Positions 1 through 64,000 of a stretch of DNA of 64,000 bases are shown piece after piece. The translations under genes and the position numbers were made by a program. The DNA lies in the NCBI GenBank assembly GCA_039621445.1, contig CP154954.1:22952954-23016953 (forward strand), read 5' to 3'. Origin of the DNA: Euglena gracilis. Lineage: Eukaryota. How positions within the stretch are numbered: the stretch's first letter is position 1; the number at the start of each line of letters is the position of its first letter. The notes beneath the pieces were generated by a model, which saw nothing but the letters and a program-made list of their open reading frames with translations, was not told where the DNA came from and did not search any database.

Positions 1-1120
1 TGTTTGCCAGATTTTGGGTTCCAGCCAGGTCCAGCACAGCCGCCAGAGAGACAACCCCCCTCTGGACCACCGCAGAAAACATGTGTCACAGGGCTGCCCA
101 GCGGTTTTTGTTTTTTGAACGCACAGACAGCGATGAGCCACAGATTCTCAACCAGATGGCTCATTTCAGGTCGAAAACATATCTGCTTTTATCCCGTAAA
201 AAAAATGGTGGCTCAACAAGGCAATCAACACTCCAATTGACAAAAGGCTGATCAGCAACACAGATTTGTGAAAGGGTTGCGGCAGTGTGGGAATTTTGGG
301 AAATCCACCCAGAGAATTGTCTTTGTTTGTGCGCATATTCTGCCTGCAATTATGTCTCAGGAGTTGAGACAATCGTGGGCAAAAAATTGCAATTGGAATC
401 CGAATTTCAGTGCATATTTTTTTCCCTAAAACGCACATGTTCACCACTGTGAGAAAGAACGAGGTTCGTTTCAAGCCCGCACGAGCCTTTATCTCAACTC
501 GATGGGTCTTTTGGAAAGATTTGAGCTCGAGTTTAATAGAGGGTAGGACCGGGAGTTGCGTTTTTTTGTTTTGCTTTAACCCAAATTTCGGCCCAAATTA
601 AGGCCACATTTGGAACCTCATTTGTCCGATTTTTGGCCTCGATTGGCCTAAAGCAGTAAACTCTAACCCTATTCTCTCTCTCACCACAATCCTATCCCTA
701 CTCCACACATTTCCAGAACTCCAACTCGAAATTGTGCATGGAACACATTTCTGTTTGTATGCATGCATGCATACATGTCTGTAGGTCTGAATGAATGTAT
801 GTATGTATATTAATGTATGTATGTGTGTATGTATGTATGTACGTATGCCATATATTATATTTCAGGATCGTTTGAGAGTACTATTTTCTGACCAACAAAA
901 TATTGCAAAATTGGCTTCGCTCTTTTTCAGCATATCCTTCCATGGTCTATCCATGCAGTAAGCGCATCCAGCGACATATTTGTTTTGGGCCAAGTTCTTC
1001 CCATCCCGTGCAAGTGGCTGTTGGTTTGGGGCAGGGCCAAGGCAACCCCAACCCACCTGTGAACCCAGCCTTCCTCTTCCACTTCCTCAACCACCACCTC
1101 CTCCTTCGCCATCCCTTCAG

Positions 1121-1202
1121 GCAAGAAGATGCTGCGGCACAGCCATCTGTATGGGAGGGCCTATTTGTATGACTGCGCAGTGTTCGACTCTCGCATCCAG
1201 AG
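1121..1202 (+). CDS. Gene 1 exon (KKMLRHSHLYGRAYLYDCAVFDSRIQR)
   Basis: cttcag acceptor and GTGTGC donor; phase 2 joins the exon at 2467. Confidence 0.6.
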
Positions 1203-3935
1203 GTGTGCTTTGAGGGGAGGCGTTCAAAGCAGGGCGTCGCCTTGGATGGAGGGGGGCCCTTCGGGCAGCCAGCCAGCAACCTTTTTCCAGCTTTGAATCC
1301 CCCCCCATCAATGAGCTTTATTTATCTGCTTGCCCAAAAAGCGGCAGAACGGTGATCAGGGGTTTTCTTAAGCCGGAGGGGACCCAAACCTCCGGGGGGG
1401 GGGGGGGGGGTCCAGCCAGCCAGCCAGCCAGCATTTTTTTTTAGCCCACCTCCCAGTCAAGCGGACCCCTCCAAGGGCGGTCTGCTGAATTAAAGTTCGG
1501 GCCAGCCTGGCAAAGCCAGGCTGGCCCAAAAAAAAAGGCGCAAAACACCGGAAATTTTCGGAAAGGGGGTTCAAAAATGGCCCAAAGTGACATTTTTGGG
1601 TGGTATTTTATATTTCACCTCCAAATTTTGCAAAAGAAACCCGGCTGGATTTGGGGCTTTTTTGACTGCTTTTGGGGTTTTTGTCGGGTTGTTGGGTGGC
1701 GTCCAGCCAGTATCTTCTTTCCAGCCAGCACCCTTTTTCCAGCCGCCGCAGGACCCCTCCCCCCCAGGGGGTGCTTAAGAGAACCTCTGGTGGTAATGAA
1801 TTTTTTGCTGGCGAAAATCGGCTGAACAGCCCAAAGTTGGTGCTGAAGAATTTTCTGCATAATTGGCAGTTCTGGGCCTATTTTTTTTGTGGTGTTGTTG
1901 TTGTTGTTGATTTTTTTGGCGCCTGGTTTGACCTCCAGTCCAGCTGGGGGGCCGAGGGCGGGGGGTCAGCCAGCAGCTTTTTTCCGGCCAGCCCAAAGCT
2001 GGCCGGAAAACCCGCCTCTGAGCCCCAGAAGTCGTTAAGCGACGTCCTGATTCAGGGAAAAGCCACCCACTGACACCCATAAACCCCCCCCCCACCTATA
2101 AGAAACCCGTTTCTTATAGGTGGGTTTCCAAAAAAAATGGCCCAAGGGGTTTCTTGTAGGTGGGGGGGGGTTACGCCAGAGGCAGGCACGCCAGAGCGTG
2201 TGCTTGCCCGAGCCTTGCTAGATCTGGCTCACGTCCATTTTTTCACTTTGGCTTTGCGGGGTGGGGTGGCTCGCTCCAAAAGATTCTTTGGAAAAGAGAG
2301 AGGATGGGAATAAAACCCGAGCTGCCTTGCCTTGGCTCCCAATATGCAAATGGAACAGATGCTCAACTTGAGTTCCGTTCTTAATATCCAACCATGCTAA
2401 AGTCGTCGCCCTTTTCGGCCCTCAGGTGATCGCGCTTTTATATGTTCCGTCCCCGGCTCTCGGCAGGTTTGGCCAGCCCCCAGACGTGGTCAGCAATGCC
2501 GTCCACCTGGAAGTGTTCCCTGCCCCTGCCCCGGCAGGTGTGTGTTCATCAAATGAGAGGTGGGGGGAGGTTTGGTCCACTGTGCCCAAGGCTCATGAAG
2601 TGGTGAAGAAATGGGTTGAGGTTGTATTTTCATAGCAGTTTAGAAAGCAAAAGCCATTGGAATCAAATATTGAATACCAGTTTGGTTTGCGTTGTATTGT
2701 TTTTGAATTCAAATTCTGTGTTTCGGACCCATTTTGCTGACTGTCAAAAGTGTGTAAAGATAATCTTAACAACAAAATATCAGGCAGTCTAATATTATTG
2801 GTCACCCAGGGGTTCCAGTGGTCTGATGACAGAGGGTAATTAAAGGACCAGGGTTTGGATTCTGATTTGTCCCAATTTTGGTCTTAAACCGATTTTTTAT
2901 TTAGACAAATATATAATTTTGCATATATATTATATTATTGTATAATATGTATAATTTTATTTAATTGTATAATATATTTAAATTATTATATATTTTTATT
3001 ATTATTATTTATTATTATATATATTTATATATATTATATATTTTATATGATATATAGTTATATATAATTATATATGATTATGTATAATTATACATAATTA
3101 TATATGATTATATAAAACAACATAATGTATCATACATATTAATATCATATAATCTATTGTATAATATGTAATATATAATGTATAATCTTTAATGTAGATG
3201 CATAATGTATAATATATGATGGATAATAGAAAATTAATACATAATATATTTTGATATATAATATATAATGTATAATATAAATATAGTACGCATATAATGT
3301 GTAATGTATTATATATAATATACATATAATAAAAGATGGCATACGTTTATACGTGTATATATGGCATACGTTTAGATCAGCTATCCCCTCTTGGTCGGGG
3401 GGGGGGGGTAGCTGATCCAAACATGCAGCATAAAGGGTGATAATTTTCAGAAAGATGTTTTTCGGGTTATTGAAAGAACACGGAAGGCCAGGATTTAGGC
3501 GGTAATTTAAGCCTAATTTTGTGACCAAAGTCAGGCCAGAAGTTCGACTTAAATTTTAGTTTAAATCCCAACCCCTATTCTTTCAATAAACTAAAAATGC
3601 ATTTCCGAAAAGTGTCACCCTCTGTGCCAGATGTTTAGATGAGCTACCCCCCCCCCCCGACTGGGAGGGAGGGATCTGGCCTAAATACATGCCATATTGT
3701 ATATACATAATTATGTACACACACACCCACCTACATATATACGTATGTGTGTATGCATGTATGGATGGATGCACGCATGTATGTGTGTATGCAGGTATGT
3801 ATGTATGCATGTATGGATGTATGTATGTATGCATGTATGGATGTATGTATGTATGTATGTATGTATGTATGTATGTATGTATGTATGTATGTATGTATGT
3901 ATGTATGTATGTATGTATGTATGTATGTATGTATG

Positions 3936-3966
<31 letters not shown>

Positions 3967-5474
3967 TGTATGTATGTATGGATGGATGGATGGATGGATG
4001 GATGTAATGTATGTATGTATGTATGTATGTATGTATGTATGTATGTATGTATGTATGCATGCATGTATGTATGTATGTATGTATGTATGTATGTATGTAT
4101 GTATGTATGTATGTATGTATGTATGTATGTATGTATGTATGTGCAAATGGAAGCAAGGTTCTACATACTCCAGGGGAACCAAGTGGAATCTCTGACGGAT
4201 TCAGGGAGGGTGGGCATTTAATTTAGGAATTAGCTTAGGGTTGGAACTGTCGCGCCGAAAATGGGCATTTTTGGGGACAGAATTAGTCTGGAATTTATCA
4301 CCTGTTGAATATGTTTTAGGGTGCCTTATTGCCTAAGATTTGCCCAATTGCGGCTAAATTTGGTTTTATTATGTCCGGAATGCAACCGAATTCCTTCCTA
4401 ATTTCCAAAAGGGGGTCCTCCAGGAATCCAGTCATAACCCCACTCTTATCCCAAACAATAACCCCGACTTGCTGGGGAAGTCGGACCCAGGTGCAACCAT
4501 ACGAACCCCCCCCCCGAAATGTTCTGCATGGCCCCGGGGGGCCATGGAAAACCTTGCTGCCATAAAAACATATGTATGTTATTTATGTTACATTATAATA
4601 TATATAAATATTGTATATGAATAATATTTGTATATATTTCATTAGTGTATTATAAGATGTTATATGTGATATATTATAGTATTAAGTGTATTTAACTGGT
4701 TTTATTTCAACTAGAATCGCTTGAAGATATATCAAATTGTAACCAGGCTGTATTTTAGTCGGGTGCTCCAAGGCCCAAAAATCCGACTCTCCCCCGGGGG
4801 GGTAGGGCACTCGGTAGGGCCTTGCAGGCACTCCGGCGCCGAAGGCGCCGGAAGGCTCAAAACAGACCTATTTTCAAGGAAAATGGCCTATTTTCTGAGG
4901 AAAGTTCCTGGGCACAGGCCGAAATCCGACCCCCCCTGAGGGGGTAGTGCCTGCCTGGGCAGGCACTCAAGGGCACTCCGGACCCCCCCGGGGGGGTTGG
5001 TAAAAAACAGCCTGATTGTAACTCAGTGACTCAGTAACCGAGTGCAACCCAAACCCTATCGTAACCCTAATCATCCCCAGCATGCCACTGGCCCCTGGCG
5101 GGCCAATGGTATGTGGCTGCCACATAATCTTAATCAAAGGCTCGGTCTGGATTGACCAGCTGTTCGTTTCGGCAACCCTCATGCTGAGGCCTCCGCTGTG
5201 TTGGCTGGCCCCAGGCATGGCGGCGTACGACGAGCTGGCCCTGCAGCGGGTCCCCGAGACCCGACTGGCACGGCACCTGCGGCACCTCGCATCCGCCGGC
5301 AGCCCCACGCCGTTCAAGCTGCAGCAATTGACACTGATGCTGGAGGGCATCACCGCAGGTATGGCTTTGAGTGCGTGGCTTGTTTTGTGATCCGCCCCCT
5401 TTTTGCTGTTTCATTGGTTTGTTTACTGGATTCTTTTATTGAATTATTGTAGTTATCATTGTCGTTGTTGTTGT

Positions 5475-5515
<41 letters not shown>

Positions 5516-8500
5516 AAGTTATTGGTGGTGGTGGTGGTGGTGGTGGTGGTGGTGGTGGTGGTGGTGGTGGTGGTGGTGGTGGTGGTGGTGGTGGCGGGTG
5601 GCGGGTGGCGGGTGGCGGGTGGCGGGTGGCGGGTGGCGGGTGGCGGGTGGTGGGTGGCGGGTGGCGGGTGGCGGGTGGTGGGTGGTGGGTGGCGGGTGGC
5701 GGGTGGCGGGTGGTGGGTGGTGGGTGGTGGTGTTAGTATTAGAAGTGGTGGTGGTGGTAGTGGTGGTGGTAGCATCATTATTATTATTATTGTTTGTTTT
5801 TGGTTTGCGGAACCCCTCATTTCCATCTTTTATGTTCATAAATATGTATATCAATGCATTCCATCATAGTAGCACATAGAAATTTTGCATATGATAACCT
5901 GGCAAAATTCGTTATTTGGGATATATTATTTTTTAAGATATTTTCTATCTGTTATGTATATTATTGTTCACAATAAAAAAATATTGTATTGTTCATTTCA
6001 TCTGATATCTTCTTTATTGGTCATCAATTTGTAGGTCTATATTGCAGTTTTAAGCATGCTTTCTTGCTTCCCTTGGGCCACCTCCGCCCACCCACGCACC
6101 CCCTCCAGGCTCATTGAAGTGCAACGAGGGGGACCTCCACGGCCGCACCGCCCTGCACCTCGCCTGCGAGCTCAGCACGCTGGGCGTCCCGGAGGCGGAG
6201 GCGGCGGTCCGGTTCCTGCTGCGGGTCGGGGCCAGCCTCTACCAGTGCGACCGGGCCGGGCTTCGGCCACTGGATGTGCTGCTGGTGTGTTGCCCGCGGT
6301 GGGGTGTCTTGGGGGATGGCCGTGTGCCCTGTTCAGACGGAACAGTGTCCGTTGAGTCTGGCATAGCCTTTTGTTGAAAGTGCTCATGGAGTTTAATTGT
6401 TCGCTGTTCTTGTTGCAGGTCTCTTTGCGAAAAAGATCATGCATTTTGTTCTCGAAACTGCAATGCCCAGGTTAAAACAGTACAATATCATAATGGCATA
6501 ATGGCAATTAACAACAACAAATAACATAAAAGTAGGTAAGTAACTTCCAGCAATAAACGTAATGAATTGATATATGTGTATTGGTGTTTGTGAGTAATTG
6601 CACACCTGCATTGGCTTTTTTCTCCATTTCTTTCGATTTGTGTGTGTGCCTTCACCGAAATATGCATGTGTTTTACTGCATCTAACCCCCCCCCCAAATG
6701 TAAGCAACCCCCTGTATAATCAACCCCCAAATGTACGCAATCTTTTGGCCAATTTTTGGCCAACACCCAAATATAAGCAACCAGGGATTCCCACAAATTT
6801 GTGCCACAAACAGTTGCGAATAATCACGAACCAGCACGAATTTGGAGAGTTTCCAAAATCACGAATAACCACGAATAAGCCACAATAATAATGAATGATA
6901 TTTTCTCTCGTTTATCAATTTGTCCCTCTGAAAATGGCTTTTCTATCAAGGATTAATTTCAAAGGGAAAACTACCATGAACCAGAGGTGAAAATTACTCA
7001 ATTTCTTGTCCTTTGTTGTCTGCTATCCTCTCTCTTATGCTCTTCTCCGTGCCCTCCCCTCTGTCCATCATTATAATCATCAGAGTCATCTCACCTGTTT
7101 TATTCCTGATGAAAATTTTGTGGAATTGGAGAACAGGTGGTTGGTGTTGGGCAGGATGGCATGCTGAATGGGGCATCACCGCCCTTACTTTATGACTTTT
7201 TGACTTATTGGAGCAATTTTGTGCCCTTTCCATCAAATTATAAATTTTGGCCATTGGTCAATCATTTTCTTTCATTATTGGGCCATTGTTGGCCATTTCG
7301 GGCATTTTGAATCAATTTTGGAATACATATATTTTTTTTGTTTTGTTTCTGCGGTCCTCCTTAAGCTTGACCCAGGCACCTAGACCATCCTTCAGAAAAT
7401 GTTTTTTCCCAAATATCTGCAATTTTTCACAAATTTCTGCGAAACACTGCAAAAATCTGCAAAATTGTTTTGTTTTACAAATGTGCATTGCTGTTTTGTG
7501 CAGGAAAAGGGAAAACCCGGACGCTGTTTGGGTAGCACGAATAATCATGAATATTCACCAATATTCACAAATCAGAATTCATGGTCATCAGCACGAACTT
7601 GTGGGAATCCCTGAAGCAACCCCTGACTGGACTATATGAAGGAGTTTCCATTAAAACGGCGTAAAAGCAGCAACAAATGTAAGCAGCCCCCAAATATAAG
7701 CCACCCCTGGAGCCTGTTTTCAGAAACTCAAGTATAAGCAACTGGTTGTTTAAATTGTTGGGGGCGGTTACACATAAGACAAGCCTAAATCCCGCGTTGA
7801 CTGGAATGGATTTGGTGGTGGGAGGTACACATCGTGGGCTGTACGAAGACAGTTGGCCATAAGGGGTTGACCAAACTTCTGGTGTTTTTGCCAACCCTGC
7901 CTGTCGAAAGTGAAAGGGAGTTTACCTTGCTGTATCGATCAATCATTTCCATCATGGATCCCCAACCCTCTGAATAGGAGACATCTGGTCAACTCAGAAA
8001 CAGCCATTTTTCATTGAAATTTTCATCTGCCTTTGGAGGCCCTCAAATCCCCTCCAAAAAAGGACGCTGGGAGCATCATATTTGAGGGGGGAGAGTTTGC
8101 CCCTCCGTTGGCAGGGAGGAGGAGATAATTTTTATTTGAATTTTATTGAGAGGTTGGTGACCTGAGGAGGGGTTCGGTGGGTGGGTCCAAACTACTGAGT
8201 GGGTACCCCCAAGGGGGGGGGGTAACCCCCTGTTGTTCAGTGCATTGTGCCAGAAGAAGGTTTGGTTGCCAAAAATGGGGTCCCTGCCAACCAGGGTACC
8301 AAGAGAGAGTTGGTTTTGAACAGGGGAAGGGGCCCTCCCCCCCCCCCGGGCTGGGGGGGCCGGGACCCCCTGGAACCAACATTTTTTCTTCCCTGGCACT
8401 TTGCGCTAGAAGAATTATTTTTTATCATCTGTTTTGTCAATTTGGTAAAAAGAAATTCAGCCTGAAAACGCAATTTGGGCACTTTTGAAGCCCCTCGAAA

Positions 8501-10005
8501 ATTCGCACTGGATTTTATCCCAGGGGGGTCGACCAGGTTTTGTGCAGTGCTGAGCTCTTCACGTGCATACTGCAGCAGCTGTTTGGGGCGTGTGGCAGCC
8601 AGGGCCTAGCGGGCCCAGCCTGGCGGCAGGCGGCCCGGCACGGTTTGGTCGGCCCGGCGGTCCGGCTCATTTTCGGTTCCAAAACAGTTTTTCCGGGTCC
8701 GGGAGGCCAAAAAATATGGTTTCGGGCAAAAAGGATTTTGATTTCTTTCGACTTTTTCGACCCAAAAAAGGCCGAAATCGACTAAGTCAAAATTTTTCAA
8801 AACACGCCAAAACTTTTCAAAATGGCCAAAACTTTTCAAAAGATTGGCCAAAAAATGGGCTAGGCGGGGAGTTGCAGGAAATCAAAATACTGTTAGATAG
8901 GGCATTTCAGGTGTCCAGACATTTCCTTTAATTCCCCACCATTTTTTGAGAAATTTTAGAAAACTGATTTTTTTTGGCCCCCCACAAAAGCGGCCAAAAC
9001 GGCCAAGTCGCGCTCTACAAGGTTTGGACCCCATCGTGGGTGAATAACTCGAGCCTGGCGGGGAGTTGGGGGTCAAACAAAGGTGATTCCAAAACTAGAA
9101 ATCCAGTCGCTCACGACTGAAAAAGGAAAAGAAATAAGAAAAGGAAAAATCCCGGCTCCGGGAACAGAGCCAGGATCATGGTGATAATCCGCCGGTTCCC
9201 GAGGTGGCCCAGACCCGGGAGGGGGGGGGGGCGGGGGGCTTCGACCCCCCTTTTCGCCCAGGGCTAGGCTTCGCTTTACCCATAAAGGGATAAGAGCTGA
9301 GTGACCCCCGCCTCCCCCCTTCTCACTCAATACCCTGCTCTCAACCCTCCCCACCACCATGCTTGGGAGTGTCTGCGTGCCGATCTGCTCCCTCTTCTCT
9401 CCCGCGCCTTTACAAAGCCTCGCCCCCCCCCACTCTCTCCCTGCCCATTCCACAGGCCCACCCCTCCTGCCCCGCCAGCCTCGTGCGCTCCCTGCTGGCG
9501 TACCGGGCGCAGTTCTACCCATTCACCGACCCGGCCCAGCGGTGGGCCCCACTGGCCGCTCCGCGGTTCCCCGCGGTGCCCCTCGCGTGGCAGCCGCCCA
9601 AGCCGGTAGTGTACGCCGCAGCCTCCACCGTCCAGCCCAACATCTTGTATTTTCTACAACAGGACGGGTACACCCTCTGTCCCTGTATTGTCCATGGTCC
9701 ATCGATGGGCTCCGCACTGTTGCTCTTTTCACATCACCAATCTCTTTTTTCTGGCATTGTTGGTACTGTTTGCCCTGCTTTTGGGCTTATTGGATGTCCA
9801 ATTTGGCCTATAATGGCCCAATAATGGAAGAAAATGATTGACCAATGGCCAAAATTTACAAAATTGGATGGAACAAGCACACAATAATGCCAAATTGGCC
9901 AATTGGCCTATTTTTGTTTCTGCATATCTTTCTGTTCATGTATGTTTTATGTTTATGTATATGTATATGTTTACAGCCATACATGTATATGAATATGTAT
10001 GTGTA

Positions 10006-10104
<99 letters not shown>

Positions 10105-12344
10105 GTGTGTATATGTATGTGTGTATATAAATTTTCAATTGATGACAAGAATAATATCATTGCATATCTGTAAAAAAAAATTTCAGTTTATGCTGCAATT
10201 CATTTTTCAAGTCTCTTATTTCATCATCATGTGCATGAAAGGTGGTAAATGTAGTGTAACCCAATTATTAATCCATTATCGTCTTTTGTATTCACATTTT
10301 ATGTAAAGGTTCAATTCCTCTATTGGTTGAAATACCCCCTATCTTTTTAACATAATTTTATTCCGCCGTAATTGAGGGCCGTTTTGTTTGAAGCTGCTTG
10401 TTGTTGACTCCCCCAGACCAGGGGAGGGTCCATACCACTCCTTTGGTGGGAATACCAGGACCGCCCCTTAGAAAATTTTTGCATTTGGCCCATTTTTTTT
10501 TTGCTGCAAAGTGACCAAACCCGAATTTTCGGCCGGTTCAGGCAAAATTTTTTGTTCTGGTGCAAAGGGCTGGCATGAGAGCAGTAAGTGTTGCCTTGCC
10601 TTGCCATTGCCCCTCCCTCCCACTGGACCAGAGAGGGAGAGAGGGTTCCATACCATTCCCCGCCTGGCTCTACGTCAAATCCTGGACTCAGGTCGATCGT
10701 TGTGGCGGACCCCTACATCCACTGCGTCCGCTTGCTTTTGCCCAAGACCGCTGCTAGCGAGTACGGCTACAGTTTTGTCGTCCTGCCCCCAGCAGGCGAG
10801 GAGGTGTCGCGATGCACGCGGCGGTGTTTCAGGTGAGAGTGAGTATGGTTATGGAGAGTGAGAGTGTGAGTATGGTTTTCTGTGGAGGCTCACACATCGT
10901 TAGCAGGATCCCCAGTTTTTGGTACAGTCTTTTCCACGCCTTCCCCTGCCCGATTATTAAGGCTGCCCTGGTCTTTTATTGCATGGCCAGCACAGCTGCA
11001 TTGCCATATGTCAGTGGCAGGGCATCGCTGAAGTGGATTCCACCCCCCCCCCCGAGGAGTCCAGCCAGCCAGCCAGCCAGCTTTTTTTCTAGCCAGCAGC
11101 CTTTTTCCGGCTTTCCCCCCTCCCCGTCGACAACAACTACGACAGTTTATTTATCCAGCCAGTATGTTTTGCTTTTGGAGGTGCCAGACAATGGGCAAAT
11201 ATTGGGTGGGGTTTACGCCCTAGTCAGTGGCCCAATGGCCCACGCAAATAAAGCATGGGCATGGGGAGCATGGGCATGTGTGCTGCAGCCACTGCCTCTC
11301 CCTTCCTCACTCGGCCACTCCCCTCCCCCAGGACGCCACCGACATGCTCCTGTTCGCGTCAGGCATGCTGGTGGCCGTCTCCCTGCCCAGCAACTTGGAT
11401 GCCGACGAAGTGGGTCTGAGCCACTTTGCTCCCCACTGCCTCCTTGTCCTTGCCTTGCTGTCTCCCAAAGGAAAGTCTGTGTTTGCGTGGAGGTTTTGTA
11501 GTTGTTTTCCTTTTTGAAACGAAACCAAATGATTTGGCTCATTTCCTGCAGATGTCAGTCTGCTTTTTTTAGTATAATAAAATTGCGGTCAGCAAGTAAA
11601 TACAAAGTAGTGATAGTAAGTGGTTATAATTAGGAGTAAACCCCCCAAATATAAGCCCCCCCAATTTTGAAGCCCCCCCCCAAATAAAAGCCCCCCCAGG
11701 GGGTTTGGTTTTGCCGCCCAAATATAAAGCCCCCCCCTGATGTGGAGCCGGACGATGGTGTCATTCAGGAAAAAGTTGAAAAAATTTGGGTGCATACAAC
11801 ATTTTTTTTCACCGTTGCTCCATTTTGGACAATAATTGCACATTCTTTGAAAAATGGGTGGTACACAGCGAAAATTTGGCATAAAATTTGGCAGTTGGCC
11901 ACAATTGAAGGCCATCGAAAGTCATAGAGGCCACCCAAAAAAGTTTGATCCCCCCAAATATAAACCCCCCCCCGAGGTTCTTGAAATCCCATCCAAATAT
12001 AAAGCCGGGGGGGGGGGCTTTTTATATTTGGGGGGGGGTTAAATTTTAGTTTAATTGTGCTGATTAAAAACCAGGTTTTGTGAGTTACAGCTCCATAGCA
12101 AGCAGATTAGTTTGTCAGGTATTCCTGCCCGACGTCATTTTGCTGAATGTTTGACGCAAAGTCACTGCATCCTCTTTTGGGAGGCCCATTGTTTGGTCGC
12201 TTTCTTCTCCTCTGCAGGCACCACCCGGCGCCAGACATGTGTCTCCTTCCTGGCCAGTGCTGCCGCGCTACAGGGGGCATCCCCTGCCTGTTGTATCTCC
12301 TGGGACGGTGTGTGGGTGGGTGGTTGGGTGTGTTTGTGAGTGCA

Positions 12345-12376
<32 letters not shown>

Positions 12377-12423
12377 TGTGTGTGTGCTGTGTGTGTGGGT
12401 GGGTGTGGGTGTGTGTGTGGGTG

Positions 12424-12510
<87 letters not shown>

Positions 12511-15500
12511 TGTGTGTGTGTGCCTGCGTGCGCGCGCGCGTGCGTGTGTCAGGGCGTTGCTTCACAAACTTTGACCCCCGGGGGGTTTAGCCAACCAGCA
12601 GCGGAGCGTAGCTTGGAATTTGACTCACCCCCGGGTGGGGGAGGGTCCAGCCAGTTAGCTGCCTTTTTCCAGCCCCGGACCCCCTCCCTCCATCAACCAG
12701 AATTATGATTAGTTCCAGCCTAAATAAAGAATTATTTATTCCAGCAAATCCGAAGGGCGGCTGGATGGTAACGGATTTTTCGCCTTGGCGGTGCAAAAAG
12801 GGCCGAAAATGGGCAAAATGGTCGGAAAAGGGCTGGCCAAGACAAATTAGGGGTCAAAAAATCTTTGCATACGGGAACCCTAGGGGGGGGGGGGGTCAGC
12901 CCGCAGCCTTCTTCCAGCCAGCCCAAATTTTCCAGCCTCTGAGCTGGACCCCCTGGGTGTCTTTAAGCAACGCCCTGGTATGTGTGGGTGGGTGGCTGGG
13001 TGGGTGGGTGGCTGGGTGGGTGGGTGTGGGTGGGTGGGTGGGCGGGTGAGTGTGGGTGGGTGGGTGGGTGGGCGGGTGAGTGTGGGTGGGTGGGTGGGCG
13101 GGTGGGCAATATTTTTGTCCAGCAGCGCCCCCAAGCTGACTTGTTTTAACATGTGTGTTCATACAATTTGCTGTGTGTAACGTGTGTGTAGCTTTGTTTG
13201 CATATGTGTACATGTACGTGGATGCGGATTCATGAATTGACCGTGTGCAAATGAAGCAGTGGGTAATGTGCTATCGTCTGTATATGGGTCGCGCATCGTC
13301 TCACAGCATCCGGGTCTGGGCTCCTGGCGTGTGTGACATCGGACCACGAGGGGCTGCGCTTCAGCGCCATGGAGTTGTCGCTGCCCCGGCGGTGGGAGGA
13401 CGTCCCGAAGGCCGGGCGGATGTCGCACGTGGTGGATGTGTGCCCTGCCCACCCTCATTTGACGATCCTTCGGCAAGTGCATCCGTCGTTTGAGGTGGCT
13501 GGTTTCCTGGGGCCCTCGCAGTGACCCAACCCTGGCTGTCCAGGGGTGGGGTTGTGATGGGGGCCTGGGGTTTTCTCAAGGTGACCGACCGGGGGGGGGC
13601 AGCCAGCCCACACCTTTTTTCCAGCCAGCAGTTCCCAGCCGGTCTGCGGACCCCGGGGGGGGGGGGTCCGCTGATTTCAGCCAGCTCGGCAAAGTCGGCC
13701 TGGACCGGATAAAATTGAAAGTCAATGGCCCACTCAAAAGGCCTTTGTTTTGAGATTTTTTTTTGGCTTTCGCCTTTGATTTTTGGCTAAAGAATTCCGA
13801 CCCAGCTGGATTTGGATTTCTGGCCATTTTGGGGGTACCTGTCGGGTCCAGCTGTCGGGTCCCCCCTTGGACCCCCACCCACCCTGGGGGGGGGGGGGTC
13901 CAGCCAGCAACTTTTTTTCCAGCCAGGCGGTAGGAAGGACCCCGCCTCCGGGGTCTGTAAGAAACCTGATGGGAGCCTTGTGGTGAACCCAGCAGAAATC
14001 TCTCCCACCCTGACCCCCCCGAACTTTGATGGGTGCCTACCCTGGGGTTCGACATACAGGAGGCGTCCAGCGTTTTGGTGGGGGTGCCACTCCTTCTAGA
14101 CCGGACCCCCCTCACCAGGGGGGAAACACAAACGCCTTTTTCGTGTTTGTGTGTGTGTTTCGATTTTGGCAAAATTTGCATATTTGCGGTTTTTTTACAG
14201 TTTTTTTTTGTGTTTTTTTTCCTGGTGTTTTTTGGGATTTTTGCTGGAGAAATTTTTGCCTTGAAAAAATTCCTCACTCTGGCTCCAATTTTCCCCAAAC
14301 ACCAAAAAAACTGTCAATTTTTTGTCAATTTTCAAAAAGATTGTCAATTTTTTGTCATTTTGTCATTTTTTCTTTTTTCAATGCTTATTTTTTATGCAAA
14401 ATGAAAAAATTTCCCTGGCAGAGCCAAACATTTTTCTAGGTCCTCTCCAGAGTTTTTTTTTGTATTTATTTGTGTTTTTTTTTTTGCATCGTGCTGTTTG
14501 AGGGTCCATGTTACGTCACCAGTGGCTATGATGATTCATTTGTCATTGAATTCTTACACACCCACATCAAATTATGTGAAGTGGTGGATGCACGTTAGGG
14601 GATCATATTGGTGAAGCATTTGTGGGGGTGTCCGGATCCCCCCCCACCCCTACCTGGGGTTGCACCAAGCCCTGAGCCACCCCCCTCACAGGCGCTGCAG
14701 GCTGCGTGGGAGGTCAACGGTGCAGCGGGCTACCGGAAGGGCCTCGCCGGCGCGGTCCCCACACAAGGCCGGTTCACGGTGGCAGCCAGCGGAACCTCTG
14801 CCCTCTGCCTGGCGGTGGTCGATGGGCGGTGTGTGTGCCCCGGGAATGGTTGGGCGCATGGGATGGGTGGCGGGGCAGCCGCTTGTGGTCAGGCGGGTGC
14901 ATGCAGGTGAGTCAGTATGTAAACCCCCCTCCCAAATAATACCCCCCCTGGGGTATCATTTTTTCGCCCGAAGTCCCGGCCCGAGGGGGGTATTATTTGG
15001 GGGGGGGGGGTAATAGCACCCCAAAAATTTCGAAATTTTTTGAAGTCCCGCAGGACCCAAAATAGCACCCAAAACACCCCATTGGGGTCATTTTTTTGTA
15101 CTTTCTCATGAAATTCTGCAGTTTTGGAGGCCAGATGGTCCACAAAAATCGATTTTTTTTTCGTATTTTGTCGTCAGAGATTGAGATTTTTACCTACATT
15201 TTCAGGTCAAATTCCGGGTCGTCAGCCCAAGATTGGAGGGGGGGTATTAACTCGGTCCCAAAGTCGGACCCGGGGGGGGGTTATTATTTGGGGGAGGGTT
15301 TACCCCAGGAGGAAATTCCCTCAAAGGAAATTCTTGCACTTGAGGATGACCTTATCCCTTCTTCGCTTTTGTGCGGTGTGTTTCTGACTGCAAACTTTCT
15401 CTGTTGAACCAATGAAAAATATCTAAACCCCCCGTTTATTCCGACGGGTCGGCATATTACTGTCACATTCTTAAAATCCCAGGGGGTCGGTATAAATGTG

Positions 15501-16469
15501 TCATGGTGCTCAACTGGGGGGGGGGGGATTTGGACGAGGTAACGTGCCTTCATCCTCTCCCCCAATTTTTTGTCCACCCCCCTAAAAACAACAGTTGATG
15601 TATTCACATTTTACCAAAACCAGACGCTGGGGGGGATGGGTGCTTTTTTATGTTTACCTCGATCTCCTTGTGCTTTTTGTGCTTTTCTTTTGTGTGTACC
15701 GGATGCAAGAGAGGGGGTCGGTGTAAATGGATTTCTTTTGATTTTTCCAGGGGGGTATAAATGGGGGAGTTGGTATAAATGGATATCTTCTGATTTTTCC
15801 AGGGGGGGTCGGTAGAAATGGGGGGAGTCGGTATAAACGGGGGGTCGTTCTAAATGGTAGGGGATTGATACCAACCCAGACGTTTCCTTCTTGGCAATCA
15901 AGTTCTTTTTTTACGCCCTGCAGGGGCACAAGATGGGGTTTTCAAGAGGGAGGGCACGTTTACTTTTTTACATGCTTTGTATCCTTCCGGGCAATGATAA
16001 AAGTTCAAGACACCAATTTCCCATGAGAACAAAATTGCTCAAATGATTACCAGGGAAACTCAATTCTTTTTTTATTATCGATTTCCATCACCAGATTTGA
16101 ACGGTTTCCATTTGCCTCCGTCTGCAGTTGCTTCGCTTTGTTGGCGCATAAGAAGCTGCCCACAAAGACTGCAGAATTTCCAGGGCTTGTGCTTGGCATC
16201 CAGTCGGCCTCAAATGCCCCATGAAATGGGTAACCCAACGCACCCCAAGGGCATTTCCATGTTGTCCACAAAAAAATTACATTTCAAGACACATGCCAGA
16301 TGTGGAGGTTTATGACGTTAGTTCCTTTTTTTTTGAATTTGTTTTGCAAGCTGATGGTTGCACTGGAGAGGGCGAATTATCTCTCGTTTCCATTTTCCAT
16401 TCAAGCCACCAGCCCACAGCGCCTCTAAAACTCAGCCAGACCGCAACCAGCAGCGTGGTGGTACAGAGC

Positions 16470-16515
<46 letters not shown>

Positions 16516-18953
16516 CGTGTGTGTGTGTGTATGTGTGTGTGTGTGTGTGTGTGTCTGTGTGTGTGTCTGTGTGTGTGTGTGTGTGTTCTGTGTATGTGTG
16601 TAGGTGTTGTGTGTTGTAGGTGGACCTCCACACACACACACACACACACACACAAGAGTCAAAATTATTACGATACCTCCTCCATTTTTATTATGGTGGA
16701 AAAAAGGGACATGTCGCATTCTTGGTGGGCTTATTTCTATGGCATGATAAAGAAAACAAACGCGTCAATTGAATATTTCAAATAGCAAGTATTTCACCAC
16801 ACATATGCCACAGAATGGATGGATGTGTGTGTGCCTGCAGGTACCTTTGTTTTTGTGCGCGTGCAGCGCTTTTTTATGGTGTGAGTTGGGTGTGTGGGTG
16901 GGTGGTTGGTGGGTAGCGTTGCACACCGCTCCTGCTTCTCCCTTTTCGGTCTCCTCTCCACCCCAGGGCCCGTTCTGCGACTCCGTCGCCGTGCTGTCCC
17001 ACACCATCGACGCCTGCGCCGTGCTCCACCCGGAGGGGTGCGGCGTGCGGGTCCAGCGGCAGATGTGGCTGTCCCCCGGGCCCCACGAGGTGCCCCCTGC
17101 GCCTGCATTCAACCCATGGGGACGAATAACTTGGGGCTTCAGCTTGGCTGCTGGTTGGGGGGATCCAAAGGGAACCCATGGTGTGGTTCCCCCCAACCCC
17201 TCCCAAGTCAACCGTCCCCGTCCTGTGGCCCCCTGGATGCCAACACAAACACAAACACAAACACCAGCGGTGATTATGTCTCCCCAGAGAGGAAGATGAT
17301 GAAGAAACATTTCAAAAAATGTTCCGAAACTCTGTGTGTGTGGCGAGAATAAATATTATTGGATGAAGTCCCACGATGTTGACAAAGAATGAGATTTCGG
17401 ATCGGTTGGCGGCATCGATTTGATATGATTTATCATTAAATATATCGATTTGATATGAACCTCAAACCCTCGACAGCCATTTTTCACCTAGACAACAGGA
17501 TCTGGCAAGAGCTAAGCAGTGGCATTCCAGGCCATCGATTTCGGATGTTTCCCAATGACAATAAAGTTTTGTTTGCCTCAGTCTCTCTGGGGCATTCATT
17601 CACACAATGATGCTCAAAAATGTGTGTGTAAAATTTGCCCACCACTGGTGTTCGAATGTTCATACTCCACATGTCAGTGGGGCCACAATGCCTTTGACTG
17701 CTCTCAACAATTTTTTGTCGTCATTTGGGGGGGGAGCATTTTCCATCACAAAATGATCTTAATGGCCAAATATGGCCAAAAAAAATATCCCAATGTATGT
17801 GGCGGATATTTCATGGAAATTTAAGGGCCCTTGTTGTGCGTATCACCCCACCCCCTGCTGGGCCCAGCACAAAGGCTATGAGGTCCAGGGTGTCCAGGGT
17901 CGGCTGTGCTTTGTGTTCCGCAGGGTGCCGAGAAGCCAGTCTATGGCTGCTTTCACCCCACCCGGCCACTGCTTGCCTTCGTTGCCAACGGCCACCTGTG
18001 CAGGCTGCTTTTTTTAAAAAAAAGTCCTTGTCCTCCCCCCCCCCGAAGCCCAGCCCCGCCATCGTCCCAAAGGTTTGTTGTCATTTGGTATAATTTTGGT
18101 ACGTTTCAGACACGTTTTTGTTGCCGTTTATTTGGGAGCATCACATTGCATTGTCTAAATGGACCCGTTGCTTGCTTTTTTTTGAAATACAGAAGATGCA
18201 GCGGCAGTTGCTTTAGGAAAAGGTACTCGTCTCTTTCGTTTCATTTTTCCATAATGGGGCCTGCCCCCGGCTTCGTTTGACTTCCAAACCGGCGTTGTGA
18301 AATTCCTCTGCGCCTTGGAGTCCTCAGAGGACGAGGGCCGAGCCCCCACGGGTGTGTCGCCCGGCATTGAACTCTGTGGGGGTCCCAGGCGGGAGATCCG
18401 GGCATGGGTCTCGGCGAAGCGAGGGAAAACCCTTCCCAACACCAACCCGAAACTTCACTTTACGCAGGGGAGGGGGCAGACTTTTTTCGAGACCCCCCTG
18501 AGAGAGGCGGAGGAGGCTCTCGAACCCACCAAGCCCACCGCGGGACCGGGGGGGACCCCCTCCAAAAATCGGGCCGTTTTTTCAGGGCATTTCCCCCGGC
18601 TCGAAGCGCAACAGGGATTTGTTTAGCCTTTTATTTGCCTTTGGATGTTTTTGTCCAAAAGTGATTTTGCCCCTGCTAAAGGCAGCGATTGACTGAGTTT
18701 TGGAAAAGTGGCTGGTGGCTTTTTAGAAAGTGGAAAGTGACTCCCCCAATGAAGCTACACAATTGCCTGGTGATGGGTCCTGCCAACTCCAAAAAAGGTT
18801 CCCGTCAAAAAAAGGTTCGGGGCTCGCTGAACCTTGTAATGCCATGTCCCCGCTGGCCTCTCATAGGGTCCGACCTGGTGGGTCGCCTTTTCTTCTCATG
18901 TGACGGACTGTGGCTGATGCGCCTCAACGTCACCGCAGCCCGATTGGTGTGTC

Positions 18954-19018
<65 letters not shown>

Positions 19019-19024
19019 CGTGGG

Positions 19025-19067
<43 letters not shown>

Positions 19068-19075
19068 ATGCGTGC

Positions 19076-19142
<67 letters not shown>

Positions 19143-21684
19143 TGTGCGTGTGTGGGTGGGTGGGTTTGGGCTGAAAGCTGGTGTGTTCTGGTGTCCTAAG
19201 ACCCTGGGAACAAAGCTGGGGTTGTGCCTGGGTGCAAGTGTCCCCCAACACTTGCAGGCACACATTCCCAGCAAATATGTTTCCTGGGCATTTGTCCCAC
19301 GGCTGCCCCGACCTCCCAGCCCAGCAGGGGGGGGGGTCTTCGTTATTGGGCCGTAAGGCTCAGAACAACGTTGACTTTCCTCTTGTATGTCATTGTAAAC
19401 ATTATTTTCTTCCTGAAATGTGCTCTTTTTTGCTTCTTTGAAGCAATTTATAAAACATTTAATTCTTCTTCCTGTTTTTGGAATGTCACAAACCTTCTTT
19501 CAAACTTCTCTGGTCCGCCCATATTTTTGCACTTTCACTTTGTTGTTTTTTTTGCAAATTTTCAACAATTTTTTTGGCAGAAAATATCGCACTTAGCTGG
19601 TGAATTGAAGACTATTTGCACAATTGTGCAAATGCCATTTCTTTTTTAAAAGCTCACCCAATCTGGGATTTAAAGTCCCCCAAAATTAGTTTCGAGGGGA
19701 CCCCTCCCTCTCCCCCCCCCGTACCCCACAGGTGTGTTACCGCTGGGACGCCATTGAACGCACCTCCTCCCGGCTCTTCAACTCCCCAGCTCAGGGTGGA
19801 GGAGGCTATCCCCCCACCACCAGACCCCTGGCCAGACACCAAAAATTTTAATTGGGGGGTATGCAAGGTGCATAATTGACATTTGGCATCATAAGAATTT
19901 TTGTGAAAAAGAATTGCGAAGTTGTGCACAGGCAATTTACTCTATTACCAGGCAACTGGTAGTTTCATACTACACACATTTGGACCAATTTCACATTAGC
20001 AGTTGCGTACATTAAAACTGGCCAGCCAGTCCCAGACCCTGGCAGGAACCCCCAAAAACCCAGGGGAAAACTTTTGGATGGGGACCAAGTTTTGCTGAGG
20101 TCAAAAGTTACGACCCCGTCAAGTTCTCACAATCCAAAACAAAACGGCCTCGTTTTGTAGATTTCAGCTATTTAGCGTAATTAATTAATTAATTAAAGTA
20201 GTTAATTAATTAATTAATTACAAGTGCATGCGATTGGGGAAAGCATGTCACTTTGCAAATTTGCGCCACGCTTTTTTTGGTGTGGCATTTTTTTGGCGTT
20301 TTGATTATTTTTGGGGGCATTTTTTTCAGTTTTTTTATGTGATTGCTTGAAAAGAGTGCAGTCCAAAACATGCACCGGTGTTGCATGGCAAATAATGTTG
20401 CAAAGTGAAAAAAGAAATTCCCTGAGGAGGTGAAAAGTTTTTTCCCGCAGAAGAGTGTGCAGCCCAGAGTTCGAAAGGAGTTTACATGAAACCTACATCT
20501 TTTTTGCAGGTTTCATGTCATCAGGTTTTGCATATTTTGCAGGTTTTTTTGCACTTTTTTGCACGAATGTTTTGAGGGGCCGTGTTGTTTATTTCCCCCC
20601 CACCCTTAATCTAACGCCATTGCCCCTGGCCCAACCCTCAGCAGAGGGACTCCCCATTCCACACACATTCCATGTCACACTCAAATTCCCCCAACCTGGC
20701 ACCAAACCAAAGGTTTGCCAAAAAATGGTTACATCTCCCTTGGCCGCCCCCCTAAAAAAGACCCGGCATTTGGGGGGGGCAGTTGCTGGAAACCTCCAGG
20801 TGGGAACCTTATTTCTGCATCAGGATTTTCTAAAGCCGGAGGTGACCCCCTCCGGGGGGGGGGGGGTCCAGCCAGCCCGCATTTTTTTCCCATTCAGCAG
20901 TTCCCAACCCAGCTGCAGACTCCCCCATTGAGATAAAGTTGGGGCCAGCCCAGCGAAGCCTGGGTTGGACCGAAAAAAAATTGGGTGCAAAGCGCTGAAA
21001 AAAAAAAATTGAAATTTTTGAATTTTTTTGGTCAGAAAATGGCCATGGTATGGCCAATGGTATTTTTTTGAGGGGGGTTTTGGTTTCTTCCACATTTTTG
21101 CTGAGAAATTCCAACCTAGCTGGATTTGAATTCTTTTCCCTCTTTTTGGGATACCAGCCGGGTCCAGCTGCCAGCCAGCTGGACCAGTAACCCAGTACCA
21201 GCCAGCACCTTTTTCCAGCCGGCCCGTGGACCCCCCCCCCAAAAAAGACTGACCCTGACCCTAAAGCAGGAGAATTGCCCTTCGCCGCTTCACCCCATTT
21301 GTAAATTGGTCTAAATCGAAAGTTCACTTGCTTTTTTTGTCCCAAACACGCCAAAGTATCCGCAGTCTCGTCGTTTTCGTGCGTAAAATTGGGGTTTTTG
21401 GGAATCTTCATTTGGGGTTTTTCACCGGCGCTTTGGCTGTCAGGGAGGGTCTTATTAATTTGGGGGAGGGCGTCGTATTTATTGCTTGAATTTTTGCCCA
21501 GGCGGCCCAGGGGGTCTTATTTGGGGGTATGGCTTTCTCAGCCCACCCCCCCCCCCGCCACTGCTACCCTGCCCTCGACATGGCCAACAACCTGGTGCTG
21601 CTGCCCGCCCGCATGGGCGACGTGGACGTCGGGGCACTGGGGCAGCAGCTGGTGGCGGACGGCGCAGTCACGGACCCTGGCTGA
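1121..21684 (+). CDS. Multi-exon gene (5' end not found): ankyrin-repeat protein with probable C-terminal beta-propeller/WD40-like region
   Basis: GC-rich exons join in phase: 1121-1202, 2467-2537, 5215-5358, 6109-6284, ~8537-8587 (uncertain), 9456-9667, 10692-10803, 11332-11413, 12218-12307, 13307-13476/13494, 14692-14828, 16436-16472, 16967-17089, 17924-17997, 18269-18351, 18867-18946, 19732-19788, 21577-21684 (TGA). Ankyrin motif DLHGRTALHLAC...AVRFLLRVGA...D.AGLRPLD; propeller-like blades PNILYFLQQDGSIVVAD and FHPTRPLLAFVANGHLASFDFQTG. Confidence 0.75.
1230..2049. mobile_element. Nested CCAGC-rich MITEs (inner copy 1357-1789)
   Basis: Outer CAGGGCGTCGC...GCGACGTCCTG; inner CAGGGGTTTTCTTAAGC...GCTTAAGAGAACCTCTG; eroded 8-bp TSDs (5/8 each). 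Confidence 0.7.
2467..2537 (+). CDS. Gene 1 exon (FGQPPDVVSNAVHLEVFPAPAPAG)
   Basis: AG and GTGTGT boundaries; phases match both neighbours. Confidence 0.65.
3371..3685. mobile_element. MITE with ~95-bp imperfect TIRs
   Basis: 3371-3462 is the diverged reverse complement of 3593-3685. Confidence 0.7.
3743..4143. repeat. (TATG)n microsatellite
   Basis: Direct inspection. Confidence 0.95.
4744..5014. mobile_element. hAT-like MITE
   Basis: TIR CAGGCTGTATTTTA / TAAAAAACAGCCTG (13/14), perfect 8-bp TSD ATTGTAAC. Confidence 0.9.
5215..5358 (+). CDS. Gene 1 exon (MAAYDELALQRVPETRLARHL...EGITAG)
   Basis: GC3-rich, cccag and GTATGG boundaries, phase 1 in and out. Confidence 0.8.
5463..5770. repeat. 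Compound (GTT)(GCT)(GGT)n and (GGCGGGT)n simple repeats
   Basis: Direct inspection. Confidence 0.9.
6109..6284 (+). CDS. Gene 1 exon encoding ankyrin repeat(s)
   Basis: GRTALHLAC ankyrin motif, ctccag and GTGTGT boundaries. Confidence 0.85.
8537..8587 (+). CDS. Gene 1 exon (VLCSAELFTCILQQLFG), boundaries uncertain
   Basis: Coding-like island; acceptor at 8523 or 8536; donor probably GCGTGT. Confidence 0.4.
9456..9667 (+). CDS. Gene 1 exon (AHPSCPASLVRSLLAY...PNILYFLQQDG)
   Basis: ccacag and GTACAC boundaries; phase 2 joins 10692. Confidence 0.75.
9995..10125. repeat. (TGTGTA)n microsatellite
   Basis: Direct inspection. Confidence 0.95.
10692..10803 (+). CDS. Gene 1 exon (SIVVADPYIHCVRLLLPK...PAGEE)
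   Basis: AG/GT boundaries, phase-consistent. Confidence 0.7.
11332..11413 (+). CDS. Gene 1 exon (DATDMLLFASGMLVAVSLPSNLDADEV)
   Basis: ccccag acceptor; the next exon requires a phase-1 GT donor. Confidence 0.7.
12218..12307 (+). CDS. Gene 1 exon (TTRRQTCVSFLAS...ISWD)
   Basis: Polypyrimidine-ctgcag acceptor and GTGTGT donor. Confidence 0.7.
12340..12549. repeat. (TGCG)n/(TG)n microsatellite (similar tracts at 16473-16653, 18955-19155, 32374-32548)
   Basis: Direct inspection. Confidence 0.9.
12550..12977. mobile_element. hAT-like MITE (CCAGC-rich family)
   Basis: Perfect 13-bp TIR CAGGGCGTTGCTT, TSD GCGTGTGT/GTATGTGT (6/8). Confidence 0.85.
13307..13476 (+). CDS. Gene 1 exon (SGSGLLACVTSDHEGLRF...HPHLTILRQ)
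   Basis: tcacag acceptor; donor at 13477 or 13495, both phase 0. Confidence 0.7.
14692..14828 (+). CDS. Gene 1 exon (ALQAAWEVNGAAGYRKG...VVDGR)
   Basis: tcacag and GTGTGT boundaries. Confidence 0.75.
14920..15303. mobile_element. GTAAAC(C)n-AAATAA MITE family member (others ~11637-12041, 27569-27930, 32810-33187, 41874-42088)
   Basis: Inverted termini GTAAACCCC..CCCAAATAAT / ATTATTTGGG..GGGTTTAC and internal CCCAAATAA repeats. Confidence 0.7.
16436..16472 (+). CDS. Gene 1 short exon (QTATSSVVVQSQ)
   Basis: Provides the required phase 2 to phase 0 bridge; the acceptor may instead be at 16405. Confidence 0.5.
16967..17089 (+). CDS. Gene 1 exon (GPFCDSVAVLSHTIDAC...PGPHE)
   Basis: ccccag/GT boundaries, 41 codons. 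Confidence 0.8.
17924..17997 (+). CDS. Gene 1 exon (GAEKPVYGCFHPTRPLLAFVANGHL)
   Basis: ccgcag acceptor; WD40-like FHP.RPLLA. Confidence 0.75.
18269..18351 (+). CDS. Gene 1 exon (ASFDFQTGVVKFLCALESSEDEGRAPT)
   Basis: Follows a non-AG intron end (CTG at -8..-6); GTGTGT donor. Confidence 0.7.
18867..18946 (+). CDS. Gene 1 exon (SDLVGRLFFSCDGLWLMRLNVTAARL)
   Basis: tcatag and GTGTGT boundaries. Confidence 0.75.
19732..19788 (+). CDS. Gene 1 exon (VCYRWDAIERTSSRLFNSP)
   Basis: ccacag acceptor; followed by a non-conventional intron. Confidence 0.7.
21577..21684 (+). CDS. Gene 1 terminal exon (DMANNLVLLPARMGDVDV...DPG*)
   Basis: Strong GC3 bias, in-frame TGA, non-conventional 3' junction. Confidence 0.75.
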   Translation, partial: DMANNLVLLPARMGDVDVGALGQQLVADGAVTDPG

Positions 21685-23794
21685 CCAGAACACACCTCCC
21701 CCCCCCCCCCGAAACGCCACCCGACCCGCCTCAGAGTTGTTTCCGTTCTTTTTCTCAGTTGTACTGCGCATGCCGTCTGTCCTCCCCGTTTCCTCCCCAC
21801 CTTCATGGCATATGTTTCGGTTGATGTTTGTCTGTGTTCTTCTTTTGAACCGACGATAATTACTGCCCAACCCCTACTCATTCCTTTGCCTTCAAGGCTT
21901 TGCATGCAAACAAACATGCGGAAGGGAATGGGAATGTATTCCAAATGCAAGCTGCAAATTGATGGCATCCACGCAATCCATTGATTCTCCCAAAAAGTGC
22001 TGACCTGCAGCCCATTCAGCTCTTGGAGCTCTAAATTTGGATTATGATGTCGAATCACAACCTGCGGTTTCTGCTACAGAATCACAGATTGTCATCACCC
22101 CCTTATGTGGTGTTTTGCGCCCATTGCGTGTACGCATGAGAAATTCAGGTGGAGATTTGTTCACCTTGTTTTGGATTCTTGCACCACGTCGATGAACAGG
22201 GATGCACCAAACAGCGGTAGTCGCATGGGCAAGCCCTGGGTTGTCGAATGAAATCAAACCGATTTTAGGCTAGTGGACGCCAAGGCCCCCCAAAGAGGCT
22301 GGTAAGGCAGTGTGGCACGCCGTTATCTGTTTTGTAACGGTGACGTTGGGTACCCTTCCTTGTTGCACAAACACAGGAGTCGCCTTTCCATTTGCTTTCT
22401 CCAAATTCTGATGCCTCACATTTCAAGTGAAGGAGGTGTTTATTGGGACAATGGTGTCCTCAAGAAATGATGGTGCACAACCAGGGTCGCTCAAGTCGGA
22501 GGGCATCCCATCCCCGGTGGGGGGGGGGTTGCAGCCAGCCAGCAGCCTTTCCAGCCTCGGACCCCCTCCCCCCCATCGACAGGTTTTTTTTTGCAGCCGC
22601 CCGAAGGGTGGCTGGTCGGTGACGGATTTTTGGCTGGGCGTGGCGCCCCCCCCCCCCCCCGTGGTCCAGCTCAGAGGCTGGAAACAGTCTGCTGGCTGAC
22701 CCCGGGTCCCCAGCTGGAATTGGGCCTGAGCTGGGGTCGAACCAGGGACAGAAAATGGAAATTTTAAATATGCCCCAAAAACTGCCAGTTATGCAAACAT
22801 CGATTTTTTGACCCAAATTTGCTCTGGCCAGCCCAAATCCGACCCAATTTCACCCATTTTTCAACCTCTGAAAGCTGCAATCCTTGTAATGTTGTCCATT
22901 TCCAATCGTTCTTTGGGCCACCATCAAATCGTTCCATCGGTTAGCACAAAAACGGCCGTTTTGGCAGTACAAGGTGCCACAGATCATCACAAATTGGCAA
23001 TCAACAGGCAGCAAATTGTCGCAATCAAATGACAAACAGGAGAGGTTTTGGTTTGGATTTTTCTTATCTTGATATGGGTGGTGGATGGGCCAAGTTTTCT
23101 CTGCCCTGAATATTGCATCATCATAATCATCACATAATGATCAAGCACCTACAGTAAAAATGGCCGAAAATGGCCGAAAATGGCCGAAAATGGCCGAAAA
23201 TGGCCGAAAATGGCCGAAAATGAGAAAAAATTTGTTGCAAATTTTTTTCCAGTTTTTGTTTGCCTAACAGTTTCTTTTTCCCTGAGGAGCAATTTTCAGT
23301 GCGACTGATTCTTGTCTCTGTGCAGCCTCTCTGCTTTTGTTATTATGCCTGGCCCTGCAACACATGCTGCTCAAAGAACCACCTCTGAAAGGGTTATTTG
23401 GGCCAAAGCTGATATTTTGATGGCATTTCAGAAAAAAATTGGTGACAAGGGCGATGCTGGCAATTTTTTTTTTGTATATTTTGAAGAATTAAACCCATTT
23501 TTGGAATAATTTCTCCACAAATTCCCAATATTACTCCCATGTTGGCCATTTTGGATCAATTTTTGCTAATTTTGGATTGGGCTAATTTGGGTCAATATGA
23601 GCACATTTTATGGCATTTTGCGCCATTTTGGTGATTTTGGGTTATTTTTTCACAATTTTGTGGATATTGTTGGCGTTTTTGGGGCAAGTTTAGGTTATTT
23701 GAAGCAATTTTAGGTCATTTTGATTGCTTTTTGGGCCTTTTGCTGTCAATTTTAGGTTTTTTGTGGGCATTTTTTTTGGGGTTTCTGTGGTCAT

Positions 23795-24170
23795 GGCAGA
23801 TGCTGAACAAGATTTAGACACTGGACAAGATGTAGACACTGGACAAGATGCAGATGCTATACAAGATGCAGATGCCGGACAAGATGCAGATATTGGACAA
23901 GATACAGACGTTGTTCAAGATGCAGACACTGGACAAGATGTCGACACTGATGCAGATGCTGTACAAGATGCAGATGCTGGACAATATGCAGATGCTGTAG
24001 AAGATGCAGTGGATGCAGATACTGGACAAGATTACGATCTTGACAAGATGCAGGTATTGGATAAGATGCACACACCAGACAAGATGCAGTGATTGCTGAT
24101 GCAACGGATGTAGATATTGGACAAGATGTAGATGGTGGGCAAGATGCGATGTTGAACAAGATGCAGACAT
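23795..24170. repeat. 18-bp minisatellite (GATGCAGACACTGGACAA-like)
   Basis: About 20 degenerate units. Confidence 0.85.
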
Positions 24171-24850
24171 TGGGTGAGCACATTTGATGTCAATATTTCA
24201 ACATTATGGACCAATCACATGTTTGCTTGCTTTTGTTTGCTTTTCTTTGCTTGCACATGCTGCTCAACGAACCACCTCCAAATGGGTTATTTGGGCCAAA
24301 GCTGATGGTTTTGATGACATTTCAGAAAATTGTGGTGACAAGGTGCAACTAGGCAAAGTATGTGAAGCGTTTTTTTCTCTGTTAAAGGTGTGATTCCTGC
24401 ATTAGGTTTATTGCACACAATTGGATGGGATATAACAAACAGTGCCACCATCAAACAAATTTGCTTGGGGTATCAAGTTGGAATAGGTGAGGGGAAGTTG
24501 TTTGTGAAAAGCATCCACGCCAAGAGGCTTGAATAGAAAAGCACCAGTTTATTGTGGTTAATATGTCATGTGCCAACCACTCTCATGAAGCATCCCAAAA
24601 ACCCCCAGCAAAAAAAGACCAAAGTGGACAAGAGCCTCTCTGGCAGGAAAAAAGAAGCTTATTCCCAAAACCTTGCATTTGCATATTGCAACAAAAAACT
24701 CTTTGACCTCTTTAATCCCTGAGCACCCATTCCAAACGGACCTCTTTGGATGCGTTAGCTTGCCACAACTGCTTTCATGTTGACTGAATGGTCAAAATGT
24801 ATTGTTGGTATGAAAGAATTTTAAGGCAGCTTTGCCCCCCACCTATAGGA

Positions 24851-24930
24851 AAAAATGGCCGAAAATGGCCGAAAATGGCCGAAAATGGCCGAAAATGGCC
24901 GAAAATGGCCGAAAATGGCCGAAAATGGCG
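24851..24930. repeat. (AAAATGGCCG)n decamer array within CACCTATAG...CTATAGGTG inverted termini; sister array at 23157-23221
   Basis: Direct inspection. Confidence 0.8.
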
Positions 24931-26495
24931 AAAATCTGGGGGTCAACTATAGGTGCTTGATAATGATGATGACTTTTCGGTGGAAGCAGAAATTCATATC
25001 CGCAACAACGTCCCCGCAAATTTCCACAATTTCCGCAGTTTTCCCGCATTTTCCACCTTTTTATTTTTTTTCTCCCTCGATCCACATGAATTTGAAACAG
25101 GAGCGTTCTGAGTTCCGGCCATTCCTCAAATGGTTCGCAAGGGAATGCAAGTGCTTTTTTTTGCTATTTTTTTGTAAAAAAGAAATTGCAAAAGTTATCA
25201 AAGTTTGCCATATGTTGCAATTTTCAATTTGGGGCTTTTTTTATTTTTGTTCTTTTTTGGTGAATGGCACCTCAAACGTAAAACGAAACGAAAAAACTTC
25301 AAATGGAAAAGGAGGGAGGTAGCAGAAATGTGCACTCCCAATGTCAATTTTTCCATAGTTTTTCTGTAATTTTTTTCTCGCAGGCCTCCGACATCAATTT
25401 CACCCCTGTATCTCCCAATCGCAAGTTTCGGTTCCTGGCTTCGCTTTGCACCAAGGTCTATGAAAAAGGAGACATGCATTTTGAGAATTGGGAGTTAAAT
25501 GTTGGAAAAAGAACAAAAAATTCAATTCGGAAATTCAAACAGTTCTGCTGCCAGAAAGGAGTGGATAAAAAAGCCAGAAGACAGCACAAGACCAATGCAA
25601 AGCTGGTTTCCAAGTTCTGGCAACCTTGCAGACACAGCCTCTGGAACCCCCACCAAAAAGACAGGTGCAGCGATGTGTGTGTTTGGCAATCTCACCCTCC
25701 CGGCTCAGGGGTTGCTGGTGTGCATGTTCGTGGGTTGTTGGGGTGTTGGGGGGGGGATTGGGAAGGCAGCCTGCCAGAGAAGTGTCTCCCGGCGCCTTTC
25801 GTCCTACCCGCAGGTTCGCTGTCCACAGTTCCCTTCGCCGCCGGGGGGGCCGGCCCCGTTTGGCACGTCGCCATGCCCCAGTGCCCAGGCGGGTCTCGCC
25901 GCTCCCTTTGGCCTTCCTCCAACGCAACGCAGTGCTTTGCACAAGCCCATCAGACCGCCGGCGGCCTTGGTTTGCCCAACGGGGTGGCTTGTCAAAGGCA
26001 CCGCCCCCTCCGCTGCGTTGTCCGGGGTCCATCCCGCCATCCCGCGGTGTTCAATGGCAGGGTCCAGTCCTGCTCGCCACAATGTGGGCTCCCTCGCGCT
26101 GGGTTCAATTTGCAATGGGGAAGGGGTGGGAAAAAGGGAAACCTTGGCTCTCGCACTCCCCCAGCCAGCTCTGTGGCAGAGCGGGCTGGGGGCATTGCTG
26201 TGTCGTGTGGTGCCGTGAAAGTGTGCGGGCAGTGTGCACACACCATCACCGCAGCCCACAGAGGCTGGCTTTGGGGCAGGGGGTTGGGTGTACGCCACAG
26301 ATTTCTCAGATGCACAACGACTTAGTTCCCTCACTGCACGTGTGGGTCAATTCCCAGAAAGTTTTTTGACTTTTTGAGGTCAAATGATAATATTTGGGTC
26401 CTAATTCAGGGCGAGAAATGACAAACCCAATGGTCTGCAGGGCCCGTCCACCCCACCCCTTCAGGGAGGTCAGAGAGAAATCCCTGGTTATGTTG

Positions 26496-26632
26496 CAGGG
26501 GGGGGATATGCAACTTGCATAATTTGCATTTTTTAGCATCATCAGGTTTTTTCCGAAATTCTCATTTTTTTGCATTTTTTTGAATTTTTTTGACTTGCAT
26601 AATTTGAAGGGCCAAGTTGCATATTCCCCCTG
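26496..26632. mobile_element. hAT-like MITE
   Basis: TIR CAG(G)nATATGCAACTTG, perfect 8-bp TSD TTATGTTG. Confidence 0.9.
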
Positions 26633-29600
26633 TTATGTTGCTGGTTGGGGGGGGTGATGAGATTTGCTATTTACCCCAACTCCTGCTGGGGGCACATTTC
26701 CATCGCGATGGAAGTCCCCCTACCCCCCCCCCTTTGCCCACCAACCACCCCAAACAACGACCACCCCCGGTTGGGGTTGCAGGTAAGAGGGGTGCGTACG
26801 ACCACCCCCCTGGTCATGGGTTGTAGGTGGCTTCAAAGATTGGGTTGTTTTTGGCACCCAGTCATGCGACCACCCCCCCCCCTGTTTGGGGGTACCTGGT
26901 CGGTGGGCGAGAGGGGGGGTTACATAATCCCTGGGTCCTGTGGGCGCCACCCCCCATTTATTTCTGCGCGAATCCCTGTACAAATCTTGGATCCTGATGG
27001 CGGACCTGAGAGGTTAAAGGAGACCTGAGGGTACAAGAGATATTTCTCAACCCAACTCACCTCCAACGGGGCGATGTTCACCACACACGCAGTTCCCTCT
27101 CACCCACATCCTGGGAAGTCCCAAGACAACTACGGGATTGGAGACCTGCCTGCAGGCGTCTGTGCCTCCACCCACCGGGGGGGCGTTGACCCCCAAGGGT
27201 CGCCCTGACGGAAGACCTCCATGCGGCGGCCGCCCCCCTGCCAGAGCCTGCCTCGCCCTCCCCACCGACGGGAACGGATCCAACTCACGTGCAACGGTCC
27301 GATTTCTGCACAAGAGAATTTATGCTTTGCCTTCGAAAGCTACCTTGGGGATTATATGTTTTGGCGGGGATGGGGGAATCAGATGTCGGTTTTCAGTATT
27401 TGGGGGTTTATTTTGACACCATTCGGCCGAGCTGTTATGGGCGTTTTACTGTGTGCGTGCATGGATTGCTGTTGCCGCAGTGATAGTCCTGAGTGGAGGG
27501 GTGCGATGGATTTTGTCATTTGGGTCAGAAACAGGACATGCTGGGAGAGCAGAATTGAGAGGTGCACGTAACCCCCCCCCCCAAATAACACCCCCCCCAA
27601 ATAACACCCCCCCCAAATAACACCCCCCCCAAATAACACACCCCCCCTCGGGGGCCGATTTCGAACGCCCAAATAACACACCCCCCTGTTTTCCTTTGGT
27701 TTTCCAGCCCTTTACCCCCCCCCCCCCCCCCCCCCCGGCTCTTTTTCCCGCCCAATTCGAACCCCATAATAACAACCCTGACCTGTGTTCTTTGTTTTGC
27801 CGCTTGTTTTCCATGTAAAAATACCACCCCCCATTTTCCCCAAATAACACACCCCCCCTTTTAGCGAGGCAACCACAGTTCGGGTGCCCAAATAACACAC
27901 CGGGGGGGGTGTTATTTGGGGGGGGGTTTAGAAAGTTGAGGCAGTGTTGGTAATTGAGCAAAATTGAAGAAACAACCCGCAGAGGTCATCTGGAAAAGTT
28001 TAATCCCCACAGAGGGCCTTGGAATCCCGCCCAAGTGCATGGCTGCGATGGCTTTGCATTATGAGGGGAGGTTGCAAGTGAACGTTGGTTTTGTACAAGG
28101 GGGAGGGGGCCAACCCCCAAGGGGAGGGGGGGTCCAGCTCCTCTCCAGGCCAAGGCTGAGGGGGGCGGTCCTGGGGGGGGGTCCCCTGAGACCCAAACTA
28201 TTCTTCTTCCACTGGCGCTTTGTGCGCTTTGCGCCACGCATGTTTTTTATAAGTTTTTGTCCATTTTTTCTAATCAAACCCCTGAAAACATGGTTTTGGG
28301 GGGGGGGCATTTTCTGAAGCTCAAGAAAATCTTCCAGCCGGGTTTTCCCAGGGGGAGGGAAGGGGTCAACCCACCCCCCACTCAGCGCCTAGGGGGTTGG
28401 CCTGGGACCTCCCCCTTCCCCCATTGAATACCCTGGGCGGATCGCTCAGCCATTCCTCCACCTCCGCCATGCTTTGCTGTCCTGTGTTGTTGGGGAGAAG
28501 GAGGGGGCCCAGGAATTCACCGGTCCCGGCCACCATTGCGTCTCAACGGAGGCCCTGTCACTGTCTCGCGGCCAGCGCTGCGGTTCTGGCGAGGCATCTG
28601 TGGGCTGCCCAGAGATGGCAGCGGAAGCCATGCCCCTGGGAAACCCTAACACAAGGCGTTGGTGTTCTATTACGGATTGTCGTTTGTGAAAGCTTTCCAG
28701 TTTGCCTTGGTCTGTGGTTACTGATGATTGCCATCAATCAACGTTGTTTGCTTTCATCTTTTTGTCGGAGGGCTTTTGCTCTGACAGATGTTGCTGAGGG
28801 TGTACATGCAAATCCAAGAACTGAAGTAAACCCTCCAAATATGGAACACCCCCCAAAACCTGCCTTCGGGGCGGAATTGGAAGATTTTTTGGGGGGGAAT
28901 TTTCAGGCGGAAGTTTCATCGGCCCCGGCATCATGCAACGTTTTTTTTTCTGCTTTTCACCAAACATGACCCTTTGGGCAATTTTTCGGACATATTTGCT
29001 TTGATTTGGAATCGTTGAAAAAAATATCTATAACCCCCTTTTCTAGAGAAATTGATAAAAAACCTTCTACAATAACGAAAATTGGTGGGTTTTTGCCGGT
29101 TTTGGAAGCGGTGCCTTGCAGAAATTGGAGGGTTTGGTCTCCAACCCAGGGCTGGGCTAGACCGGAATCCTGGAAATCCCTGTGGGTGGTGGGAAGGGGG
29201 TCAACCCCAACCCCTTCTCTCTTTCCCACAGGCATTCATTTTAAGGAATGCCCCCCAAACAATTAAACCACCACAATATACCCCTGGTCCGGGAGTTCGG
29301 CTTCCCAAATAACATTCCCCTCTGCCGCACCCCAGAGAAGGAACTTTTTGATCAAGAACAGCAGCTTTTGGCACTAATGACTGGGAAAAGATTTGAGGCA
29401 GTATGAACCTAAAATGAAGTGTAAAACATATGAAAAACACAGATTGCATAAAAATCTGCATTACGGGGGTTATTTTTGAGTACACCCCAAATAATACACC
29501 CCTCATAATCCCCTTCTAGGCCACGGCTTCAGATGCCAAATAACTTACCAGCTTACCCCCTCCCCCCGATGTTATTTTGGGGGCTTCAGTTTTCCTTCGT

Positions 29601-30519
29601 CTCCAAAAGAGTTTCTTCTTGCACGGTGCCATAAATGGGTGGCAAGGAGGGACCCAGGCTTCTTTTAAAGTCAGCAGACTCCAGTGGGACAGGGACCCAG
29701 GCTTCTTTTAAAGTCAGCAGACTCCAGGGGGATGGGGGTCCTGCGCCAGGGGCATGGGTATGGGTTCTGGTGCGAAAATGCTTTCACATACCCCAATTTT
29801 GCCCCCCCCCGAGGTGTTCCTGTGGTGGGGAAGACCCCCTCCCCCGAGACCAAAACTCTGGCTGAATTCAAGATGTGGCCAATAGTGCCGCCCACGGGGG
29901 GGGGGGGGGGGGGGGGTATGGGAGGGTTCTCTATTTGGGGGGGGGGGGTGAAAGCACTCTTTGATTTGATTTGATTTGATTTGGTTTCGTGTTTTATGCG
30001 TTGGTTTCAATTTGTTCTTGGTTTGTCGTTTCGCCTCATCGTGATCTTTTTTGGAAAACCCATGTGTTCACCCTGGTGTTACATGGGGGATTTGATTTGA
30101 GGGGGGGGGGGGGTTGACGGCTGGTCCCGGGGGTGGGGGGGGGGGTGCTGTGGATAGTCAGCGCCGGCCTAGATGGGCTGTAAAAATTTTGCTGGGGGCT
30201 CGGACAATTTTGCGTTGGTGGGATGGGTGGGTCGGTTGAACCCCACAGTGGCGGGTGCAAAAAAGTGATCGGGTCGTGAGCAAGATAGTGAGCTTTGAAG
30301 TCTCAGCTTGACTAAGCCTGCCTGAAGGATGGAGTGAAGCAGAAGAGTCAACCACACCTTGTCTAAAGGTGTCATTCAACGCCTTTCCTCAGAAAGGAAA
30401 GCTCTTTTTCCCCATGGTAGGTTTGTTTCCAACTCTGGCCCCAATCCTCTTGGTTCTATTTGTCACCCCCATTTTGTTGCACAGGCACGGCTGGATGCTA
30501 ACAGGTGTGGTGTTGCTCA

Positions 30520-30761
30520 ATGTATGTATGTATGTATGTATGTATGTATGTATGTATGTATGTATGTATGTATGTATGTATGTATGTATGTATGTATAGT
30601 GTATGTATGTATGTATGTATGCATGCATGCATGTATGTATGCATGGATGGATGTATGTATGTATGTCTGTATGTATGTATGTAGGTATGTATGTATGTAT
30701 GTATGTATGTATGTATGTATGTATGTATGTATGTATGTATGTATGTATGTATGTATGTATG
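30520..30761. repeat. (TATG)n microsatellite
   Basis: Direct inspection. Confidence 0.95.
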
Positions 30762-32374
30762 CACACCTTCACGCAATATGTATCCCTCCCCAGATGAACC
30801 CTCGACTTCATAACTGGGAGAATTTTTAACCCTTGGGGGTTCTATATATGATCGGGAATCTAATCAATGATTGGGAATGAATATGATCGGGAATGAATTA
30901 ATGATCATTTCATTTCATTTTGTACAATATTACGGTGATATGACAATTATTTTTAATCATTTAACACATTTTCACTCGCCCAAATCAGTGAGAATTGTGG
31001 CACAGATATTTTTTAAAAAAGAACCCGTCCACTCTGACACCAAAGTTGGGAATTTCTGAACCATCTTTTATGAGTGCCCCCCACATTACAGGCCCATGAG
31101 AAATAAAGTATTTTCCTTGATTAAAAATTGCAAGGTCAAAAGATACCCAAACCTACATTTCATGTTTAATTAAAAGAAATTTGCACATTTGACGCTTTGT
31201 TTGGTGGTGATATTTGTGGAATGCCCCCCAATATATGCACCTTCAATTAATGCATCAATGCACCCGGCCGGGGACTTCGGCTGCACAGACAATGTCACCC
31301 CCCCCCGCTGCACTCCTGTAAAGGGAATCAAATTATGGTCGAATGAGTTTGTTCTAATTTGGTTTGGATTATCGTGAACAAAATTTTTGTCTAATTGTCG
31401 TTACCTAATTTATGCTGTTCATTAATGTGCTGTCAGTTTATTAATGGGCCATCAAGCCATCTATGCTGTAATGGGCCAGACACTGTTGGATCAGAGAAGT
31501 TTGAACCCAAAACAGTGCCCCCTAAATGAGAACCCCCTCTGGCTCATTGTTGTGTAGCGGGTGAATGTGGAAGCCTCCCTTTTGGAAGGTTGACCCACAA
31601 AATATGGAGCGCGCACCCCCAGCTTTATATTTGGTCCGAATGTGAAGACCGTCTAGGGCTTTTAAATGGGGGGGGGGGGGCTTCGCATTTTGGAGATCAA
31701 ACTTCTCAGGATGCCCTCCATGCGGGCCAACTGCTATCAAGGATGGATATTGATATTGGTTTTGGGGGGGTCCCGATAAATTTGAATAGATTGACACCCC
31801 GATATCCTCGATAAAACCGATAGGATCATTTTGTGCCCTGATATCTTCTCATTTGTGTGATTTGGATAATCCCAAAATCGCCCCAAAAACATCAAAAAAG
31901 TATGTTCCCCCCCCAATAAAGCCGATATTTCACGATATTTTTTCGGGACCCGATAAATTTAAGGTTTTCGATAAACCCGATATGGGCCGATATCCTTGCT
32001 GATATTTCGCTTAGTAACCCCCCGGGGGGGGGGGTTCGGGTTGGCCACGGGGTATACCCTGCGGTCACTGAAGCTGGGGTTGGTGAGAGGCGTAGGGTTA
32101 GGGTTAGGACCGGCCCGCCGGAGGGCTCGGCTACGCGTGCGACGCGCATCCCTACCCTGCGCGTGCGGGCCTCACTGCTGACTGCCCGCACCACAAATCC
32201 CAGCACCGACCCTTTTGGGGCCACTCCAAACGTCGGCAGGGCTAAGTCCCTTGTGGGACCATCAGCTGGCCTTAATCTTTCTTTCTCCCTTCCTGCCTGC
32301 CAGGCAGGGCCCAGGAGGATGCGCGTCGCACGCTCGGCCGAACCCTCCAGTGGGCCGGTCCTAACCCTACGCCC

Positions 32375-32437
<63 letters not shown>

Positions 32438-32479
32438 ATGCCTGTCTGTCTGTGTCTGTCTGTCTGTCTGTCTGTCTGC

Positions 32480-32551
<72 letters not shown>

Positions 32552-33606
32552 CACTCCAGCTGTCATGTTTTCATCACAGGTAGACGTCGTCCGGAACAGC
32601 CTCCGTCAGGGAGCTCCCTGTTTTTGGCAACTCTCTCAATCGCTTCCCTTTCCTTTTGGTCTGGCACGCTGGCAGCCTATGTTTGCTGCCCATCCGCAGC
32701 TCTCCCACCTTCCCATGGCCAGTAAGGTGCTTCCCCAAGCCACATCCACTTCACAGGACAGACCAATCAGAATCCAAACTGCACCGCTGTGGCTCGCAAC
32801 CCTCAAAGGGTAACCCCCCCCCTAATAAGTGCACGGGTGCACACAGTTTAAGGACGTAGTTTCGGACCCCAAGGGGTGCGCACTTATTTAGGGCAAAGCT
32901 CACAATGCTTGACTTTCCACCACTCTTTTTCAGTTTTCCCCCTTCTTGTGATGCCAAGCTATGATTCAAGTGGTTATGTGTCAAAGTTGGGTTTGGACGA
33001 TGGAAATATCTGGTCTGAGAAGGACCGTTCTGAGAATTGAGTTTGCTTTCCGACCTGAAATGTGACAACGGTTTCTCTTTTGGGAGGTGTGCACTTTTTA
33101 GGGAGGTAGTTTCGGACCCTTGGGGTGCGCACTTATTAGGGCACTGCGCACAATTAGGGCACTGCGCACTTATTAGGGGGGTTTTACGCTGGGATCGGCC
33201 GTGCCAAGGGGGGGGGTCCCTGCTCGCCGACGCTGCTGCCGAGCCAGAGGCCCGCGGCTGCCGAGCAACTCCCACACTCGGGTGACGCCCCTCGTGCGCC
33301 CTTCCCCCAGCCTCCGACTGCCCTCTGCCTGTGCCCCATGCGGCAAACCCACTCGTGTGTAGGACCCAAATCAGCAAAAAAACCAACCGTTCCGGAGCCA
33401 GCGAAAGGTGAAGTCGTCAGGGGGGGTCTCGCCTGACGACACAGGCAGCCCTCGGCCCAGCGCGGGGAGCCCTCCCCGCCGGCGGCTGCCCCCCGCCCAG
33501 GCGGACCGCCGAGGGAGGCCGGGGGCCCCTCCGCGCCCCCACGCCCAGCAGCCCCCACCCACACCCCAACCCTCCCTGTCGGGCGGGGGTTCCCCTCTTC
33601 GGCCAG

Positions 33607-36600
33607 GCCAGTAGGGGGGCCGCTGCCGCCGCCGGCGCCTCCCTCCCCCTCGCCGCAGTGCCGTTCTGGAGGCGGTGAAGGGTGGCGCCTCCCGGGCCCA
33701 TCGTCCCCCTTTGGTGTCGGCTGGTCACTCGGGTGGGACACCTCCCCCCCGTTGGGGATGTGGGCACAGGGTATTGAGTGAGCGTTGGTAGACCTTTTGA
33801 GACCCTTCGACGAGTCCGATAACCGTCAGTCTTGTTCTGCAATTTGGTCAACCAAGCTTGGCGGCGAAGGGGGGCGATTGCAGGAAGTACGCCTTCGTCT
33901 CGGTCATCAGCAACGAGAAGTACGTGGACGGGGCGATCGTCCTCGCTGTGTCGCTACTCAACACCTCTTACCTGTTGCAGGTGGGCCCCTTCTTCCAGGC
34001 AGTTTCTCGGTTTTAAACGTCCCACCAGTCTTCAACGTCGGCAGGGTGTCTGGGATTTGGATGTGGTGGAGTCCCCACCCCGTCAGATCCTTGGTGGTCC
34101 TGTCTTTATCCCCTCCTTGGGGGGCCATTTTCCTTTTTTTTTTGTTGTTGCCTGGCCCCCCTACACAAGGCGGTTAGGAATCTGCCCGTCGGCCAGGAGT
34201 TCCTGCATGCCACAGGGGCGTGGGACTGCAGCAACTGTTGGGGAGGGGATGGGCACACTGGCTGTGCACCCACAATTGATTTGTTATTCCTTCCTTCTGC
34301 TCCTTCTGCTCAGACGATGGTTCTTTCAAAAAGGAGGAGGAAATCGATGTCAAAAAGGAGGTCCCTCTTTGAGGGGAGCCTTTGCGTCCCGGGACCAGTT
34401 GCCTGCCTTGCCTTGCCTGGCTGTCTAAATCCGGTCCACTAGTTCAACAAAATGACGTCCCCCCACCTGGGCCACCTGCTTTCCCATCTGAAGCATTCGA
34501 CAGGCGTAATACAAAACAAAAACCAGAGCTTGTTAAGGAAAAGTGGAGAATGGAGGAAGCAGTGGTTTTGTGGCATTGCCCAAACGGCGGCACGGGCAAA
34601 AAAGGATCGGTTTGGTGACGCTGAAGGGGGACGGTCCATCGTGATCCACCTCGACTCCTGCAGGAGGGTCTGTGTGAGCTCGTGCTGCTCTGCCCACCCA
34701 CCCTCCACCCGGAGAGCCAGCGGCGGCTGCGAGCGGCGGGCAGGCGTTATTTTCAAGGAAATTTTATAAAAATAAATGTCAAGCTTTAACGCCCCTTTTA
34801 AGGTATTTAAAGGCTTTTAAAGGCTTTTTAAGTCGCTATTTTCCAGGGCTGTCCAAGGGCTATCCGGGCATCGAGCCAACATTTCTGATTTTGCATGTCG
34901 TCCAAATTCAGATGAATCAAAAAAAAATTTCTTGGGTTTTATTGGATGGACAATGTTCCAGCGATGCCAGAAATCGGTTTTCTTCCCACAGTTGGTCTGT
35001 TTCTGCCGCGATTTTAATTTGCAATGTTTGCTTGGTCAGAGAAAATTCCACCAGTCCGGATTTTTAAGGCGTTTTGAGGCATTTTGGCCAGAACTTTTCA
35101 GGTGCAGTTTAAGCCATTTTAAAGTTTTTTAAGGCGTGATAAAAAAATCATGCCTGGCCGTGGGCTACCGCCACCTGCGCAGCGTCCCCAGCCTGGCCCC
35201 CCTCGTGCCGGAGAGCCGCTGGCGGTGCCAGGGCCCCACCGCTGCAGAGCGCCACTCCAGTCAGCCCTCCCCCATCTCCAGGGCAGTGCGGGAATAGGCC
35301 AAACAGCCAGGGTGGTGGGTGGGGGGGGTCCAAGCCCTGACCATCCCTGGGGGGTCCGTGCGGGGGTCGATGCATATGCGGCTCAAGGTGCACGTCCGTC
35401 GGGGGGACGTGTGGGCCGCCGTTGCATAGGTCGTGAGGTCTGGGCACCACCCAAAAGTAATATTGCACAATTTTGTGTTTCCCTGTGCTACAGATAGTTT
35501 TGTGCGTGCGTTCATTTGTCCCCCCACCCTCAATCGGGGTATTTTTTTTAAAACAGAAATTCAAACAGGGGGGCGATGTGTGGCCATTTGAAGTACGGAA
35601 GGACTGTCAACCGTTCTTCTGCTCTGAAGAAGCGGGCAGCTAATGAATGGTGCAAAGGGAGCGGCATCGTTACAGGAGTCAAAGCAGAAGAAGAGGGATT
35701 TTTTTTTTTGTGGTGGGGGTTCGAGTGGTTTTCAATTGGTGGGTGGGTTTGGGCTGTTGGACCCACTCCCTCAGGGTCAGTCTGCACCGGTCGGAGGCTG
35801 GGCCGAGCGCAAATTTTTTGGATTTGGTACCGATTGGGGCGGGCTTTGGGGTGGTTGGGTGGGTTGGTAGACCATCCTTAGCCCCCCCCTCCCCCGGAAG
35901 CACCAAGTGAAGCTAAGCAGGCCCCTGGCCCTCGTTCCGCACCAGGCATACCAACACGGTGGGGGGTGGCTGGAGTTTACAGGGGATCTCTGGGTTGGGC
36001 GGCAAGCCCTGCCCGGGACACCTTCGACAAGCTGTACCTGTGGAACCTCACGGAGTACGCCATGGTCGCCTTCTTCGACGCCGACATGCTCGCCCTCGAC
36101 GAGCCGGACTCCGTCTTCAACTTCCCCCTCCCCAATGAGACGTTCGTCGGTGCCCTGGGCTCTGGTGTGCCATCCAAATCACGACCACGCTGGCGCAACC
36201 CCGACCCCACAGCGCCGTGCCGGGGGGGGCGGGGGTTCAGTTTCTCAGTCATTGAATGGAAGCTGAAAAGGCGCAAAGGTGCTGTGGCTTTGCGGTCGGA
36301 ATCACGCAGGGGTGCTTTTGTTGTTGGTCTTGCCGCCGCCATGCAGCAACTGGGGGACCATTTGGTCCGCCACCCCCCCCCAGGGCTGTACGGGATTCTC
36401 CGAAGCCCTTGGATAGTGGTGGGCGTCGACCCCCCCCCAGCCTTCCCGTTTCTCTTGGTCCACCAATTTCAGGTTCCCTTCCCATACAGCCCTGGCCACC
36501 CCACCTCTAATCACAGAAGTTCTCATTCTGATCTTTCCACAGGAAACAAGAAGTATTTCCAGACAGGTATGATGACCATCCTGCCCCACCGTGACATGTT

Positions 36601-36773
36601 TGATGCGCTGGTCCGCCACTTCCACGCGGGCGTCCGGACAGGCCGATACCGCGGGGTCGGCCAGGAGCTTGCCCCGACCAGTATATTTCAGTTGCAGAAT
36701 CTTTTTTTCCTTGTTTTTTTCCCTGCCTGTTTTGCTTCAAACATGTGGCCCAGGAGGAAACCATGTTGGCGAG

Positions 36774-36815
<42 letters not shown>

Positions 36816-39800
36816 AAACATCCCAGCTCGCCTCGCCTGTCCCAGTGTTTTTTTTAAACACCCGGCAGACCTGTAATTGCAAAAAAAAAAGTGTGTATTG
36901 GCTGGGCCAGCCCTCCAAAAATTGTTGAAGTGCGACGGGATAAAACAGCATGAATGCAACACAACCTCTGAAACCTACACAATCAAAAGAATATGTGATA
37001 TTCTACGTCCAACATGCACTGACGATGCATTTTCCCCTGCCGGAAGTCCCAAAGCCACCGACGGGCTAGTGACGACTCCGGCGTGCCCCTGCCGCGGACG
37101 CGAGGGACGGGGAGGTGGCCCGGGCATTCTTCGGGCCACGCTTCGTGCGGCTCTCGAATTACTACAGCATGCACCGGGCCGCATCTGAGCAGGGGGGGGG
37201 GAAAATTGATATCCGCAATTTTTCCGCAATTTCCGCAATTTTCCGCAATTTCCGCAATTTTCCGCAATTTTCCGCAATTTTTCCGCAATTTTTCCCATTT
37301 TTTTTTCCGCAGAATTTTTTTCCCACCACCGAAGATGGAAGATGCAATGAGTTCAAGCCATTCTTCAAATGGATCAACAGGTGTGCTATTGTGTTTTGTT
37401 GTTTTTTCCCCCCCAGTTTACCAATTTTTCTCACAGGTGCACCACTGGTTACAGAATTGGGTGCGTCCCACCTGTGCAAAGAACATCAAGCGTGTTGATT
37501 TGTGCTTGCCTGCATCGACGTGGGTGTTGCGGTGTTCTGAACCTCACAATTGAAAATTTTCTAAGTCCCCTCAGACAGAAATGTGTATACCCGATATCAA
37601 TTTTTCCGCAATTTTTCCGCAATTTCCGCAATTTTTCCGCAATTTTTCCGCAATTTTTCCGAAGGCCTCCGATATCAATTTTCCCCCCCCCCTGATCTGA
37701 GCCGCTGACCAAGGTGAAGCTGTTCCACTTCCGCGGTGTGTGCGTCCCCTGACGGCACATGAATTTCAGAAGCAAGTGCGGCATGCATTTGGGGTTCTGT
37801 GAGAGCAGGGCCAGCCTGCAAAATGGGTGTGACTGCATGGAACACCCGGCGCACATTTCCAGGGCTGGGTGCTTTGATTTTTGCTTTGCAATTTGCGATT
37901 TTCAATTTCAATTTGCAAAACAACGCCCAAACAAGTGTGTTCCAATTGTGGTCCAGATGAAGACGACGCCTCCCCTTCGCCATTGTTCTATCCATGCGCT
38001 CTACCATTCGGACTCTGAATTTTTGCGACCCAATTTTCTTTCCTTCCTCAGGAGTCAAGCCGTGGTTCGACAAGAGTAGGCCAGAGAACCTGCGGAAATC
38101 TGCATCTGGTGGAGGCCTGGGATTTTTTGTTGTGGTTGCCAGGGGGGGGATGGGCTGGCTTCAGCAAACCAGGTGGCTCATCGTTTCCTCCGCTGAAGTT
38201 CCTCCTCGAGAAAAAGAACGCTGCCTCCAGCGAGGCGCTTCCCCCAGGTCAGGAAGGATGACACAGTGCTGGGGAGAAAGAATCCCTGTGGGTGGCTTGG
38301 AGTTCGGTGCGGCATATCGGCTGTGGTGGGCCGGGGACGGCCCTTCTGACAGCCAACAAAATGAACAAAATGACCGTCGTTACGCTGCTGCTGCTGCTGC
38401 TGATGTGTTTGTTTGTTACATTGTGTCGGGCAGTATCTCGTGCTGCTGCATTGCGCTGTGCTGTGCACTGTGCTGTGCGGGTGCATTCACCTCGTGCGAA
38501 CCAAGTCCCAAGATGGATGGGGGTTTTTTTCAAGAGAGTGGTGGGTTTGGGCCACAGAACCCCCACCCCAGGGGTGGGGTGTGCCACAGGTACGCCCAAC
38601 TACGCCGGGTTTGCCTGGAGAATTTTCAAGGATTGGCTGGTTTCGGGTGGTTTTGGGCTGGGTGAGTGGGTGGACCCTCCCCCAGGACGGGAGGGAGGGT
38701 GGTTTTTCAAAAAGAAGAAGAAGAAGTGGACAGGTGGGCTTTTGCTTGAATAAAGTGCCCTCCCCTCTTGGATCTATGGGGGGGGATCAATGGTTTCCCT
38801 CCCCACAGCCAGCCAAACCACAGACCACCCCTCAATGCATGGGCCAGCCACCACCTGTTCGCCATTCTGCAATCTGCAAGGCACATTCTGCCAATTACGG
38901 AGATTTTTTAAGAATCCTGTGGGTTGTTGCACTGCGTTGCAAGGCGGCATGGAAGGTCCCACTCCTGGGGGGCTGTGGCAGAATGAGGGGATGCATTTTG
39001 AAACCGCTGGCCAAAGAAATCGATTTTGTTTAAGAGAAATCTTTTTGTGTCGATGGTGAGTCCCAGAACCAACACCAACACCGCTGACTGAGGCATGAAC
39101 AGGAAACCGGAAATCCTTTGGGTTGCGTCGAGGAAGAGGGTGCCCCCCGCCACGTCTCATTTTGCTGTGTTGCCAATTTGTCAGCTAAAGGTTCTTCAAC
39201 ACTTGTGGTGCCGAATGGTTTTTCGCTTGCGGAGTCAATGATAGGTGGGGGAGGGGGGGTCCCGACCACACCATTGCTCAAGTTGCATTCGAACCCACCC
39301 CCGGAGGATGACTGAATGGTTTTTTCGGTTGTGGCTCCAGACTCCCCGGGGGGGGGGGGTCGGCCAGGATTGCCCGAAAGTGGCTACCTGGCGCCTTCGC
39401 TTTCGGCGTGAAAAATTTGGTGTTTTTGGCCAAAACTCATTGATTCTGAGGCATTTTTGGCCGAGTGGTCAAAGTGACTGACCGCCCCCCCCCCGGAGTG
39501 GGGTAAACAGTGGGTGACCAGTTTTTAAAAAGTGACTGGTTTTTTTGAAAGTGGAAAGTGTCCCCCCTCCCCCCAGGGGGTCGGTAAGCAATGGCATGGT
39601 CCCCACCTCCCAGGGGGGCTTCCACCCACACCCACCAGGCCTCCTCGCAACAGGCGTCTGGCCCTGCTGGGGTGTGTGCCTGCTGCGGGGCTGCCCCGCT
39701 CAAGGGTCGGTGTGACGATGTCTGGCGGCGGTGCATTGCGCCGCGGCGTTCTCGGGGAGCGCCGGCCCCTTCCGGAGCACTACGAGCAGTTCCACCGCAT

Positions 39801-42628
39801 CGAGTACGGGCGGGGCCACGAGCCCGCCGAGGGGTGGGGCGCCGGGGCCGCCGTCGCGGGCCCAGGCGGCGGCATGGCGCGCCGCCGTCTGCCGGGGGCA
39901 CCCGGCCACCCACGTCTGGATGCTGCGGTACAGCGCCGGGACGTACGTGCAGCCCCTGCGGGCGGAGGTGCTGCGGCGGCTCAACGTGACGTACGCGGGG
40001 ATGGCCCTCCGCCCCGGGCCCGAAGGCGTGTGGCGCTGGGCCGGTGGCCCTCGCACGTTTGCCACCGAAGCCATATGGCCATGCCCTTTGGGGTTCCACT
40101 TTTCGGCAGGCGGGTGTTCTTGTTTTTTGCAACGTTGCCGGTGCATCAAATTGTGCCGCCAAACGAGAGGCAATTGATTCCAATCCTGCCAGACAAAATT
40201 TTGGTCAAGCAGCCCAAAGCTGAGTTTCGATTTCCACCGTCCAAATTTTGATGCAGGTGATGCAGTCAGTAGATCATGCTCATGGGTCTCCATTCAACAT
40301 CCATGTCAATGATCACAGAAGCGACATGCCCAGTTTTAACAGCTTTCTTGGGTTTGTTCTGATTTTTTTTAAGGTCGAAGTGCTTTCACCTTTGTTCGCT
40401 TCCACGGGAATTTCTTTTTCAATTTTCATTGTTTCTGAAAATCAGTTTGTTTTGTCCCAGAAAAAATACCACCAACGTAAAAGTCGACAATCACAACATT
40501 AATTTGTAGGCAATGTTCGTGAAATTCTTACAACCAAAAAAATTTTGTAGCAGCGGCACCAGCTCTTGGGGCCCCTTCACTCTTTGCATTGGGCTGCTTC
40601 CAAAAGCAGATGAGTTTCAATGAGGATATTGGGGTATCGGTGGTTTGCCATCATTTGCAATGCTCTCCGTGTGCCTCTTCCTTCCCTCCCTTTCTGGATG
40701 TTTTGTCTGTGTCGTGGTGTGTGCATGTGTGTGTGTGTGTGTGTATGTGTTGATGAATGGACCTCATCGCCCTGAGGTCGGTGGGGTCCCCCCTGCCTGG
40801 GAAGCCCCCCCCACCTGCCCGTCTCAGGTCATTCTTGTACCAGTGTCTGCGGCCGTTTCAATGAGTCATGCACTGACCGAGGGGAGATGCCCTGAATTTG
40901 AATTTGATGTGCACAATTACTTCTTGCAAAAAAAGCCCTGCAAGTGACAGTAGCAAGAGGAACGACTTCACATCATCTTTGCTCTGTGTTTTCTCACATG
41001 TTGTTTTTTATCTGCAGATGTGTTTTGCCATCTGCCTGCTTTTTTGGCGATGGTGCCCCGATACATGCTTGGGAAGAAGGCTCAATTTGGACCCAAAATT
41101 GACCATTGACCACAACTTCCCCATTTGACCCAAAATGGGGCCACCACATTGTCACTGAAGGGTCGCACGGACTGAGAATCCTTGTCAATCCGTACTGACA
41201 CACTGCCACAGCTCCAGCCCCCCCCCCCCCAACGCGCAACCCCGAGACACACTGGTCGGTGGCCCCTCCCTCCCCGGCTGCTGACGCTGACCCCCGTCAA
41301 CTCCTGCGCGGCACTGAGCCAGGCCCAGAGGATTTCTCAGGCCGGAGAGGACCCCCCTCCCCCCAAGGGGCTCCAGCCGGCCAGGGGTTGTTTCTTCCCA
41401 GCCAGGCTGCCAAGTCCAGTGGCACTAAACCACCCCCCCCCCGCACCTCCATCCACCTCCGTCCAACCAGTTGCTGTTTCATTCTCCATGGGTTGTCAAG
41501 GAACCCCCTGCCTTGGCTTTCCAGACAGCGTGCTCTGAATGCATCGTTGACCGCTCCAGCGCAATGCCCAGGGGCAGACGTCCGCCGCAAGGCACTGGTT
41601 GCAGGAATTACAAACAGTTCACCATTATATTTCTTCAATTCTTTTTTTGAAAGCCCCACAGTGACCTCCTGGTGTCCTGTAACCCCCCTCCCCCATGTGA
41701 GCAACCCCCTCTTGCAGCAACCCCCAAATATGCGCAACCCCCAAATATAATCAACCTCTGACTGAATGATATGAAGGAATTTGCATTAAAACGGTATAAA
41801 AACGGCAGATATCAGCTTATTCTAAATATGGCCAACCCCAAATACACCCAAAACCTTAAAAAATGGGGGTTGAGTAAACCCCCCCAAATAACACCCCCCC
41901 CCAGTGGGTTATTTGGGCACCCGAACTGAGGCCCCAGGGGGATGTCATTTGGGGGGGGGGGTTATTTTTGCATGGAAAGCCAAACGAAAACAGGGGGGGT
42001 GTTATTTGGGTGCTCGAAATCGGCCCTCGAGGGGGGGGGGGTGTTATTTTGGGGGGGGTTGGGGGGGTGTTATTTGGGGGGGGGTTAGTTTTTTCCGATG
42101 TTCTTTTTTTCCCGACCACCCCACCTGGGTTGGAGGCCTCCCAGTCACAGGGGTTGCCCTCTGGGGGTCCAGGACCCCTGAAATTTTCCTTCCCCGGCAC
42201 TTCGTGTTGGGAAGTGAAGTTTTGAATACATTTTTGCCAATTTCTTTTAAAAGTGCGCAAGAACGTGATTTTGAGGGTTTATGCCCGAAAAAAGTTTTCT
42301 GCCATTTTTGCGCCGAGTTTTCTCGTGACCAATGTCCCCCCTCCAAAGCCCCCTCCTTCCAAGAAATTTTGCACCTGCCTGCATCTGACCAGAGGGCCCA
42401 GCCAATCCCCTCCAATATCCCCAGGTGGTGACACAACAAGGTGATTGCGGCTGATAAACAAGGGTTGTATGTGGTTGATCCACCTCTGCCTCACCGACCC
42501 CGTGGATCCAGCCCAAATCCTCCCAGTGCTTCATCAACTTCTTATACAACCCAGCGACCATGCCAACGTGCCGCGCCAGCGATCCAGGAGCTCGCAGATT
42601 ATGCGCCTGTTCACCAACAACGGGTTGA
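33607..42628 (+). CDS. Glycosyltransferase family 8 (glycogenin-like) protein with Cys-rich C-terminal domain; start not identified
   Basis: Exons ~33607-33674, 33884-33980, 34664-34737, 35162-35225, 36017-36164, 36543-36658, 37097-37186, 37699-37735, 38052-38113, 38294-38329, 39775-39830, 39871-40025, 40828-40878, 41276-41322, 41516-41566, 42494-42628. GT8 motifs in order: YAFVSVISNEKYVDGAIVLAVSL, TFDKLYLWNLTEY, DxD (FFDADML), YFQTGMM, HFRGVKPW, LWWEHY. Confidence 0.85.
33884..33980 (+). CDS. GT8 exon (KYAFVSVISNEKYVDGAIVLAVSLL)
   Basis: Glycogenin-type N-terminal motif, AG/GT boundaries. Confidence 0.85.
34664..34737 (+). CDS. GT8 exon (EGLCELVLLCPPTLHPESQRRLRAA)
   Basis: ctgcag acceptor; matches the glycogenin beta2-helix pattern. 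Confidence 0.75.
35162..35225 (+). CDS. GT8 exon (GYRHLRSVPSLAPLVPESRWR)
   Basis: Flanked by two non-conventional introns; in phase. Confidence 0.7.
36017..36164 (+). CDS. GT8 catalytic exon with DxD motif
   Basis: DTFDKLYLWNLTEYAMVAFFDADML. Confidence 0.9.
36543..36658 (+). CDS. GT8 exon (NKKYFQTGMMTILPHRDMFDAL...)
   Basis: ccacag acceptor; equivalent of the FNSG motif. Confidence 0.8.
37097..37186 (+). CDS. GT8 exon (DARDGEVARAFFGPRFVRLSNYYSMHRAAS)
   Basis: Equivalent of the DQG.LN..F...L...YN region. Confidence 0.75.
37190..37694. mobile_element. MITE that constitutes a GT8 intron
   Basis: Perfect 24-bp TIR CA(G)10AAAATTGATATC, flanking ATCTGAG duplication, subterminal CCGCAATTTTT arrays. 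Confidence 0.9.
37699..37735 (+). CDS. GT8 exon (EPLTKVKLFHFR)
   Basis: First half of the HF.G..KPW motif, GTGTGT donor. Confidence 0.8.
38052..38113 (+). CDS. GT8 exon (GVKPWFDKSRPENLRK...)
   Basis: KPW motif after an ttcctcag acceptor; 3' end uncertain. Confidence 0.65.
39775..40025 (+). CDS. GT8 exons EHYEQFHRIEYG and AWRAAVCRGHPATHVWMLRY...PGPEG, split by a ~40-nt intron
   Basis: Two GC3-rich segments in different frames. Confidence 0.65.
40828..42628 (+). CDS. GT8 C-terminal Cys-rich domain exons (40828-40878, 41276-41322, 41516-41566, 42494-42628)
   Basis: SCTSVC..FNESC / VNSCAAL / CSEC / CFIN / TCRASDPGARRLCAC then TGA. Confidence 0.7.
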
Positions 42629-45207
42629 TGACAACAGCCTTTGATGTGGTCAGGAACCTGTGCACGTCAACGTGAGGTTTTGCAAAAAAAAAAAACGTCC
42701 GAGGTGCCCTGACCGACCAATGAGGAAGTGGGGGGAAACATAAACACATTTTGCACCATTTTTATGCATTTTTAGGGGGGAATGGTTTTCTTGCGTTGTC
42801 ACCTGGACATTTTGTTGCTTTTTTGGGTGTTTTTTGAAGGAAAAAAAACTGTTTCGTCAAAAAAAAACCGATTTTTTTTGCAACGAAAGTCACGGGGACA
42901 GGGACAGGCGGGGAAAAAACACAAAGCACTCTGGAAGGCTGAAAAAAATAAATGTCCAAAAGCTATAAAAAAAAAGACACCAGGTGCCCCTCAAAGGATT
43001 AGCCTGGCGTTGCTTTTTTGAAATTTTCTTTCGTTCCAAAAAAATAATCCTCCCTGGCACCCGACCTCGTTCAGGAGGCCATTCGGCGCGCCGCGGAATT
43101 TTTGGCACAATTTTGAGGGGGGATTTTGCAACCATTTCTCAACCTTTCCCTTGCTGCGCCCCTTGAACACTTAAAGAAAGACAGCGGCCGTCACCTTCTT
43201 ACGCTGCAATCGCACCAAGGGTTTCAAATTAAGAACTCAAAAGTTTCAGCCACTTTGCATGGGTCGAAAATTGCTGCATCATATTCCCCCGCCCCCTAGT
43301 CCTTTTCGGGGGAGGGGCAAACCCCCTCCAGTCTAAGACAGGGGTGGGACACCCTACTGCAAAATTTCGTGGCCCGGCGCCTCCCCCCAAAAAATCGGCC
43401 ACTTTTTTTGGGGAAAACAACGTTTTTTTTCCCCAAAAATGCCGGGAGGGGGGCAGCCGGGCCTTTTTCAAGACGCCCCGTGCACCCTTTTGGTTGGTCA
43501 GGACCCCGCCTTGAGCCTTGGCGGTGGTGGGCCGAAACGCTCCGGCCCAGCCCAAGGACGGGGGGAGGACGACCAAACCATGGATTCAGTGACCCACTGG
43601 AGTTGGCTTGCCTCCTTGCTTCGGGGGGAACGACACAAACAATACCCTCAGCTCGCAACCAAAAATGCGGCCGACAGCGTCCCGGCCCAACCGTCCTCAA
43701 AACCCCCACGCACACACTAAGCGAGTCTAAGCACACCGGTTTTTTGTCGAAGTATGCGGCCGTTTTTTTTTGGGGCACCGCGGCTTTTAAAAAAAGTTCT
43801 GACCTCAAAAAACTGTGATCTTTTTCCCTGTTCTGAAACAATCGTTGGATGAGAGAGCCAGCGGACAACAGCCAGGTGGCGCACAGACTGAAGGCAAAGG
43901 CTCTTAAGTCTGTGAGCGGAACCTTTGCTAAATGAACTTCGGCACAAGACGACAAATGCGGCGATTTCTGCGCATATTACTTCCAGTCTCTAAAGAATGG
44001 TAAAAAAAAATGATCCCAAATGACAGAAAATGTGTGCCAAACCCCTCCCCTTTTCTGTTCCCCTTCACTTCACCCAGCAGCACTGGTGGAAACCTTTGTG
44101 ACCAAAGGGAGAAAATGGATTTTGTTTTGGGTTGGTTTTGTTGCTCTGGTTCCTGTAAAGCTCCAAACCAACGCCAAATGGATGTTTTCGAGGTGCAACT
44201 CTGTATTTTTGACGTTTCAGCAAACCTTTTCGGCCTGACCCAGTTGTTTAGGTCATGGTCGACGGGAAAAGTACCACAACCCCCTCATTTGACCCCTTAA
44301 GTGAGCAATTGGGTCTGGGTTTCGTCCTCTCTTAATTTCTGACTCCCCCCCAAACAGGGGGGGTAGGAGCCCCGAAAAATTGCCTGATTTGAGAAAAGAA
44401 TGAAAAAGCTGTGCACTGTCGTTGAACCGCGTTTTCAATAACATAATTTTCAATCCCCCAGATGAATCCCTTTTGAACGGAAACTTTGCCCAAATACTGA
44501 AAAGAGTGGAAACACCATCCTTGGTCCAGAGATGACAGGGAGGCCCCCCACATTTATCAGATTCTCCCAAATCATAAAAATGCACCTTCAAATTTGAGCA
44601 AAAACTTTTTTCTCACTGTTTCACATTCCAGGTTTTTTTTTAACTAGAGGTAATTGCTTGAAAGTGGTGTTCTGCAGTGTGTTAAGATGTTTTGCCCCTA
44701 CTTTAGCACCCTGTGGCCCATGAGTCTATGGTTTTTACCTTTTGTGCATTTTTTTTTGCTTTTGCAATGTTCACCTCGAAAAATGAACAGAAATGTATGG
44801 AAATTATTTCATTCCATTTTTTTTTCTAATTTCATCCCTTGAGTGAATTAATATCCTATTAAGGTGGGGTTCAGGAACATTGAAAAAAACCACCAGCAGT
44901 GTCACTTACCATCCCCCCCCCCTTTATGTACCTCCCCCCGGGAGGCCAAAACCGGGCAGGAGGTACATAATGGGGGGGAGGTACACAATGGGGGGGGGGG
45001 CAAGTTTTTCTTTGGCGGGACATGGGAGAAGGTGGTGCTACCCCCCCCCCATTATGTACCTCCCCCCCCAGGGGGTACACAATGGGGGGGGGGCATGGTA
45101 CAACAAATGTTGGTACAACAAATGTTCGAAACCCAGGAAATGCGGTTCACAAGGAGCAAAGAAATGGGGAATTGGAGGGAGAAGAAATGGCAAACGTTTT
45201 TGAAAGT

Positions 45208-45499
45208 CTATGCAAAGGAAGCAGTCCTCGCATTCTGAATGATTTGAAGGAGTGCTGAAGAAATACAAAGACAACATGATCACAGGACGGAATTGAACCT
45301 GAACCAAGTACAACAAAAAGGAGGACGCCAAGGACAACAGGACCAACAGCGACCTTATCAGCCTTTTTCTTATCCTCTGGGTGAACTTTCTTTCCGATTT
45401 GGCCGTTGTATTTATCAGACCTCTTGGAAATTGTCCTTGGTTTACCAGGCTGAAAGTCAAAATATTGGTTGGCGCATGGAAACAGGACGCCCACACCAT
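45208..45499 (-). CDS. SERP1: Stress-associated ER protein / ribosome-associated membrane protein 4 (RAMP4/SERP1), 66 aa
   Basis: Exons 45497-45499 (ATG), 45299-45449, 45208-45254 with 47- and 44-nt GT-AG introns give MPGKPRTISKRSDKYNGQIGKKVHPEDKKKADKVAVGPVVLGVLLFVVLGSALLQIIQNARTASFA*, carrying the VGP..L....FVV.GSA..QII tail-anchor signature. Confidence 0.92.
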
Positions 45500-45554
45500 T
45501 TCTGTTCAAATTGCGTCGATCCTAATTCATTACGCTAATTCATCACACCAGCCC

Positions 45555-45579
45555 CTTTCTGAGTGTCTATTTTTTTTCG
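45555..45579 (+). other. Genomic copy of the euglenid spliced-leader exon at the 5' end of a retrotransposon
   Basis: CTTTCTGAGTGTCTATTTTTTTTCG matches nt 2-26 of the Euglena gracilis SL as recalled; not followed by a GT SL-intron; 14 nt before the ORF1 ATG. Confidence 0.88.
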
Positions 45580-45593
45580 TCTGCATAACCACC

Positions 45594-46766
45594 ATGGCTG
45601 CAAAGGGGCCGGATGGCCCTCCAGAAGACCCCAAGACTCAAGACAATACACCCCTTGTCAATCAAGCTGCTACCACAACCAACCCTTCAAGTACACCTAC
45701 TGCTGCAGTGGACACTGGACAGTTGGAGCTGCTGGCCAAGATGTTGTTGCCGCTGTTGGTGCCGGTGCTAACCACTGCTGTGGCACAACGACTCACTGCT
45801 GACCGCCCTGTACATAGTGACAGAGAAAGTCAAGACAGCAGCTCACAGAGAAGGAAGAGGACTTGGCAAGAGAGGGAAGAGCATGAAGAGTACCTACAGA
45901 GAAGGTTTGGAAGAGATTACAAGCCCCCATGGCAGAGAGGTCGACCCAGTTATCATATATCTCAACAGAGTTCTCCTCAGCCCCAGCTCCACCAGCAAGT
46001 GAGTCTGGGGCCCCCCTGTACAGCAAGCCCAGCAGTGGGCATTCCACAGTCAGGCCCATCAGTGGGCATTCCAATGAACAGCCCATTCCAATGCCCACCA
46101 GTGGGTAGAAGTCAAGTATGTCCATCTGTCACATCAATCATACAAATGTACATTCCATCACAGACCAACCTTTGGGGTGAACCCCAGCAATCTCAGCAAC
46201 CACTGCAATCAAACTGGAGCAGAGAAGATGACCAGAGGAAGAATTGGACCAGAGAAGAAGAGCAGAGAAGGAGAGAGGCTGAACTCTTCAGAAGCCTCAG
46301 AGCCTTTCTCAGCACAGGCCAGAGTACTCAAGTCCCCCCCCTCCCAACACCATTACACAACCCTGGCCTGCCAGCACCCTTAATCCCAGATGTGGTACTG
46401 GCATCACCATCAGCCTTCCAATGTGCTTTTCTGCCTGCAGCTTTCCCTTTTGTCTCACAAAGTCCCCCCCAAAGAGGGGACAACTCAACACAATACTTTC
46501 ACCCAGTAAAACAAATGGATCAAGAATTTCATCCCAAGGCAACTCCAAATCAAAATGAGTTGGCAAAACAACCCCCCCCCCCAACCCAAAAGAGGAGGAT
46601 CATCAACCCCAGCCAAATGCAACTCCAAAAAATCTCAGCACCAGCCCCCCAATATCAGCCCCCCCTGCAAGAGGGGGGGGGCCAGGCACACCCTTTCGCA
46701 TTTTTAAAATTCCAACAAAACCCACCATGTTTGATGGCACACAGTGGGCCAAACTGGGCACAGTGA
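45594..46766 (+). CDS. Retrotransposon ORF1 (Pro/Gln/Ser-rich, function unknown)
   Basis: First ATG after the SL copy (accaccATGg), 390 codons, overlaps ORF2 in the -1 frame. Confidence 0.7.
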   Translation: MAAKGPDGPPEDPKTQDNTPLVNQAATTTNPSSTPTAAVDTGQLELLAKMLLPLLVPVLTTAVAQRLTADRPVHSDRESQDSSSQRRKRTWQEREEHEEYLQRRFGRDYKPPWQRGRPSYHISQQSSPQPQLHQQVSLGPPCTASPAVGIPQSGPSVGIPMNSPFQCPPVGRSQVCPSVTSIIQMYIPSQTNLWGEPQQSQQPLQSNWSREDDQRKNWTREEEQRRREAELFRSLRAFLSTGQSTQVPPLPTPLHNPGLPAPLIPDVVLASPSAFQCAFLPAAFPFVSQSPPQRGDNSTQYFHPVKQMDQEFHPKATPNQNELAKQPPPPTQKRRIINPSQMQLQKISAPAPQYQPPLQEGGGQAHPFAFLKFQQNPPCLMAHSGPNWAQ

Positions 46767-49700
46767 TCCTGCAGGAGGAACCCAGCCCCTTTCAATGGCA
46801 AGACCCCCCCCAGGCAACAGATTTACCAGCTTCCCCACCCAACACCCCCCTGGAAGGGGTCCCAGTTTGGGAAAAACCAGAGTTTCGGTCCCTCAGGGAA
46901 GAATTTTTTTGGAGAAGGCGCATGAGACAGCAAGCAGGAGGCATTTTATTTCACGAGATGGTCGCCAGAAAACTGGCCAACATTCAGGAAAAGTGGGTCG
47001 ACATTGGCAGAACAGTGGACATTCGGGAGTCACAAAAAATGGTGCACACAGACATGAAACTCACGTTGCCATTGGCAGCGCCAAACGTTGTGCAACCGCC
47101 CCCCCCACCAAAAAAGAACCTCATCCTGGAACGGATCAGAATCGCCCAGATTCTTCATCAATACCGACCAGAGGAACAACGTGAGGAAGGAGTGGACATG
47201 TCGCACATAGAAAAAGTACGCCGAGCTATCGCACAAAAAATCAAACAAAAAGTGCCTGCAGCTGAAGCAGTCTGCCGCCCGAGGACAAAGAAGAGGCTGA
47301 CACCCTCCCGAGAACCAACCCTGCCCATTGCCTGGCGATACTGCCCAAGAATTTGGCAGATGGATGACATGCCCAGACCGTTACAGTTTGCGTGTGAGGT
47401 TGGATTGGCTGATCGTCTTTCCCCGTCTGTATGGACTGCCACCGATCTTGATGACTCAAATGACTCCCTGTCGGACTATTACTCTTGTGCTGGCACAAAA
47501 AAATTCCGCATGGCAGAAACAGCCGGCAACATACACCCCTGCTCTGCAAGCCCACACGGGGGGAAGAAGCCGGAAGATGCATATCTGAAGACGGGGCGAG
47601 GTGATTCTCTGACAACAATGGGTGATGTGGAAACCAATCCAGGCCCGCTGACGGTATTTAATGGACCCTGTGGTGAAGTCATGGATTTATTGGACCAACT
47701 TGTTGCCATGAACATGACTGATTTCTTTCGGATCAAGGCCGAACTACCGTTGCGGCAAGGCCCCGATGGCTCCTCCCAATCACTTCTTCCCAAAGCTACA
47801 TACTGGCTGAAATGCACTTTGTGTGACATTGAAACCATCACTGCCTCGGCAGGTTGGTGCTTGCACCACAGGGAAACCTGCCCTGTTTTTTCAGCCACAG
47901 TATATCCATCTACTGAGACAGCCAAAGTACACTCCATAACAAGCCGAGGATACACGGCAGAACAAACCCGGGAAAAGTTTTCAGAAGGACACCAGCCGAC
48001 TGGAAGGGGGGAACGAATCACCACCCATGGTGACGTCCAAACACAACCAGGACCCATCTACTTCCGTCTGGCTACCATGGAAAGACCAACAATCCCTGTC
48101 TCCAGGGGACTTCAAGAAAACTTCATCCGGCACAGATTGCTGGCGAGCCTTCAAGAGGTGGATGCAGAACTTCAAAGTTTCCGAGACGCCTTCCTTTCCG
48201 ATGTCCTGGTTGAGGACACTACCGTCTATGAGCTCACCGAATGTTGGGAAGTTTTGAGAGGAGTTCTGTTTGTGCTCATAGGGCTATGGCCACATCGACC
48301 ACCACGTCACGACTCCCCATCGAGTGTACATGCCATTATGTGGTTGCTAACTTGTTTATGGTCCGAAGTATGCAACATCGGCGAGGCCTTTCACCTCTAC
48401 CTGCCCCCTATTCGCCTAATGACACTACCCAACGTTCTCCGGCCGAGAGGCACTTTCCCCAGAGTACCTCCAACGGAGCCCTCCTCGTCCGACCTCTCCC
48501 CATTGAATGCACACACCGTTGATATCCTGGACATCATGGCCTTCTTACGTCCGACAAGATCAGTAGTTTCAGTTGACCGTCATGTCCGGAGGGCACGACG
48601 GACAGCACAAAGACAACCAAACTACCAACGAGGTGACCAACACGGTGATATAAGCCCTAACGACGCTGTCATAGCCGAGAGGCCCAGACACCAAGATGTC
48701 ACACTTTGTGGTGACGTTCAGCTCGAGCCGGGACCTATTCACCGCACACCCCCACGTGAAGGACCCCTATCCCTGCGACCTAGCACCCAGCCCCATTGCC
48801 GACGACCAACTTGCACTCTGGCCCCAGGGCCTTTTAAGTTGTCCAATGTGGCCCCAGGGCACGCCAACCATGTACGGCAACTGATTGACCAGGAAAAAAC
48901 GCGGTATGGGTACAGTCCCCCCAGCTGTGGCAGGGGTAAAAGCCTTGCCAGTTGTGGCGACATTGAAAGCAACCCAGGTCCCACAGAAACCCGCCCTCCA
49001 CAGCAGGAAGACGTTGAAATGGCCTCAGCCGCACAAACCTCTGCTGTGCCGCCGACGGAGCGACCTCTCCTTGGATCTTGGTTTCCAATGCACTCGACGC
49101 CGCTGTTCTCGCCTACTTTGTCCCAGGCTGTAATGCCGTTTCCCAGTTTGAACGGGGGCCCCGGGGCACCCGCAGCTGAGCAAATCATGGTCATTGACGA
49201 ACTAGAGTCCCGGGTGCGCTCAGTGATTTCCGAAATTCACGGGCATGCGCCGCAGGGCCAGGGCTTGACTGAGAATTTTGTGCCGTCCTTACCACAAGGG
49301 CAAGAGCAAGAGTGCCAAAATGGTCGAAGGCCGCAGCCCCCCGTGGCCCCAGCACCAGCGCAATCCTCGACGAACAATGATACGGTGCAAGTCACTCCCA
49401 CTCCCTTCTCGCAACCTTGCCCACCACTGCAGCCATCTTGGGAAGAAATTTCCCAAGACAGTCGAGGCACGTTGGTCCATATCCCACGGGGAGCGTTGCG
49501 AAACGTAGGGCTCGCCTTTTGCAGCACCCTCAGTCGCTTTGTGTCCAAGCCAGGATGGGAGACCCTACACGCACTTTGGTGCTTCCCAAAAGCTGTGCTT
49601 GCTCCATTGAAGCGCAGCGGGAAAAGCCATTGGGCTGCAGTTGGACGGAAAATTACTGAGAGAGCCAATGCCTACCTCAACCGGTCCACAGAAGATTCGT

Positions 49701-52090
49701 GGGATGAGACTCGCCAAATTCGCGATGCACAAAACCCAAAGAAGAGAACACGAAGTCAGACAAAAAATTTCGAGGCAGAAAGCCAAGAAAGATTGTGCAA
49801 CCGTGTTCAAAGCCTTGTCAATCATGGGGCGGTCAGTAAAGCCTGCCGCATGCTGACTTCTGATGGAATCCAAGATGCAGATGACCCGCTAATCTTGGAA
49901 CGGTTGGCTGCCTTGCACCCTCCTGAACCCCAACCTGGAAGGCAAAATCTGCCTCCGGACTTCCCTCGCCTCGAATTCGATCTCAGTGAAGAAGCAACCA
50001 GGGAGCGCCTAATTGAAATACGGAAAGCAGTCATGTCTTTCCCGAAGGAATCCTCACCGGGACCGTCTGGACTTCGTCCAGATCATCTCAAAGACATGCT
50101 CTCTGATCCCCTGGGGACACAATCTGAACAACTCCTCACAATTTTGGACCAATTCATCCGAACATGTTTGACAAACGGAATTCACAACTCAGTGGCATGG
50201 ATTTTCGCTGGTGCCCGTTTGACTCCTCTTCGAAAACCCTGCAATCCAAGCGAAAACTTTGATGAGCTTGGCAATGCCAACCCCATTCCTGACCCAAAGA
50301 AGGATGGCACGCGACCAATTGCAGCTGGGGAATGCCTGCGTCGATTGGTGGGCAAATATTTGATGAGGCACCCCAAAATCAGGGACCGCCTTAAAGAACT
50401 GCAGCCACTACAATGTGGTGTAGGGGTCCAGGGGGCATGTGAACTCATTGCTATGGGACTGCAGCAAGAAGTAAATCACCTGCACATGCAACAGGACAGC
50501 ACCTGGGCTTTGTTACAGGTAGATTTCAGCAATGCTTTTAATTGCGTAAAAAGAAAGACAGTCCTTGCTGAAGTGGCTAAACGCTGCCCGGAGGCGTACG
50601 TTTGGTTCGAGAGTTGCTACGCCGAACACAGCCCGCTCTTTTGTGGGTCATCACACCTTCGGAGTGCCTCTGGTGTACAACAAGGGGACCCTTGTGGCCC
50701 AGCCGGATTCGCCTTGGCGTTGCAATCCCTCGTTGAGTCCTTGCAAGACGTTGTGCCACTCCAATTGTGGTATTTGGATGATGGACACATCCTGGGAACC
50801 CTCCCACAATTACATGCAGCAATTACAGAAATTCAACGACAGGGGACGCTACTAGGCATACACCTCAACACAAAAAAATGCCGCCTGTGGGGCCCTGCAG
50901 CAACAGAAGCCAATCGTGCTGAAATGCCGCAAAACAGCCCACTTCGTGCAGTCCCAATCGTGAACTACTCCCCCGATTCTGGTATACGGGCCCTGGGAAT
51001 CCCGGTATGCTGTCCACAAAGCGGAGGCTTTGCGGGGGAAGTGTGGGCTGAACGTGCAACAAGTGTGCAGAAAGCTTGCCGGGCCCTTTTGAACCTGCCG
51101 CAGGCCCATATTCAGTTCTGCCTCTTACGAACCTGCCTAGATGCATGCAAAGTTAATGACCTCATGCGTGCAACAGAACTGGGGCAGGCAAATGACGCAT
51201 GTGCTTTGTTGACCAAAGAAATCAGGAACACAATGAGCAACATTGTTGGATCCCCCATCGATGACAACCAATGGGCTCAGGCCACCCTACCTGTGCGTCA
51301 TGGCGGACTCGGACTTCGGGACCCATCACGGGAACGTCTCCCAGCACGGATATCCGGCATTGTGACGTTTGTCAGCAATGGCAGACGCACCCTGGGTCTG
51401 GCAGACCGAGGAGTACCGAAAGACACTGTTGAGTGCCTGTCCTCTGCCAACTCCATCCTCGAAGGAACTCCCCCAACGCAAGCATGGGCCGCGGATGTAT
51501 CCCTCTTGAACGAAGCCCAAAGCCCTCACATTCAACAGAAGTGGTGGGGTGAATGCTTTGCGAAACAACGACAAAAGGTATTATCCTCCAACCTTCACGG
51601 TCAAGACGCCGTCCGGTTCGCAAGCCAACAGCGGCCCCACGCAATGGCCTGGGCTTCTGTCACACCATCCTCTGGACTGAAAACATTGGTTGCTTCTGCC
51701 GAATTCAAAGGATTTCTAAAGTGGGCACTGGGAGCACCAGTTTGCCCTCCAACGGGATTAACGTGCCCACGCTGCACCAAGCCAATGGACAACCTGGGTA
51801 ATCACCTTGTCCTCTCTCCGTTGACCGGAGGAGGTGCACCACCCGGCATCCGTCAAGACAATACCGCAAGAGTGCGTGCCGCACTTGCCCCTCTGGGCCA
51901 TCCGATCCGTGGGCTGGACTGGAAACACTTGGGGCCCTTGTGGCCCAGTATAGGGAGGGGGGTCGGCACGCCGTGGCGAGGTTTCCGGCTAGGGGGGGGG
52001 GGAGGGGGGGTTTTGGCGTGGCGAGGGGGTCCCGGATGGGGGGGGGGAGGGGTGCGCGGGGGCCAAGAAAATTTTCTTTGGCGGGCCTGA
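46727..52090 (+). CDS. Retrotransposon ORF2 polyprotein: four 2A-like peptides plus reverse transcriptase; last ~90 codons are read-through into foreign DNA
   Basis: 1787-aa ORF; RT motifs at ~50300-50900; homology stops at NHLV (~51810). Confidence 0.9.
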   Translation: MFDGTQWAKLGTVILQEEPSPFQWQDPPQATDLPASPPNTPLEGVPVWEKPEFRSLREEFFWRRRMRQQAGGILFHEMVARKLANIQEKWVDIGRTVDIRESQKMVHTDMKLTLPLAAPNVVQPPPPPKKNLILERIRIAQILHQYRPEEQREEGVDMSHIEKVRRAIAQKIKQKVPAAEAVCRPRTKKRLTPSREPTLPIAWRYCPRIWQMDDMPRPLQFACEVGLADRLSPSVWTATDLDDSNDSLSDYYSCAGTKKFRMAETAGNIHPCSASPHGGKKPEDAYLKTGRGDSLTTMGDVETNPGPLTVFNGPCGEVMDLLDQLVAMNMTDFFRIKAELPLRQGPDGSSQSLLPKATYWLKCTLCDIETITASAGWCLHHRETCPVFSATVYPSTETAKVHSITSRGYTAEQTREKFSEGHQPTGRGERITTHGDVQTQPGPIYFRLATMERPTIPVSRGLQENFIRHRLLASLQEVDAELQSFRDAFLSDVLVEDTTVYELTECWEVLRGVLFVLIGLWPHRPPRHDSPSSVHAIMWLLTCLWSEVCNIGEAFHLYLPPIRLMTLPNVLRPRGTFPRVPPTEPSSSDLSPLNAHTVDILDIMAFLRPTRSVVSVDRHVRRARRTAQRQPNYQRGDQHGDISPNDAVIAERPRHQDVTLCGDVQLEPGPIHRTPPREGPLSLRPSTQPHCRRPTCTLAPGPFKLSNVAPGHANHVRQLIDQEKTRYGYSPPSCGRGKSLASCGDIESNPGPTETRPPQQEDVEMASAAQTSAVPPTERPLLGSWFPMHSTPLFSPTLSQAVMPFPSLNGGPGAPAAEQIMVIDELESRVRSVISEIHGHAPQGQGLTENFVPSLPQGQEQECQNGRRPQPPVAPAPAQSSTNNDTVQVTPTPFSQPCPPLQPSWEEISQDSRGTLVHIPRGALRNVGLAFCSTLSRFVSKPGWETLHALWCFPKAVLAPLKRSGKSHWAAVGRKITERANAYLNRSTEDSWDETRQIRDAQNPKKRTRSQTKNFEAESQERLCNRVQSLVNHGAVSKACRMLTSDGIQDADDPLILERLAALHPPEPQPGRQNLPPDFPRLEFDLSEEATRERLIEIRKAVMSFPKESSPGPSGLRPDHLKDMLSDPLGTQSEQLLTILDQFIRTCLTNGIHNSVAWIFAGARLTPLRKPCNPSENFDELGNANPIPDPKKDGTRPIAAGECLRRLVGKYLMRHPKIRDRLKELQPLQCGVGVQGACELIAMGLQQEVNHLHMQQDSTWALLQVDFSNAFNCVKRKTVLAEVAKRCPEAYVWFESCYAEHSPLFCGSSHLRSASGVQQGDPCGPAGFALALQSLVESLQDVVPLQLWYLDDGHILGTLPQLHAAITEIQRQGTLLGIHLNTKKCRLWGPAATEANRAEMPQNSPLRAVPIVNYSPDSGIRALGIPVCCPQSGGFAGEVWAERATSVQKACRALLNLPQAHIQFCLLRTCLDACKVNDLMRATELGQANDACALLTKEIRNTMSNIVGSPIDDNQWAQATLPVRHGGLGLRDPSRERLPARISGIVTFVSNGRRTLGLADRGVPKDTVECLSSANSILEGTPPTQAWAADVSLLNEAQSPHIQQKWWGECFAKQRQKVLSSNLHGQDAVRFASQQRPHAMAWASVTPSSGLKTLVASAEFKGFLKWALGAPVCPPTGLTCPRCTKPMDNLGNHLVLSPLTGGGAPPGIRQDNTARVRAALAPLGHPIRGLDWKHLGPLWPSIGRGVGTPWRGFRLGGGGGGVLAWRGGPGWGGGGVRGGQENFLWRA

Positions 52091-54010
52091 TATGGCGTGG
52101 TGAGGGGGTCTGAAAAGGGGGGGGAGGGGGGTAAAATGGCGTGGCGATGGGGGTCGGTGAGGGGGGGGGAGGGGTGTGCCGATCCCCCGTAGTTAGCCGC
52201 AGTTGCGAGGCTACTGTGCGCATGATGCAGACAGACATGGATTGCCAAAAATGCTCCACTCTCTCGGCTTTGCTTTCCCTGATTGTGGTATTTTCGGCAT
52301 AAAGTCGACAGATGTGATGGAGCAACAGGTTGCCTTCACTGGTCATGCCTCCCCACGGGTGAAGGACCAATGCTTTGAAGTCCCATCGGACTTTCTCACA
52401 TGCCACTGCATATTTATTGAGTTTGGCTTGTTCTTCACGTAGCAACATTTTCTTGGCAGAGTCTGGTGAGGGGCGGGGTTCAGAAGGTCGCAATGGCCAA
52501 TGGGTGCACAATAATGAGATCAATAGCCAAGGGTGGTCCACCCCGCCAGGTGGCCAGGTGTAAAAGAGCATGTCACCAGGTCAGGAGCCATCCGGCAGTT
52601 GGGCTTCTTTAGAGGAGGTAATACCTGCCTCTCGTGCTGTGGCAAGTAACCAGTCTTGGAGTATGGTGTGGCGTTGAGTTGGCGTTGAGTGGCCTTGCAG
52701 GTAACTGCATGGTCTCCCCATGCATCCAAGCATGCTGTACATTGGGCACAAGTACTCCCCACCTCATTGGGGTTGAGCAGTGTCCAAGCCACCACTGGAG
52801 TGCCAGGCGATGATCAACATGTTCCATCTGGGTTCCAAGAGCTTGAAAAGGGCGGCAATTCAGCCAAGCCCCTGAGTTGGCAGTCTGTAAGCTTTTGCGA
52901 CACAGGTCTCGGTGGCTGCCAGTTTGCTTCCATTCCTTGTATCTCTGGGCATTCATGCAATCTTGCCAAAATTGTTGTCGAGTTTCTTGCAGGCTCGCTC
53001 TCTGGATGGAGGAGGGCGTCTCAAACCAGCCCTTCAGTGGCTGGACCTCTTGCCCAAGTCGGTGTCGAAGACTTGCAAGGCGAACGTTGAAGTCAGGCGG
53101 CAGAATTCTCATATTGTCACAAGGAATGGCGCACAGGTAAGTGGTTTCATGGCGCACATAACTCGCCATACAGGAAACCCTGGCTACCTCTTGGTAATCC
53201 AATGGAGATTTGATTCCAAGTCCAGCCAATTTGGTTGGGAGAAAGGTCTGGCGTGCTTGGTCTTCCGGTAGGGAGCGTCCAATAATGTTTTCCACCGCCT
53301 CCAGAAGATCTTGATGGATGTGTCTCAAGGTGTCTTGAACATGTGTAGTGTCAGTGGTTCTTAGGAGGCTAGGCGCCGCTCGGGGGGGGGGGGTCCGGGA
53401 CCCCCCCCCCCTCCCCCATCAGGACAATGTTTTCAACGTCTGGGACCTAGATGAGGAACATGCCGAAGAGTGTGCAGTGAGACCAATTGCTGCAGGAGAG
53501 ACCCTCATACGCCTCATTGGAAAGTGTGCAATGTCCCTTTCTGAAACCAAACTGGCGTCCCAAAAACTGCGGCCGTTCCAACTGGGGGTTCATCTTCCTC
53601 CATGGCTTTATCCGATGTTGTTGTTTTCTTCGTTGGAATCAAATTTGCTGCTCCAAGGAGTTGTACAACAGTTTGTGGTAGTTTTCCTTCCAAGGCCTGC
53701 TGTACAAAGATGTCTAGCTGATGGAGGAGCTCCGTGGCATTCGGGTTACCTGGCAGGATCATTTGTTGAAGGTGACTGGGTCGGAGGCCAGAAGGCCGCA
53801 ACTGTTAGTGCTCCGTCTTCAATGGCCCGAAACACCGACTGCCTCGTTTGGTCAGTGAGGCGGTTTGTTTTGTTTTGCAGACGTTGTGATTTTCTGTCCA
53901 TTCTAGTGTCGTCCTCACAAAGTTTGAACTGGTCAGGTGGGATCTCCAGAAATGAAATTGAAGCGGAAATGATTGCTTTGGTGTTACGTACTTCATGCAT
54001 TTTCCCTCCC
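51812..54010 (-). mobile_element. Degenerate CRE-like non-LTR retrotransposon (opposite strand), deleted and rearranged
   Basis: Minus-strand LPTKLAGLG, CAQC...HAVTC, the RLE region (PGDM, EQAKLNKY, LHPWGG) and PSGLRPSHL; RPIAAGE segment inverted at ~53420-53590; MITE at ~51945-52190. Confidence 0.8.
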
Positions 54011-54987
54011 CTGGGTGGGCGTGGCAGTACGGCTGGGGCCTCGAACCGGCGTTCTGGAACACGGCTTCACGCCCGAACCGGCGTTCTGGACACAGTTGTT
54101 GAAACCGTGGATTAGGGGCTCTGGCTTCACGCCCGAACCGGCGTTCAAGGAATAAAGGCCAATTTCGCCCTAAATACCCAGTTTCTGAACATTTTTGGGC
54201 ATTTTTGGGATCCTTTGGGCTCATGGCCATGTCGATCGGCCGATTGAAGTTTTCATCCGTCTGATGCCAGGTTACCCATCAATCGAAAGGTTTTTTTTCA
54301 GAATTACGATTTGGAAAAAAATTTTGGTTGGACCACCCCTAGGTTTTTTCAGAATCACGGTTGGGAAATTTTGGTTGGACCCCCCCCAGATTTTTTCAGA
54401 TTTGCAATGCCGAATTTTCGGTTGGACCCCGCTGGTTTTTTTTCCAGAATTATGGTTGGGATTTGATCCCCCCTTTTTTCAGAATTCCGGTTCAGAAATT
54501 TTGGCTGGGTTTCTTCACAAACACGGTTGAAAAAAAAATTGGCTGGAGCCCCCCCTAGGGTTTTTCAGAAGTACGGTTGGGAAATTTTGGCTGGACCCCC
54601 CCGGGAATTTTTCAAAATTGTTGGGAAATGTTAAGTACAGTTGGGAAATTTTGGCCCCCCTGGGTGTTTTCAAAATTGGTTGGACCCTCCCGGTTTGTCA
54701 ACAAAAGTTGAACTTTAAAAGACGAGGCAGGAATCGAACCCACGACCACACGGTCATAGAACACACACGGAGAACTGTCAATCACCACCCCCCCGGGGGG
54801 TCGGCACATCACATTTGCCCTCAAAACTCCCAGCACTGAAAAACCGACTTTGTTCGGCCTTTGAAAAACGGCCTTTGCCTATACTCCACCACTGAGCTAT
54901 TCGCTTTTTGGTGGATTTCACATTTCCGACACATTTTCTTTTAAACACTAAAACAAACTCTTCTGAAAAAGGAAAAATGTCCAAAAA

Positions 54988-55058
54988 GGGGGCGACCGGG
55001 GATTGAACCCGGGACCGTAGAGTTGTTACCCTTATGCTCTACCACTAAGGTATTCGCC
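54988..55058 (-). pseudogene. tRNA-like unit (anticodon position AAC, Val-like), degenerate
   Basis: A-box-like TTAGTGG, GGTTCAATCC T-arm, downstream T5; imperfect stems. Confidence 0.55.
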
Positions 55059-55124
55059 TTCTGACCACACATTCCTTTTTGACACAATACCAGACTCTTC
55101 TGAAAAAAAGGAAAAAGTCCAAAA

Positions 55125-55195
55125 GGGGGCGAACCGGAACCGAACCCGGGACCATACGGTTATTAGCCCTATGCTCTACCACTGAGCTATTCGCC
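55125..55195 (-). pseudogene. tRNA-like unit (anticodon AAT, Ile-like), degenerate
   Basis: GGCGAAT/GTTCGCC acceptor stem, TAGCTCAGTGGTAGAGC D-arm, CTAATAA loop, damaged T-arm, downstream T4. Confidence 0.6.
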
Positions 55196-55244
55196 TTCTG
55201 GGTGGCTACAAACTCTGGTGGAAAAAAGGGAAAATGTCCAAAAA

Positions 55245-55316
55245 GGGGGACAACCGGGGATTGAACCCGGGACTGTAGGGTTGTAGGCCATATGCTCTAC
55301 CACTGAGCTATTCGCC
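55245..55316 (-). pseudogene. tRNA-like unit (anticodon position TAC, Val-like), degenerate
   Basis: Intact A and B boxes, downstream T5, poor acceptor and anticodon stems. Confidence 0.55.
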
Positions 55317-55519
55317 ATTTTAAGTAAAGTAAAAATTTTAGTTGACGAGGGCTCTCACCCTTACGATTTTTTGTTGTTTTTTTTGTGGATTTTGATTTTT
55401 TTTGGGTTGGTTTGCGAAAGTATCACACATGGACCAATTAATCGTTAATCGTCTGGGACCCCCCGATTAATCGCAATTAATCGTTCGACTTCCCAAAACG
55501 ATTAATTGGCACAACCCTA

Positions 55520-57105
55520 CTTCTACCTACCACCTATTCACCTAATGACACTGCCAAACATTTTCCGGCCAAGAGGCACTTTCCCCAGAGCACCTCCAAT
55601 GGATCCCCCCTCTTCCTACCCCTCCCCAATGAACGTACATAGCGTTGATATCATGGAGATCATGGCCTAGTTACGTCCCACAAGACCAGTTACCAAGGCT
55701 GGATTGAGGTATTGAGGTTGAGGTCGAGGTTGAGGTTGAGGTTGAGGTTGAGGTTGAGGTTGAGGTTTTCCAACCTCCATCTTTCCTCAATGTCACCTCA
55801 AAGCCAAAATCCAAAGGAAAATGATTCAACAACAAAAAGCTTTGAACAAAGTGTTTCAAAGAGAGGCAAATTACATGGATTTTTTCAAAAATTGGATAGT
55901 TGGTCACTTATCTCAAGTTTTAAATCACCAACCCACAATAACTGGGCCAATTGACCGCCACATCCGGAGGGCACGACGGACAGCGCAAAGACGTCTAAAC
56001 TATCAACGAGATGGCATACGCCCCGACAACCCAGCGATAGCCATGCGGCCCACACATCAAGATGTCACACTTTGTGGCGACGTTAAACTCAAGCCAGGGC
56101 CTGTTCCTCGGATGACCATGCTTGAAGGACCCCTATCCCCACGGTCCACCATCCTGCCTAGTTGCCAACGTCCAAAACACCCACCTCTTTGCCTCAGTGG
56201 TGACATTGAAGAAAACCCAGGGCCAGACGATGATTCAATGGGGGTGTATCCCCCGCGACCCCCCCCCCCGCGACCCCCCCGCGACCCACACATGGAGGGT
56301 TTCCGCATCCCAGTAGGAGCCAAAAAAGGGCACCTAATTAGGAATTTGCACCCAAATTAGGAATCAAAATTTCCTAAAAATGTGTGACAAATTCCTAATT
56401 GGAGCTATTTTTGGACCCAAAAGTTCTAAAAATAGGTCCCATGTGACGTACGTGTGACCCGTCAAAACTTCCACGTTCCCCCCGCGACCCCCCCCGCGAC
56501 CCCCCCGCGACCCCCCCCCCCGCGACTCATACACCCCCAATGCTTCTAGAAGGCGGACAACAAGTGCAATTACATATGGATTTTCCAAGTAGCAGTGCAC
56601 CTACCGATCTGATGCCGGATACATACCGTTGCTTGAATGCCTGCCCGTTCTTTCCCGCCTGCCCGTTTCAGACCGCGGAAGAAGCGACTGAAACATCATG
56701 TGGACCGCATCCACGTGTCTAGAGGACAAGTCCCTGACAGATTGTGGATGATGTCCCTGGGTGTCCGGGTACGTGTCACCTGCCTGCGACTTGTTCCCAC
56801 AGGATCAGCCTGCAAAGCCTCCACTTGTCAGTCAGCTCCCCCTTTAGATAATCCCTATCAATGGACGCCACCAACAATTTGTCAGGTCCCGCCGTCGTTG
56901 ATCCCGTTCAGCCCCAGGCAGCCCCGTTGCATGAGCCATCTCTCTCTGACCAGCGTTGCACCCACCAGATTTTGCAATTATTCATGACAAAACACAGCAA
57001 CCTCCGTTTCATTCCGCACCAAGCCCTGCCAGCTGTAACGGCTTCCTTCGCAAATTTGTTGAAGCAGTTCAATGGCTTACCAAACACTTACAACCTTTTG
57101 AAACA
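55520..57105 (+). mobile_element. Degenerate fragments of CRE-like ORF2 N-terminal region, with two 2A-like motifs and Zn-finger-like remnants
   Basis: 55520-55685 and 55950-56160 align by eye to 48398-48800; GDVKLKPGP, GDIEENPGP; IPHQAL..V.ASF is homologous to IPRGAL..V.LAF. Confidence 0.75.
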
Positions 57106-57602
57106 GTGTATTGGGGCTCTGGCTTCATCTGGACGCCGGTTCGGCGCAGAAATTTCTGCGCCGAACCGGTGTCCAGAACGCCGGTTCGGGCGGGAAAACG
57201 GCGTCCTGGGGACCGAAAATGAAAGTGCCAAAAAGTGTCCAAAATGGTTTGTAGACATGAGGCAATCATATCTGAGCACTTTTTGGGGGGTATTTGGCTA
57301 GAAATTGGGGTATTTTGTGCAACAATTTCCATTTGGCCAAATCTGGGGTTTTTCTGAAATAGAATACCATGCAGCAGGGCTGAAATCTAAGGCCATCTAA
57401 AACCCTTGAGAAGGGTTATTCATCAAGGGGCAACATGGCAGGTGAACAGTGGATTTTGGAATTTGCGAAAAGGGTCCAAAAATCGTAATTCTGAAAAAAC
57501 CCAAGAGGTCCAGCTAAAATTTCCTAACCATAATTCTGAAAAACCCAGGGTATGAACGCCAAGAGAAGGAAAAACATTCAAAATATGACGCCACCTGTGG
57601 GA

Positions 57603-57868
57603 GGATGGGATGGACCTGCATTCCATTTGTTGTTGACTGCTATGGCGGCTTAGGCCAAGAAGCGCTAACCTTAATGTCAACACTGATGAAGCTTCTCCTC
57701 GGTCAACAAGATGCATGGTCAAAACGCAAAACTGAAGCCGACACATGGCAACTTCTATCAATCACTGTTGCGCGAGAGATCGCGCGACAAGTAATCTGGG
57801 GACGGTATGCAGGCAACGACACAGATCCAGACGTAACCTACACCATACACCAACCGTATTGTCTGTAA
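57603..57868 (+). mobile_element. RLE C-terminal fragment of a CRE-like element
   Basis: GWTCIPFVVDCYGGLGQEA...WQLLSITVAREIARQV, paralogous to 60045-60290. Confidence 0.75.
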
Positions 57869-58759
57869 AGAAGACCATTACGACCCCTAGACCCAGAACA
57901 AACAATTGTCCTTAAACCATTCACAACTTGTCAAAAAAGTAAACAACGGTACCCAACCATCAGCAACCTGTGTCCCACATTGACAAGAGAAGTGGCCGTC
58001 AATTGGCTTGTGGAACAGCGGTGGAGCCATCTGGAACGGTGGATCCCACCACCCATTGCCCATTTGAGACGGAGTAAGCAATTTGACCACAGGGTCGAAG
58101 ACTCCATGACACACCAACCGTACGCATAACCAACCACAAGACTAAAAAGACGTCCAAACCCTTACCACACTGAAAACAGAGCCTTCCCTGCGCCAACTCC
58201 CCTAAACCCAAACCTAAACTTGTCGCTGCCACAGCCTCAACACACAACAGTCCCCATGGCCATTCTATTGAACCTTCCCTGCCGCTGTACACTTTCCTCT
58301 CACACTCGCTATCTCCCCTCCGTACTGTGCCCCTCACCGCCCTTCTTCTACTTCACCTTCGACTCTCGCCCCTCCCACAGTCCCCATTGCATCTGCGGAC
58401 AATTTGATGTAAATATCTCACCCGCCATGAACTTCGGCTCGGACTGTCCCTCCTAGGCCGCTGGTTCAAATTCCACCAGCCCCTTGCCCCTCCGTTTTCC
58501 CTGCTACCAAGACTGCTCGACTTTACACGCCCTCACCTGTACCTCACCTGTTCCCTATGCGCCACTGCCTGTACCAAGCCTCTCCAAAGTCCCCACTGCA
58601 TCTGCGGACAATTTGATGTAAATATCTCACCTGCCATGAACTTCGGCTCGGAGTGTCCCTCCTAGGCCGCGTTTCCAAAAAAGATCACCGCCAAAAAAAA
58701 AACCTCGTGTCAAACTCACACCAGCACACGGAAAAGAACAAGCGAGGCTGCCACGCTTG

Positions 58760-60290
58760 GGTTGGCCGTGAACCCCGCAAAATGTCGATTGTGGGGACCA
58801 GCGTTCACATCAACAGAAGGTGTCCCTTGCATTCTCCCTGGCACGCCACACGACAGCCCCTTACATCAAATACCACTGACTGCCTTTGTTGCTGGTTCTG
58901 GTCTGAAAGTTCTGGGGGTCCCTGTTCACCACCCCCAAGATGACCGCTTCTGTGAAGAAGTTTGGAGTAAGCGCATTGAAGACATCCGACGTTCTTGCAC
59001 AGTACTTCAGCACTTACCTCAATCGCATGTGCAATTCACCTTGCTTCGTTTTTGTTTATCCGCTTGCAAAGTGAATGACCTCTTGCGCGCCTGCAAAATC
59101 TCTTCTGCAACAGCGACATGCAAGACATTGTCGGGAATTCTTCAGGAAACATTCAGTGGCATGGTCGGCTCCCCTTGCACCCCAGAAGAATGGTTGCAAG
59201 TTTCCCTGGCCATCACATGTGGAGGACGGGGAATCTCCGAACCACTATTTCAACGTGTGCCTGCCAAATTGTCTCAAGTGGTGGTCTCTTGACGAAGAGC
59301 TCTGTCTTGGGCTTGCCCGCTGCCATGGACATCCTTCCCAAGGACGCCGACGATTGTTTAGGGACAGCCCTCAACGAACTTGGTCAAATGGCCTTACTGC
59401 CATAATGGGCCAGTGACAAAAACTTGATCCCTCAGGCACAGTCTCCACACAATTCACAACGTTGGTGGAATCAGCAGAGCATGCTTGCCCGCAGGAAAAC
59501 ACTTCGGGACACATTGAATGGACCTGCTGCTGTACGCTTTGCAAGCCAATGCCAACCACATGCTATGGCGTGGGCCGCTTTGACCCCATCTCAAGGACTC
59601 CACACCCTGTTACCCACGGCTGAATTCCGCTGCACACTTCGTTGGTCCCTCGGAATGACTCTCACACCAATGGAATCCGATCCCAACCTCTGTCCCAAAT
59701 GCTTTGGGCCATCAGATTTTCTCGGACACCACCTCGTTTGCTACAAATCAAACTTCATTACCCGGCGGCACGGGGTTGTCCAAGATTTTCTGACAACCAC
59801 AACATAGAAGGCAGGATTTACAGCCCGTAAGGAACAACGAGCTGATGGCCGTTCCCGGCCTGGAGACATCTTCATTCCTCGCTTGGACACTGATGGACCA
59901 GTTGCAGTGGATGTGACAATCCGCCACACCCTTGTGCAAAGTCATCCACTGCGGAGTGCAGAGAACCTTTCACAATGGTAAACACATTAGGAGGCTGAAA
60001 AGCATGCCAAATATGATGCAACATGCCAACGACTGGGCTGGCGGTTGATGCCATTTGTCATGGATTGCTACGGGGGCATGGGACAAGAAGCGCGCTCCTT
60101 GATGGCCACCCTCCTTAAGGCCCTTCTGGGGCAGTGGGAAGGGTGGCAACGGCGGGCCGCAGAAGCAGACATTTGGCAAGGCCTGTCCTTCACACTAATC
60201 AGAGAAATCAGTAGGCAGCTCGTTTGGAGCTTGTATTCTTCCAAAGATGAGATCACCCTGTCTTCCGCCCACTCACCATATTCTATCTGA
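58760..60290 (+). mobile_element. 5'-truncated CRE-like non-LTR copy (RT thumb, CCHC knuckle, RLE) with frameshifts and stops
   Basis: KCRLWGP, CKVNDLLRA, CPKC...HHLVC...RH, RPGDI, VDVT, EKHAKY, DCYGG. Confidence 0.85.
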
Positions 60291-62327
60291 AGACCTTTGA
60301 GCACAAACTCTCAACCCAATAACTAACATTGAACTCTCACCTTTTATGTTTTCACCCCAAGGTCAGAATTACAAAATGAGCAAAGAAGACACAACTCAGT
60401 TACCCCTAGTTACCCCTTGAGCAGAGCCACACGCCGAGCCCAAGGCAAATCAATGGGTCGCAAAGGCGCGGAAAGAAGCAAAGCAAACAAAAACGAAAAA
60501 CCCGACACAAACACGCCATCAGTTTTCCCCTCTCGCCGGTTCGGAGACCGTGCGCGGAATGGGCTCCCCGGCAGGCCGAGTGGGGGAAAACAGTCACCTG
60601 GCGCTCCGGTAAAAATAGGCACACGCGCCCCAATAATTCCCTTTTTTTGTGTCTTTCGGTCCCTGAATTCTGCCAGAACCTGGGTTCCGGCCGCCAAATA
60701 ATTCAAAAATTGGGGGGGGGGGACGGTATTTTTGGCCAACTCCTTGGGTGTGCCTCTGAAGCAGTAGGGGGGGGAGGAAAAGCCTGGGTTGAATTTAAAA
60801 AAGGGTAGCGGGGGGGACGGAAGAACACCTTCACCATGATTCCCAGCGCCTCTTGCTCTTCCTTTTTTTTTGAAATTGGATTCTTTCCTTTTTGATTGAC
60901 CTTCCAGATTGACTTTTTGAACTTCTTGGACAATTGTTTCCTTGACCAGATTCAATTTTTTCAAATTCCTTCCTTCAGCATGCACAATTCTTTGAATGAA
61001 ACATTCGGAAGAGAGAACCTGGGGGGAAAAGTACATGGGTAAAAAAAGTAGCGGAATGGGGCAGAAAATTCGCTAATTCAGGTGCGCAAGCGCCAGGCCG
61101 CCTCCCGCCGCCCACACTCCCCTTCAGTTTTCTGTGTGCCTCTTTGGGGTGTCTTTTCCCTTTTTCCCTTGATATTTGAATGCACAACACTCTGCCAGCT
61201 TGATAGGATGAAGTGTTCCGGCTTGGAACCACCCACAGAGGCAGTCCAATAAACTTAAATTAGGACCTTCCGCAAAGCGGAAGATTCCGCTGTTGGTCTT
61301 TTTTTGGCCCCGCCCGGCGCCACACCCCAGGGGCCGCCGCCAACACTCCCCTCCCGGACCGCTTGCGTACCGCCTTCGGCATTTTTTGAGGCGGCCCCGG
61401 GGAAGTGTTCGGGCCCTTTTTTTCTCCCCCGAAGCCTTCGGCTTCGGGGGGGGGGGGGGGCCTCGGCCCCCGTGGGCCCGAGACCTGGGGTTTTTTTTGG
61501 CCCCCTGGGGGGTTACCCCCTTGGGGGGGGGCCTCGGCCCCCGTGGGCCCGAGGCCTAGGGTTTTTTTGGCCCCCTGGGGGGGTTACCTCCTTGGGGGGG
61601 GGGCCTCGGCCCCCGTGGGCCCGAGGCCTGTGGTTTTTTTTTGCTGGGGTGTGGCCGGGGTTTTTTTTTGTCGGAAGTAACGTACAGCAAATTCTGAGTT
61701 TGGGGATTAGAATCGCAATCCAAGGTCCGCTCAATGTCCACATAGTGAATGATGAATAGGGGGCAGGTAACATAGGACTTCACACCGCCACTCTCGAATT
61801 CAAGATCCCAGAGCCTCAAATCCTTCATCGAGGAGGGGGCGGGTAACATCGTGTTCACACCGCCACACACACCTGTGGTTCATGCAAATCTGCTTCCAAT
61901 TCACATCGAACAGACGACACGGGGCAGGCAACCCGCATGTCTACACCGCCATCTCTATGCCAACCATTCTGCAGATCTGATCCAATTCCACTGAATTGAA
62001 ATTGGGGGGCAGGCAACCCTCGGGTCCACACCACCACACTCCAACCAACCCAACGATTCATCTTCGGCGACGGGCAGCCGAACTGCCCTGAGCACCCCCC
62101 CCCCTCATCACGAGTGACGGGCCGTCGAACCTCCCAGAGCATCCATCGACAATCAACAACCAACACCTGGAATTTTCAGTCATTCTTTCTGTGCCGACGC
62201 AGGCCAACACGTGCACAATTGAAAGCATGATGATTTCCATCCTTTTCTGATCGGGGATCTTGGATACTGGCAAAGGAGGGGATTAGGCTGGGAGGGGGAG
62301 GGCAGGCAACACTCGGTCTACACCGCC

Positions 62328-62897
62328 TCATTCCCACTTCTCCGTGAACCACTGGTACCGCTGTCGACGATACCTCCTCTTGCACGCCTCGGAGAGTCCA
62401 CGTTCATCTCCACTTCTCCTGCGGGCTCGGGACGATGCTCCTTCATCTCCTGGGGGCATGTCCTTCAGGGTCTCTTCCTGGAATCTTCGGTACTGGAGCA
62501 AGCACGCCCGGACTGGCCAACGCAATGGCCCAGTCGGCTGCATATGGCCCGCCTGCTGGTCCCAGATCTCGAAGAACCGGGTTCCTTCCTCGAAGATGAT
62601 GAACTTCACTGTCATCTTCTGCAGCATTGGCCACCATGTTGTTGTACGCCACTCTGGTGCAATCAGCACCATCTCCTGCACCTGGTCCGCGATGATCTTG
62701 AGGATAACTTGATTCATCAACGTCCACGGTGGGTTGGCCCATATCCTTTCTCTTGACCATGTCTTCGCAAATGCATTGTCTTCCTTCGTCCAGAACTTGG
62801 GGAATCTTGCATTTTCCCATGATGCAAATGCTTCTTGCACACTTCCTTGCTGAATGTTGAACTTGTCCAGGATCAGGTCGATGAATTCCCAGCGCAC
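62328..62897 (-). CDS. Retroelement-type (DIRS-like) DNA N6-adenine methyltransferase domain
   Basis: EAFAS..N, NAF...W, WANPPW (motif IV NPPW), VLIAPEW....WWP.L. Confidence 0.8.
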   Translation of the reverse strand: MRWEFIDLILDKFNIQQGSVQEAFASWENARFPKFWTKEDNAFAKTWSRERIWANPPWTLMNQVILKIIADQVQEMVLIAPEWRTTTWWPMLQKMTVKFIIFEEGTRFFEIWDQQAGHMQPTGPLRWPVRACLLQYRRFQEETLKDMPPGDEGASSRARRRSGDERGLSEACKRRYRRQRYQWFTEKWE

Positions 62898-62918
62898 GGC
62901 GTACTCCTCGGAGATGTA

Positions 62919-63314
62919 CTACCTTTTGATTCTTCTTCCCCTTCCACTTGGTCTTGGCAGGGTCTCTGGCTCTTCCACCTCGTAGTACTCCTCCTCTGCA
63001 GCTGGTCCTGATTCTGGATCTCCTGGATGTGGTTGATTCTCCATCACCACATTTCTCCTCCTGAATGGCTGCAATGGCACTTCCGGTTCTTCAGCTGCAC
63101 CTTCATAGTTTGGAGCTGGACTTCTTGATTCTTCTTCTTCTTCTTGTCCATCCCACACTGTCAATGCAGATCTCCAGCCCTCTTCTGGAAGTCGGACAAT
63201 CCATCTGCTCCAGCTCCAATCTGTCACTTCCTGCACTTTCAAGTGATCTTCTTCCGGCCTCCAACTGACATTCATCCTTCTGGGCTTGGCATTCTGGTAT
63301 TCTGACTCTGGCAT
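62919..63314 (-). CDS. Acidic ORF in frame with the methyltransferase, separated by one TAG
   Basis: Same reading frame: ...RIKR*YISEEYAVRWEF... Confidence 0.45.
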   Translation of the reverse strand: MPESEYQNAKPRRMNVSWRPEEDHLKVQEVTDWSWSRWIVRLPEEGWRSALTVWDGQEEEEESRSPAPNYEGAAEEPEVPLQPFRRRNVVMENQPHPGDPESGPAAEEEYYEVEEPETLPRPSGRGRRIKR

Positions 63315-64000
63315 TCTGGTCTTCTGGTAGTTTGGTTACTGAACACTTCCGTTTTCTGTGTGTCTCTTTGGGGTGTCTTTTCCCTTTTTCCCTTGATATT
63401 TGAATGCACAACACTTTGCCAGCTTGATAGGATGAAGTGTTCCGGCTTGGAACCACCTACAGAGAGGCAGTCCAATAAACTAAAATTAGGAAGTTCCGCA
63501 AAGCGGAAGATTCCGCTGTTGGTCTTTTTTTGGCCCCGCCCGGCGCCACACCCCAGGGGCCGCCGCCAACACTTCCTACCGAGGCGCCCGGCCTCGCCTG
63601 CCTTCGGCTAACCTCGGAGGCGGGAGCGGGGGGCGATGCGCACCTCATCGGCACAGTGAACGACAAACAAACGTCAGGGCGGTTCGGGTATACGGAGGGC
63701 AGGGGTGTGGCCTTGGCCTCGGCCTTGGCGTTTTGTGTTTGGTGCCCGGGGGCGTTTTGTGTTTGGCGCCCCTCGTGTGTCGCCTCGCGCGCCACAGGAG
63801 CCTGGTCGGGGGCTGGCGTTGGTCCCCGGGCGGTCTACTGGCAGGCCGGCCGCAGGCTCCTGTGGGCGCCTTGGGAGGGGGGTGGAACTCCTCCGGGCTC
63901 TGGGCGGGGGCCGCTGTCCTGCTGGGTGGCTTGGCAGCCGCGCCGCGCCGACCTGCAGGCTGGGTGCAGAGCCCGGAGCGTTGAGCCTTTCGGGGGGGCT

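Follow-up and report, generated by a model that had tools for sequence, protein, structure and literature searches.

A transposon-like CAG...CTG element with an 8-bp duplication and its possible relation to the nonconventional introns of Euglena gracilis

The origin of the euglenid nonconventional introns and the mechanism of their removal have been open questions since the 1990s. A stretch of 64,000 nucleotides from Euglena gracilis (contig CP154954.1, hereafter the window) contains a short sequence with CAG...CTG ends between two direct repeats. The locus raises the question whether the insertion of such an element and the excision of an intron follow the same geometry. It is composed of the following features.

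4736 to 4743, no strand: left copy of the 8-bp target-site duplication, ATTGTAAC (direct-repeat listing, 100%)
4744 to 5014, no strand: 271-nt non-coding element with terminal inverted repeats (TIR) and CAG...CTG ends; interior GC-rich, hairpin-forming, with internal short repeats
4744 to 4757, plus strand: left TIR, CAGGCTGTATTTTA, 0 mismatches
5001 to 5014, minus strand: right TIR, CAGGCTGTTTTTTA on this strand, 1 mismatch; 13/14 with the left TIR
5015 to 5022, no strand: right copy of the duplication, ATTGTAAC, 8/8 against the left copy

Read directly, the order is ...atatcaa ATTGTAAC / CAGGCTGTATTTTA ... TAAAAAACAGCCTG / ATTGTAAC tcagtg. The duplication is exactly 8 nt long, since the outer bases differ at left and right. 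The TIR follow the pattern CAGGCTGT[A/T]TTTTA and agree in 13/14 positions over 14 nt. The element is small (271 nt) and has no coding capacity (ORFs of at most 74 aa). The longest stop-free frames between 4700 and 5060 are one of 74 aa with its start in the left flank and another of 62 aa located entirely within the element. The 62-aa frame had no relatives in a word-indexed protein library confined to lengths of 34-109 aa. A search of representative proteins yielded two matches; both are long ORFs of tandem repeats, 45-48% identical to the frame over short segments, and were judged unrelated and spurious. In the RNA fold, the TIR stem closes the element (MFE -146.5 kcal/mol, z -5.7), and 0/200 shuffles were as stable. 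The MFE and the centroid fold both pair the two ends.

The element is located outside any supportable gene. Its upstream flank is AT-rich simple sequence, and an ORF downstream (5156-5449) has no relative among longer proteins. Simple repeats hem the element in to about 4143-5522, and a (GTAT)n repeat is present within 1-20000.

The structure was compared with 200 dinucleotide-preserving shuffles of the window, counting CAG...CTG pairs 40-3000 nt apart with complementary ends of at least 12/14. The window contains 30 such pairs, the shuffles 9.4 on average and 18 at most. One of the 30 carries an 8/8 flush duplication and two more an 8-nt repeat run. No shuffle among the 200 combined ends of 12/14 or better with a flanking repeat of 8 nt. 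The first-pass annotation had described a CAG...CTG element with a perfect 8-bp target-site duplication at 4736-5022; this is confirmed (ATTGTAAC 8/8, TIR 13/14). When end trinucleotides were compared at a loose threshold (10/12), CAG...CTG pairs were no more frequent than pairs of other trinucleotides, because the counts are then dominated by low-complexity pairs.

An unbiased scan for inverted-repeat ends of any kind, flanked by a flush repeat of at least 6 nt, returned nine rows in the window. CAG...CTG ends and a repeat of at least 7 nt were combined in four of them, the 4744 element and three sisters. These sisters and further elements of the window are given below.

37190 to 37694, no strand: sister element of 505 nt with perfect TIR (24/24, CAGGGGGGGGGGAAAATTGATATC) and tandem repeats in subterminal position
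6782 to 7613, no strand: sister element, 832 nt, TIR CAGGGATTCCCACAA (15/15, then 22/24), flush repeat AAGCAAC of 7 nt, an 8-nt run once the C from CAG is included
26277: sister element from the unbiased scan, CAG...CTG ends, 7-nt flush duplication, low-complexity flank
23142 to 24959, no strand: 1818-nt TIR element from the unbiased scan, CAAG...CTTG ends, perfect 8-bp duplication ATAATGAT
1357 to 1789, no strand: older CAGGGG...CCTCTG element, 433 nt, flanks 5/8 with three mismatches, all transitions

The older element is nested within another, CAGGGCGT-ended element at 1230-2049. The flush duplications of the five intact elements measure 8, 8, 7, 7 and 7 nt; all five begin with CA and end with TG. 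A Pfam scan of 276 ORFs from the window found no transposase. RVT_1, RAMP4 and Dam scored above the cut-off, while Ank, Ank_3, AcrIIA4 and an apicomplexan microprotein remained below it. The Pfam match nearest to the 4744 element is a sub-threshold Ank at 6054-6374. A blastn search for further copies of the element in the window gave nothing longer than 22 nt, and pattern scans of metagenomes had 0 matches. The term MITE, used in the first-pass annotation, suits a small non-coding TIR insertion with an 8-bp target-site duplication; it also implies many copies, whereas one was found in the window.

Passages of a recent study give the nonconventional-intron code as 5'-N3-CDG/CH'G-N5-6, followed by R (PMC12501133; Nomura et al. 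2025). According to these passages, the code was derived from knock-ins: the donor spacer N3 is strict, the acceptor spacer is N5 with 6 tolerated, the exon starts with a purine and the ends pair (PMC12501133). Applied to the locus, it delimits one further feature.

4741 to 5019, plus strand: segment predicted for removal, if transcribed, under the N3-CAG/CTG-N5 code with R following; 279 nt, the element + 8

The donor side (4741-4746) reads AAC-CAG with the 3-nt spacer, and the acceptor side (5012-5020) reads CTG-ATTGT/A with the required spacer and purine. Judged by its letters, the segment 4741-5019 conforms to every sequence rule of the published code. Code-directed cutting would take out 271+8 nt, deleting the element and exactly one copy of the duplication, and would restore ATTGT/AAC, in which the next exon base A is a purine. 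The earlier arithmetic, N3 plus N5 equals 8 equals one target-site duplication, was right. We infer that the element may be removed from RNA in this way and that the 3+5 spacing may exist because of the 8-bp duplication.

The sister element at 37190-37694 is placed in a conserved coding exon. Its flush repeat is the 7-nt ATCTGAG, which extends to an 8-nt run, ATCTGAGC, with the first base of CAG. The element is absent from DNA run X13, where one copy of the 8-base repeat is left. A contig of this run (1231 nt) joins 37182 to 37695, skipping 512 nt with an 8-nt ambiguity at a single-copy depth of 43.1. The neighbouring introns are retained in X13, and the alignment of the spliced orthologue P0003 runs through the site free of gaps. 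This is a genuine insertion polymorphism, and it affects a coding exon. Summed contig depth within the element reaches 257,000-347,000, whereas most bins elsewhere in the same run lie at about 30-150; the element is therefore repeated, although the figure is not a copy number. RNA reads joining across the site probably stem from an empty allele, because at 36568 and 36596 run X21 shows the non-window type, shared with X13, in 13/13 RNA letters. The N3/N5 rule removes 513 nt here, while the empty site requires 512, and a one-base error with a frameshift would therefore result. The claim of seamless excision for any such element inserted into an exon was overstated: it ignored the purine rule at the acceptor. 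The 37190 element would be off by 1 nt.

The same gene harbors an intron (34738-35161) whose ends are of the type seen in the 4744 element. The orthologue P0003 settles the lengths of the introns but, for most of them, not the precise borders; the introns considered here are those defined by RNA or by a gapless homology alignment.

34738 to 35161, plus strand: nonconventional intron, CAG...CTG element (34741-35156) + 8 nt (gapless homology)
35226 to 36016, plus strand: nonconventional intron N3-CAG...CTG-N5, 791 nt = span 783 + 8, flanks 4/8 (gapless homology, best removal exactly 791)
36659 to 37096, plus strand: RNA-proven nonconventional intron GGC-CAG...CTG-CCGCG/g, 438 nt = span 430 + 8, flanks 3/8
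40877 to 41273, plus strand: RNA-proven nonconventional intron lacking CAG/CTG, with GAGGGG/CCCCTC pairing, spacers 2+5 and a 3-nt junction repeat

The ends of 34741-35156 are CAGGCGTTATTTT and AAAAATCATGCCTG. Aligned with 4744-5014, the ends are alike (CAGGC..ATTTT and AAAA..GCCTG) and the interiors unlike. The best removal length of this intron is exactly 424, giving an 89-aa gapless alignment to P0002. Its flanks, gcggc/GGG and GCCGT/ggg, agree in 6/8 positions, with both mismatches inside the intronic N5. Identity of 6/8 was attained by 1/114 local control comparisons. The joint 36658 to 37097 of the RNA-proven CAG/CTG intron is present in the RNA runs X21 and X15 and absent from DNA run X13; in this intron the junction repeat measures 1 nt and the end stem is short and imperfect. 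The CAG..CTG span + 8 is removed in 3/3 CAG/CTG introns of the window, one established by RNA and two by gapless homology.

With moderate confidence, 4744-5014 is explained as a small non-autonomous TIR DNA transposon insertion, MITE-like, with a hAT-like duplication and hAT-like ends, belonging to a mobile and intronic CAG...CTG class and compatible with the intron code. The element would be one of a CAG...CTG-ended class in a euglenid-type nuclear genome. Members of this class would still be mobile, insert into coding exons and also be present as fixed nonconventional introns. On transcription, the inverted repeats would pair and display CAG/CUG at the base of the stem. The nonconventional splicing machinery would cut 3 nt before CAG and 5 nt after CUG. 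Given an 8-bp duplication and the 3/5 cuts, each cut would fall between bases 5 and 6 of its duplication copy. The mRNA would retain exactly one copy, equal to the sequence before insertion, and the excised intron would take the other.

A wider proposal is offered tentatively. Nonconventional splicing may, in form, be an RNA-level reversal of the insertion of CAG...CTG transposons with 8-bp duplications, by a machinery that co-evolved with this class or was recruited for it. The second duplication copy would leave with the circular intron. If the machinery is matched to the class, its elements could therefore colonise coding exons and become most introns. On the same tentative terms, the window may display three stages of the process: a free intact element at 4744, a polymorphic exon insertion at 37190 and a fixed intron at 34741 with decay only in the intronic half.

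Chance alone might have brought the inverted and direct repeats at 4744-5014 together, as the 14-mer TIR is weak evidence on its own and recurs at least twice in 6/100 shuffles. This is effectively refuted by the shuffles, in which TIR of 12/14 or better never occurred with a flanking 8-nt repeat, and by three more CAG...CTG elements with intact repeats within the same 64 kb. The insertion may also be real and its duplication match the 3+5 spacers by coincidence, with a machinery that measures fixed stem distances and elements that became introns where they happened to fit. Three of the five intact elements carry 7-nt instead of 8-nt flush duplications, the acceptor spacer allows 5-6 nt according to passages of PMC12501133, and intron 40877-41273 employs other letters and 2+5 spacing. 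In two of the three CAG/CTG introns, flank identity (4/8 and 3/8) is at chance level, with control means of 2.5 and 2.8, respectively. Such a coincidence is nevertheless rather unlikely. Against it stand the removal of span + 8 in 3/3 cases, the intron with 6/8 flanks whose mismatches are confined to the unconstrained half, and an 8-nt repeat at a newly gained intron in a passage of PMC4770533. Flank identity summed over the three introns amounts to 13/24, where the controls average 7.96 (P about 0.02, a very small sample), and points in the same direction. Alternatively, the segment, which obeys all sequence rules of the code, may itself function as a nonconventional intron in a transcript that is not annotated, e.g. 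in the 5' region of a downstream gene. Its 8-nt repeat would then result from double-strand-break repair instead of transposition, as proposed in part of PMC4770533 for the new gapC intron of E. agilis, and six runs guessed to be RNA contain 5-9% of the words from 2500-9000, a stretch for which no RNA run is listed. This explanation is very improbable: no supported gene crosses the segment, which is surrounded by simple sequence, an ORF lacking relatives and the sub-threshold Ank match. The sister at 37190-37694, with the same kind of repeat, moreover shows the anatomy of a transposon (24/24 TIR, subterminal repeats, very high depth) and not that of repair filler.

The insertion of a transposon remains the preferred reading of 4744-5014, and its superfamily is a separate matter. 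The hAT consensus for element ends is YARNG. The 4744 element (CAGGC) agrees with it in 4/5 positions, the fifth end base being C instead of G, and most sisters (CAGGG) agree in 5/5. Another superfamily producing duplications of 7-8 bp would make the hAT label wrong even if the rest holds; the mixed lengths among the five CA...TG elements and the absence of a hAT transposase domain from the 276 scanned ORFs favour it. This is somewhat unlikely, as most sister ends fit the consensus and MITEs have been assigned to hAT by an 8-bp duplication in passages of PMC7385995. In the first-pass annotation, the hAT assignment keeps the 8-bp target-site duplication in its favour; the label rests only on duplication length and end letters, with no transposase found and sisters of 7 nt. 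Overall, the earlier interpretation is partly supported.

Nonconventional introns have been described by Milanowski et al. 2014, 2016 (PMC3935182, PMC4770533). A MITE-like origin, dated as a hypothesis to 2013, CAG/CTG as TIR and duplication-like junction repeats are already contained in published passages (PMC3935182, PMC4770533, PMC11282704, PMC12501133). A strain-specific new gapC intron carries an 8-nt direct repeat according to one passage (PMC4770533). Both junctions prefer a pyrimidine before a purine in the passages concerned (PMC4770533, PMC11282704), the pattern expected from a single target position present in two copies. Nonconventional introns account for 71.8% of all introns in E. 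agilis, and a 2025 passage still calls their origin unclear (PMC12501133). The explicit link 3+5=8 was not found in the published passages on nonconventional introns. The datasets of PMC12501133 contain no sliding-distance distribution. The 4744 insertion is an extension of the published transposon-origin idea, not a discovery, and provides concrete sequence support for it. With actual examples of CAG...CTG elements that retain their duplications, one polymorphic in a coding exon and one fixed as an intron, the transposon-origin hypothesis yields testable predictions. An 8-bp duplication with a purine at position 6 should be spliced seamlessly, a 7-bp duplication one base off. Decay of the duplication should be limited to the intronic halves.

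The 4744 element shares with euglenid nonconventional introns CAG at +4 to +6 and CTG at -8 to -6, with cuts 3 and 5 nt outside the element, pairing ends, a purine opening the downstream 'exon' and a pyrimidine-purine step at both junctions. It differs in its perfect 8-nt junction repeat and 14-nt TIR, and as a predicted intron only. The RNA-proven introns of the window are unlike it, 36659-37096 with a 1-nt repeat and a short imperfect stem, 40877-41273 with a 3-nt repeat and no CAG/CTG. Small size, short TIR, an 8-bp duplication and the lack of coding capacity are shared with the hAT-superfamily MITEs BniHAT-1/2, assigned by their 8-bp target-site duplication in passages of PMC7385995. Unlike these, the interior is GC-rich, not AT-rich, no hAT transposase was found in the window ORFs, and sisters carry 7-nt duplications. 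Introners of Micromonas, dinoflagellates and Fritillaria likewise derive splice signals from DNA transposon ends and the duplication and are tolerated in exons (PMC11282704). They are removed by the spliceosome, with one splice site co-opted from the duplication. Removal of euglenid nonconventional introns releases full-length circles (PMC11282704). In contrast to introners, removal of the 4744 element would use this non-spliceosomal-looking euglenid pathway, with both cuts inside the two copies of the duplication.

The 271-nt CAG...CTG element at 4744-5014 is best explained as an insertion of a small non-autonomous transposon with terminal inverted repeats (TIRs). The duplication and the ends described in the first-pass annotation are confirmed:

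4736-4743, left direct-repeat copy, ATTGTAAC
4744-5014, element, CAGGCTGTATTTTA...TAAAAAACAGCCTG
5015-5022, right direct-repeat copy, ATTGTAAC

The two copies match at 8/8 positions, and the repeat is exactly 8 nt long because the adjoining bases differ on either side. The ends show 0 and 1 mismatch to the end motif, resulting in an inverted repeat of 13/14. The end motif alone reached at least two matches in 6 of 100 shuffles and can recur by chance; the complete structure could not. CAG...CTG pairs with at least 12/14 complementary ends, 40-3000 nt apart, number 30 in the window; 200 dinucleotide-preserving shuffles averaged 9.4 and never exceeded 18. Among the 30 pairs, a flush duplication of 8/8 flanks one, and an 8-nt repeat run occurs in two; neither feature appeared in any of the 200 shuffles. 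The GC-rich interior contains several short repeats and C/G-run palindromes. With 13 nt of left and 15 nt of right flank included, the RNA fold of the element is closed by its paired ends (MFE -146.5 kcal/mol, z -5.7; equally stable shuffles 0/200). The longest stop-free frames comprise 74 and 62 aa. A protein-library search found no relatives of the 62-aa frame; its sole matches among representatives, two long tandem-repeat ORFs, were judged unrelated. No second copy was found within the window, and none in two metagenome pattern scans. Upstream, the sequence is simple and AT-rich and includes a (GTAT)n array; downstream, it is GC-rich and includes a (TGG)n/(GGTGGCG)n array. A search for relatives of the neighboring ORF 5156-5449 found none, and the closest Pfam match, an ankyrin repeat at 6054-6374, is sub-threshold (20.2 vs 21.1 bits). 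The element could not be assigned to any gene.

An unbiased scan of the window for inverted-repeat ends of any sequence, seeded on 6 exact nt and matching at 12/14 or better, that carry a flush direct repeat of at least 6 nt yielded nine rows. Four were set aside: two lie within a long 68-nt TIR, one repeats another row in a shifted register, and one is a low-complexity CG pair. The five rows kept start with CA and end with TG in 5/5 cases. Elements with these and related ends are:

4744-5014, flush repeat of 8 nt, recovered by the unbiased scan
6782-7613, flush repeat of 7 nt (AAGCAAC), TIR 15/15
37190-37694, flush repeat of 7 nt (ATCTGAG), TIR 24/24
26277-26884, flush repeat of 7 nt, low-complexity flank
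23142-24959, 1818 nt, CAAG...CTTG ends, perfect 8-bp duplication ATAATGAT
1357-1789, older-looking CAGGG-ended element nested in 1230-2049, flank identity within 5-6/8
12550-12977, older-looking CAGGG-ended element, flank identity within 5-6/8
36381-36494, older-looking CAGGG-ended element, flank identity within 5-6/8

For two of the 7-nt elements, the repeat run is 8 nt when the C of CAG is included. In the 1818-nt element, (AAAATGGCCG)n arrays lie close to either end, and an 18-nt tandem array occupies the middle. Another 271-nt element, 32099-32369, has 53-nt inverted repeats whose first bases are telomere-like TAGGGTTAGG. On the minus strand its right end is CAGGGCGTAGGGTTAGG, which is the CAGGGCGT end type also present at 1230 and 12550; next comes a (CTGT)n array. 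A 2.6-kb segment, 7238-9861, lies between 68-nt inverted repeats (88%) and its ORFs have no Pfam match. C-run/G-run palindromes (CCCCCCCGGGGGGG and similar) occur window-wide (e.g. 12575, 13651, 32018, 39344, 54787, 61451-61641) and within several CAG...CTG elements.

The end consensus of hAT transposons is YARNG. From its 8-bp duplication and end letters, the 4744 element appears hAT-like, as first annotated; an 8-bp duplication is named as a hAT criterion in PMC7385995. No transposase was present among 276 window ORFs scanned against Pfam. These comprised 17 ORFs chosen from stop-to-stop frames of at least 100 aa and 259 of 282 frames of at least 90 aa, some ORFs being present in both sets. 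Before the second scan, a low-complexity filter had removed 55 of 337 frames; 23 retroelement-region frames were also removed, two of which were covered in the 17-ORF set. Of the long ORFs in the retrotransposon at 45303-52090 (+), 487 and 1843 aa in length, the second contains a reverse transcriptase domain (RVT_1, E 1.1e-12). A 3-kb segment between 40-nt inverted repeats (90%), 54558-57546, contains tRNA-Ile(AAT) (55125-55196, -) and tRNA-Val(TAC) (55245-55318, -). An ORF at 62331-62918 (-) scores 42.6 bits, above the Pfam cut-off, for a Dam-type DNA N6-adenine methyltransferase domain, which is unusual at a eukaryotic nuclear locus; it may stem from a mobile element or a virus.

Knock-in experiments defined the Euglena intron code as 5'-N3-CDG/CH'G-N5-6|R, in which the sequences following CAG and preceding CTG pair; a spacer of strictly 3 nt is required at the donor, and 5 nt is optimal at the acceptor (PMC12501133). 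Applied to the 4744 element, it reads AAC-CAG...CTG-ATTGT|A. The predicted removal spans 4741-5019, 279 nt or 271 + 8, and leaves ATTGT+AAC, with a purine as first downstream base and T|A at both junctions. The 3+5 arithmetic of the first-pass annotation is correct, and the element obeys every sequence rule of the code. With an 8-bp duplication, the two cuts fall at equal positions in both copies, so that excision from RNA would leave no trace. This match does not hold universally, because sister elements have 7-nt duplications and the code tolerates a 6-nt spacer.

Introns of the gene carrying the 37190-37694 element were defined by RNA-only joints among the joints listed, beyond which 86 further joints exist, or by alignment:

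33976-34658, GT-AG intron, RNA-only joint
34738-35161, CAG/CTG intron, 424 nt, alignment
35226-36016, CAG/CTG intron, 791 nt, alignment
36659-37096, nonconventional intron GGC-CAG...CTG-CCGCG|g, 438 nt = 430 + 8, RNA-only joint
40877-41273, nonconventional intron without CAG/CTG, GAGGGG/CCCCTC pairing, 2+5 spacers, RNA-only joint

The related protein P0002 is a relative's unspliced ORF, continuous over this region. Removal of 34738-35161 and 35226-36016 yields an 89-aa alignment to it, gapless and stop-free. Among all borders tried within ~13 nt, removal of exactly 424 and 791 nt performed best; both equal the CAG..CTG span + 8. The former intron is itself a CAG...CTG element (ends CAGGCGTTATTTT / AAAAATCATGCCTG) of the same end type as the 4744 element, but the interiors are unrelated. 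It holds repeated sequence, with a bin depth of 5,485 and loose ends that stem from other copies. The sequences flanking it, gcggc|GGG and GCCGT|ggg, share 6/8 bases, both mismatches lying within the five intronic ones; an identity of 6 was reached by 1 of 114 local control comparisons. The remaining two CAG/CTG introns show 4/8 and 3/8, the chance level, and the three sum to 13/24 versus a control mean of 7.96 (P ~0.02, n=3). The geometry and the span + 8 removal length of real introns are thus observed, while splicing of an intact element is predicted. The strongly expressed RAMP4-family gene at 45150-45521 (-; Pfam 36.4 bits) contains two GT-AG introns, very short at 44 and 47 nt, with hundreds of supporting RNA reads.

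Reads and contigs were mapped on 32600-45600 from two RNA runs (X21, X24), a presumed RNA run (X15, contigs) and a presumed DNA run (X13, contigs). X13 behaves as DNA: it covers bins of zero depth in both RNA runs and retains introns 33976-34658 and 36659-37096. One X13 contig (1231 nt, depth 43.1; other single-copy pieces 33-43) joins 37182 directly to 37695, skipping 512 nt with an 8-nt ambiguity. The X13 genome therefore lacks the 505-nt element and has one ATCTGAGC copy; the window haplotype bears a recent insertion. Summed contig depth, which is not copy number, is 257,000-347,000 within the element versus ~30-150 in the majority of other bins, marking the element as highly repeated. The insertion site is a conserved coding exon, across which the spliced orthologue P0003 aligns gaplessly (window NYYSMHRAASE|PLTKVKLFHFRG vs NYYSLYRPASQSLARIKVFHFRG). 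Pfam matches of P0003 are sub-threshold glycosyltransferases only (GT8 16.7 bits, cut-off 24.3; GT18 18.3 bits, cut-off 28).

The 37182-37695 joint also occurs in RNA, in seven X21 reads and one X15 contig. It was rejected as proof of splicing, as nearby X21 variants are all of non-window type. In the exon immediately upstream, 13/13 X21 letters at positions 36568 and 36596 are non-window and agree with the type in X13; at other sites of the mapped region X21 is mixed (4/7, 6/8, 5/7, 7/17, 292/453 and 148/264 non-window letters). This uniformity indicates that the joined reads most likely derive from an empty allele. Either the X21 organism lacks the insertion-bearing haplotype at 37183-37694, or mRNA of that allele is depleted. 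Depletion would be expected from a 1-nt mis-splice and decay: the N3/N5 rule would remove 513 nt instead of 512, causing a frameshift.

Overall, the 4744 element is best explained as a member of a CAG...CTG class that is mobile in the lineage and also a source of nonconventional introns. The proposed match between intron geometry and insertion is supported in part, by the geometry and the span + 8 removal, while the 7-nt sister duplications and the 6-nt spacer tolerance count against it. Full-text literature, with most subscription journals outside its coverage, yielded no identification of the transposon family, no naming of hAT for euglenids and no statement that 3+5 equals the duplication length. 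The following sources largely anticipate the interpretation. MITE-like insertions were proposed as intron source and direct repeats noted at most junctions, and euglenids were said to have no known transposable elements at that time (PMC3935182). CAG at +4..+6 and CTG at -8..-6 occur in 33/55 introns, both junctions being pyrimidine|purine, and a new, strain-specific gapC intron bearing direct repeats of eight nucleotides was ascribed to double-strand-break repair (PMC4770533). A further source labels CAG/CTG 'TIR' and repeats at the junctions 'TSD-like', and describes release of the introns as full-length circles (PMC11282704). Short direct repeats are present at 84.4% of all introns, the splicing machinery possibly mitigating transposon insertions, and the datasets include no repeat-length distribution (PMC12501133). 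The MITE idea was restated for diplonemids (PMC12621601). The analysis adds concrete elements, an exon insertion polymorphism and an intron with a half-decayed duplication.

What the first reader, a model, noticed from the sequence alone, without database searches (positions are those of the whole stretch)
37183..37701. A coding-gene intron that is exactly one young MITE: apparent transposon-driven gain of a non-conventional intron
Seen: the GT8 reading frame (...HRAAS|EPLTKVKLFHFRG) is interrupted by a 505-bp element (37190-37694) with a perfect 24-bp TIR (CA-G10-AAAATTGATATC), subterminal CCGCAATTTTT arrays and a flanking ATCTGAG duplication. No register within the duplication gives GT..AG. 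Removing the element plus one duplication copy restores the frame. A diverged relative lies at ~24978-25408 (GGCCTCCGACATCAATTTCACCCCTG end). Known: euglenid non-conventional introns have CAG at +4..+6 paired with CTG at -8..-6. Inference: the TIR ends supply the CAG/CTG and the TSD supplies the unpaired flanks, so this family behaves as an introner for the non-conventional pathway. The duplication is 7 nt here, so splicing must use a 3+4 or 2+5 register, because 3+5 would frameshift.
Basis: partly seen in the sequence, partly recalled or inferred. Interest (0 to 1): 0.92.

Follow-up and report, generated by a model that had tools for sequence, protein, structure and literature searches.

The report
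Young transposon splitting a coding exon
A small mobile DNA element has recently landed inside the protein-coding part of a sugar-transferase gene of a Euglena-type alga; its ends look just like the signals of that group's unusual introns, but another sample's DNA simply lacks the element, so it is not yet shown to be cut out of RNA as an intron.

Summary
The sequence observation is confirmed. A 505-bp element (37190-37694) has a perfect 24-nt terminal inverted repeat, subterminal 10-11-nt arrays and a 7-nt duplication, ATCTGAG. It interrupts an exon of a glycogenin-like GT8 gene, and removing 512 nt restores the frame.

The intron reading is not shown. RNA lacks the element (joint 37182>37695 in 3 of 3 RNA runs). 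So does a 1231-nt genomic DNA contig of run X2, which keeps the neighbouring introns. The element is therefore an insertion polymorphism with a living empty allele. In two RNA runs the joined transcripts carry the exon SNPs of the empty DNA haplotype. The third run is ambiguous.

The ends match the published Euglena non-conventional splicing code (N3-CAG...CTG-N5-6|purine, PMC12501133). With a 7-nt duplication, however, no frame-restoring register fits that code. The preferred 3+5 cut would remove 513 nt and give ...AAS-SR-stop.

My best reading is a young, high-copy MITE caught in an exon, at most a leaky proto-intron. The idea that MITEs gave rise to these introns is already published as a hypothesis. 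This locus makes it testable.

The parts
37097..37182 (+). GT8 exon upstream of the insertion. The coding sequence continues to 37189 in the filled allele (...FFGPRFVRLSNYYSMHRAASE).
   Evidence: RNA joints 36658>37097 and 37182>37695; translation.
37183..37189 (+). Target-site duplication, copy 1 (ATCTGAG).
   Evidence: D19. The empty site in X2 DNA holds one copy (record 17).
37190..37213 (+). Left terminal inverted repeat, 24 nt, beginning with CAG.
   Evidence: 0 mismatches; 0 of 100 shuffles reach 2 matches; I1.
37212..37303 (+). Left subterminal tandem array (unit TCCGCAATTT(T), about 9 copies).
37304..37597 (+). Internal region of the element. It is too short to encode a transposase and shares blocks with the relative at 24987-25408.
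37598..37661 (+). Right subterminal tandem array (unit CAATTTTTCCG, 6 copies), in the same orientation as the left array.
   Evidence: (D1, D2).
37671..37694 (-). Right terminal inverted repeat, 24 nt, ending in CTG on the + strand.
   Evidence: The stem is present in both the MFE and centroid folds.
37695..37701 (+). Target-site duplication, copy 2 (ATCTGAG).
37702..37734 (+). Rest of the interrupted exon (PLTKVKLFHFRG), ending at a GT..AG intron (37735-38050).
24987..25408 (+). Older, diverged member of the same family. Its CAG...CTG ends are retained, the G-run is lost, and no duplication is recognisable.

Best explanation
A non-autonomous DNA transposon (MITE) of a very abundant family inserted recently into a coding exon of a glycogenin-like GT8 gene and made a 7-nt target-site duplication.

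Shown:
- The insertion is polymorphic. The window carries the filled allele, and another DNA sample carries the exact empty site.
- The element-free mRNAs seen in public RNA runs come, at least in two of three runs, from an empty-type allele.

Inferred:
- The element's ends (N3-CAG, 24 bp of pairing, CTG, then a purine 5 or 6 nt further on) meet the experimentally defined Euglena non-conventional splicing code. Pre-mRNA of the filled allele would therefore probably be cut by that pathway.
- The preferred 3+5 cut removes 513 nt, not 512. That shifts the frame to ...AAS-SR-stop and probably triggers mRNA decay.
- Only the disfavoured 3+4 cut restores the message.

The filled allele is therefore a null or leaky allele, a proto-intron at most, and not an established intron.
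For: Anatomy:
- Terminal inverted repeat, target-site duplication and subterminal arrays are as described.

Empty site in DNA:
- X2 contig record 17 (1231 nt, depth 43.1) joins 37182 to 37695 with no extra letter and keeps the flanking introns.
- X2 covers 30 of 30 bins. Its depth is a flat 35-57 in single-copy exon and intron bins alike, as DNA does.
- Of the 12 RNA-supported joints among the 15 rows shown (26 more rows were not shown), 11 are absent from X2. Only the element joint is present.

Haplotypes:
- At 36568 and 36596 the X2 DNA and the X16 RNA contig that carries the joint have the non-window letters.
- X21 reads show them in 6 of 6 and 7 of 7.

Published code (PMC12501133, sections 7, 8, 10, 11 read):
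- CAG/CTG are essential.
- A change of plus or minus 1 nt in the 5' spacer is not tolerated.
- A 3' spacer shortened by 1 nt gives about 20% transcript.
- 50-bp synthetic introns with only these features splice.

This gene:
- 5 of 7 RNA-verified non-GT-AG introns of this gene fit the code in an allowed register.
- 0 of 9 frame-restoring registers of the element fit it.
- The 513-nt register (37187-37699, next base A) does fit.

Family abundance:
- The element bins have word depth 2.8-5.6e5 in X2, against 35-50 beside them.
Against: - X18 (RNA by its spliced contigs) carries the 512-nt joint on a contig whose neighbouring exon has the window's letters at 36568 and 36596. X18 also has the window's letters at 37016 and 38381. 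It differs from the window at 37150 (G>A). If that allele is filled, precise in-frame removal is already demonstrated. I could not tell whether it is filled.
- The 20% figure for a 4-nt spacer comes from one intron in one reporter.
- No 513-nt joint was among the 15 joint rows shown.
Confidence: 0.5

Rival explanations
1. One reading: the element is a working non-conventional intron at birth. The filled allele's pre-mRNA loses exactly 512 nt (3+4 register, downstream exon starting with G37699), so the insertion is nearly silent.
For: - The ends carry CAG/CTG with 24 bp of pairing, and a purine follows a 4-nt spacer.
- A 4-nt spacer still gave about 20% transcript and some paramylon in the reporter (PMC12501133, section 8).
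- X18's joined contig is window-like at 36568 and 36596.
- A strain-specific new non-conventional intron with 8-nt direct repeats is on record in E. agilis gapC (PMC4770533, passages).
Against: - The joined form exists as DNA (X2), so no RNA joint seen here proves splicing.
- X21 and X16 transcripts carry the empty haplotype's SNPs.
- No frame-keeping register fits N3...N5-6.
- X18's allele differs from the window at 37150.
Confidence: 0.35
2. The element is not recognised by any splicing pathway. The filled allele yields a transcript that retains 512 extra nt with stops, which makes it a plain null allele tolerated because other gene copies exist.
For: - RNA reads lie on the element in X21 (depth 2.3-3.8 per strand) while other introns are at 0-0.06.
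- No evidence of excision from a filled allele was obtained.
Against: - Those reads can come from any of the very many other copies, because reads count from 95% likeness.
- Synthetic sequences with only CAG/CTG, spacers, pairing and a purine are spliced (PMC12501133, section 10), and the element has all of these features for the 513-nt register.
Confidence: 0.1
3. Assembly artefact: the element was placed in the gene by a mis-join and no real chromosome carries it there.
For: - Only the window itself shows the filled form among what I could lay.
Against: - A perfect 7-nt duplication of exactly the sequence present once in the empty allele is the signature of transposition, not of a mis-join.
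- Three other CAG...CTG elements in the window have exact 7-8-nt duplications.
Confidence: 0.03

Closest known systems
Euglena non-conventional (NC) introns, with the splicing code 5'-N3 CDG ... CH'G N5-6 | R (Nomura et al. 2025, PMC12501133; outline, sections 7, 8, 10, 11 and passages read)
   Same: CAG and CTG sit at the ends of a long terminal stem. A 3-nt 5' spacer is available. A purine lies 4, 5 and 6 nt after the CTG. Other introns of the same gene follow the code.
   Different: Removal from RNA of a filled allele is not shown. With a 7-nt duplication, no frame-keeping register has the 5-6-nt 3' spacer. The element is a high-copy repeat with a perfect duplication and a living empty allele.
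Strain-specific, recently gained NC intron 4 of gapC in Euglena agilis ACOI 323, with 8-nt direct repeats at its borders (Milanowski et al. 2016, PMC4770533; passages read, Table S3 not seen)
   Same: Presence/absence polymorphism within a species, and a long direct repeat at the borders (8 nt here if the C of CAG is counted).
   Different: That case was called an intron, and its authors attributed it to double-strand-break repair. No repeat family was tied to it. Here the inserted DNA is plainly a member of a repeated TIR family, but its status as an intron is open.
MITE-origin hypothesis for NC introns (Milanowski et al. 2014, PMC3935182; review PMC11282704; passages read)
   Same: This is exactly the predicted object: a MITE in an exon whose inverted repeats are the CAG/CTG stem and whose duplication lies at the junctions.
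   Different: The hypothesis had no named transposon family behind it. The 2014 paper says none was known in euglenids, and the 2025 PNAS paper says the origins remain unclear. This copy's 7-nt duplication does not give the 3+5 geometry.
Introners: MITE-like DNA transposons that create spliceosomal introns (Micromonas and others). Huff et al. 2016 was seen only as a reference entry. The review PMC11282704 was read in passages.
   Same: A non-autonomous TIR element whose insertion brings or completes splice signals, with the duplication taking part in the junctions.
   Different: Those elements use the spliceosome and GT/AG or variants. Here the pathway would be the euglenid non-spliceosomal one. 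Multiple intronic copies were not examined because no genome is held.
hAT- or P-type MITEs with subterminal repeat arrays, such as Ac/Ds (recalled, not tested)
   Same: Termini begin with CAGGG, duplications are 7-8 nt, and short repeats are arrayed inside both ends.
   Different: No transposase was found in the window (0 of 92 ORFs scanned), so the superfamily is unassigned.

Membership tests
MITE (non-autonomous class II transposon) | Terminal inverted repeats | tested here: met
   24 of 24 nt complementary. There are 2 matches in the window, against 0 in 100 shuffles.
MITE (non-autonomous class II transposon) | Target-site duplication, with an empty site holding one copy | tested here: met
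   ATCTGAG flanks both ends. X2 DNA contig record 17 joins 37182 to 37695 with no extra letter.
MITE (non-autonomous class II transposon) | Short, with no transposase gene | tested here: met
   The element is 505 bp, of which about 156 bp are tandem arrays. Its own short ORFs were not scanned against Pfam.
MITE (non-autonomous class II transposon) | Many copies in the genome | tested here: met
   Summed word depth on the element is 2.8-5.6e5 in X2, against 35-50 in the flanks. It is 7.7e3-1.1e4 in X16 and X18. Depth is not a copy number. There is one diverged copy in the window. No genome is held for a count.
MITE (non-autonomous class II transposon) | Assignable superfamily or autonomous partner with the same ends | not testable with these tools
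   No DNA transposase domain in 92 of 105 window ORFs scanned. No genome is held.
Euglenid non-conventional intron | Absent from mature mRNA although present in the DNA of the same allele | tested here: inconclusive
   The joint is seen in 3 of 3 RNA runs, but also in DNA run X2. X21 and X16 transcripts carry the empty haplotype's SNPs. The state of X18's allele is unknown.
Euglenid non-conventional intron | 5' N3 followed by CDG | tested here: met
   GAG|CAG, with the intron starting at 37187 (shift 4).
Euglenid non-conventional intron | CH'G followed by N5-6 and then a purine, in a register that restores the message | tested here: not met
   0 of 9 registers that remove 512 nt fit. The feature is met only if 513 or 514 nt are removed, which shifts the frame.
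Euglenid non-conventional intron | Base pairing inward of CAG/CTG | tested here: met
   A 24-bp perfect stem, present in both the MFE and centroid structures.
Introner (transposon family that generates introns) | Many near-identical copies that are verified introns of unrelated genes | not tested
   No genome is held. The one other copy in the window (24987-25408) has no RNA evidence.
GT8 / glycogenin-like glycosyltransferase (host gene) | Sequence similarity across the DxD region | tested here: met
   The peptide of exon 36014-36160 hits 19 PDB sequences, all glycogenin, best E = 7.6e-4. Pfam on the fragments gave no GT8 hit.

The most novel reading that the evidence does not exclude
The CAGGG-ended MITEs of this genome, which make 7-8-nt duplications, are the long-sought source of euglenid non-conventional introns. 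On this reading the element ends are the splicing code, the duplication supplies the unpaired spacers, and the odd 3+5 rule mirrors an 8-nt duplication. The GT8 copy would then be an intron at the moment of birth, removed in frame through the 3+4 register in the filled strain. X18's window-like joined transcript would be its product.
Probability: 0.3. Interest if true: 0.9.

Novelty: new member of a known kind. Interest (0 to 1): 0.62.

Why it matters
How euglenids acquired their non-spliceosomal introns is an open question. These introns make up 71.8% of introns in E. agilis (PMC12501133, abstract). A MITE origin has been proposed since 2014, but no concrete transposon family has been tied to it in the papers I found.

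This locus offers a high-copy MITE whose ends equal the experimentally defined splicing code. The element sits in a coding exon, and filled and empty alleles both exist. One RT-PCR on a filled strain would show three things:
- whether such an insertion is excised;
- in which register it is excised (512, 513 or 514 nt);
- whether duplication length (7 or 8 nt) decides which insertions can survive as introns.

If the insertion is out of frame, the locus instead documents the cost side of the process.

Tried and rejected
- Whole-genome count of the inverted repeat: no genome is held for this window.
- RNA holders: no RNA holder was listed in the index. RNA status of X16 and X18 was inferred from their spliced contigs.
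- Metagenome scan with a 20-nt end motif: 1 locus (L001), an unrelated chance match with no arrays and no CAG end.
- Pfam on ORF or exon fragments of the gene: no GT8 hit. The only hit was a sub-threshold Cas9_Topo match at E = 0.1, which is noise.
- Search for an autonomous partner in the window. I scanned 92 ORFs, drawn from 120 stop-to-stop ORFs of at least 130 aa. Fifteen were dropped by a low-complexity filter. Thirteen were dropped because they overlap 35151-38750; one of these was scanned and another only in part, and the rest, including the element's own ORFs, were not scanned. No DNA transposase was found.
- Relic duplications at the older non-conventional introns. I compared 8-nt windows (exon -5..-1 plus intron +1..+3, against intron -5..-1 plus exon +1..+3) for 6 introns. 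They match at 25 of 48 positions, and 45 of 720 permutations reach that, so the result is weak and not used.
- Overall fold energy of the element RNA is not unusual (z = -0.63). Only the terminal stem is informative.
- Reading the duplication as 8 nt (ATCTGAGC) does not change the splice geometry, because the CAG-to-CTG distance is fixed.
- Supplements are closed. The Nomura SI (spacer variants, Datasets S7/S8) and Milanowski 2016 Table S3 (the 8-nt repeat) may bear on the 3+4 question and were not seen.

Full report
OBSERVATION. The window holds, at 37190-37694, a 505-bp element bounded by a perfect 24-nt inverted repeat: CAG, ten G, then AAAATTGATATC.
- The repeat gives 2 matches in the window, against 0 in 100 shuffles.
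- Inside both ends lie tandem arrays of a 10-11-nt unit, at 37212-37303 (9.1 copies) and 37598-37661 (6.0 copies).
- The element is flanked by ATCTGAG on both sides. The identity runs to 8 nt because the base after the second copy is C, like the first base of the element (D19, 'both' = 8).
- The reading frame ...YYSMHRAASE continues as PLTKVKLFHFRG once 512 nt are removed.
- A diverged relative lies at 24987-25408. It has 74% column identity and shared subterminal and internal blocks.

THE GENE. Laying one raw RNA run (X21), two contig sets that behave as RNA (X16, X18) and one DNA contig set (X2) on 33500-40000 gave 12 RNA-supported joints among the 15 rows shown; 26 more rows were not shown.
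- The joints define a multi-exon gene. Its spliced translation reads KYAFVSVISNEKYVDG...DTFDKLYLWNLTEYAMVAFFDADMLALDEP...KVKLFHFRGVKPWFDK....
- The exon with the DxD motif hits only glycogenins in the PDB: 19 sequences, best E = 7.6e-4.
- Pfam saw nothing in the short fragments.
- Two introns are GT..AG (33976-34658 and 37735-38050).
- Seven are not. Of these, 5 have an allowed register that fits the published Euglena code N3-CDG...CH'G-N5|R. In one of the five the middle bases do not pair. One more has the same 3+5 geometry with GGG/CCC, and one does not fit.
- The organism is therefore a euglenid by its intron type.

THE DECISIVE RESULT. The joint 37182>37695 is present in all three RNA sets: 7 reads in X21, and one contig each in X16 and X18. 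It is also present in DNA.
- X2 contig record 17 (1231 nt, depth 43.1) runs 36926-37182 and then 37695-38670 with no letter between.
- The same contig keeps part of intron 36659-37096, the whole GT..AG intron 37735-38050, and intron 38114-38293.
- X2 covers 30 of 30 bins. Its depth is a flat 35-57 in single-copy exon and intron bins alike, and it shows none of the other 11 RNA joints. It is therefore genomic DNA and not partly spliced RNA.
- The element is thus an insertion polymorphism. The window has the filled allele and X2 has the exact empty site with one copy of the duplicated heptamer.
- This is strong evidence for recent transposition. It also removes the force of the RNA joint as evidence for splicing.

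WHICH ALLELE IS TRANSCRIBED. X2 differs from the window at many sites. Two lie in the exon next to the interrupted one: 36568 T>C and 36596 A>G.
- The X16 contig that carries the joint has the X2 letters at both sites.
- X21 reads show the X2 letters in 6 of 6 and 7 of 7. These transcripts fit an empty-type allele.
- X18 is different. Its joined contig has the window's letters at 36568 and 36596, and X18 also matches the window at 37016 and 38381.
- X18 nevertheless has a private G>A at 37150, 33 nt from the joint, and the non-window letter at 34699.
- Whether that third haplotype is filled cannot be told from what I have. If it is filled, in-frame removal is already shown.
- This is the main result against my preferred reading.

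COMPARISON WITH THE PUBLISHED CODE. Nomura et al. 2025 defined the requirements by knock-in (PMC12501133; outline, sections 7, 8, 10, 11 and passages read).
- CAG and CTG are essential.
- The 5' spacer must be exactly 3 nt; one more or one fewer abolishes function.
- The 3' spacer is best at 5 nt and tolerated at 6. At 4 nt the transcript falls to about 20%.
- A purine starts the next exon, and about 12 bp of pairing inward of CAG/CTG is needed.
- Wholly synthetic 50-bp sequences with only these features splice like wild type.

The element has CAG, CTG, 24 bp of pairing, and purines at 4, 5 and 6 nt after the CTG. By that standard the pathway should recognise it.
- The CAG-to-CTG span is 505 nt, and the message needs 512 nt removed. 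That leaves 7 nt to share between the two spacers.
- None of the 9 equivalent 512-nt registers gives 3 plus 5-6.
- The code-perfect register (37187-37699) removes 513 nt. It reads ...GCA TCT | AGC CGC TGA, that is AAS-SR-stop. This follows directly from the sequence and from the frame.
- My inference is a mostly out-of-frame, decay-prone product with a minor in-frame fraction through 3+4.

THE FAMILY AND ITS RELATIVES.
- Summed word depth over the element is 2.8-5.6e5 in X2, against 35-50 beside it. It is 7.7e3-1.1e4 in X16 and X18. Depth is not a copy number, but the family is clearly very abundant and is present in RNA.
- A scan of the window for CAG...CTG elements with similar ends and an exact duplication of at least 6 nt found 4. 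Ten shuffles gave 0 nine times and 1 once.
- The four are 6782-7613 (7 nt, AAGCAAC), 26277-26884 (7 nt), 26496-26632 (8 nt, TTATGTTG, nested in the previous one) and the GT8 copy (7 nt).
- All four start with CAGGG. The group therefore makes 7- and 8-nt duplications.
- Only the 8-nt class would be removed exactly by a 3+5 cut.
- No DNA transposase was found in the window, in 0 of 92 ORFs scanned. The hAT- or P-like flavour (CAGGG ends, 7-8-nt duplications, subterminal arrays) is a recalled resemblance, not a test.

WHAT IS KNOWN.
- The MITE origin of these introns is a published hypothesis (Milanowski 2014, PMC3935182, passages; review PMC11282704, passages).
- Milanowski 2016 (PMC4770533, passages) reported a strain-specific new non-conventional intron in E. 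agilis gapC with 8-nt direct repeats and suggested double-strand-break repair.
- Nomura 2025 still writes that the origins remain unclear.
- The E. gracilis chromosome-level genome paper (PMC11252322, passages) reports 58.84% repeats and does not mention MITEs in its main text.
- In four full-text searches I found no paper that ties a named repeated TIR family to such an intron. Supplements were closed.

VERDICT.
- The element is a young, polymorphic, high-copy MITE in a coding exon. About 95% of my belief sits on that part.
- That it is an intron is not shown, and the geometry argues that this copy is a poor one.
- My estimates are 0.5 for a leaky or null proto-intron, 0.35 for a working in-frame intron, 0.1 for no excision and 0.03 for an artefact.
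- The locus is valuable as a natural test of a twelve-year-old hypothesis, and one RT-PCR in a filled strain would settle it.

Noticed in passing
window 6782-7613: An 832-bp element of another family with a 15-nt perfect inverted repeat (CAGGGATTCCCACAA) and an exact 7-nt duplication, AAGCAAC. It is inserted into a short-unit repeat (AAATRTAAGCAACCCC). No open frame crosses the reconstructed empty site.
   Followed up: partly
window 26277-26884 and 26496-26632: Nested CAGGG...CCCTG elements. The outer one is 608 bp with a 7-nt duplication, TTTGGGG. The inner one is a 137-bp MITE with an 8-nt duplication, TTATGTTG.
   Followed up: partly
window 36162/36541-36542: The RNA contigs of X16 and X18 hold one extra letter between 36162 and 36542; table 5c names it as C for X16. 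The frame is kept only with it. The acceptor is therefore probably 36541, where the window has A. That would be a synonymous TCA/TCC difference. This intron (36163-36540) does not fit the published code.
   Followed up: partly
window 39858-39894: A 37-nt skip in RNA (X21 5 reads, X16 contig) that is absent from X2 DNA. It fits the code N3-CAG...CTG-N5|G at shift 2, so it is a very short non-conventional intron.
   Followed up: partly
window 34802-35018, 35236-35452, 39359-39575: Stretches inside three non-conventional introns of the GT8 gene have summed word depth of 6e3-6e4 in X2, against about 40 beside them. High-copy repeats therefore sit inside these introns. The intron ends themselves lie in single-copy bins, except possibly the 5' end of 35223-36013.
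   Followed up: no
window 46559-52087 (+): An uninterrupted 1843-aa open frame with a reverse-transcriptase domain (RVT_1, E = 1.1e-12), preceded by a 487-aa open frame at 45303-46763. It is probably a young retroelement.
   Followed up: no
window 62331-62918 (-): A 196-aa open frame with a Dam-type N6-adenine DNA methyltransferase domain (PF05869, E = 6.6e-11).
   Followed up: no
window 24850-24934: A tandem array of about 8 copies of GGCCGAAAAT lies directly upstream of the diverged family member. It weakly resembles the reverse complement of the element's own array.
   Followed up: no
window 36381-36494: A 114-bp CAGGGCTGTA...TACAGCCCTG inverted-repeat element inside intron 36163-36540. The bin has about 3-fold raised depth in X2.
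   Followed up: no

Follow-up and report, generated by a model that had tools for sequence, protein, structure and literature searches.

A copy of a retrotransposon in Euglena gracilis, assigned to the R2 type of non-LTR elements, begins in the genomic DNA with a spliced-leader (SL) exon that ends exactly where the leader of an SL-RNA gene gives way to its intron. In the window, by which we mean the whole 64-kb stretch of DNA analyzed, the exon stands between a RAMP4 gene and the first reading frame of the element, and its presence at the element head is confirmed as real. The template of this copy was probably a mature, SL trans-spliced mRNA of the element, which was reverse-transcribed as far as nt 2 of the leader and then integrated. 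The locus and its surroundings were resolved into the following features, given with the evidence for each.

45114..45551, minus strand: 5' part of a RAMP4 gene at single-copy depth, with the ATG at 45499-45497 and introns at 45450-45496 and 45255-45298 (PF06624; direct reading; contigs)
45555..45579, plus strand: DNA-encoded spliced-leader exon, nt 2-26 (exact unique match; 25/25 to five of five SL-RNA gene copies)
45580..45593, plus strand: 5' UTR of 14 nt from the SL to the ORF1 ATG, unlike the SL-RNA intron (direct reading; alignment with SL genes)
45594..46766, plus strand: ORF1, 390 aa, no Pfam family (ORF translation; Pfam)
46116..46163, plus strand: ORF1 intron, 48 nt, GT..AG, in frame, retained in the window copy (joint 46115>46164)
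46727..51811, plus strand: ORF2 as far as it is the element's own (ORF; RVT_1; 50-51% identity to full-length relatives)
47624-47647, 48032-48055, 48713-48736 and 48959-48982, plus strand: four 2A-like motifs in ORF2 (motif reading)
47813-47881, plus strand: zinc-finger-like motif in ORF2 (motif reading)
50294-50890, plus strand: reverse transcriptase in ORF2, with YLDD at 50771 (RVT_1)
51764-51811, plus strand: start of a CCHC motif in ORF2 (motif reading)
51811..51812, no strand: breakpoint at which the element is cut off inside the CCHC motif (loose ends; relatives)
51812..53795, minus strand: patchwork of related elements, inverted (tblastn; ORF translations; loose ends at 51897 and 51957; depth)
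51812-51897, minus strand: short inverted piece of 86 nt, reverse transcriptase-like (tblastn)
about 51957-52180, minus strand: G-rich repeat of very high copy number (depth; bin 51928-52178 at 421,681 in run X1)
52190-53795, minus strand: endonuclease and reverse transcriptase remains of an inverted relative (tblastn; ORF translations)
55518..60290, plus strand: related copy, 5'-truncated, at 39-69% aa identity, with complete CCHC and endonuclease motifs at 59700-60290 (tblastn; motif reading)

The plus-strand bases 45555-45579, CTTTCTGAGTGTCTATTTTTTTTCG, matched nt 2-26 of the 26-nt E. gracilis SL with 0 mismatches; the accessible portion of one report gives the leader as 26 nt long and identical to the window string from nt 2 to nt 26 (PMC6242988), and a primer in the accessible portion of another has the same core (PMC5654406). 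The 25-mer was matched once in the 64-kb window at up to 3 mismatches and in 0 of 100 dinucleotide-preserving shuffles, while its 16-nt 3' part also occurred once at up to 2 mismatches, a level at which the window held no other SL relic. Stacked or shortened relict leaders were likewise absent, 45555-45579 being the sole SL-like stretch in the window, and the 25-mer had 0 matches in viral contigs. Scans of the window for a T-run with CG and for the UTR motif returned unrelated sites only. The leader has the orientation of ORF1, and 14 nt separate it from the ORF1 ATG, so that the claim of a reading made earlier from the sequence alone (hereafter the sequence-only reading), that an SL exon lies 14 nt before ORF1, is borne out by an exact and unique match. 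The base preceding the string in the window is C, where nt 1 of the SL is A, and the base following it is, on direct reading, T and not the G of a GT donor.

For comparison with SL-RNA genes, five SL copies at four metagenome loci were taken from an exact-pattern scan of metagenome contigs; a 5S rRNA gene lay beside the SL gene at three of the four loci, and one of them (L004) was a tandem SL/5S unit with a period of 782 bp. In each of the five copies ...ACACTTTCTGAG...TTTTCG leads into GTATA(T/C)A, the start of the intron (GTATATACTCG), and the upstream sequence, where read in the fetched loci, was GGTTTGRCTTACA. The window counterpart, in contrast, reads ...CCC, then CTTTCTGAG...TTTTCG, then TCTGC in place of the GTATA found in five of five genes, which upholds the further claim that no SL-RNA intron follows the leader. 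BLAST of the SL loci against the window returned one match each, 45555-45579 at 25/25 with no extension on either side; the remaining matches, of 13-26 nt, were attributed to chance or to telomere-like sequence and were rejected. Identity to the SL genes therefore starts one base after SL nt 1 and stops at the splice-donor site. In the alignment with the SL genes their upstream sequence was absent before the window SL, BLAST of the SL loci found no similarity to the SL intron or to 5S across the 64 kb, and Rfam at gathering level found no SL, 5S or ribozyme family in the window, the only matches at that level being two tRNAs at 55126-55312. In each of the five gene comparisons, the limits of the window SL equalled those of a processed exon without the SL intron. 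An identity that ends exactly at the splice donor is what trans-splicing predicts, and judged by these boundaries the window SL resembles trans-spliced RNA and not a gene fragment. The exact match with the exon boundary favors trans-splicing over a master copy in an SL gene, the two routes between which the sequence-only reading had made no choice, while being compatible with both.

The same boundaries bear on a template switch, by which the reverse transcriptase, on arriving at the 5' end of element RNA that had not been spliced, would have moved over to SL RNA or to some other mRNA. LINE reverse transcriptases are in general capable of template jumping, and U6/L1 chimeras are an example of its products. 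However, a jump onto SL RNA would have copied part of the intron as well, whereas the SL in the window ends exactly at the donor and stands in register with a short UTR, and a jump onto another mRNA would have had to land exactly at the last base of its leader. We consider a template switch extremely improbable.

Upstream of the leader, the coding match to RAMP4 covers 45300-45437 on the minus strand (PF06624, E 5.3e-9). A 47-nt GT..AG intron (45496-45450) follows straight after the ATG, with the next exon beginning PGKPRTISKR on direct reading, and run X15 has a contig from which the second intron (45298-45255) has been spliced out (joint 45254>45299), indicating that X15, labelled 'RNA?', contains spliced RNA; the RAMP4 contig of run X4 retains both introns, which marks X4 as a DNA run. 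RAMP4 is transcribed away from the element, with its start codon 55 bp from the SL. The sequence-only reading had described this flank as a RAMP4 gene and not an SL/5S repeat, and that description stands, there being no 5S or other Rfam family there, although it had missed the minus-strand orientation of the gene.

Depth in the flank bin 45151-45401 was 206.6 in X1, 6.34 in X4 and 9.13 in X12, against 47,505-181,322, 288-3,291 and 509-3,331, respectively, in the element bins, which were thus 45 to ~880 times deeper than the RAMP4 flank; these values are summed contig depths, not copy numbers, and serve as a rough guide. They show that a single-copy RAMP4 flank adjoins a high-copy element family. 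A fixed insertion site inside an SL-RNA gene does not describe the window copy, whose flank is RAMP4 and whose identity to the SL genes comprises the 25 exon bases, and the proposal that this is no ordinary site-specific insertion into an SL gene is supported by the single-copy flank and by the lack of SL/5S sequence elsewhere in the window. The accompanying proposal, that the template RNA carried the SL and was reverse-transcribed nearly to its 5' end, agrees with an identity that is confined to the exon and ends at the donor, next to a RAMP4 flank with introns.

Since the element is high-copy, the junction between SL and element, or that between flank and SL, might be a chimera that arose from assembly or from cDNA, the region being highly repetitive. 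Flank contigs fitted the window at 45114-45474 in X1, at 45114-45544 in X4 (where the contig ends) and at 45114-45551 in X12, and no contig bridging the flank/SL junction was present among the matches listed for runs X1, X4, X12 and X15. All three flank contigs run on to the left of 45114 without fitting the window, and in X12 the contig extends past its fit, to the right of 45551, by 34 letters that could stem from an empty site or from another arrangement of the locus in that strain. All three also have G at 45173 and G at 45267, where the window bases occur in none of the DNA runs compared, and an extra AAC behind 45481 is found in X4 and X12, with both forms in X1. These differences indicate that the runs hold a slightly different haplotype or strain. 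A chimera could account for such discrepancies, as it could for the patchwork of short fragments on the 3' side. Against this, flank and element both keep introns and hence are not cDNA, the SL with the same first UTR bases recurs in at least 8 contigs of the independent DNA run X4, and the depth of the 5'-most element bin is comparable to that of the bins following it. An artefact at either junction is, in our judgment, very unlikely.

ORF2 has its first ATG at 46727, in a frame free of stops from 46559 on; the end of ORF1, in another frame, overlaps with it. As a 1787-aa ORF it matched RVT_1 (E 1.1e-12, aa 1190-1388, with YLDD at aa 1349), the only Pfam family at E <=0.01, with no AP (Exo_endo_phos) endonuclease at that threshold. 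The 2A-like motifs in its N-terminal half read DVETNPGP, DVQTQPGP, DVQLEPGP and DIESNPGP, and near its end the window copy has C-P-R-C-x9-H (C-x2-C-x9-H), the remains of a CCHC motif before the break at 51811. Database relatives reached up to 50-51% identity over ORF2 aa 1050-1700. The full-length relatives P0002, P0003 and P0007 have 2A motifs, a reverse transcriptase, a complete CCHC and a downstream RPGD...D(I/V)T...K..(K/R)Y region, which we interpret as the R2-type restriction-like endonuclease; a Dam-like stretch is present as well in P0002 and P0003. A single-sequence PDB search with the reverse transcriptase part gave 0 matches. A profile of 17 relatives best matched solved R2 proteins, in two stretches (9dou, 7.1e-27; 9nl3, 9.3e-27; 9nl2, 1.7e-20; 8gh6, 7.2e-14), with L1 ORF2 behind them at ~1e-8 in the same search, and two relatives at 28-29% identity bear automatic 'SLACS' names. 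On the strength of the profile match and the automatic names, the element is placed as a two-ORF, R2-type non-LTR retrotransposon with a restriction-like endonuclease, in keeping with the R2/CRE/NeSL endonuclease type, of which the sequence-only reading had cited CRE and NeSL elements. ORF1 gave 45 pattern matches but 0 confirmed relatives in metagenome contigs, and a protein search with flank, SL and ORF1 N-terminus (129 aa) gave 11 candidates and 0 matches in a collection seemingly without short contigs of the element family. Among 14759 X1 contigs compared, 4489 were at least 99% alike, which indicates that the element family is young.

Endonucleases of this type are usually site-specific, and the window copy could accordingly be the off-target product of masters that sit in SL-RNA genes at the exact exon-intron boundary and are transcribed by the SL-gene promoter from SL +1, the leader being acquired by co-transcription and not by trans-splicing. 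The names given to the relatives at 28-29% identity and the best profile match to R2 proteins lend this some weight, as does the start of the window SL within one base of SL nt 1. In the part of the source available, SLACS is described as integrating only into SL-RNA genes and as probably being transcribed from +1 of the gene it has interrupted, whereby its RNA starts with leader bases (PMC3447711). Such masters, however, would have to be inserted exactly at the last exon base, whereas CZAR and SLACS insert between leader nt 11 and 12 according to the portion of text available (PMC5814959). The 4 copies or fragments of elements in the window are all outside SL/5S sequence, and the five fetched SL genes were all uninterrupted, although these are a small sample from other sources. 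Furthermore, the 3' end of a related family at 51957 had 50 different left flanks in X1 among the matches listed (agreement 0.36), which points to dispersed, not site-specific, integration of that related family. We regard masters inside SL-RNA genes as unlikely.

A nearly window-identical RNA contig of X15 lacks the bases 46116-46163 (GTATGT...CACAG), with 140 letters on the shorter side of the joint and 0 and 2 other letters on its two sides; one DNA contig of X1 lacks them too, its shorter side being 29 letters long. Element RNA is cis-spliced at least sometimes, and intron-less DNA copies of the element may exist, while the window copy is derived from an RNA that kept the ORF1 intron. The removal of this 48-nt intron in an RNA contig speaks for a trans-spliced template in that the spliceosome handles element RNA; its retention in the window copy speaks against one, as the template is supposed to have been a processed mRNA. 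Further points against a trans-spliced template are the 3' truncation, which is not a product of simple target-primed reverse transcription; the examination of one copy with an intact 5' end; and the naming of relatives after SLACS, elements of which type take their 5' end from the SL gene. Among the matches listed there was no master copy in which an acceptor occupies the position of the SL.

Under the trans-splicing reading that we prefer, an acceptor immediately upstream of TCTGCATAACCACC-ATG in the element pre-mRNA would take the 26-nt SL, and the element reverse transcriptase, to judge from the sequence boundaries, would copy this RNA to SL nt 2. The cDNA would then have been joined ~55 bp upstream of the start codon of the opposite-pointing RAMP4 gene, the boundary being the one seen in the assembly and the route of integration a presumed one. 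The window copy would thus carry the SL exon but neither the SL intron nor an outron because its template was trans-spliced. Daughter copies of this kind could presumably be expressed only by read-through transcription together with new trans-splicing. A candidate acceptor is the pyrimidine-rich CCCCTTTCTGAG, which ends at an AG inside the genomic SL (45562-45563) and is followed by TG; re-splicing at the leader's own AG would give the SL, a relict TGTCTATTTTTTTTCG and the UTR.

Leaders without an intron were also found elsewhere in DNA. In X4, 8 contigs among the matches listed fit the window to 45587 (the SL and ~8 bases) and then pass into a common other continuation (agreement 0.88); an 18-nt motif of this second SL-headed family, taken from reads, was absent from the window with as many as 3 mismatches allowed. 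In one X1 contig a 7-T version of the SL is followed by 9 further bases and then by the C-rich repeat that also occurs at 44915. The contig L005, 988 nt long and placed in the bin of a bacterial MAG, opens with 790 nt of unrelated sequence; after this come G and the full 26-nt SL, and then a different UTR and an open frame, with no intron and no Rfam family at E <=0.1. The window locus, these cases suggest, is not the only place in DNA with an intron-less leader; they are no evidence for one on other copies of the window family.

The sharing of the SL and ~8 bases by a second repeat family that then diverges would fit a conserved 5' module, and hence a leader inherited as such: transcription of each copy would begin at nt 1 of its own SL, which would serve as initiator or internal promoter in the manner of Pr77 of L1Tc, and each cycle would copy the leader with no need of new trans-splicing. 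The element bins have similar summed depths from 5' to 3', so that many family copies appear to be full length, again as a rough guide. In the parts available of three sources, trypanosomatid LINEs are described with an internal Pol II promoter in their first 77 nt (PMC1874656, PMC8190864, PMC5814959). For Euglena, on the other hand, promoter activity of the SL region is a supposition, the SL-gene upstream sequence is absent, and transcript starts are not readable from RNA contigs. Transcription of each copy from its own leader is therefore, to our mind, decidedly improbable.

A wider picture, which we put forward tentatively and hold to be possible though doubtful, is that active, high-copy Euglena LINE families of R2 type might use the host SL as a regular, heritable 5' head. 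Their mRNAs would be trans-spliced and copied to the cap-proximal base, daughters would be re-expressed via the acceptor-like CCCCTTTCTGAG or by initiation at the SL, and SL-tagged copies of other RNAs would be scattered as well. In that case DNA-encoded SLs might mark retroposition throughout euglenid genomes, as they do in dinoflagellates, with retrocopies born with a leader and a ready acceptor.

Among known systems, R2 is the best match of the family profile, and in both R2 and this family, as read from motifs in the relatives, a C-terminal CCHC is followed by a restriction-like endonuclease. R2 targets 28S rDNA and has one ORF, whereas in the Euglena element there are two ORFs, with four 2A-like motifs and an SL at the head, and no ribozyme family at gathering level. 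NeSL-1 is an SL-gene-specific retrotransposon. SLACS, CZAR and CRE resemble the Euglena element, whose relatives bear the SLACS name, in being non-LTR elements without an AP endonuclease. SLACS and CZAR lie inside SL genes, as the consulted part of PMC5814959 has it, whereas the Euglena copy is not in an SL gene, includes the exon in full as far as the donor site and comes from a family that is dispersed and high-copy. The consulted part of the same source presents L1Tc and ingi as euglenozoan LINEs that share with it an in-frame 2A motif (DxExNPGP) and a special 5' module by which daughter expression is solved (PMC5814959). L1Tc, unlike the Euglena element, has an AP endonuclease, the Pr77 promoter and unspliced transcripts in the available portion of PMC1874656; no AP endonuclease was found in the Euglena element, and its 5' module is the SL itself.

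The closest precedent for the event is found in the relict-SL retrogenes of dinoflagellates, where, in the available parts of the reports, a DNA-encoded SL at the 5' end of a retroposed sequence is taken as proof of a trans-spliced template (PMC12014239, PMC3942190). There, however, the excerpts describe host genes as tagged and the relict leaders as often truncated and stacked behind a new SL, whereas in the Euglena copy the retrotransposon itself is tagged with one nearly complete SL and no stacked relic. A 2025 study of parasitic flatworms mentions, in the part available, 597 discarded partial-leader loci, mostly LINE and LTR, as possibly integrated retrotransposons with trans-spliced transcripts (PMC12582326). 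The idea of trans-spliced retrotransposon transcripts is the same, but it appears there as a side remark on partial leaders, whereas the Euglena leader comprises nt 2-26 of 26, has boundaries tested against SL genes and comes from another phylum. In the literature found, judged by titles and abstracts with supplements aside, there was no report of SL-headed retrotransposons in Euglena, nor any mention of them in the portions available of PMC10161547 and of a 2026 preprint (10.64898/2026.05.21.726589). SL-tagged retroposition is a known kind of event, and the Euglena case is new as far as the literature found extends. What is added here is that the tagged RNA is that of an autonomous LINE, by its placement of R2 type, that the leader is complete to nt 2, and that the family is both high-copy and young.

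If a trans-spliced template is indeed the source, Euglena retrotransposon RNAs would go through the host trans-splicing pathway, the element reverse transcriptase would read to within one base of the capped end, and processed leaders would be written back into the genome. The SL would then provide a simple tag by which to find retroposed genes and full-length elements in a very repeat-rich and poorly described genome. The expression of daughters that lack promoter and outron would become testable, as re-splicing at the leader's AG versus initiation at the leader, and the SL-gene-specific elements of trypanosomes would be linked with dispersed relatives that obtain the leader in another way.

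At the right end, homology of the window copy to the related copy stops at aa 1695 (tblastn). Among the matches listed, contigs fitting the window up to 51810 go on to a complete CCHC (3 in X1 and 1 in X12), and contigs fitting from 51812 have other sequence before that position (5, 5, 3 and 3 in four runs). In other family copies, the rest of the CCHC and the restriction-like endonuclease lie past 51811. The window copy is without endonuclease and 3' end, the latter lost or never integrated, and because of the break at 51811 it cannot be autonomous. This truncation had escaped the sequence-only reading. A later rearrangement, an endonuclease-independent capture of cDNA, or a mis-assembly could have caused the loss. 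In run X15, 9 of 30 bins were without RNA cover. The sequence CTGCATA in joint 52399>45042, considered as a second instance of the UTR, was rejected, being the antisense of endonuclease codons past the end of the compared stretch. The 3' regions of three related copies in the window had no common target or tail, and shared only a 46-nt stretch at 78% and one 14-nt stretch. What the window copy has lost is shown by the related copy at 55518..60290, with its complete CCHC and endonuclease motifs.

A spliced leader (SL) encoded in DNA without its intron is found in one metagenome contig as well (L005; 988 nt, assigned to a bacterial MAG), where the complete Euglena-type SL of 26 nt occupies positions 791-816, with G-rich repeats before it and a different UTR and ORF after it. 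This contig is probably euglenid DNA that was wrongly binned, and probably represents a second example of a DNA-encoded processed leader. Examination of two metagenome contigs with real SL-RNA genes showed TTAGGG-type repeats immediately downstream of the SL-RNA gene within SL/5S units (L001, 300-330; L004, 60-100 and 860-880).

ORF1 of the retrotransposon is itself interrupted by an intron:

46116-46163: canonical GT..AG intron of 48 nt, within ORF1

Among the matches listed, this intron was removed in an RNA contig and was missing from one DNA contig, so copies which were spliced and then integrated may exist.

ORF2 contains four in-frame 2A-like motifs (47624-48982), of the form D[VI]ExNPGP together with degenerate QPGP/EPGP forms, which split its N-terminal half into modules. 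Motifs of this type were also identified in the 5'-truncated related copy (56040-56250) and in the proteins of three full-length database relatives (P0002, P0003, and P0007), and a passage of an earlier article reports 2A from L1Tc, a LINE with an AP-endonuclease (PMC5814959). Two of these relatives, P0002 and P0003, additionally carry a Dam-like stretch, as does the following ORF in the window:

62328-62918, minus strand: ORF with a Dam-type N6-adenine methyltransferase domain (PF05869, E 6.6e-11)

Retrotransposons that carry Dam have been described from E. gracilis in an excerpt of a 2026 preprint (10.64898/2026.05.21.726589).

Two G/C-rich repeats showed extreme summed depth in the DNA runs:

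44900-45113: G/C-rich repeat
51957-52180: G/C-rich repeat

In DNA run X1 the summed depth reached 362,599 for the first and 421,681 for the second, compared with 206.6 in a single-copy bin. Left of 45114, the flank contigs from all three DNA runs (X1, X4, and X12) diverge from the window, and the first repeat may therefore be an insertion peculiar to the assembled strain. Within the left flank, the window bases at 45173 and 45267 are unlike those of every X1, X4, and X12 contig compared, and an AAC at 45481, present in X4, X12, and approximately half of X1, is missing from the window; these differences reflect either strain or haplotype variation or an assembly error.

Related R2-type elements are represented at 51812-53795 and 57518-57868 by fragments that are nested and inverted, among them an 86-nt piece whose neighbors on both sides differ in other copies among the matches listed. 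This patchwork may have originated by template switching, nested insertion, or mis-assembly. Approximately 200 bp upstream of the truncated 5' end of the related copy lie two tRNA genes:

55126-55196, minus strand: tRNA gene (Rfam, 44.6 bits)
55252-55312, minus strand: tRNA gene (Rfam, 41.1 bits)

Follow-up and report, generated by a model that had tools for sequence, protein, structure and literature searches.

StopGo-like joints, canonical and degenerate, in a high-copy and putatively RLE-type retrotransposon of Euglena gracilis

Among non-LTR retrotransposons, 2A (StopGo) peptides have been described in the APE-type elements L1Tc/Ingi, CR1, L2, Rex1 and Crack (Odon et al. 2013; PMC3708506), where class A motifs of the form D(V/I)ExNPGP precede the enzymatic part in the same frame, active and decayed versions are found side by side, and release of a separate N-terminal function has been proposed, and the Euglena element that we describe here resembles them on each of these counts. 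The elements of that account, however, possess an APE domain and one 2A each, placed with a single exception in the N-terminal region of ORF2p, whereas the Euglena element has no APE, appears to belong to an RLE-type lineage, and falls in a clade with up to four 2As per ORF between distinct modules. Against those single sites in APE-type elements, what appears to be new is an RLE-type clade in which such peptides would serve as module joints. Several StopGo peptides that partition one ORF are found in RNA viruses (picornavirus supergroup 4 and iflavirus-like; PMC11512398, bioRxiv 2026.09.24.754024), and these are of the same peptide class as in the Euglena element, T2A-like GRG..LL.CGDVExNPGP; in contrast to those viruses, the Euglena element is chromosomal, encodes an RT and an RLE but neither a capsid nor an RNA polymerase, and has accumulated in the genome to very high copy number.

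In its enzymatic part, one long ORF with an RT that is followed, to judge from the relatives, by a CCHC motif and a PD..D..K nuclease, the element resembles the R2, CRE/SLACS/CZAR, NeSL/Utopia, R4 and Hero clades, for which we found no 2A described in the literature as far as the portions available of its papers extend (Odon et al. 2013 and the Utopia paper included); unlike R2-type elements, it is without a Pfam-detectable N-terminal zinc-finger or Myb DNA-binding region. Dualen/RandI elements and DUB-fused ORF2p-like proteins (Haematococcus, Symbiodinium; PMC13405545) also have 2A-like peptides next to accessory domains, and these too are non-LTR elements of protists and algae that branch early or are otherwise unusual. 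Dualen, however, carries both APE and RLE, the accessory domains in this set are deubiquitinases or PPR repeats, and the available portions of PMC13405545 describe no serial arrangement of 2A, module and 2A. Recent surveys count many RT-linked 2As without resolving the architecture in the portions of their text that are available, and members of the clade may figure in the supplementary lists of multi-2A eukaryotic genes and RT-element architectures. Taken as a whole, we think it probable that the Euglena locus is a spliced-leader (SL)-capped, high-copy RLE-type element encoding a StopGo polyprotein that is split at two canonical sites (sites 1 and 4), with two further sites (2 and 3) that are former 2As.

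Within the window (the whole 64-kb stretch of DNA analysed), a plus-strand ORF of 1787 codons (46727..52090) carries four GD(V/I)xxxPGP peptides, all in the single frame and with coding sequence on either side:

nt 47624-47647, + strand, aa 300-307: site 1, DVETNPGP; peptide at 47591..47647, TGRGDSLTTMGDVETNPGP; canonical class A (T2A-like)
nt 48032-48055, + strand, aa 436-443: site 2, DVQTQPGP; peptide at 47999-48055, TGRGERITTHGDVQTQPGP; probably a decayed 2A
nt 48713-48736, + strand, aa 663-670: site 3, DVQLEPGP; peptide at 48680-48736, RPRHQDVTLCGDVQLEPGP; degenerate 2A
nt 48959-48982, + strand, aa 745-752: site 4, DIESNPGP; peptide at 48926-48982, CGRGKSLASCGDIESNPGP; canonical, just ahead of the RT module

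An earlier note, made from the letters alone, had placed four 2A-like cores in one ORF, and we find all of them at those coordinates and in that ORF, with the 19-mers as it gave them and with product lengths of 306, 136, 227 and 82 aa that are arithmetically correct when counted from the ATG at 46727; its overall range of 47590-48982 holds for the cores and fails at the start, which lies one base before the first Thr codon at 47591 and so is out of frame. The strict motif D[VI]ExNPGP arose in none of 20000 residue shuffles of the ORF and GD[VI]xxxPGP in 7 of 20000, and a six-frame translation of the whole 64 kb gave only six GD[VI]xxxPGP matches (sites 1-4 and two in a second, diverged copy), so that a chance origin of the four peptides is negligible.

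The coding sequence around and behind these peptides is organized as follows:

46727..51811, + strand: ORF2, with homology to relatives over 1695 codons; no stop follows until 52090, the added stretch being unrelated and G-rich
47648..48055, + strand: segment B, 136 aa, module X with C363, C366, H381 and C385 (nt 47813-47881); ends in site 2
48056..48736, + strand: segment C, 227 aa, no detectable relatives; ends in site 3
48737..48982, + strand: segment D, 82 aa; ends in site 4, which aligns with the last 2A of relatives P0001 and P0002
50294..50890, + strand: RT domain (Pfam RVT_1, E 1.1e-12, aa 1190-1388), with WYLDDG at 50768-50785 (aa 1348-1353)
51764..51811, + strand: first half of the RLE-opening CCHC motif (CPRC...H), before the cut

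The only Pfam family in the ORF at E <=0.1 was RVT_1, with no match on segments A-D, and no APE (Exo_endo_phos) domain was found by Pfam in the window ORF or in 19 relatives scanned, which bears out the earlier view of an APE-less element with an RT. Self-comparison revealed no direct repeat pair, as LTRs would form, flanking 45.5-51.8 kb. The RLE assignment likewise agrees with the relatives, which end in a CCHC + PD..D..K nuclease; the full set is present in P0001, P0002, P0006, P0020, P0024 and P0032 and in window fragments at 59406-60290 and 57518-57868. When a profile of the clade's RT-RLE was compared with solved structures, R2 was nearest (E 1.7e-21), followed by R2Bm (6.2e-10) and LINE-1 ORF2p (6.7e-06), a relationship reached by profile search and not by phmmer of P0001 against PDB, which returned SLBP only; the same RT-RLE profile gave 0 loci in IMG/VR. 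Two distant relatives are auto-named 'SLACS' by NCBI, and both fall outside the 33-row 2A clade described below. On this homology we classify the element as a putative RLE-type (APE-less) non-LTR retrotransposon, with the qualification that the main copy keeps CPRC...H only and that the RLE is read from relatives.

The window copy, 5'-complete but 3'-truncated, is one of a young family with a very high copy number. Its homology with the relatives and with other copies ends in every case at 51810/51811, and contigs of other copies (X1, X13, X20) continue beyond 51810, where they supply the Cys and RR(H) that are missing. Because this copy is cut at 51811, the catalytic part of its RLE is absent, so the RT-RLE enzyme that had been proposed as the final product stands for the RT and, through the relatives, for the RLE of the family, but not for this copy. 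In contig set X1, 3556 of the 12566 contig pieces placed on the window (flanking repeats included) were at least 99% alike. The RNA runs consist of contigs of uncertain kind. Judged by copy number and differing flanks, the family is apparently not confined to one target. Several further fragments lie downstream in the window, the first of which abuts the cut 3' end:

52197..53795, - strand: piece, in inverted orientation, of a more distantly related RLE-type element (RT C-terminus + RLE), 24-31% identity to relatives
55518..56225, + strand: fragment of a second, diverged copy, with counterparts of site 3 (56076-56102) and site 4 (56199-56225)
57536..57868, + strand: RLE C-terminal fragment of a further copy, by homology to relatives and RLE motifs
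58702..60290, + strand: RT C-terminus and the whole CCHC/RLE tail, from another copy whose frame is broken in places

To place the four peptides in an evolutionary context, we compared the element with its relatives. The strict motif D[VI]ExNPGP was present in 24 among the 120 relatives listed, 18 of these 24 being among the 32 closest listed, and 18 of the 20 closest ones with an N-terminus long enough to include the place of site 4 carried 1-4 strict 2As, the last 2A lying near where site 4 does. The window element and its 32 closest relatives form the 33-row clade (SH-like support 99), and among more distant metagenome loci the strict motif occurred in only 2 of 80. Across the N-terminal modules of different elements, the ~20-aa 2A peptides were almost the sole alignable stretch. 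The modules that 2As part in this clade are an SLBP-like RNA-binding domain, a C2HC zinc module, a Dam-like methyltransferase and the RT-RLE; the 2A-flanked modules of P0001, P0002 and P0006 include SLBP_RNA_bind and Dam-like domains (SLBP against PDB, E 4e-06), and 2A-X-2A cassettes were found in P0130-P0136. We infer that serial 2As as inter-module joints were ancestral to the clade that holds the window element, and the proposal of 2A-mediated polyprotein expression is strongly backed by canonical 2As conserved across these relatives. This pattern would push StopGo use back into lineages regarded as the oldest non-LTR elements, and it suggests how elements could exchange accessory modules without new promoters or ORFs.

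Module X, the zinc-like piece between sites 1 and 2, does contain the C..C-x14-H...C motif noted earlier in the 136-aa product (aa 363-385), and its alignment revealed invariant P39, C56, C59, H74, C78 and GRG. The AF2 model had an alpha-beta-beta-beta-alpha core (residues 10-90, pLDDT mostly 70-93; mean 69.4), for which Foldseek against PDB gave nothing at E <=0.001 (scattered dsRBD and zinc-ribbon rows at E ~1-3) and a VIA wide structure search gave no fold match (best Z 4.6); ESM Atlas searches with segments B and C were uninformative (best scores 0.82 and 0.79). Copies of segments B-D were found only in P0129 among proteins of 275-877 aa, in none of 30-274 aa, and at 0 loci among the JGI metagenome contigs searched. 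An SLBP-like module was also sought in the window copy and dismissed, the clade-built SLBP HMM reaching a best E of 0.09 against the six-frame window.

The four sites differ in how closely they follow the established sequence rules. The class A motif D(V/I)ExNPG|P is present at sites 1 and 4, whereas Glu14 and Asn16 are both substituted at sites 2 and 3. Site 1 matched the GRG-type consensus of the clade at 17 of 20 positions. The Leu pair of that consensus (L in 31 and 26 of 35 GRG-type peptides) is represented at sites 1 and 4 by L then T or A, and at site 2 by I then T; with a single Leu against the clade's LL, the skipping efficiency of sites 1 and 4 is a prediction from sequence. At the place of site 2 in the module X alignment, all six relatives that reach it have D(V/I)ExNPG, and because it aligns with these canonical 2As we read site 2 as most likely the decayed relic of one. 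Both the strict 2A peptides of the clade (n=49, all with Asn by definition of the motif) and a looser pattern, [DGE][VIL]xxxPGP, were considered, and the latter revealed no additional N-less 2A-like motif in the relatives.

Published mutational work bears on these substitutions. In the available portions of bioRxiv 2026.09.24.754024, no substitution at D12, E14 or N16 is above the activity threshold, bar E14H in P2A, and NPGP positions score <0.2; in PMC12846837, StopGo is abolished by N16A and N16 bonds the peptidyl-transferase centre. E-to-Q alone left some activity in FMDV 2A (PMC3708506), and for that reason the argument against sites 2 and 3 depends chiefly on their missing Asn. These data weigh on the earlier suggestion that all four peptides are active StopGo signals, the variants being weak, tunable or Euglena-adapted, and that five products result. 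Several observations lean its way, in that site 2 retains GDV...PGP and the upstream GRG, the same DVQTQPGP recurs in P0129 (an independent copy, 94% identical), FMDV 2A partly tolerates E-to-Q by itself, and the youth and abundance of the family make it probable that these variants were already in its source copies. Site 3 adds to this, as its peptide is better kept than its surroundings between two copies 73% identical in DNA and is near-invariant between the two diverged copies except at positions 14 and 16. Yet Asn16 has become Q or E, at a position where the scans left no tolerated substitution and N16A abolishes activity, no other N-less 2A-like motif turned up in the relatives under the looser pattern, and the Leu pair is gone at site 2, and we therefore consider activity of all four sites very improbable. 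The idea of euglenid-specific skip signals found no support. Of the five products, the joints at sites 1 and 4 stand as canonical, but five products are unlikely, since Glu14 and Asn16 are both gone from sites 2 and 3 and the place of site 2 holds canonical 2As in relatives; a division into three (the N-terminal part, a fusion of B, C and D, and the RT-RLE) would fit better.

The shared variant at site 2 and the well-kept peptide at site 3 could nonetheless point to some retained role. A more elaborate version holds that this is an undescribed APE-less clade with RNA-virus-like StopGo joints and swappable cassettes, in which DVQTQPGP and DVQLEPGP are kept as attenuated skip or pause signals that tune the ratio of fused to separated products; taken together, we regard this as unlikely. 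A related possibility is that the 2A-like peptides, canonical and variant, mainly attenuate or stall translation and so lower the yield of the downstream RT-RLE, as might be expected from the 2026 screen in PMC13405545, where in the portions available most retrotransposon 2A-like peptides reduced the amount of protein (in 70% of cases for ORF1p and 59% for ORF2p), and from bioRxiv 2026.09.24.754024, which counts highly active 2As in only 43 of 580 RT-associated contigs. The clade peptides, however, are very close to the strict class A consensus, and they lie exactly between folded modules, as separation requires and attenuation does not, so to us a mainly attenuating role likewise seems improbable.

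A last alternative is that the motifs are inherited relics without a present role, in copies that are dead. Besides the truncation of the window copy and the degeneracy of two of its four motifs, P0129 carries PGL at site 1, and site 1 is therefore not kept in every copy; the letter differences listed are 40 of 501, and minority variants at the four cores could be hidden. Against this, the 1695-codon frame is open with its YLDD box intact, thousands of contig pieces are at least 99% alike, and sites 1 and 4 are canonical. In the second, diverged copy the counterpart of site 4, DIEENPGP, is canonical as well, and that of site 3 is DVKLKPGP, with both positions replaced. On balance dead relics seem quite unlikely, and the intact and decayed sites of one active family offer a natural series for tests of the sequence rules.

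Turning to the 5' end, the element begins well upstream of the 2A-bearing frame, with the following features:

45554..45579, + strand: spliced leader at the repeat's 5' edge, 25 of 26 bases equal to the E. gracilis SL
45594..46766, + strand: ORF1, 390 codons, Pro/Gln-rich; its ATG, the first to follow the leader, lies 14 nt further on, in the context ACCACCATGG
46572..46582, + strand: C11 homopolymer in the overlap of ORF1, read in frame 0, with the -1 frame that bears the 2As and is open from 46559

Elements of the CRE clade (CRE1/2, SLACS, CZAR) insert site-specifically inside spliced-leader RNA genes. The leader at 45554-45579 is the sole SL match in the window (0 expected by chance), Rfam returned no 5S or SL RNA gene, and the leader runs directly into the element's 5' UTR and ATG. 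Contigs of other copies begin matching at 45555 and differ ahead of it, and the 3' junction is missing from the window copy. A complete leader at this edge has more the look of a trans-spliced mRNA that was copied than of an insertion within an SL gene. The E. gracilis SL sequence itself is quoted in the introduction of PMC6242988 and was used as a primer in PMC5654406, and its presence at the 5' edge marks the host as a euglenid. A DNA-encoded 5' SL that marks a trans-spliced mRNA as RT template is also described in dinoflagellate retrogenes with SL relics (PMC6050394, PMC12014239), whereas in Euglena it tags the retrotransposon itself, as one complete leader and not the truncated tandem relics that those sources describe. 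An SL in this position would illustrate how a retrotransposon can depend on trans-splicing in a euglenid.

ORF1 gave no Pfam match and no match to modules of the relatives, and its word depth equals that over the remainder of the element. Two C fewer in the C11 run would join ORF1 and the 2A-bearing frame into one ORF, and a two-base omission at 46572 was recorded for 33 of 40.7 depth in contig set X13 (1 contig) and for 766 of 11032 depth in contig set X1 (2 contigs). The C11 state of the window is common to most X1 contigs, and for this reason the two-frame arrangement, with ORF1 and ORF2 separate, may be the norm. A programmed -1 frameshift was considered and set aside: the ORF1/ORF2 overlap contains seven heptamers of the form X XXY YYZ in frame, most of them homopolymer runs and one of them U UUA AAA at 46703, but the predicted fold of the 121 nt that follow is no better than that of shuffled sequence (z +0.98), which leaves such a frameshift without structural support. 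A first product of ~306 aa, as proposed earlier, is right as a count from the ATG at 46727, but the first ATG is at 45594 and ORF1 meets the 2A frame at C11, and since the element begins upstream (SL, ATG 45594, 390-codon ORF1) the first product is not simply 306 aa.

Under the reading that we favour, a StopGo polyprotein split at sites 1 and 4, the element RNA would be trans-spliced and its SL copied into new insertions. Translation would begin at the ATG at 45594, and the ribosome would pass straight into the long 2A-bearing frame where a copy's C run has two bases fewer, or else reach it by another route. At sites 1 and 4 it would free the nascent chain after NPG and resume from Pro, so that the N-terminal protein, the middle protein and the RT-RLE enzyme come apart. 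With Glu14 and Asn16 lost from both (and the Leu pair from site 2), sites 2 and 3 would be ex-2As, and because of these losses segments B (the C2HC zinc module), C and D would be made mostly as one 445-aa protein.

One further fragment lies near the far end of the window:

62328..62918, - strand: Dam-like N6-adenine methyltransferase fragment with NPPW motif (Pfam Dam E 6.6e-11; clade Dam HMM E 3.6e-21; tblastn)

It is the only match of the Dam HMM in the six-frame window, and it is homologous to the module placed between two 2As in relatives.

Scanning the translation of a single ORF (ORF2; 46727..52090, forward strand, 1787 codons in the ORF listing) with a regular expression, we recovered four D(V/I)xxxPGP motifs, all at the positions where an earlier note had placed 2A/StopGo-like peptides, although the interval it gave (47590..48982) starts 1 base ahead of the first codon of the 19-mer and is thus out of frame. 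Two more motifs lie in a fragment of a second, diverged copy of this kind of element, here called copy 2.

2A-like motifs, all on the forward strand (sites 1 to 4 from the regular-expression scan of the ORF2 translation)
Site 1: DVETNPGP, aa 300-307, nt 47624-47647, +
Site 2: DVQTQPGP, aa 436-443, nt 48032-48055, +
Site 3: DVQLEPGP, aa 663-670, nt 48713-48736, +
Site 4: DIESNPGP, aa 745-752, nt 48959-48982, +
Copy 2: DVKLKPGP, nt 56076-56102, +
Copy 2: DIEENPGP, nt 56199-56225, +

Chance does not explain sites 1 to 4, as the strict motif (D[VI]ExNPGP) arose in 0/20000 residue shuffles of ORF2 and the looser GD[VI]xxxPGP in 7/20000, and translating the entire window in six frames gave only 6 matches to the latter, namely the four sites and the two in copy 2.

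The element had been described as APE-less, and this held: a Pfam scan detected no APE domain in ORF2 or in 19 relatives, the sole Pfam family in ORF2 being RVT_1 (aa 1190-1388, E 1.1e-12), with an intact RT box (WYLDDG, aa 1348-1353). Searching the protein collection with ORF2 aa 1050-1700 returned 247 matches, of which the best 120 underlie our counts and the best 32 (30-51% identity) come from short contigs of ENA, JGI and Logan and are unnamed. In the C-termini of these relatives, a CCHC motif precedes RH, PGD/PAD, a D(I/V)T stretch and K..KY, which is the layout of a restriction-like endonuclease (RLE). Run against solved structures, a profile built from eleven relatives having RT-RLE only was nearest to R2 (E 1.7e-21 and 2.8e-21; R2Bm 6.2e-10; LINE-1 ORF2p 6.7e-06). 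Given the missing APE, the RLE layout of the relatives and the proximity to R2, we assign the element to the APE-less, RLE-type non-LTR retrotransposons.

Evaluating 2A use among these relatives, we found the strict motif in 24 of the best 120 of 247, and 18 of the 24 were among the 32 closest. By an ungapped estimate, 20 of these 32 reach the place of site 4 (the other 12 have a short N-terminus), and 18 of the 20 possess one to four strict 2As, those without being P0007 and P0009. In a FastTree phylogeny of 121 RT-RLE rows and 743 columns, unrooted and made by a quick method, the window element and its 32 closest relatives formed a 33-row clade (SH-like support 99), beyond which one 2A apiece was seen in just two small groups; the two relatives labelled 'SLACS' by NCBI are likewise placed outside it. 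Among more distant metagenome loci (25-39% identity to the clade profile), 2/80 had the strict motif. Across 38 clade proteins, 23 contained 49 strict 2A peptides, giving 48 unique 20-mers: 35 were T2A-like (GRG..LL(S/T)CGD(V/I)ExNPGP), 10 had an upstream Trp and 3 were other, and the N-terminal parts of different elements are alignable almost solely at these ~20-aa peptides. Judged by sequence, what began as one odd ORF would widen to a clade-wide expression strategy. Some 2As of the relatives P0022, P0028 and P0136 are altered at Glu14 alone (DVAPNPGP, DIASNPGP, DVQPNPGP) or else have Val replaced (GDAESNPGP); all of them retain Asn, and they offer a natural series for activity tests.

The four sites differ in how well they retain the motif. 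Sites 1 and 4 agree with the clade's GRG-type consensus at 17/20 positions, with one Leu against two in the consensus; site 4 aligns to the last 2A of relatives P0001 and P0002, and its counterpart in copy 2 is canonical (DIEENPGP). Site 2, which aligns to D(V/I)ExNPG in 6/6 relatives reaching that place, is altered at the Leu pair, Glu14 and Asn16, and because the same DVQTQPGP occurs in P0129, an independent copy 94% identical, the change is a family trait rather than a private mutation. Site 3 agrees at 10/20 positions, and its counterpart in copy 2 has K, K in place of Q, E, the flanking peptide being nearly unchanged at a mean DNA identity of 73% between the two copies. A mutational scan (bioRxiv 2026.09.24.754024) reports that activity stayed below the threshold for every substitution at D12, E14 or N16 save E14H in P2A, with NPGP residues scoring <0.2. 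N16 is reported to contact the peptidyl-transferase centre, with N16A abolishing StopGo (PMC12846837), and FMDV 2A with E-to-Q alone reportedly keeps some activity (PMC3708506). With N16 intolerant and E-to-Q partly tolerated in published scans, loss of Asn is the main argument against skipping at sites 2 and 3; we consider it quite probable that neither skips any longer, and two of the four sites would then most likely be relics. The earlier interpretation is partly right: the 2A motifs and the APE-less type stand, but working skip signals at the variant sites are improbable given the loss of Asn16.

We then consider the pieces that the 2As separate. P0001 is ordered as SLBP_RNA_bind (aa 40-101), 2A, a Cys-rich piece, 2A, a Dam-like domain with NPPF, 2A and RT-RLE; this arrangement recurs in P0002, and in the relative P0006 an SLBP-like domain sits after the second 2A and before the third. 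The SLBP match recurs against solved SLBP structures (E 4e-06). Querying all 1.84 billion representatives with aa 1-752 of ORF2 yielded eight proteins, and P0130 to P0136 are 2A-X-2A cassettes, where X is the zinc module of segment B, the piece preceding site 2. This piece, previously called 'Zn-like', proved to be a conserved module with P39, C56, C59, H74 and C78 invariant in an eight-sequence alignment. AlphaFold models its core confidently as alpha-beta-beta-beta-alpha (mean pLDDT 69.4, blocks 81-93), and structure searches with the model gave no standout match. For segments A, C and D (preceding sites 1, 3 and 4) and the upstream ORF1, Pfam and comparison with the clade modules detected no relatives. 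A Dam-like fragment with NPPW in the window (62328-62918, reverse strand) is homologous to the relatives' 2A-flanked Dam-like module, and a weak SLBP-like signal (E 0.09) was seen just upstream of it (62922-63335, reverse strand). A 2026 preprint is devoted to DAM-domain retrotransposons, including those of E. gracilis, and its available text leaves 2A unmentioned.

Contigs of other copies place the repeat's 5' edge at ~45555, and exactly there 45554-45579 reproduces the Euglena gracilis spliced leader at 25/26 bases (sequence in the introduction of PMC6242988; used as a primer in PMC5654406), the 24-base core of which occurs 1 time in the window with 0 expected by chance. The leader is complete through its last base, and 14 bases later comes the first ATG, 45594 (context ACCACCATGG). 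No SL-intron-like GT follows the leader at the 45579 junction, Rfam detected no SL or 5S gene in the window, and another copy has unlike sequence upstream of 45555. From these features the template of retrotransposition seems to have been a trans-spliced mRNA, which is the simplest reading; leader relics in dinoflagellate retrogenes are reported to point likewise to such a template. The leader also marks the host as a euglenid. ORF1 runs from ATG 45594 to 46766 (390 codons, Pro/Gln-rich), and the 2A-bearing frame, -1 relative to it, is open from 46559, giving an overlap of 46559-46766. Inside this overlap lies a C11 run (46572-46582), and two fewer bases there would fuse both frames into one ORF; two bases are missing at 33 of 40.7 depth in contigs of sequencing run X13 and 766 of 11032 in run X1, the window's C11 state being common to most contigs. 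The overlap also holds several slippery-type heptamers, downstream of which RNA folding was no better than in shuffles (z +0.98). Under the mechanism we propose, the leader-capped mRNA would be translated, and at sites 1 and 4 the product of the long frame would be separated co-translationally behind NPG, yielding three proteins: an N-terminal one, a B-C-D protein of 445 aa with the zinc module and an RT-RLE beginning at Pro. The upstream products would equal or exceed the enzyme in amount, which would suit RNA-binding or structural partners.

As reported by Odon et al. 2013 (PMC3708506), ~50 non-LTR elements have 2A, one each and all APE-type, in the ORF2p N-terminal region in all but one element, whereas members of the present clade have up to four 2As per ORF, with no APE found in the 19 relatives scanned. 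Rao et al. 2025 note that some genes of eukaryotes hold as many as three 2As, their text giving no particulars; Dualen/RandI as well as DUB-fused ORF2p-like proteins are reported to have 2A-like peptides in a 2026 preprint (PMC13405545); and bioRxiv 2026.09.24.754024 describes 330 class A contigs as RT elements, mostly non-LTR-like, with active 2As of RT elements in a 'distributed arrangement'. Our literature searches turned up no RLE-type clade described with serial 2As, no cassettes ordered SLBP-like/zinc/Dam and no Euglena retrotransposon capped by a leader, and the surveys' supplementary lists might include members.

The window copy is incomplete. Alignment to every relative stops at nt 51811 (P0001 residue 1659 of 1849), where ORF2 reads CPRC...H, the first half of CCHC, and then G-rich sequence, and other copies' contigs from three runs diverge from the window at 51810, their continuation encoding the missing Cys and an RR(H) motif. 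As relatives and other copies continue past 51810/51811 and the window copy does not, it is without the nuclease; the truncation is by an inverted repeat adjoining the cut end (52197-53795, reverse strand, within 51812-53800). Long G-rich runs just past the break (51950-52060) hold the truncated frame open to 52090, and owing to them ORF2 seems to exceed its homologous part by ~90 codons. Nested, truncated fragments are piled up across the window's 3' quarter, representing no fewer than four additional RLE-type elements from this broad group.

RLE-type element fragments
51812-53800, reverse strand
55518-56290, forward strand (copy 2)
57536-57868, forward strand
58702-60290, forward strand

Direct repeats at 54929-55316, with two tRNA-like Rfam matches on the reverse strand (55126-55196 and 55252-55312), could represent short repeats of tRNA origin.

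Copies of the family are very numerous in the host organism: in run X1, 12566 contig pieces aligned on 45000-52300, 3556 of them >=99% alike (flanking repeats included), and summed word depth over the element was 5e4 to 2.5e5 versus 253 in bin 45244-45487. Of the best-supported 40 of 501 letter differences among copies, 0 fell inside the four site cores. Run X20, a leaf-litter metatranscriptome, contributed 24 pieces 95-99% alike to the element, a weak and uncertain sign of its transcription and evidence for a close relative of the host in that leaf litter.
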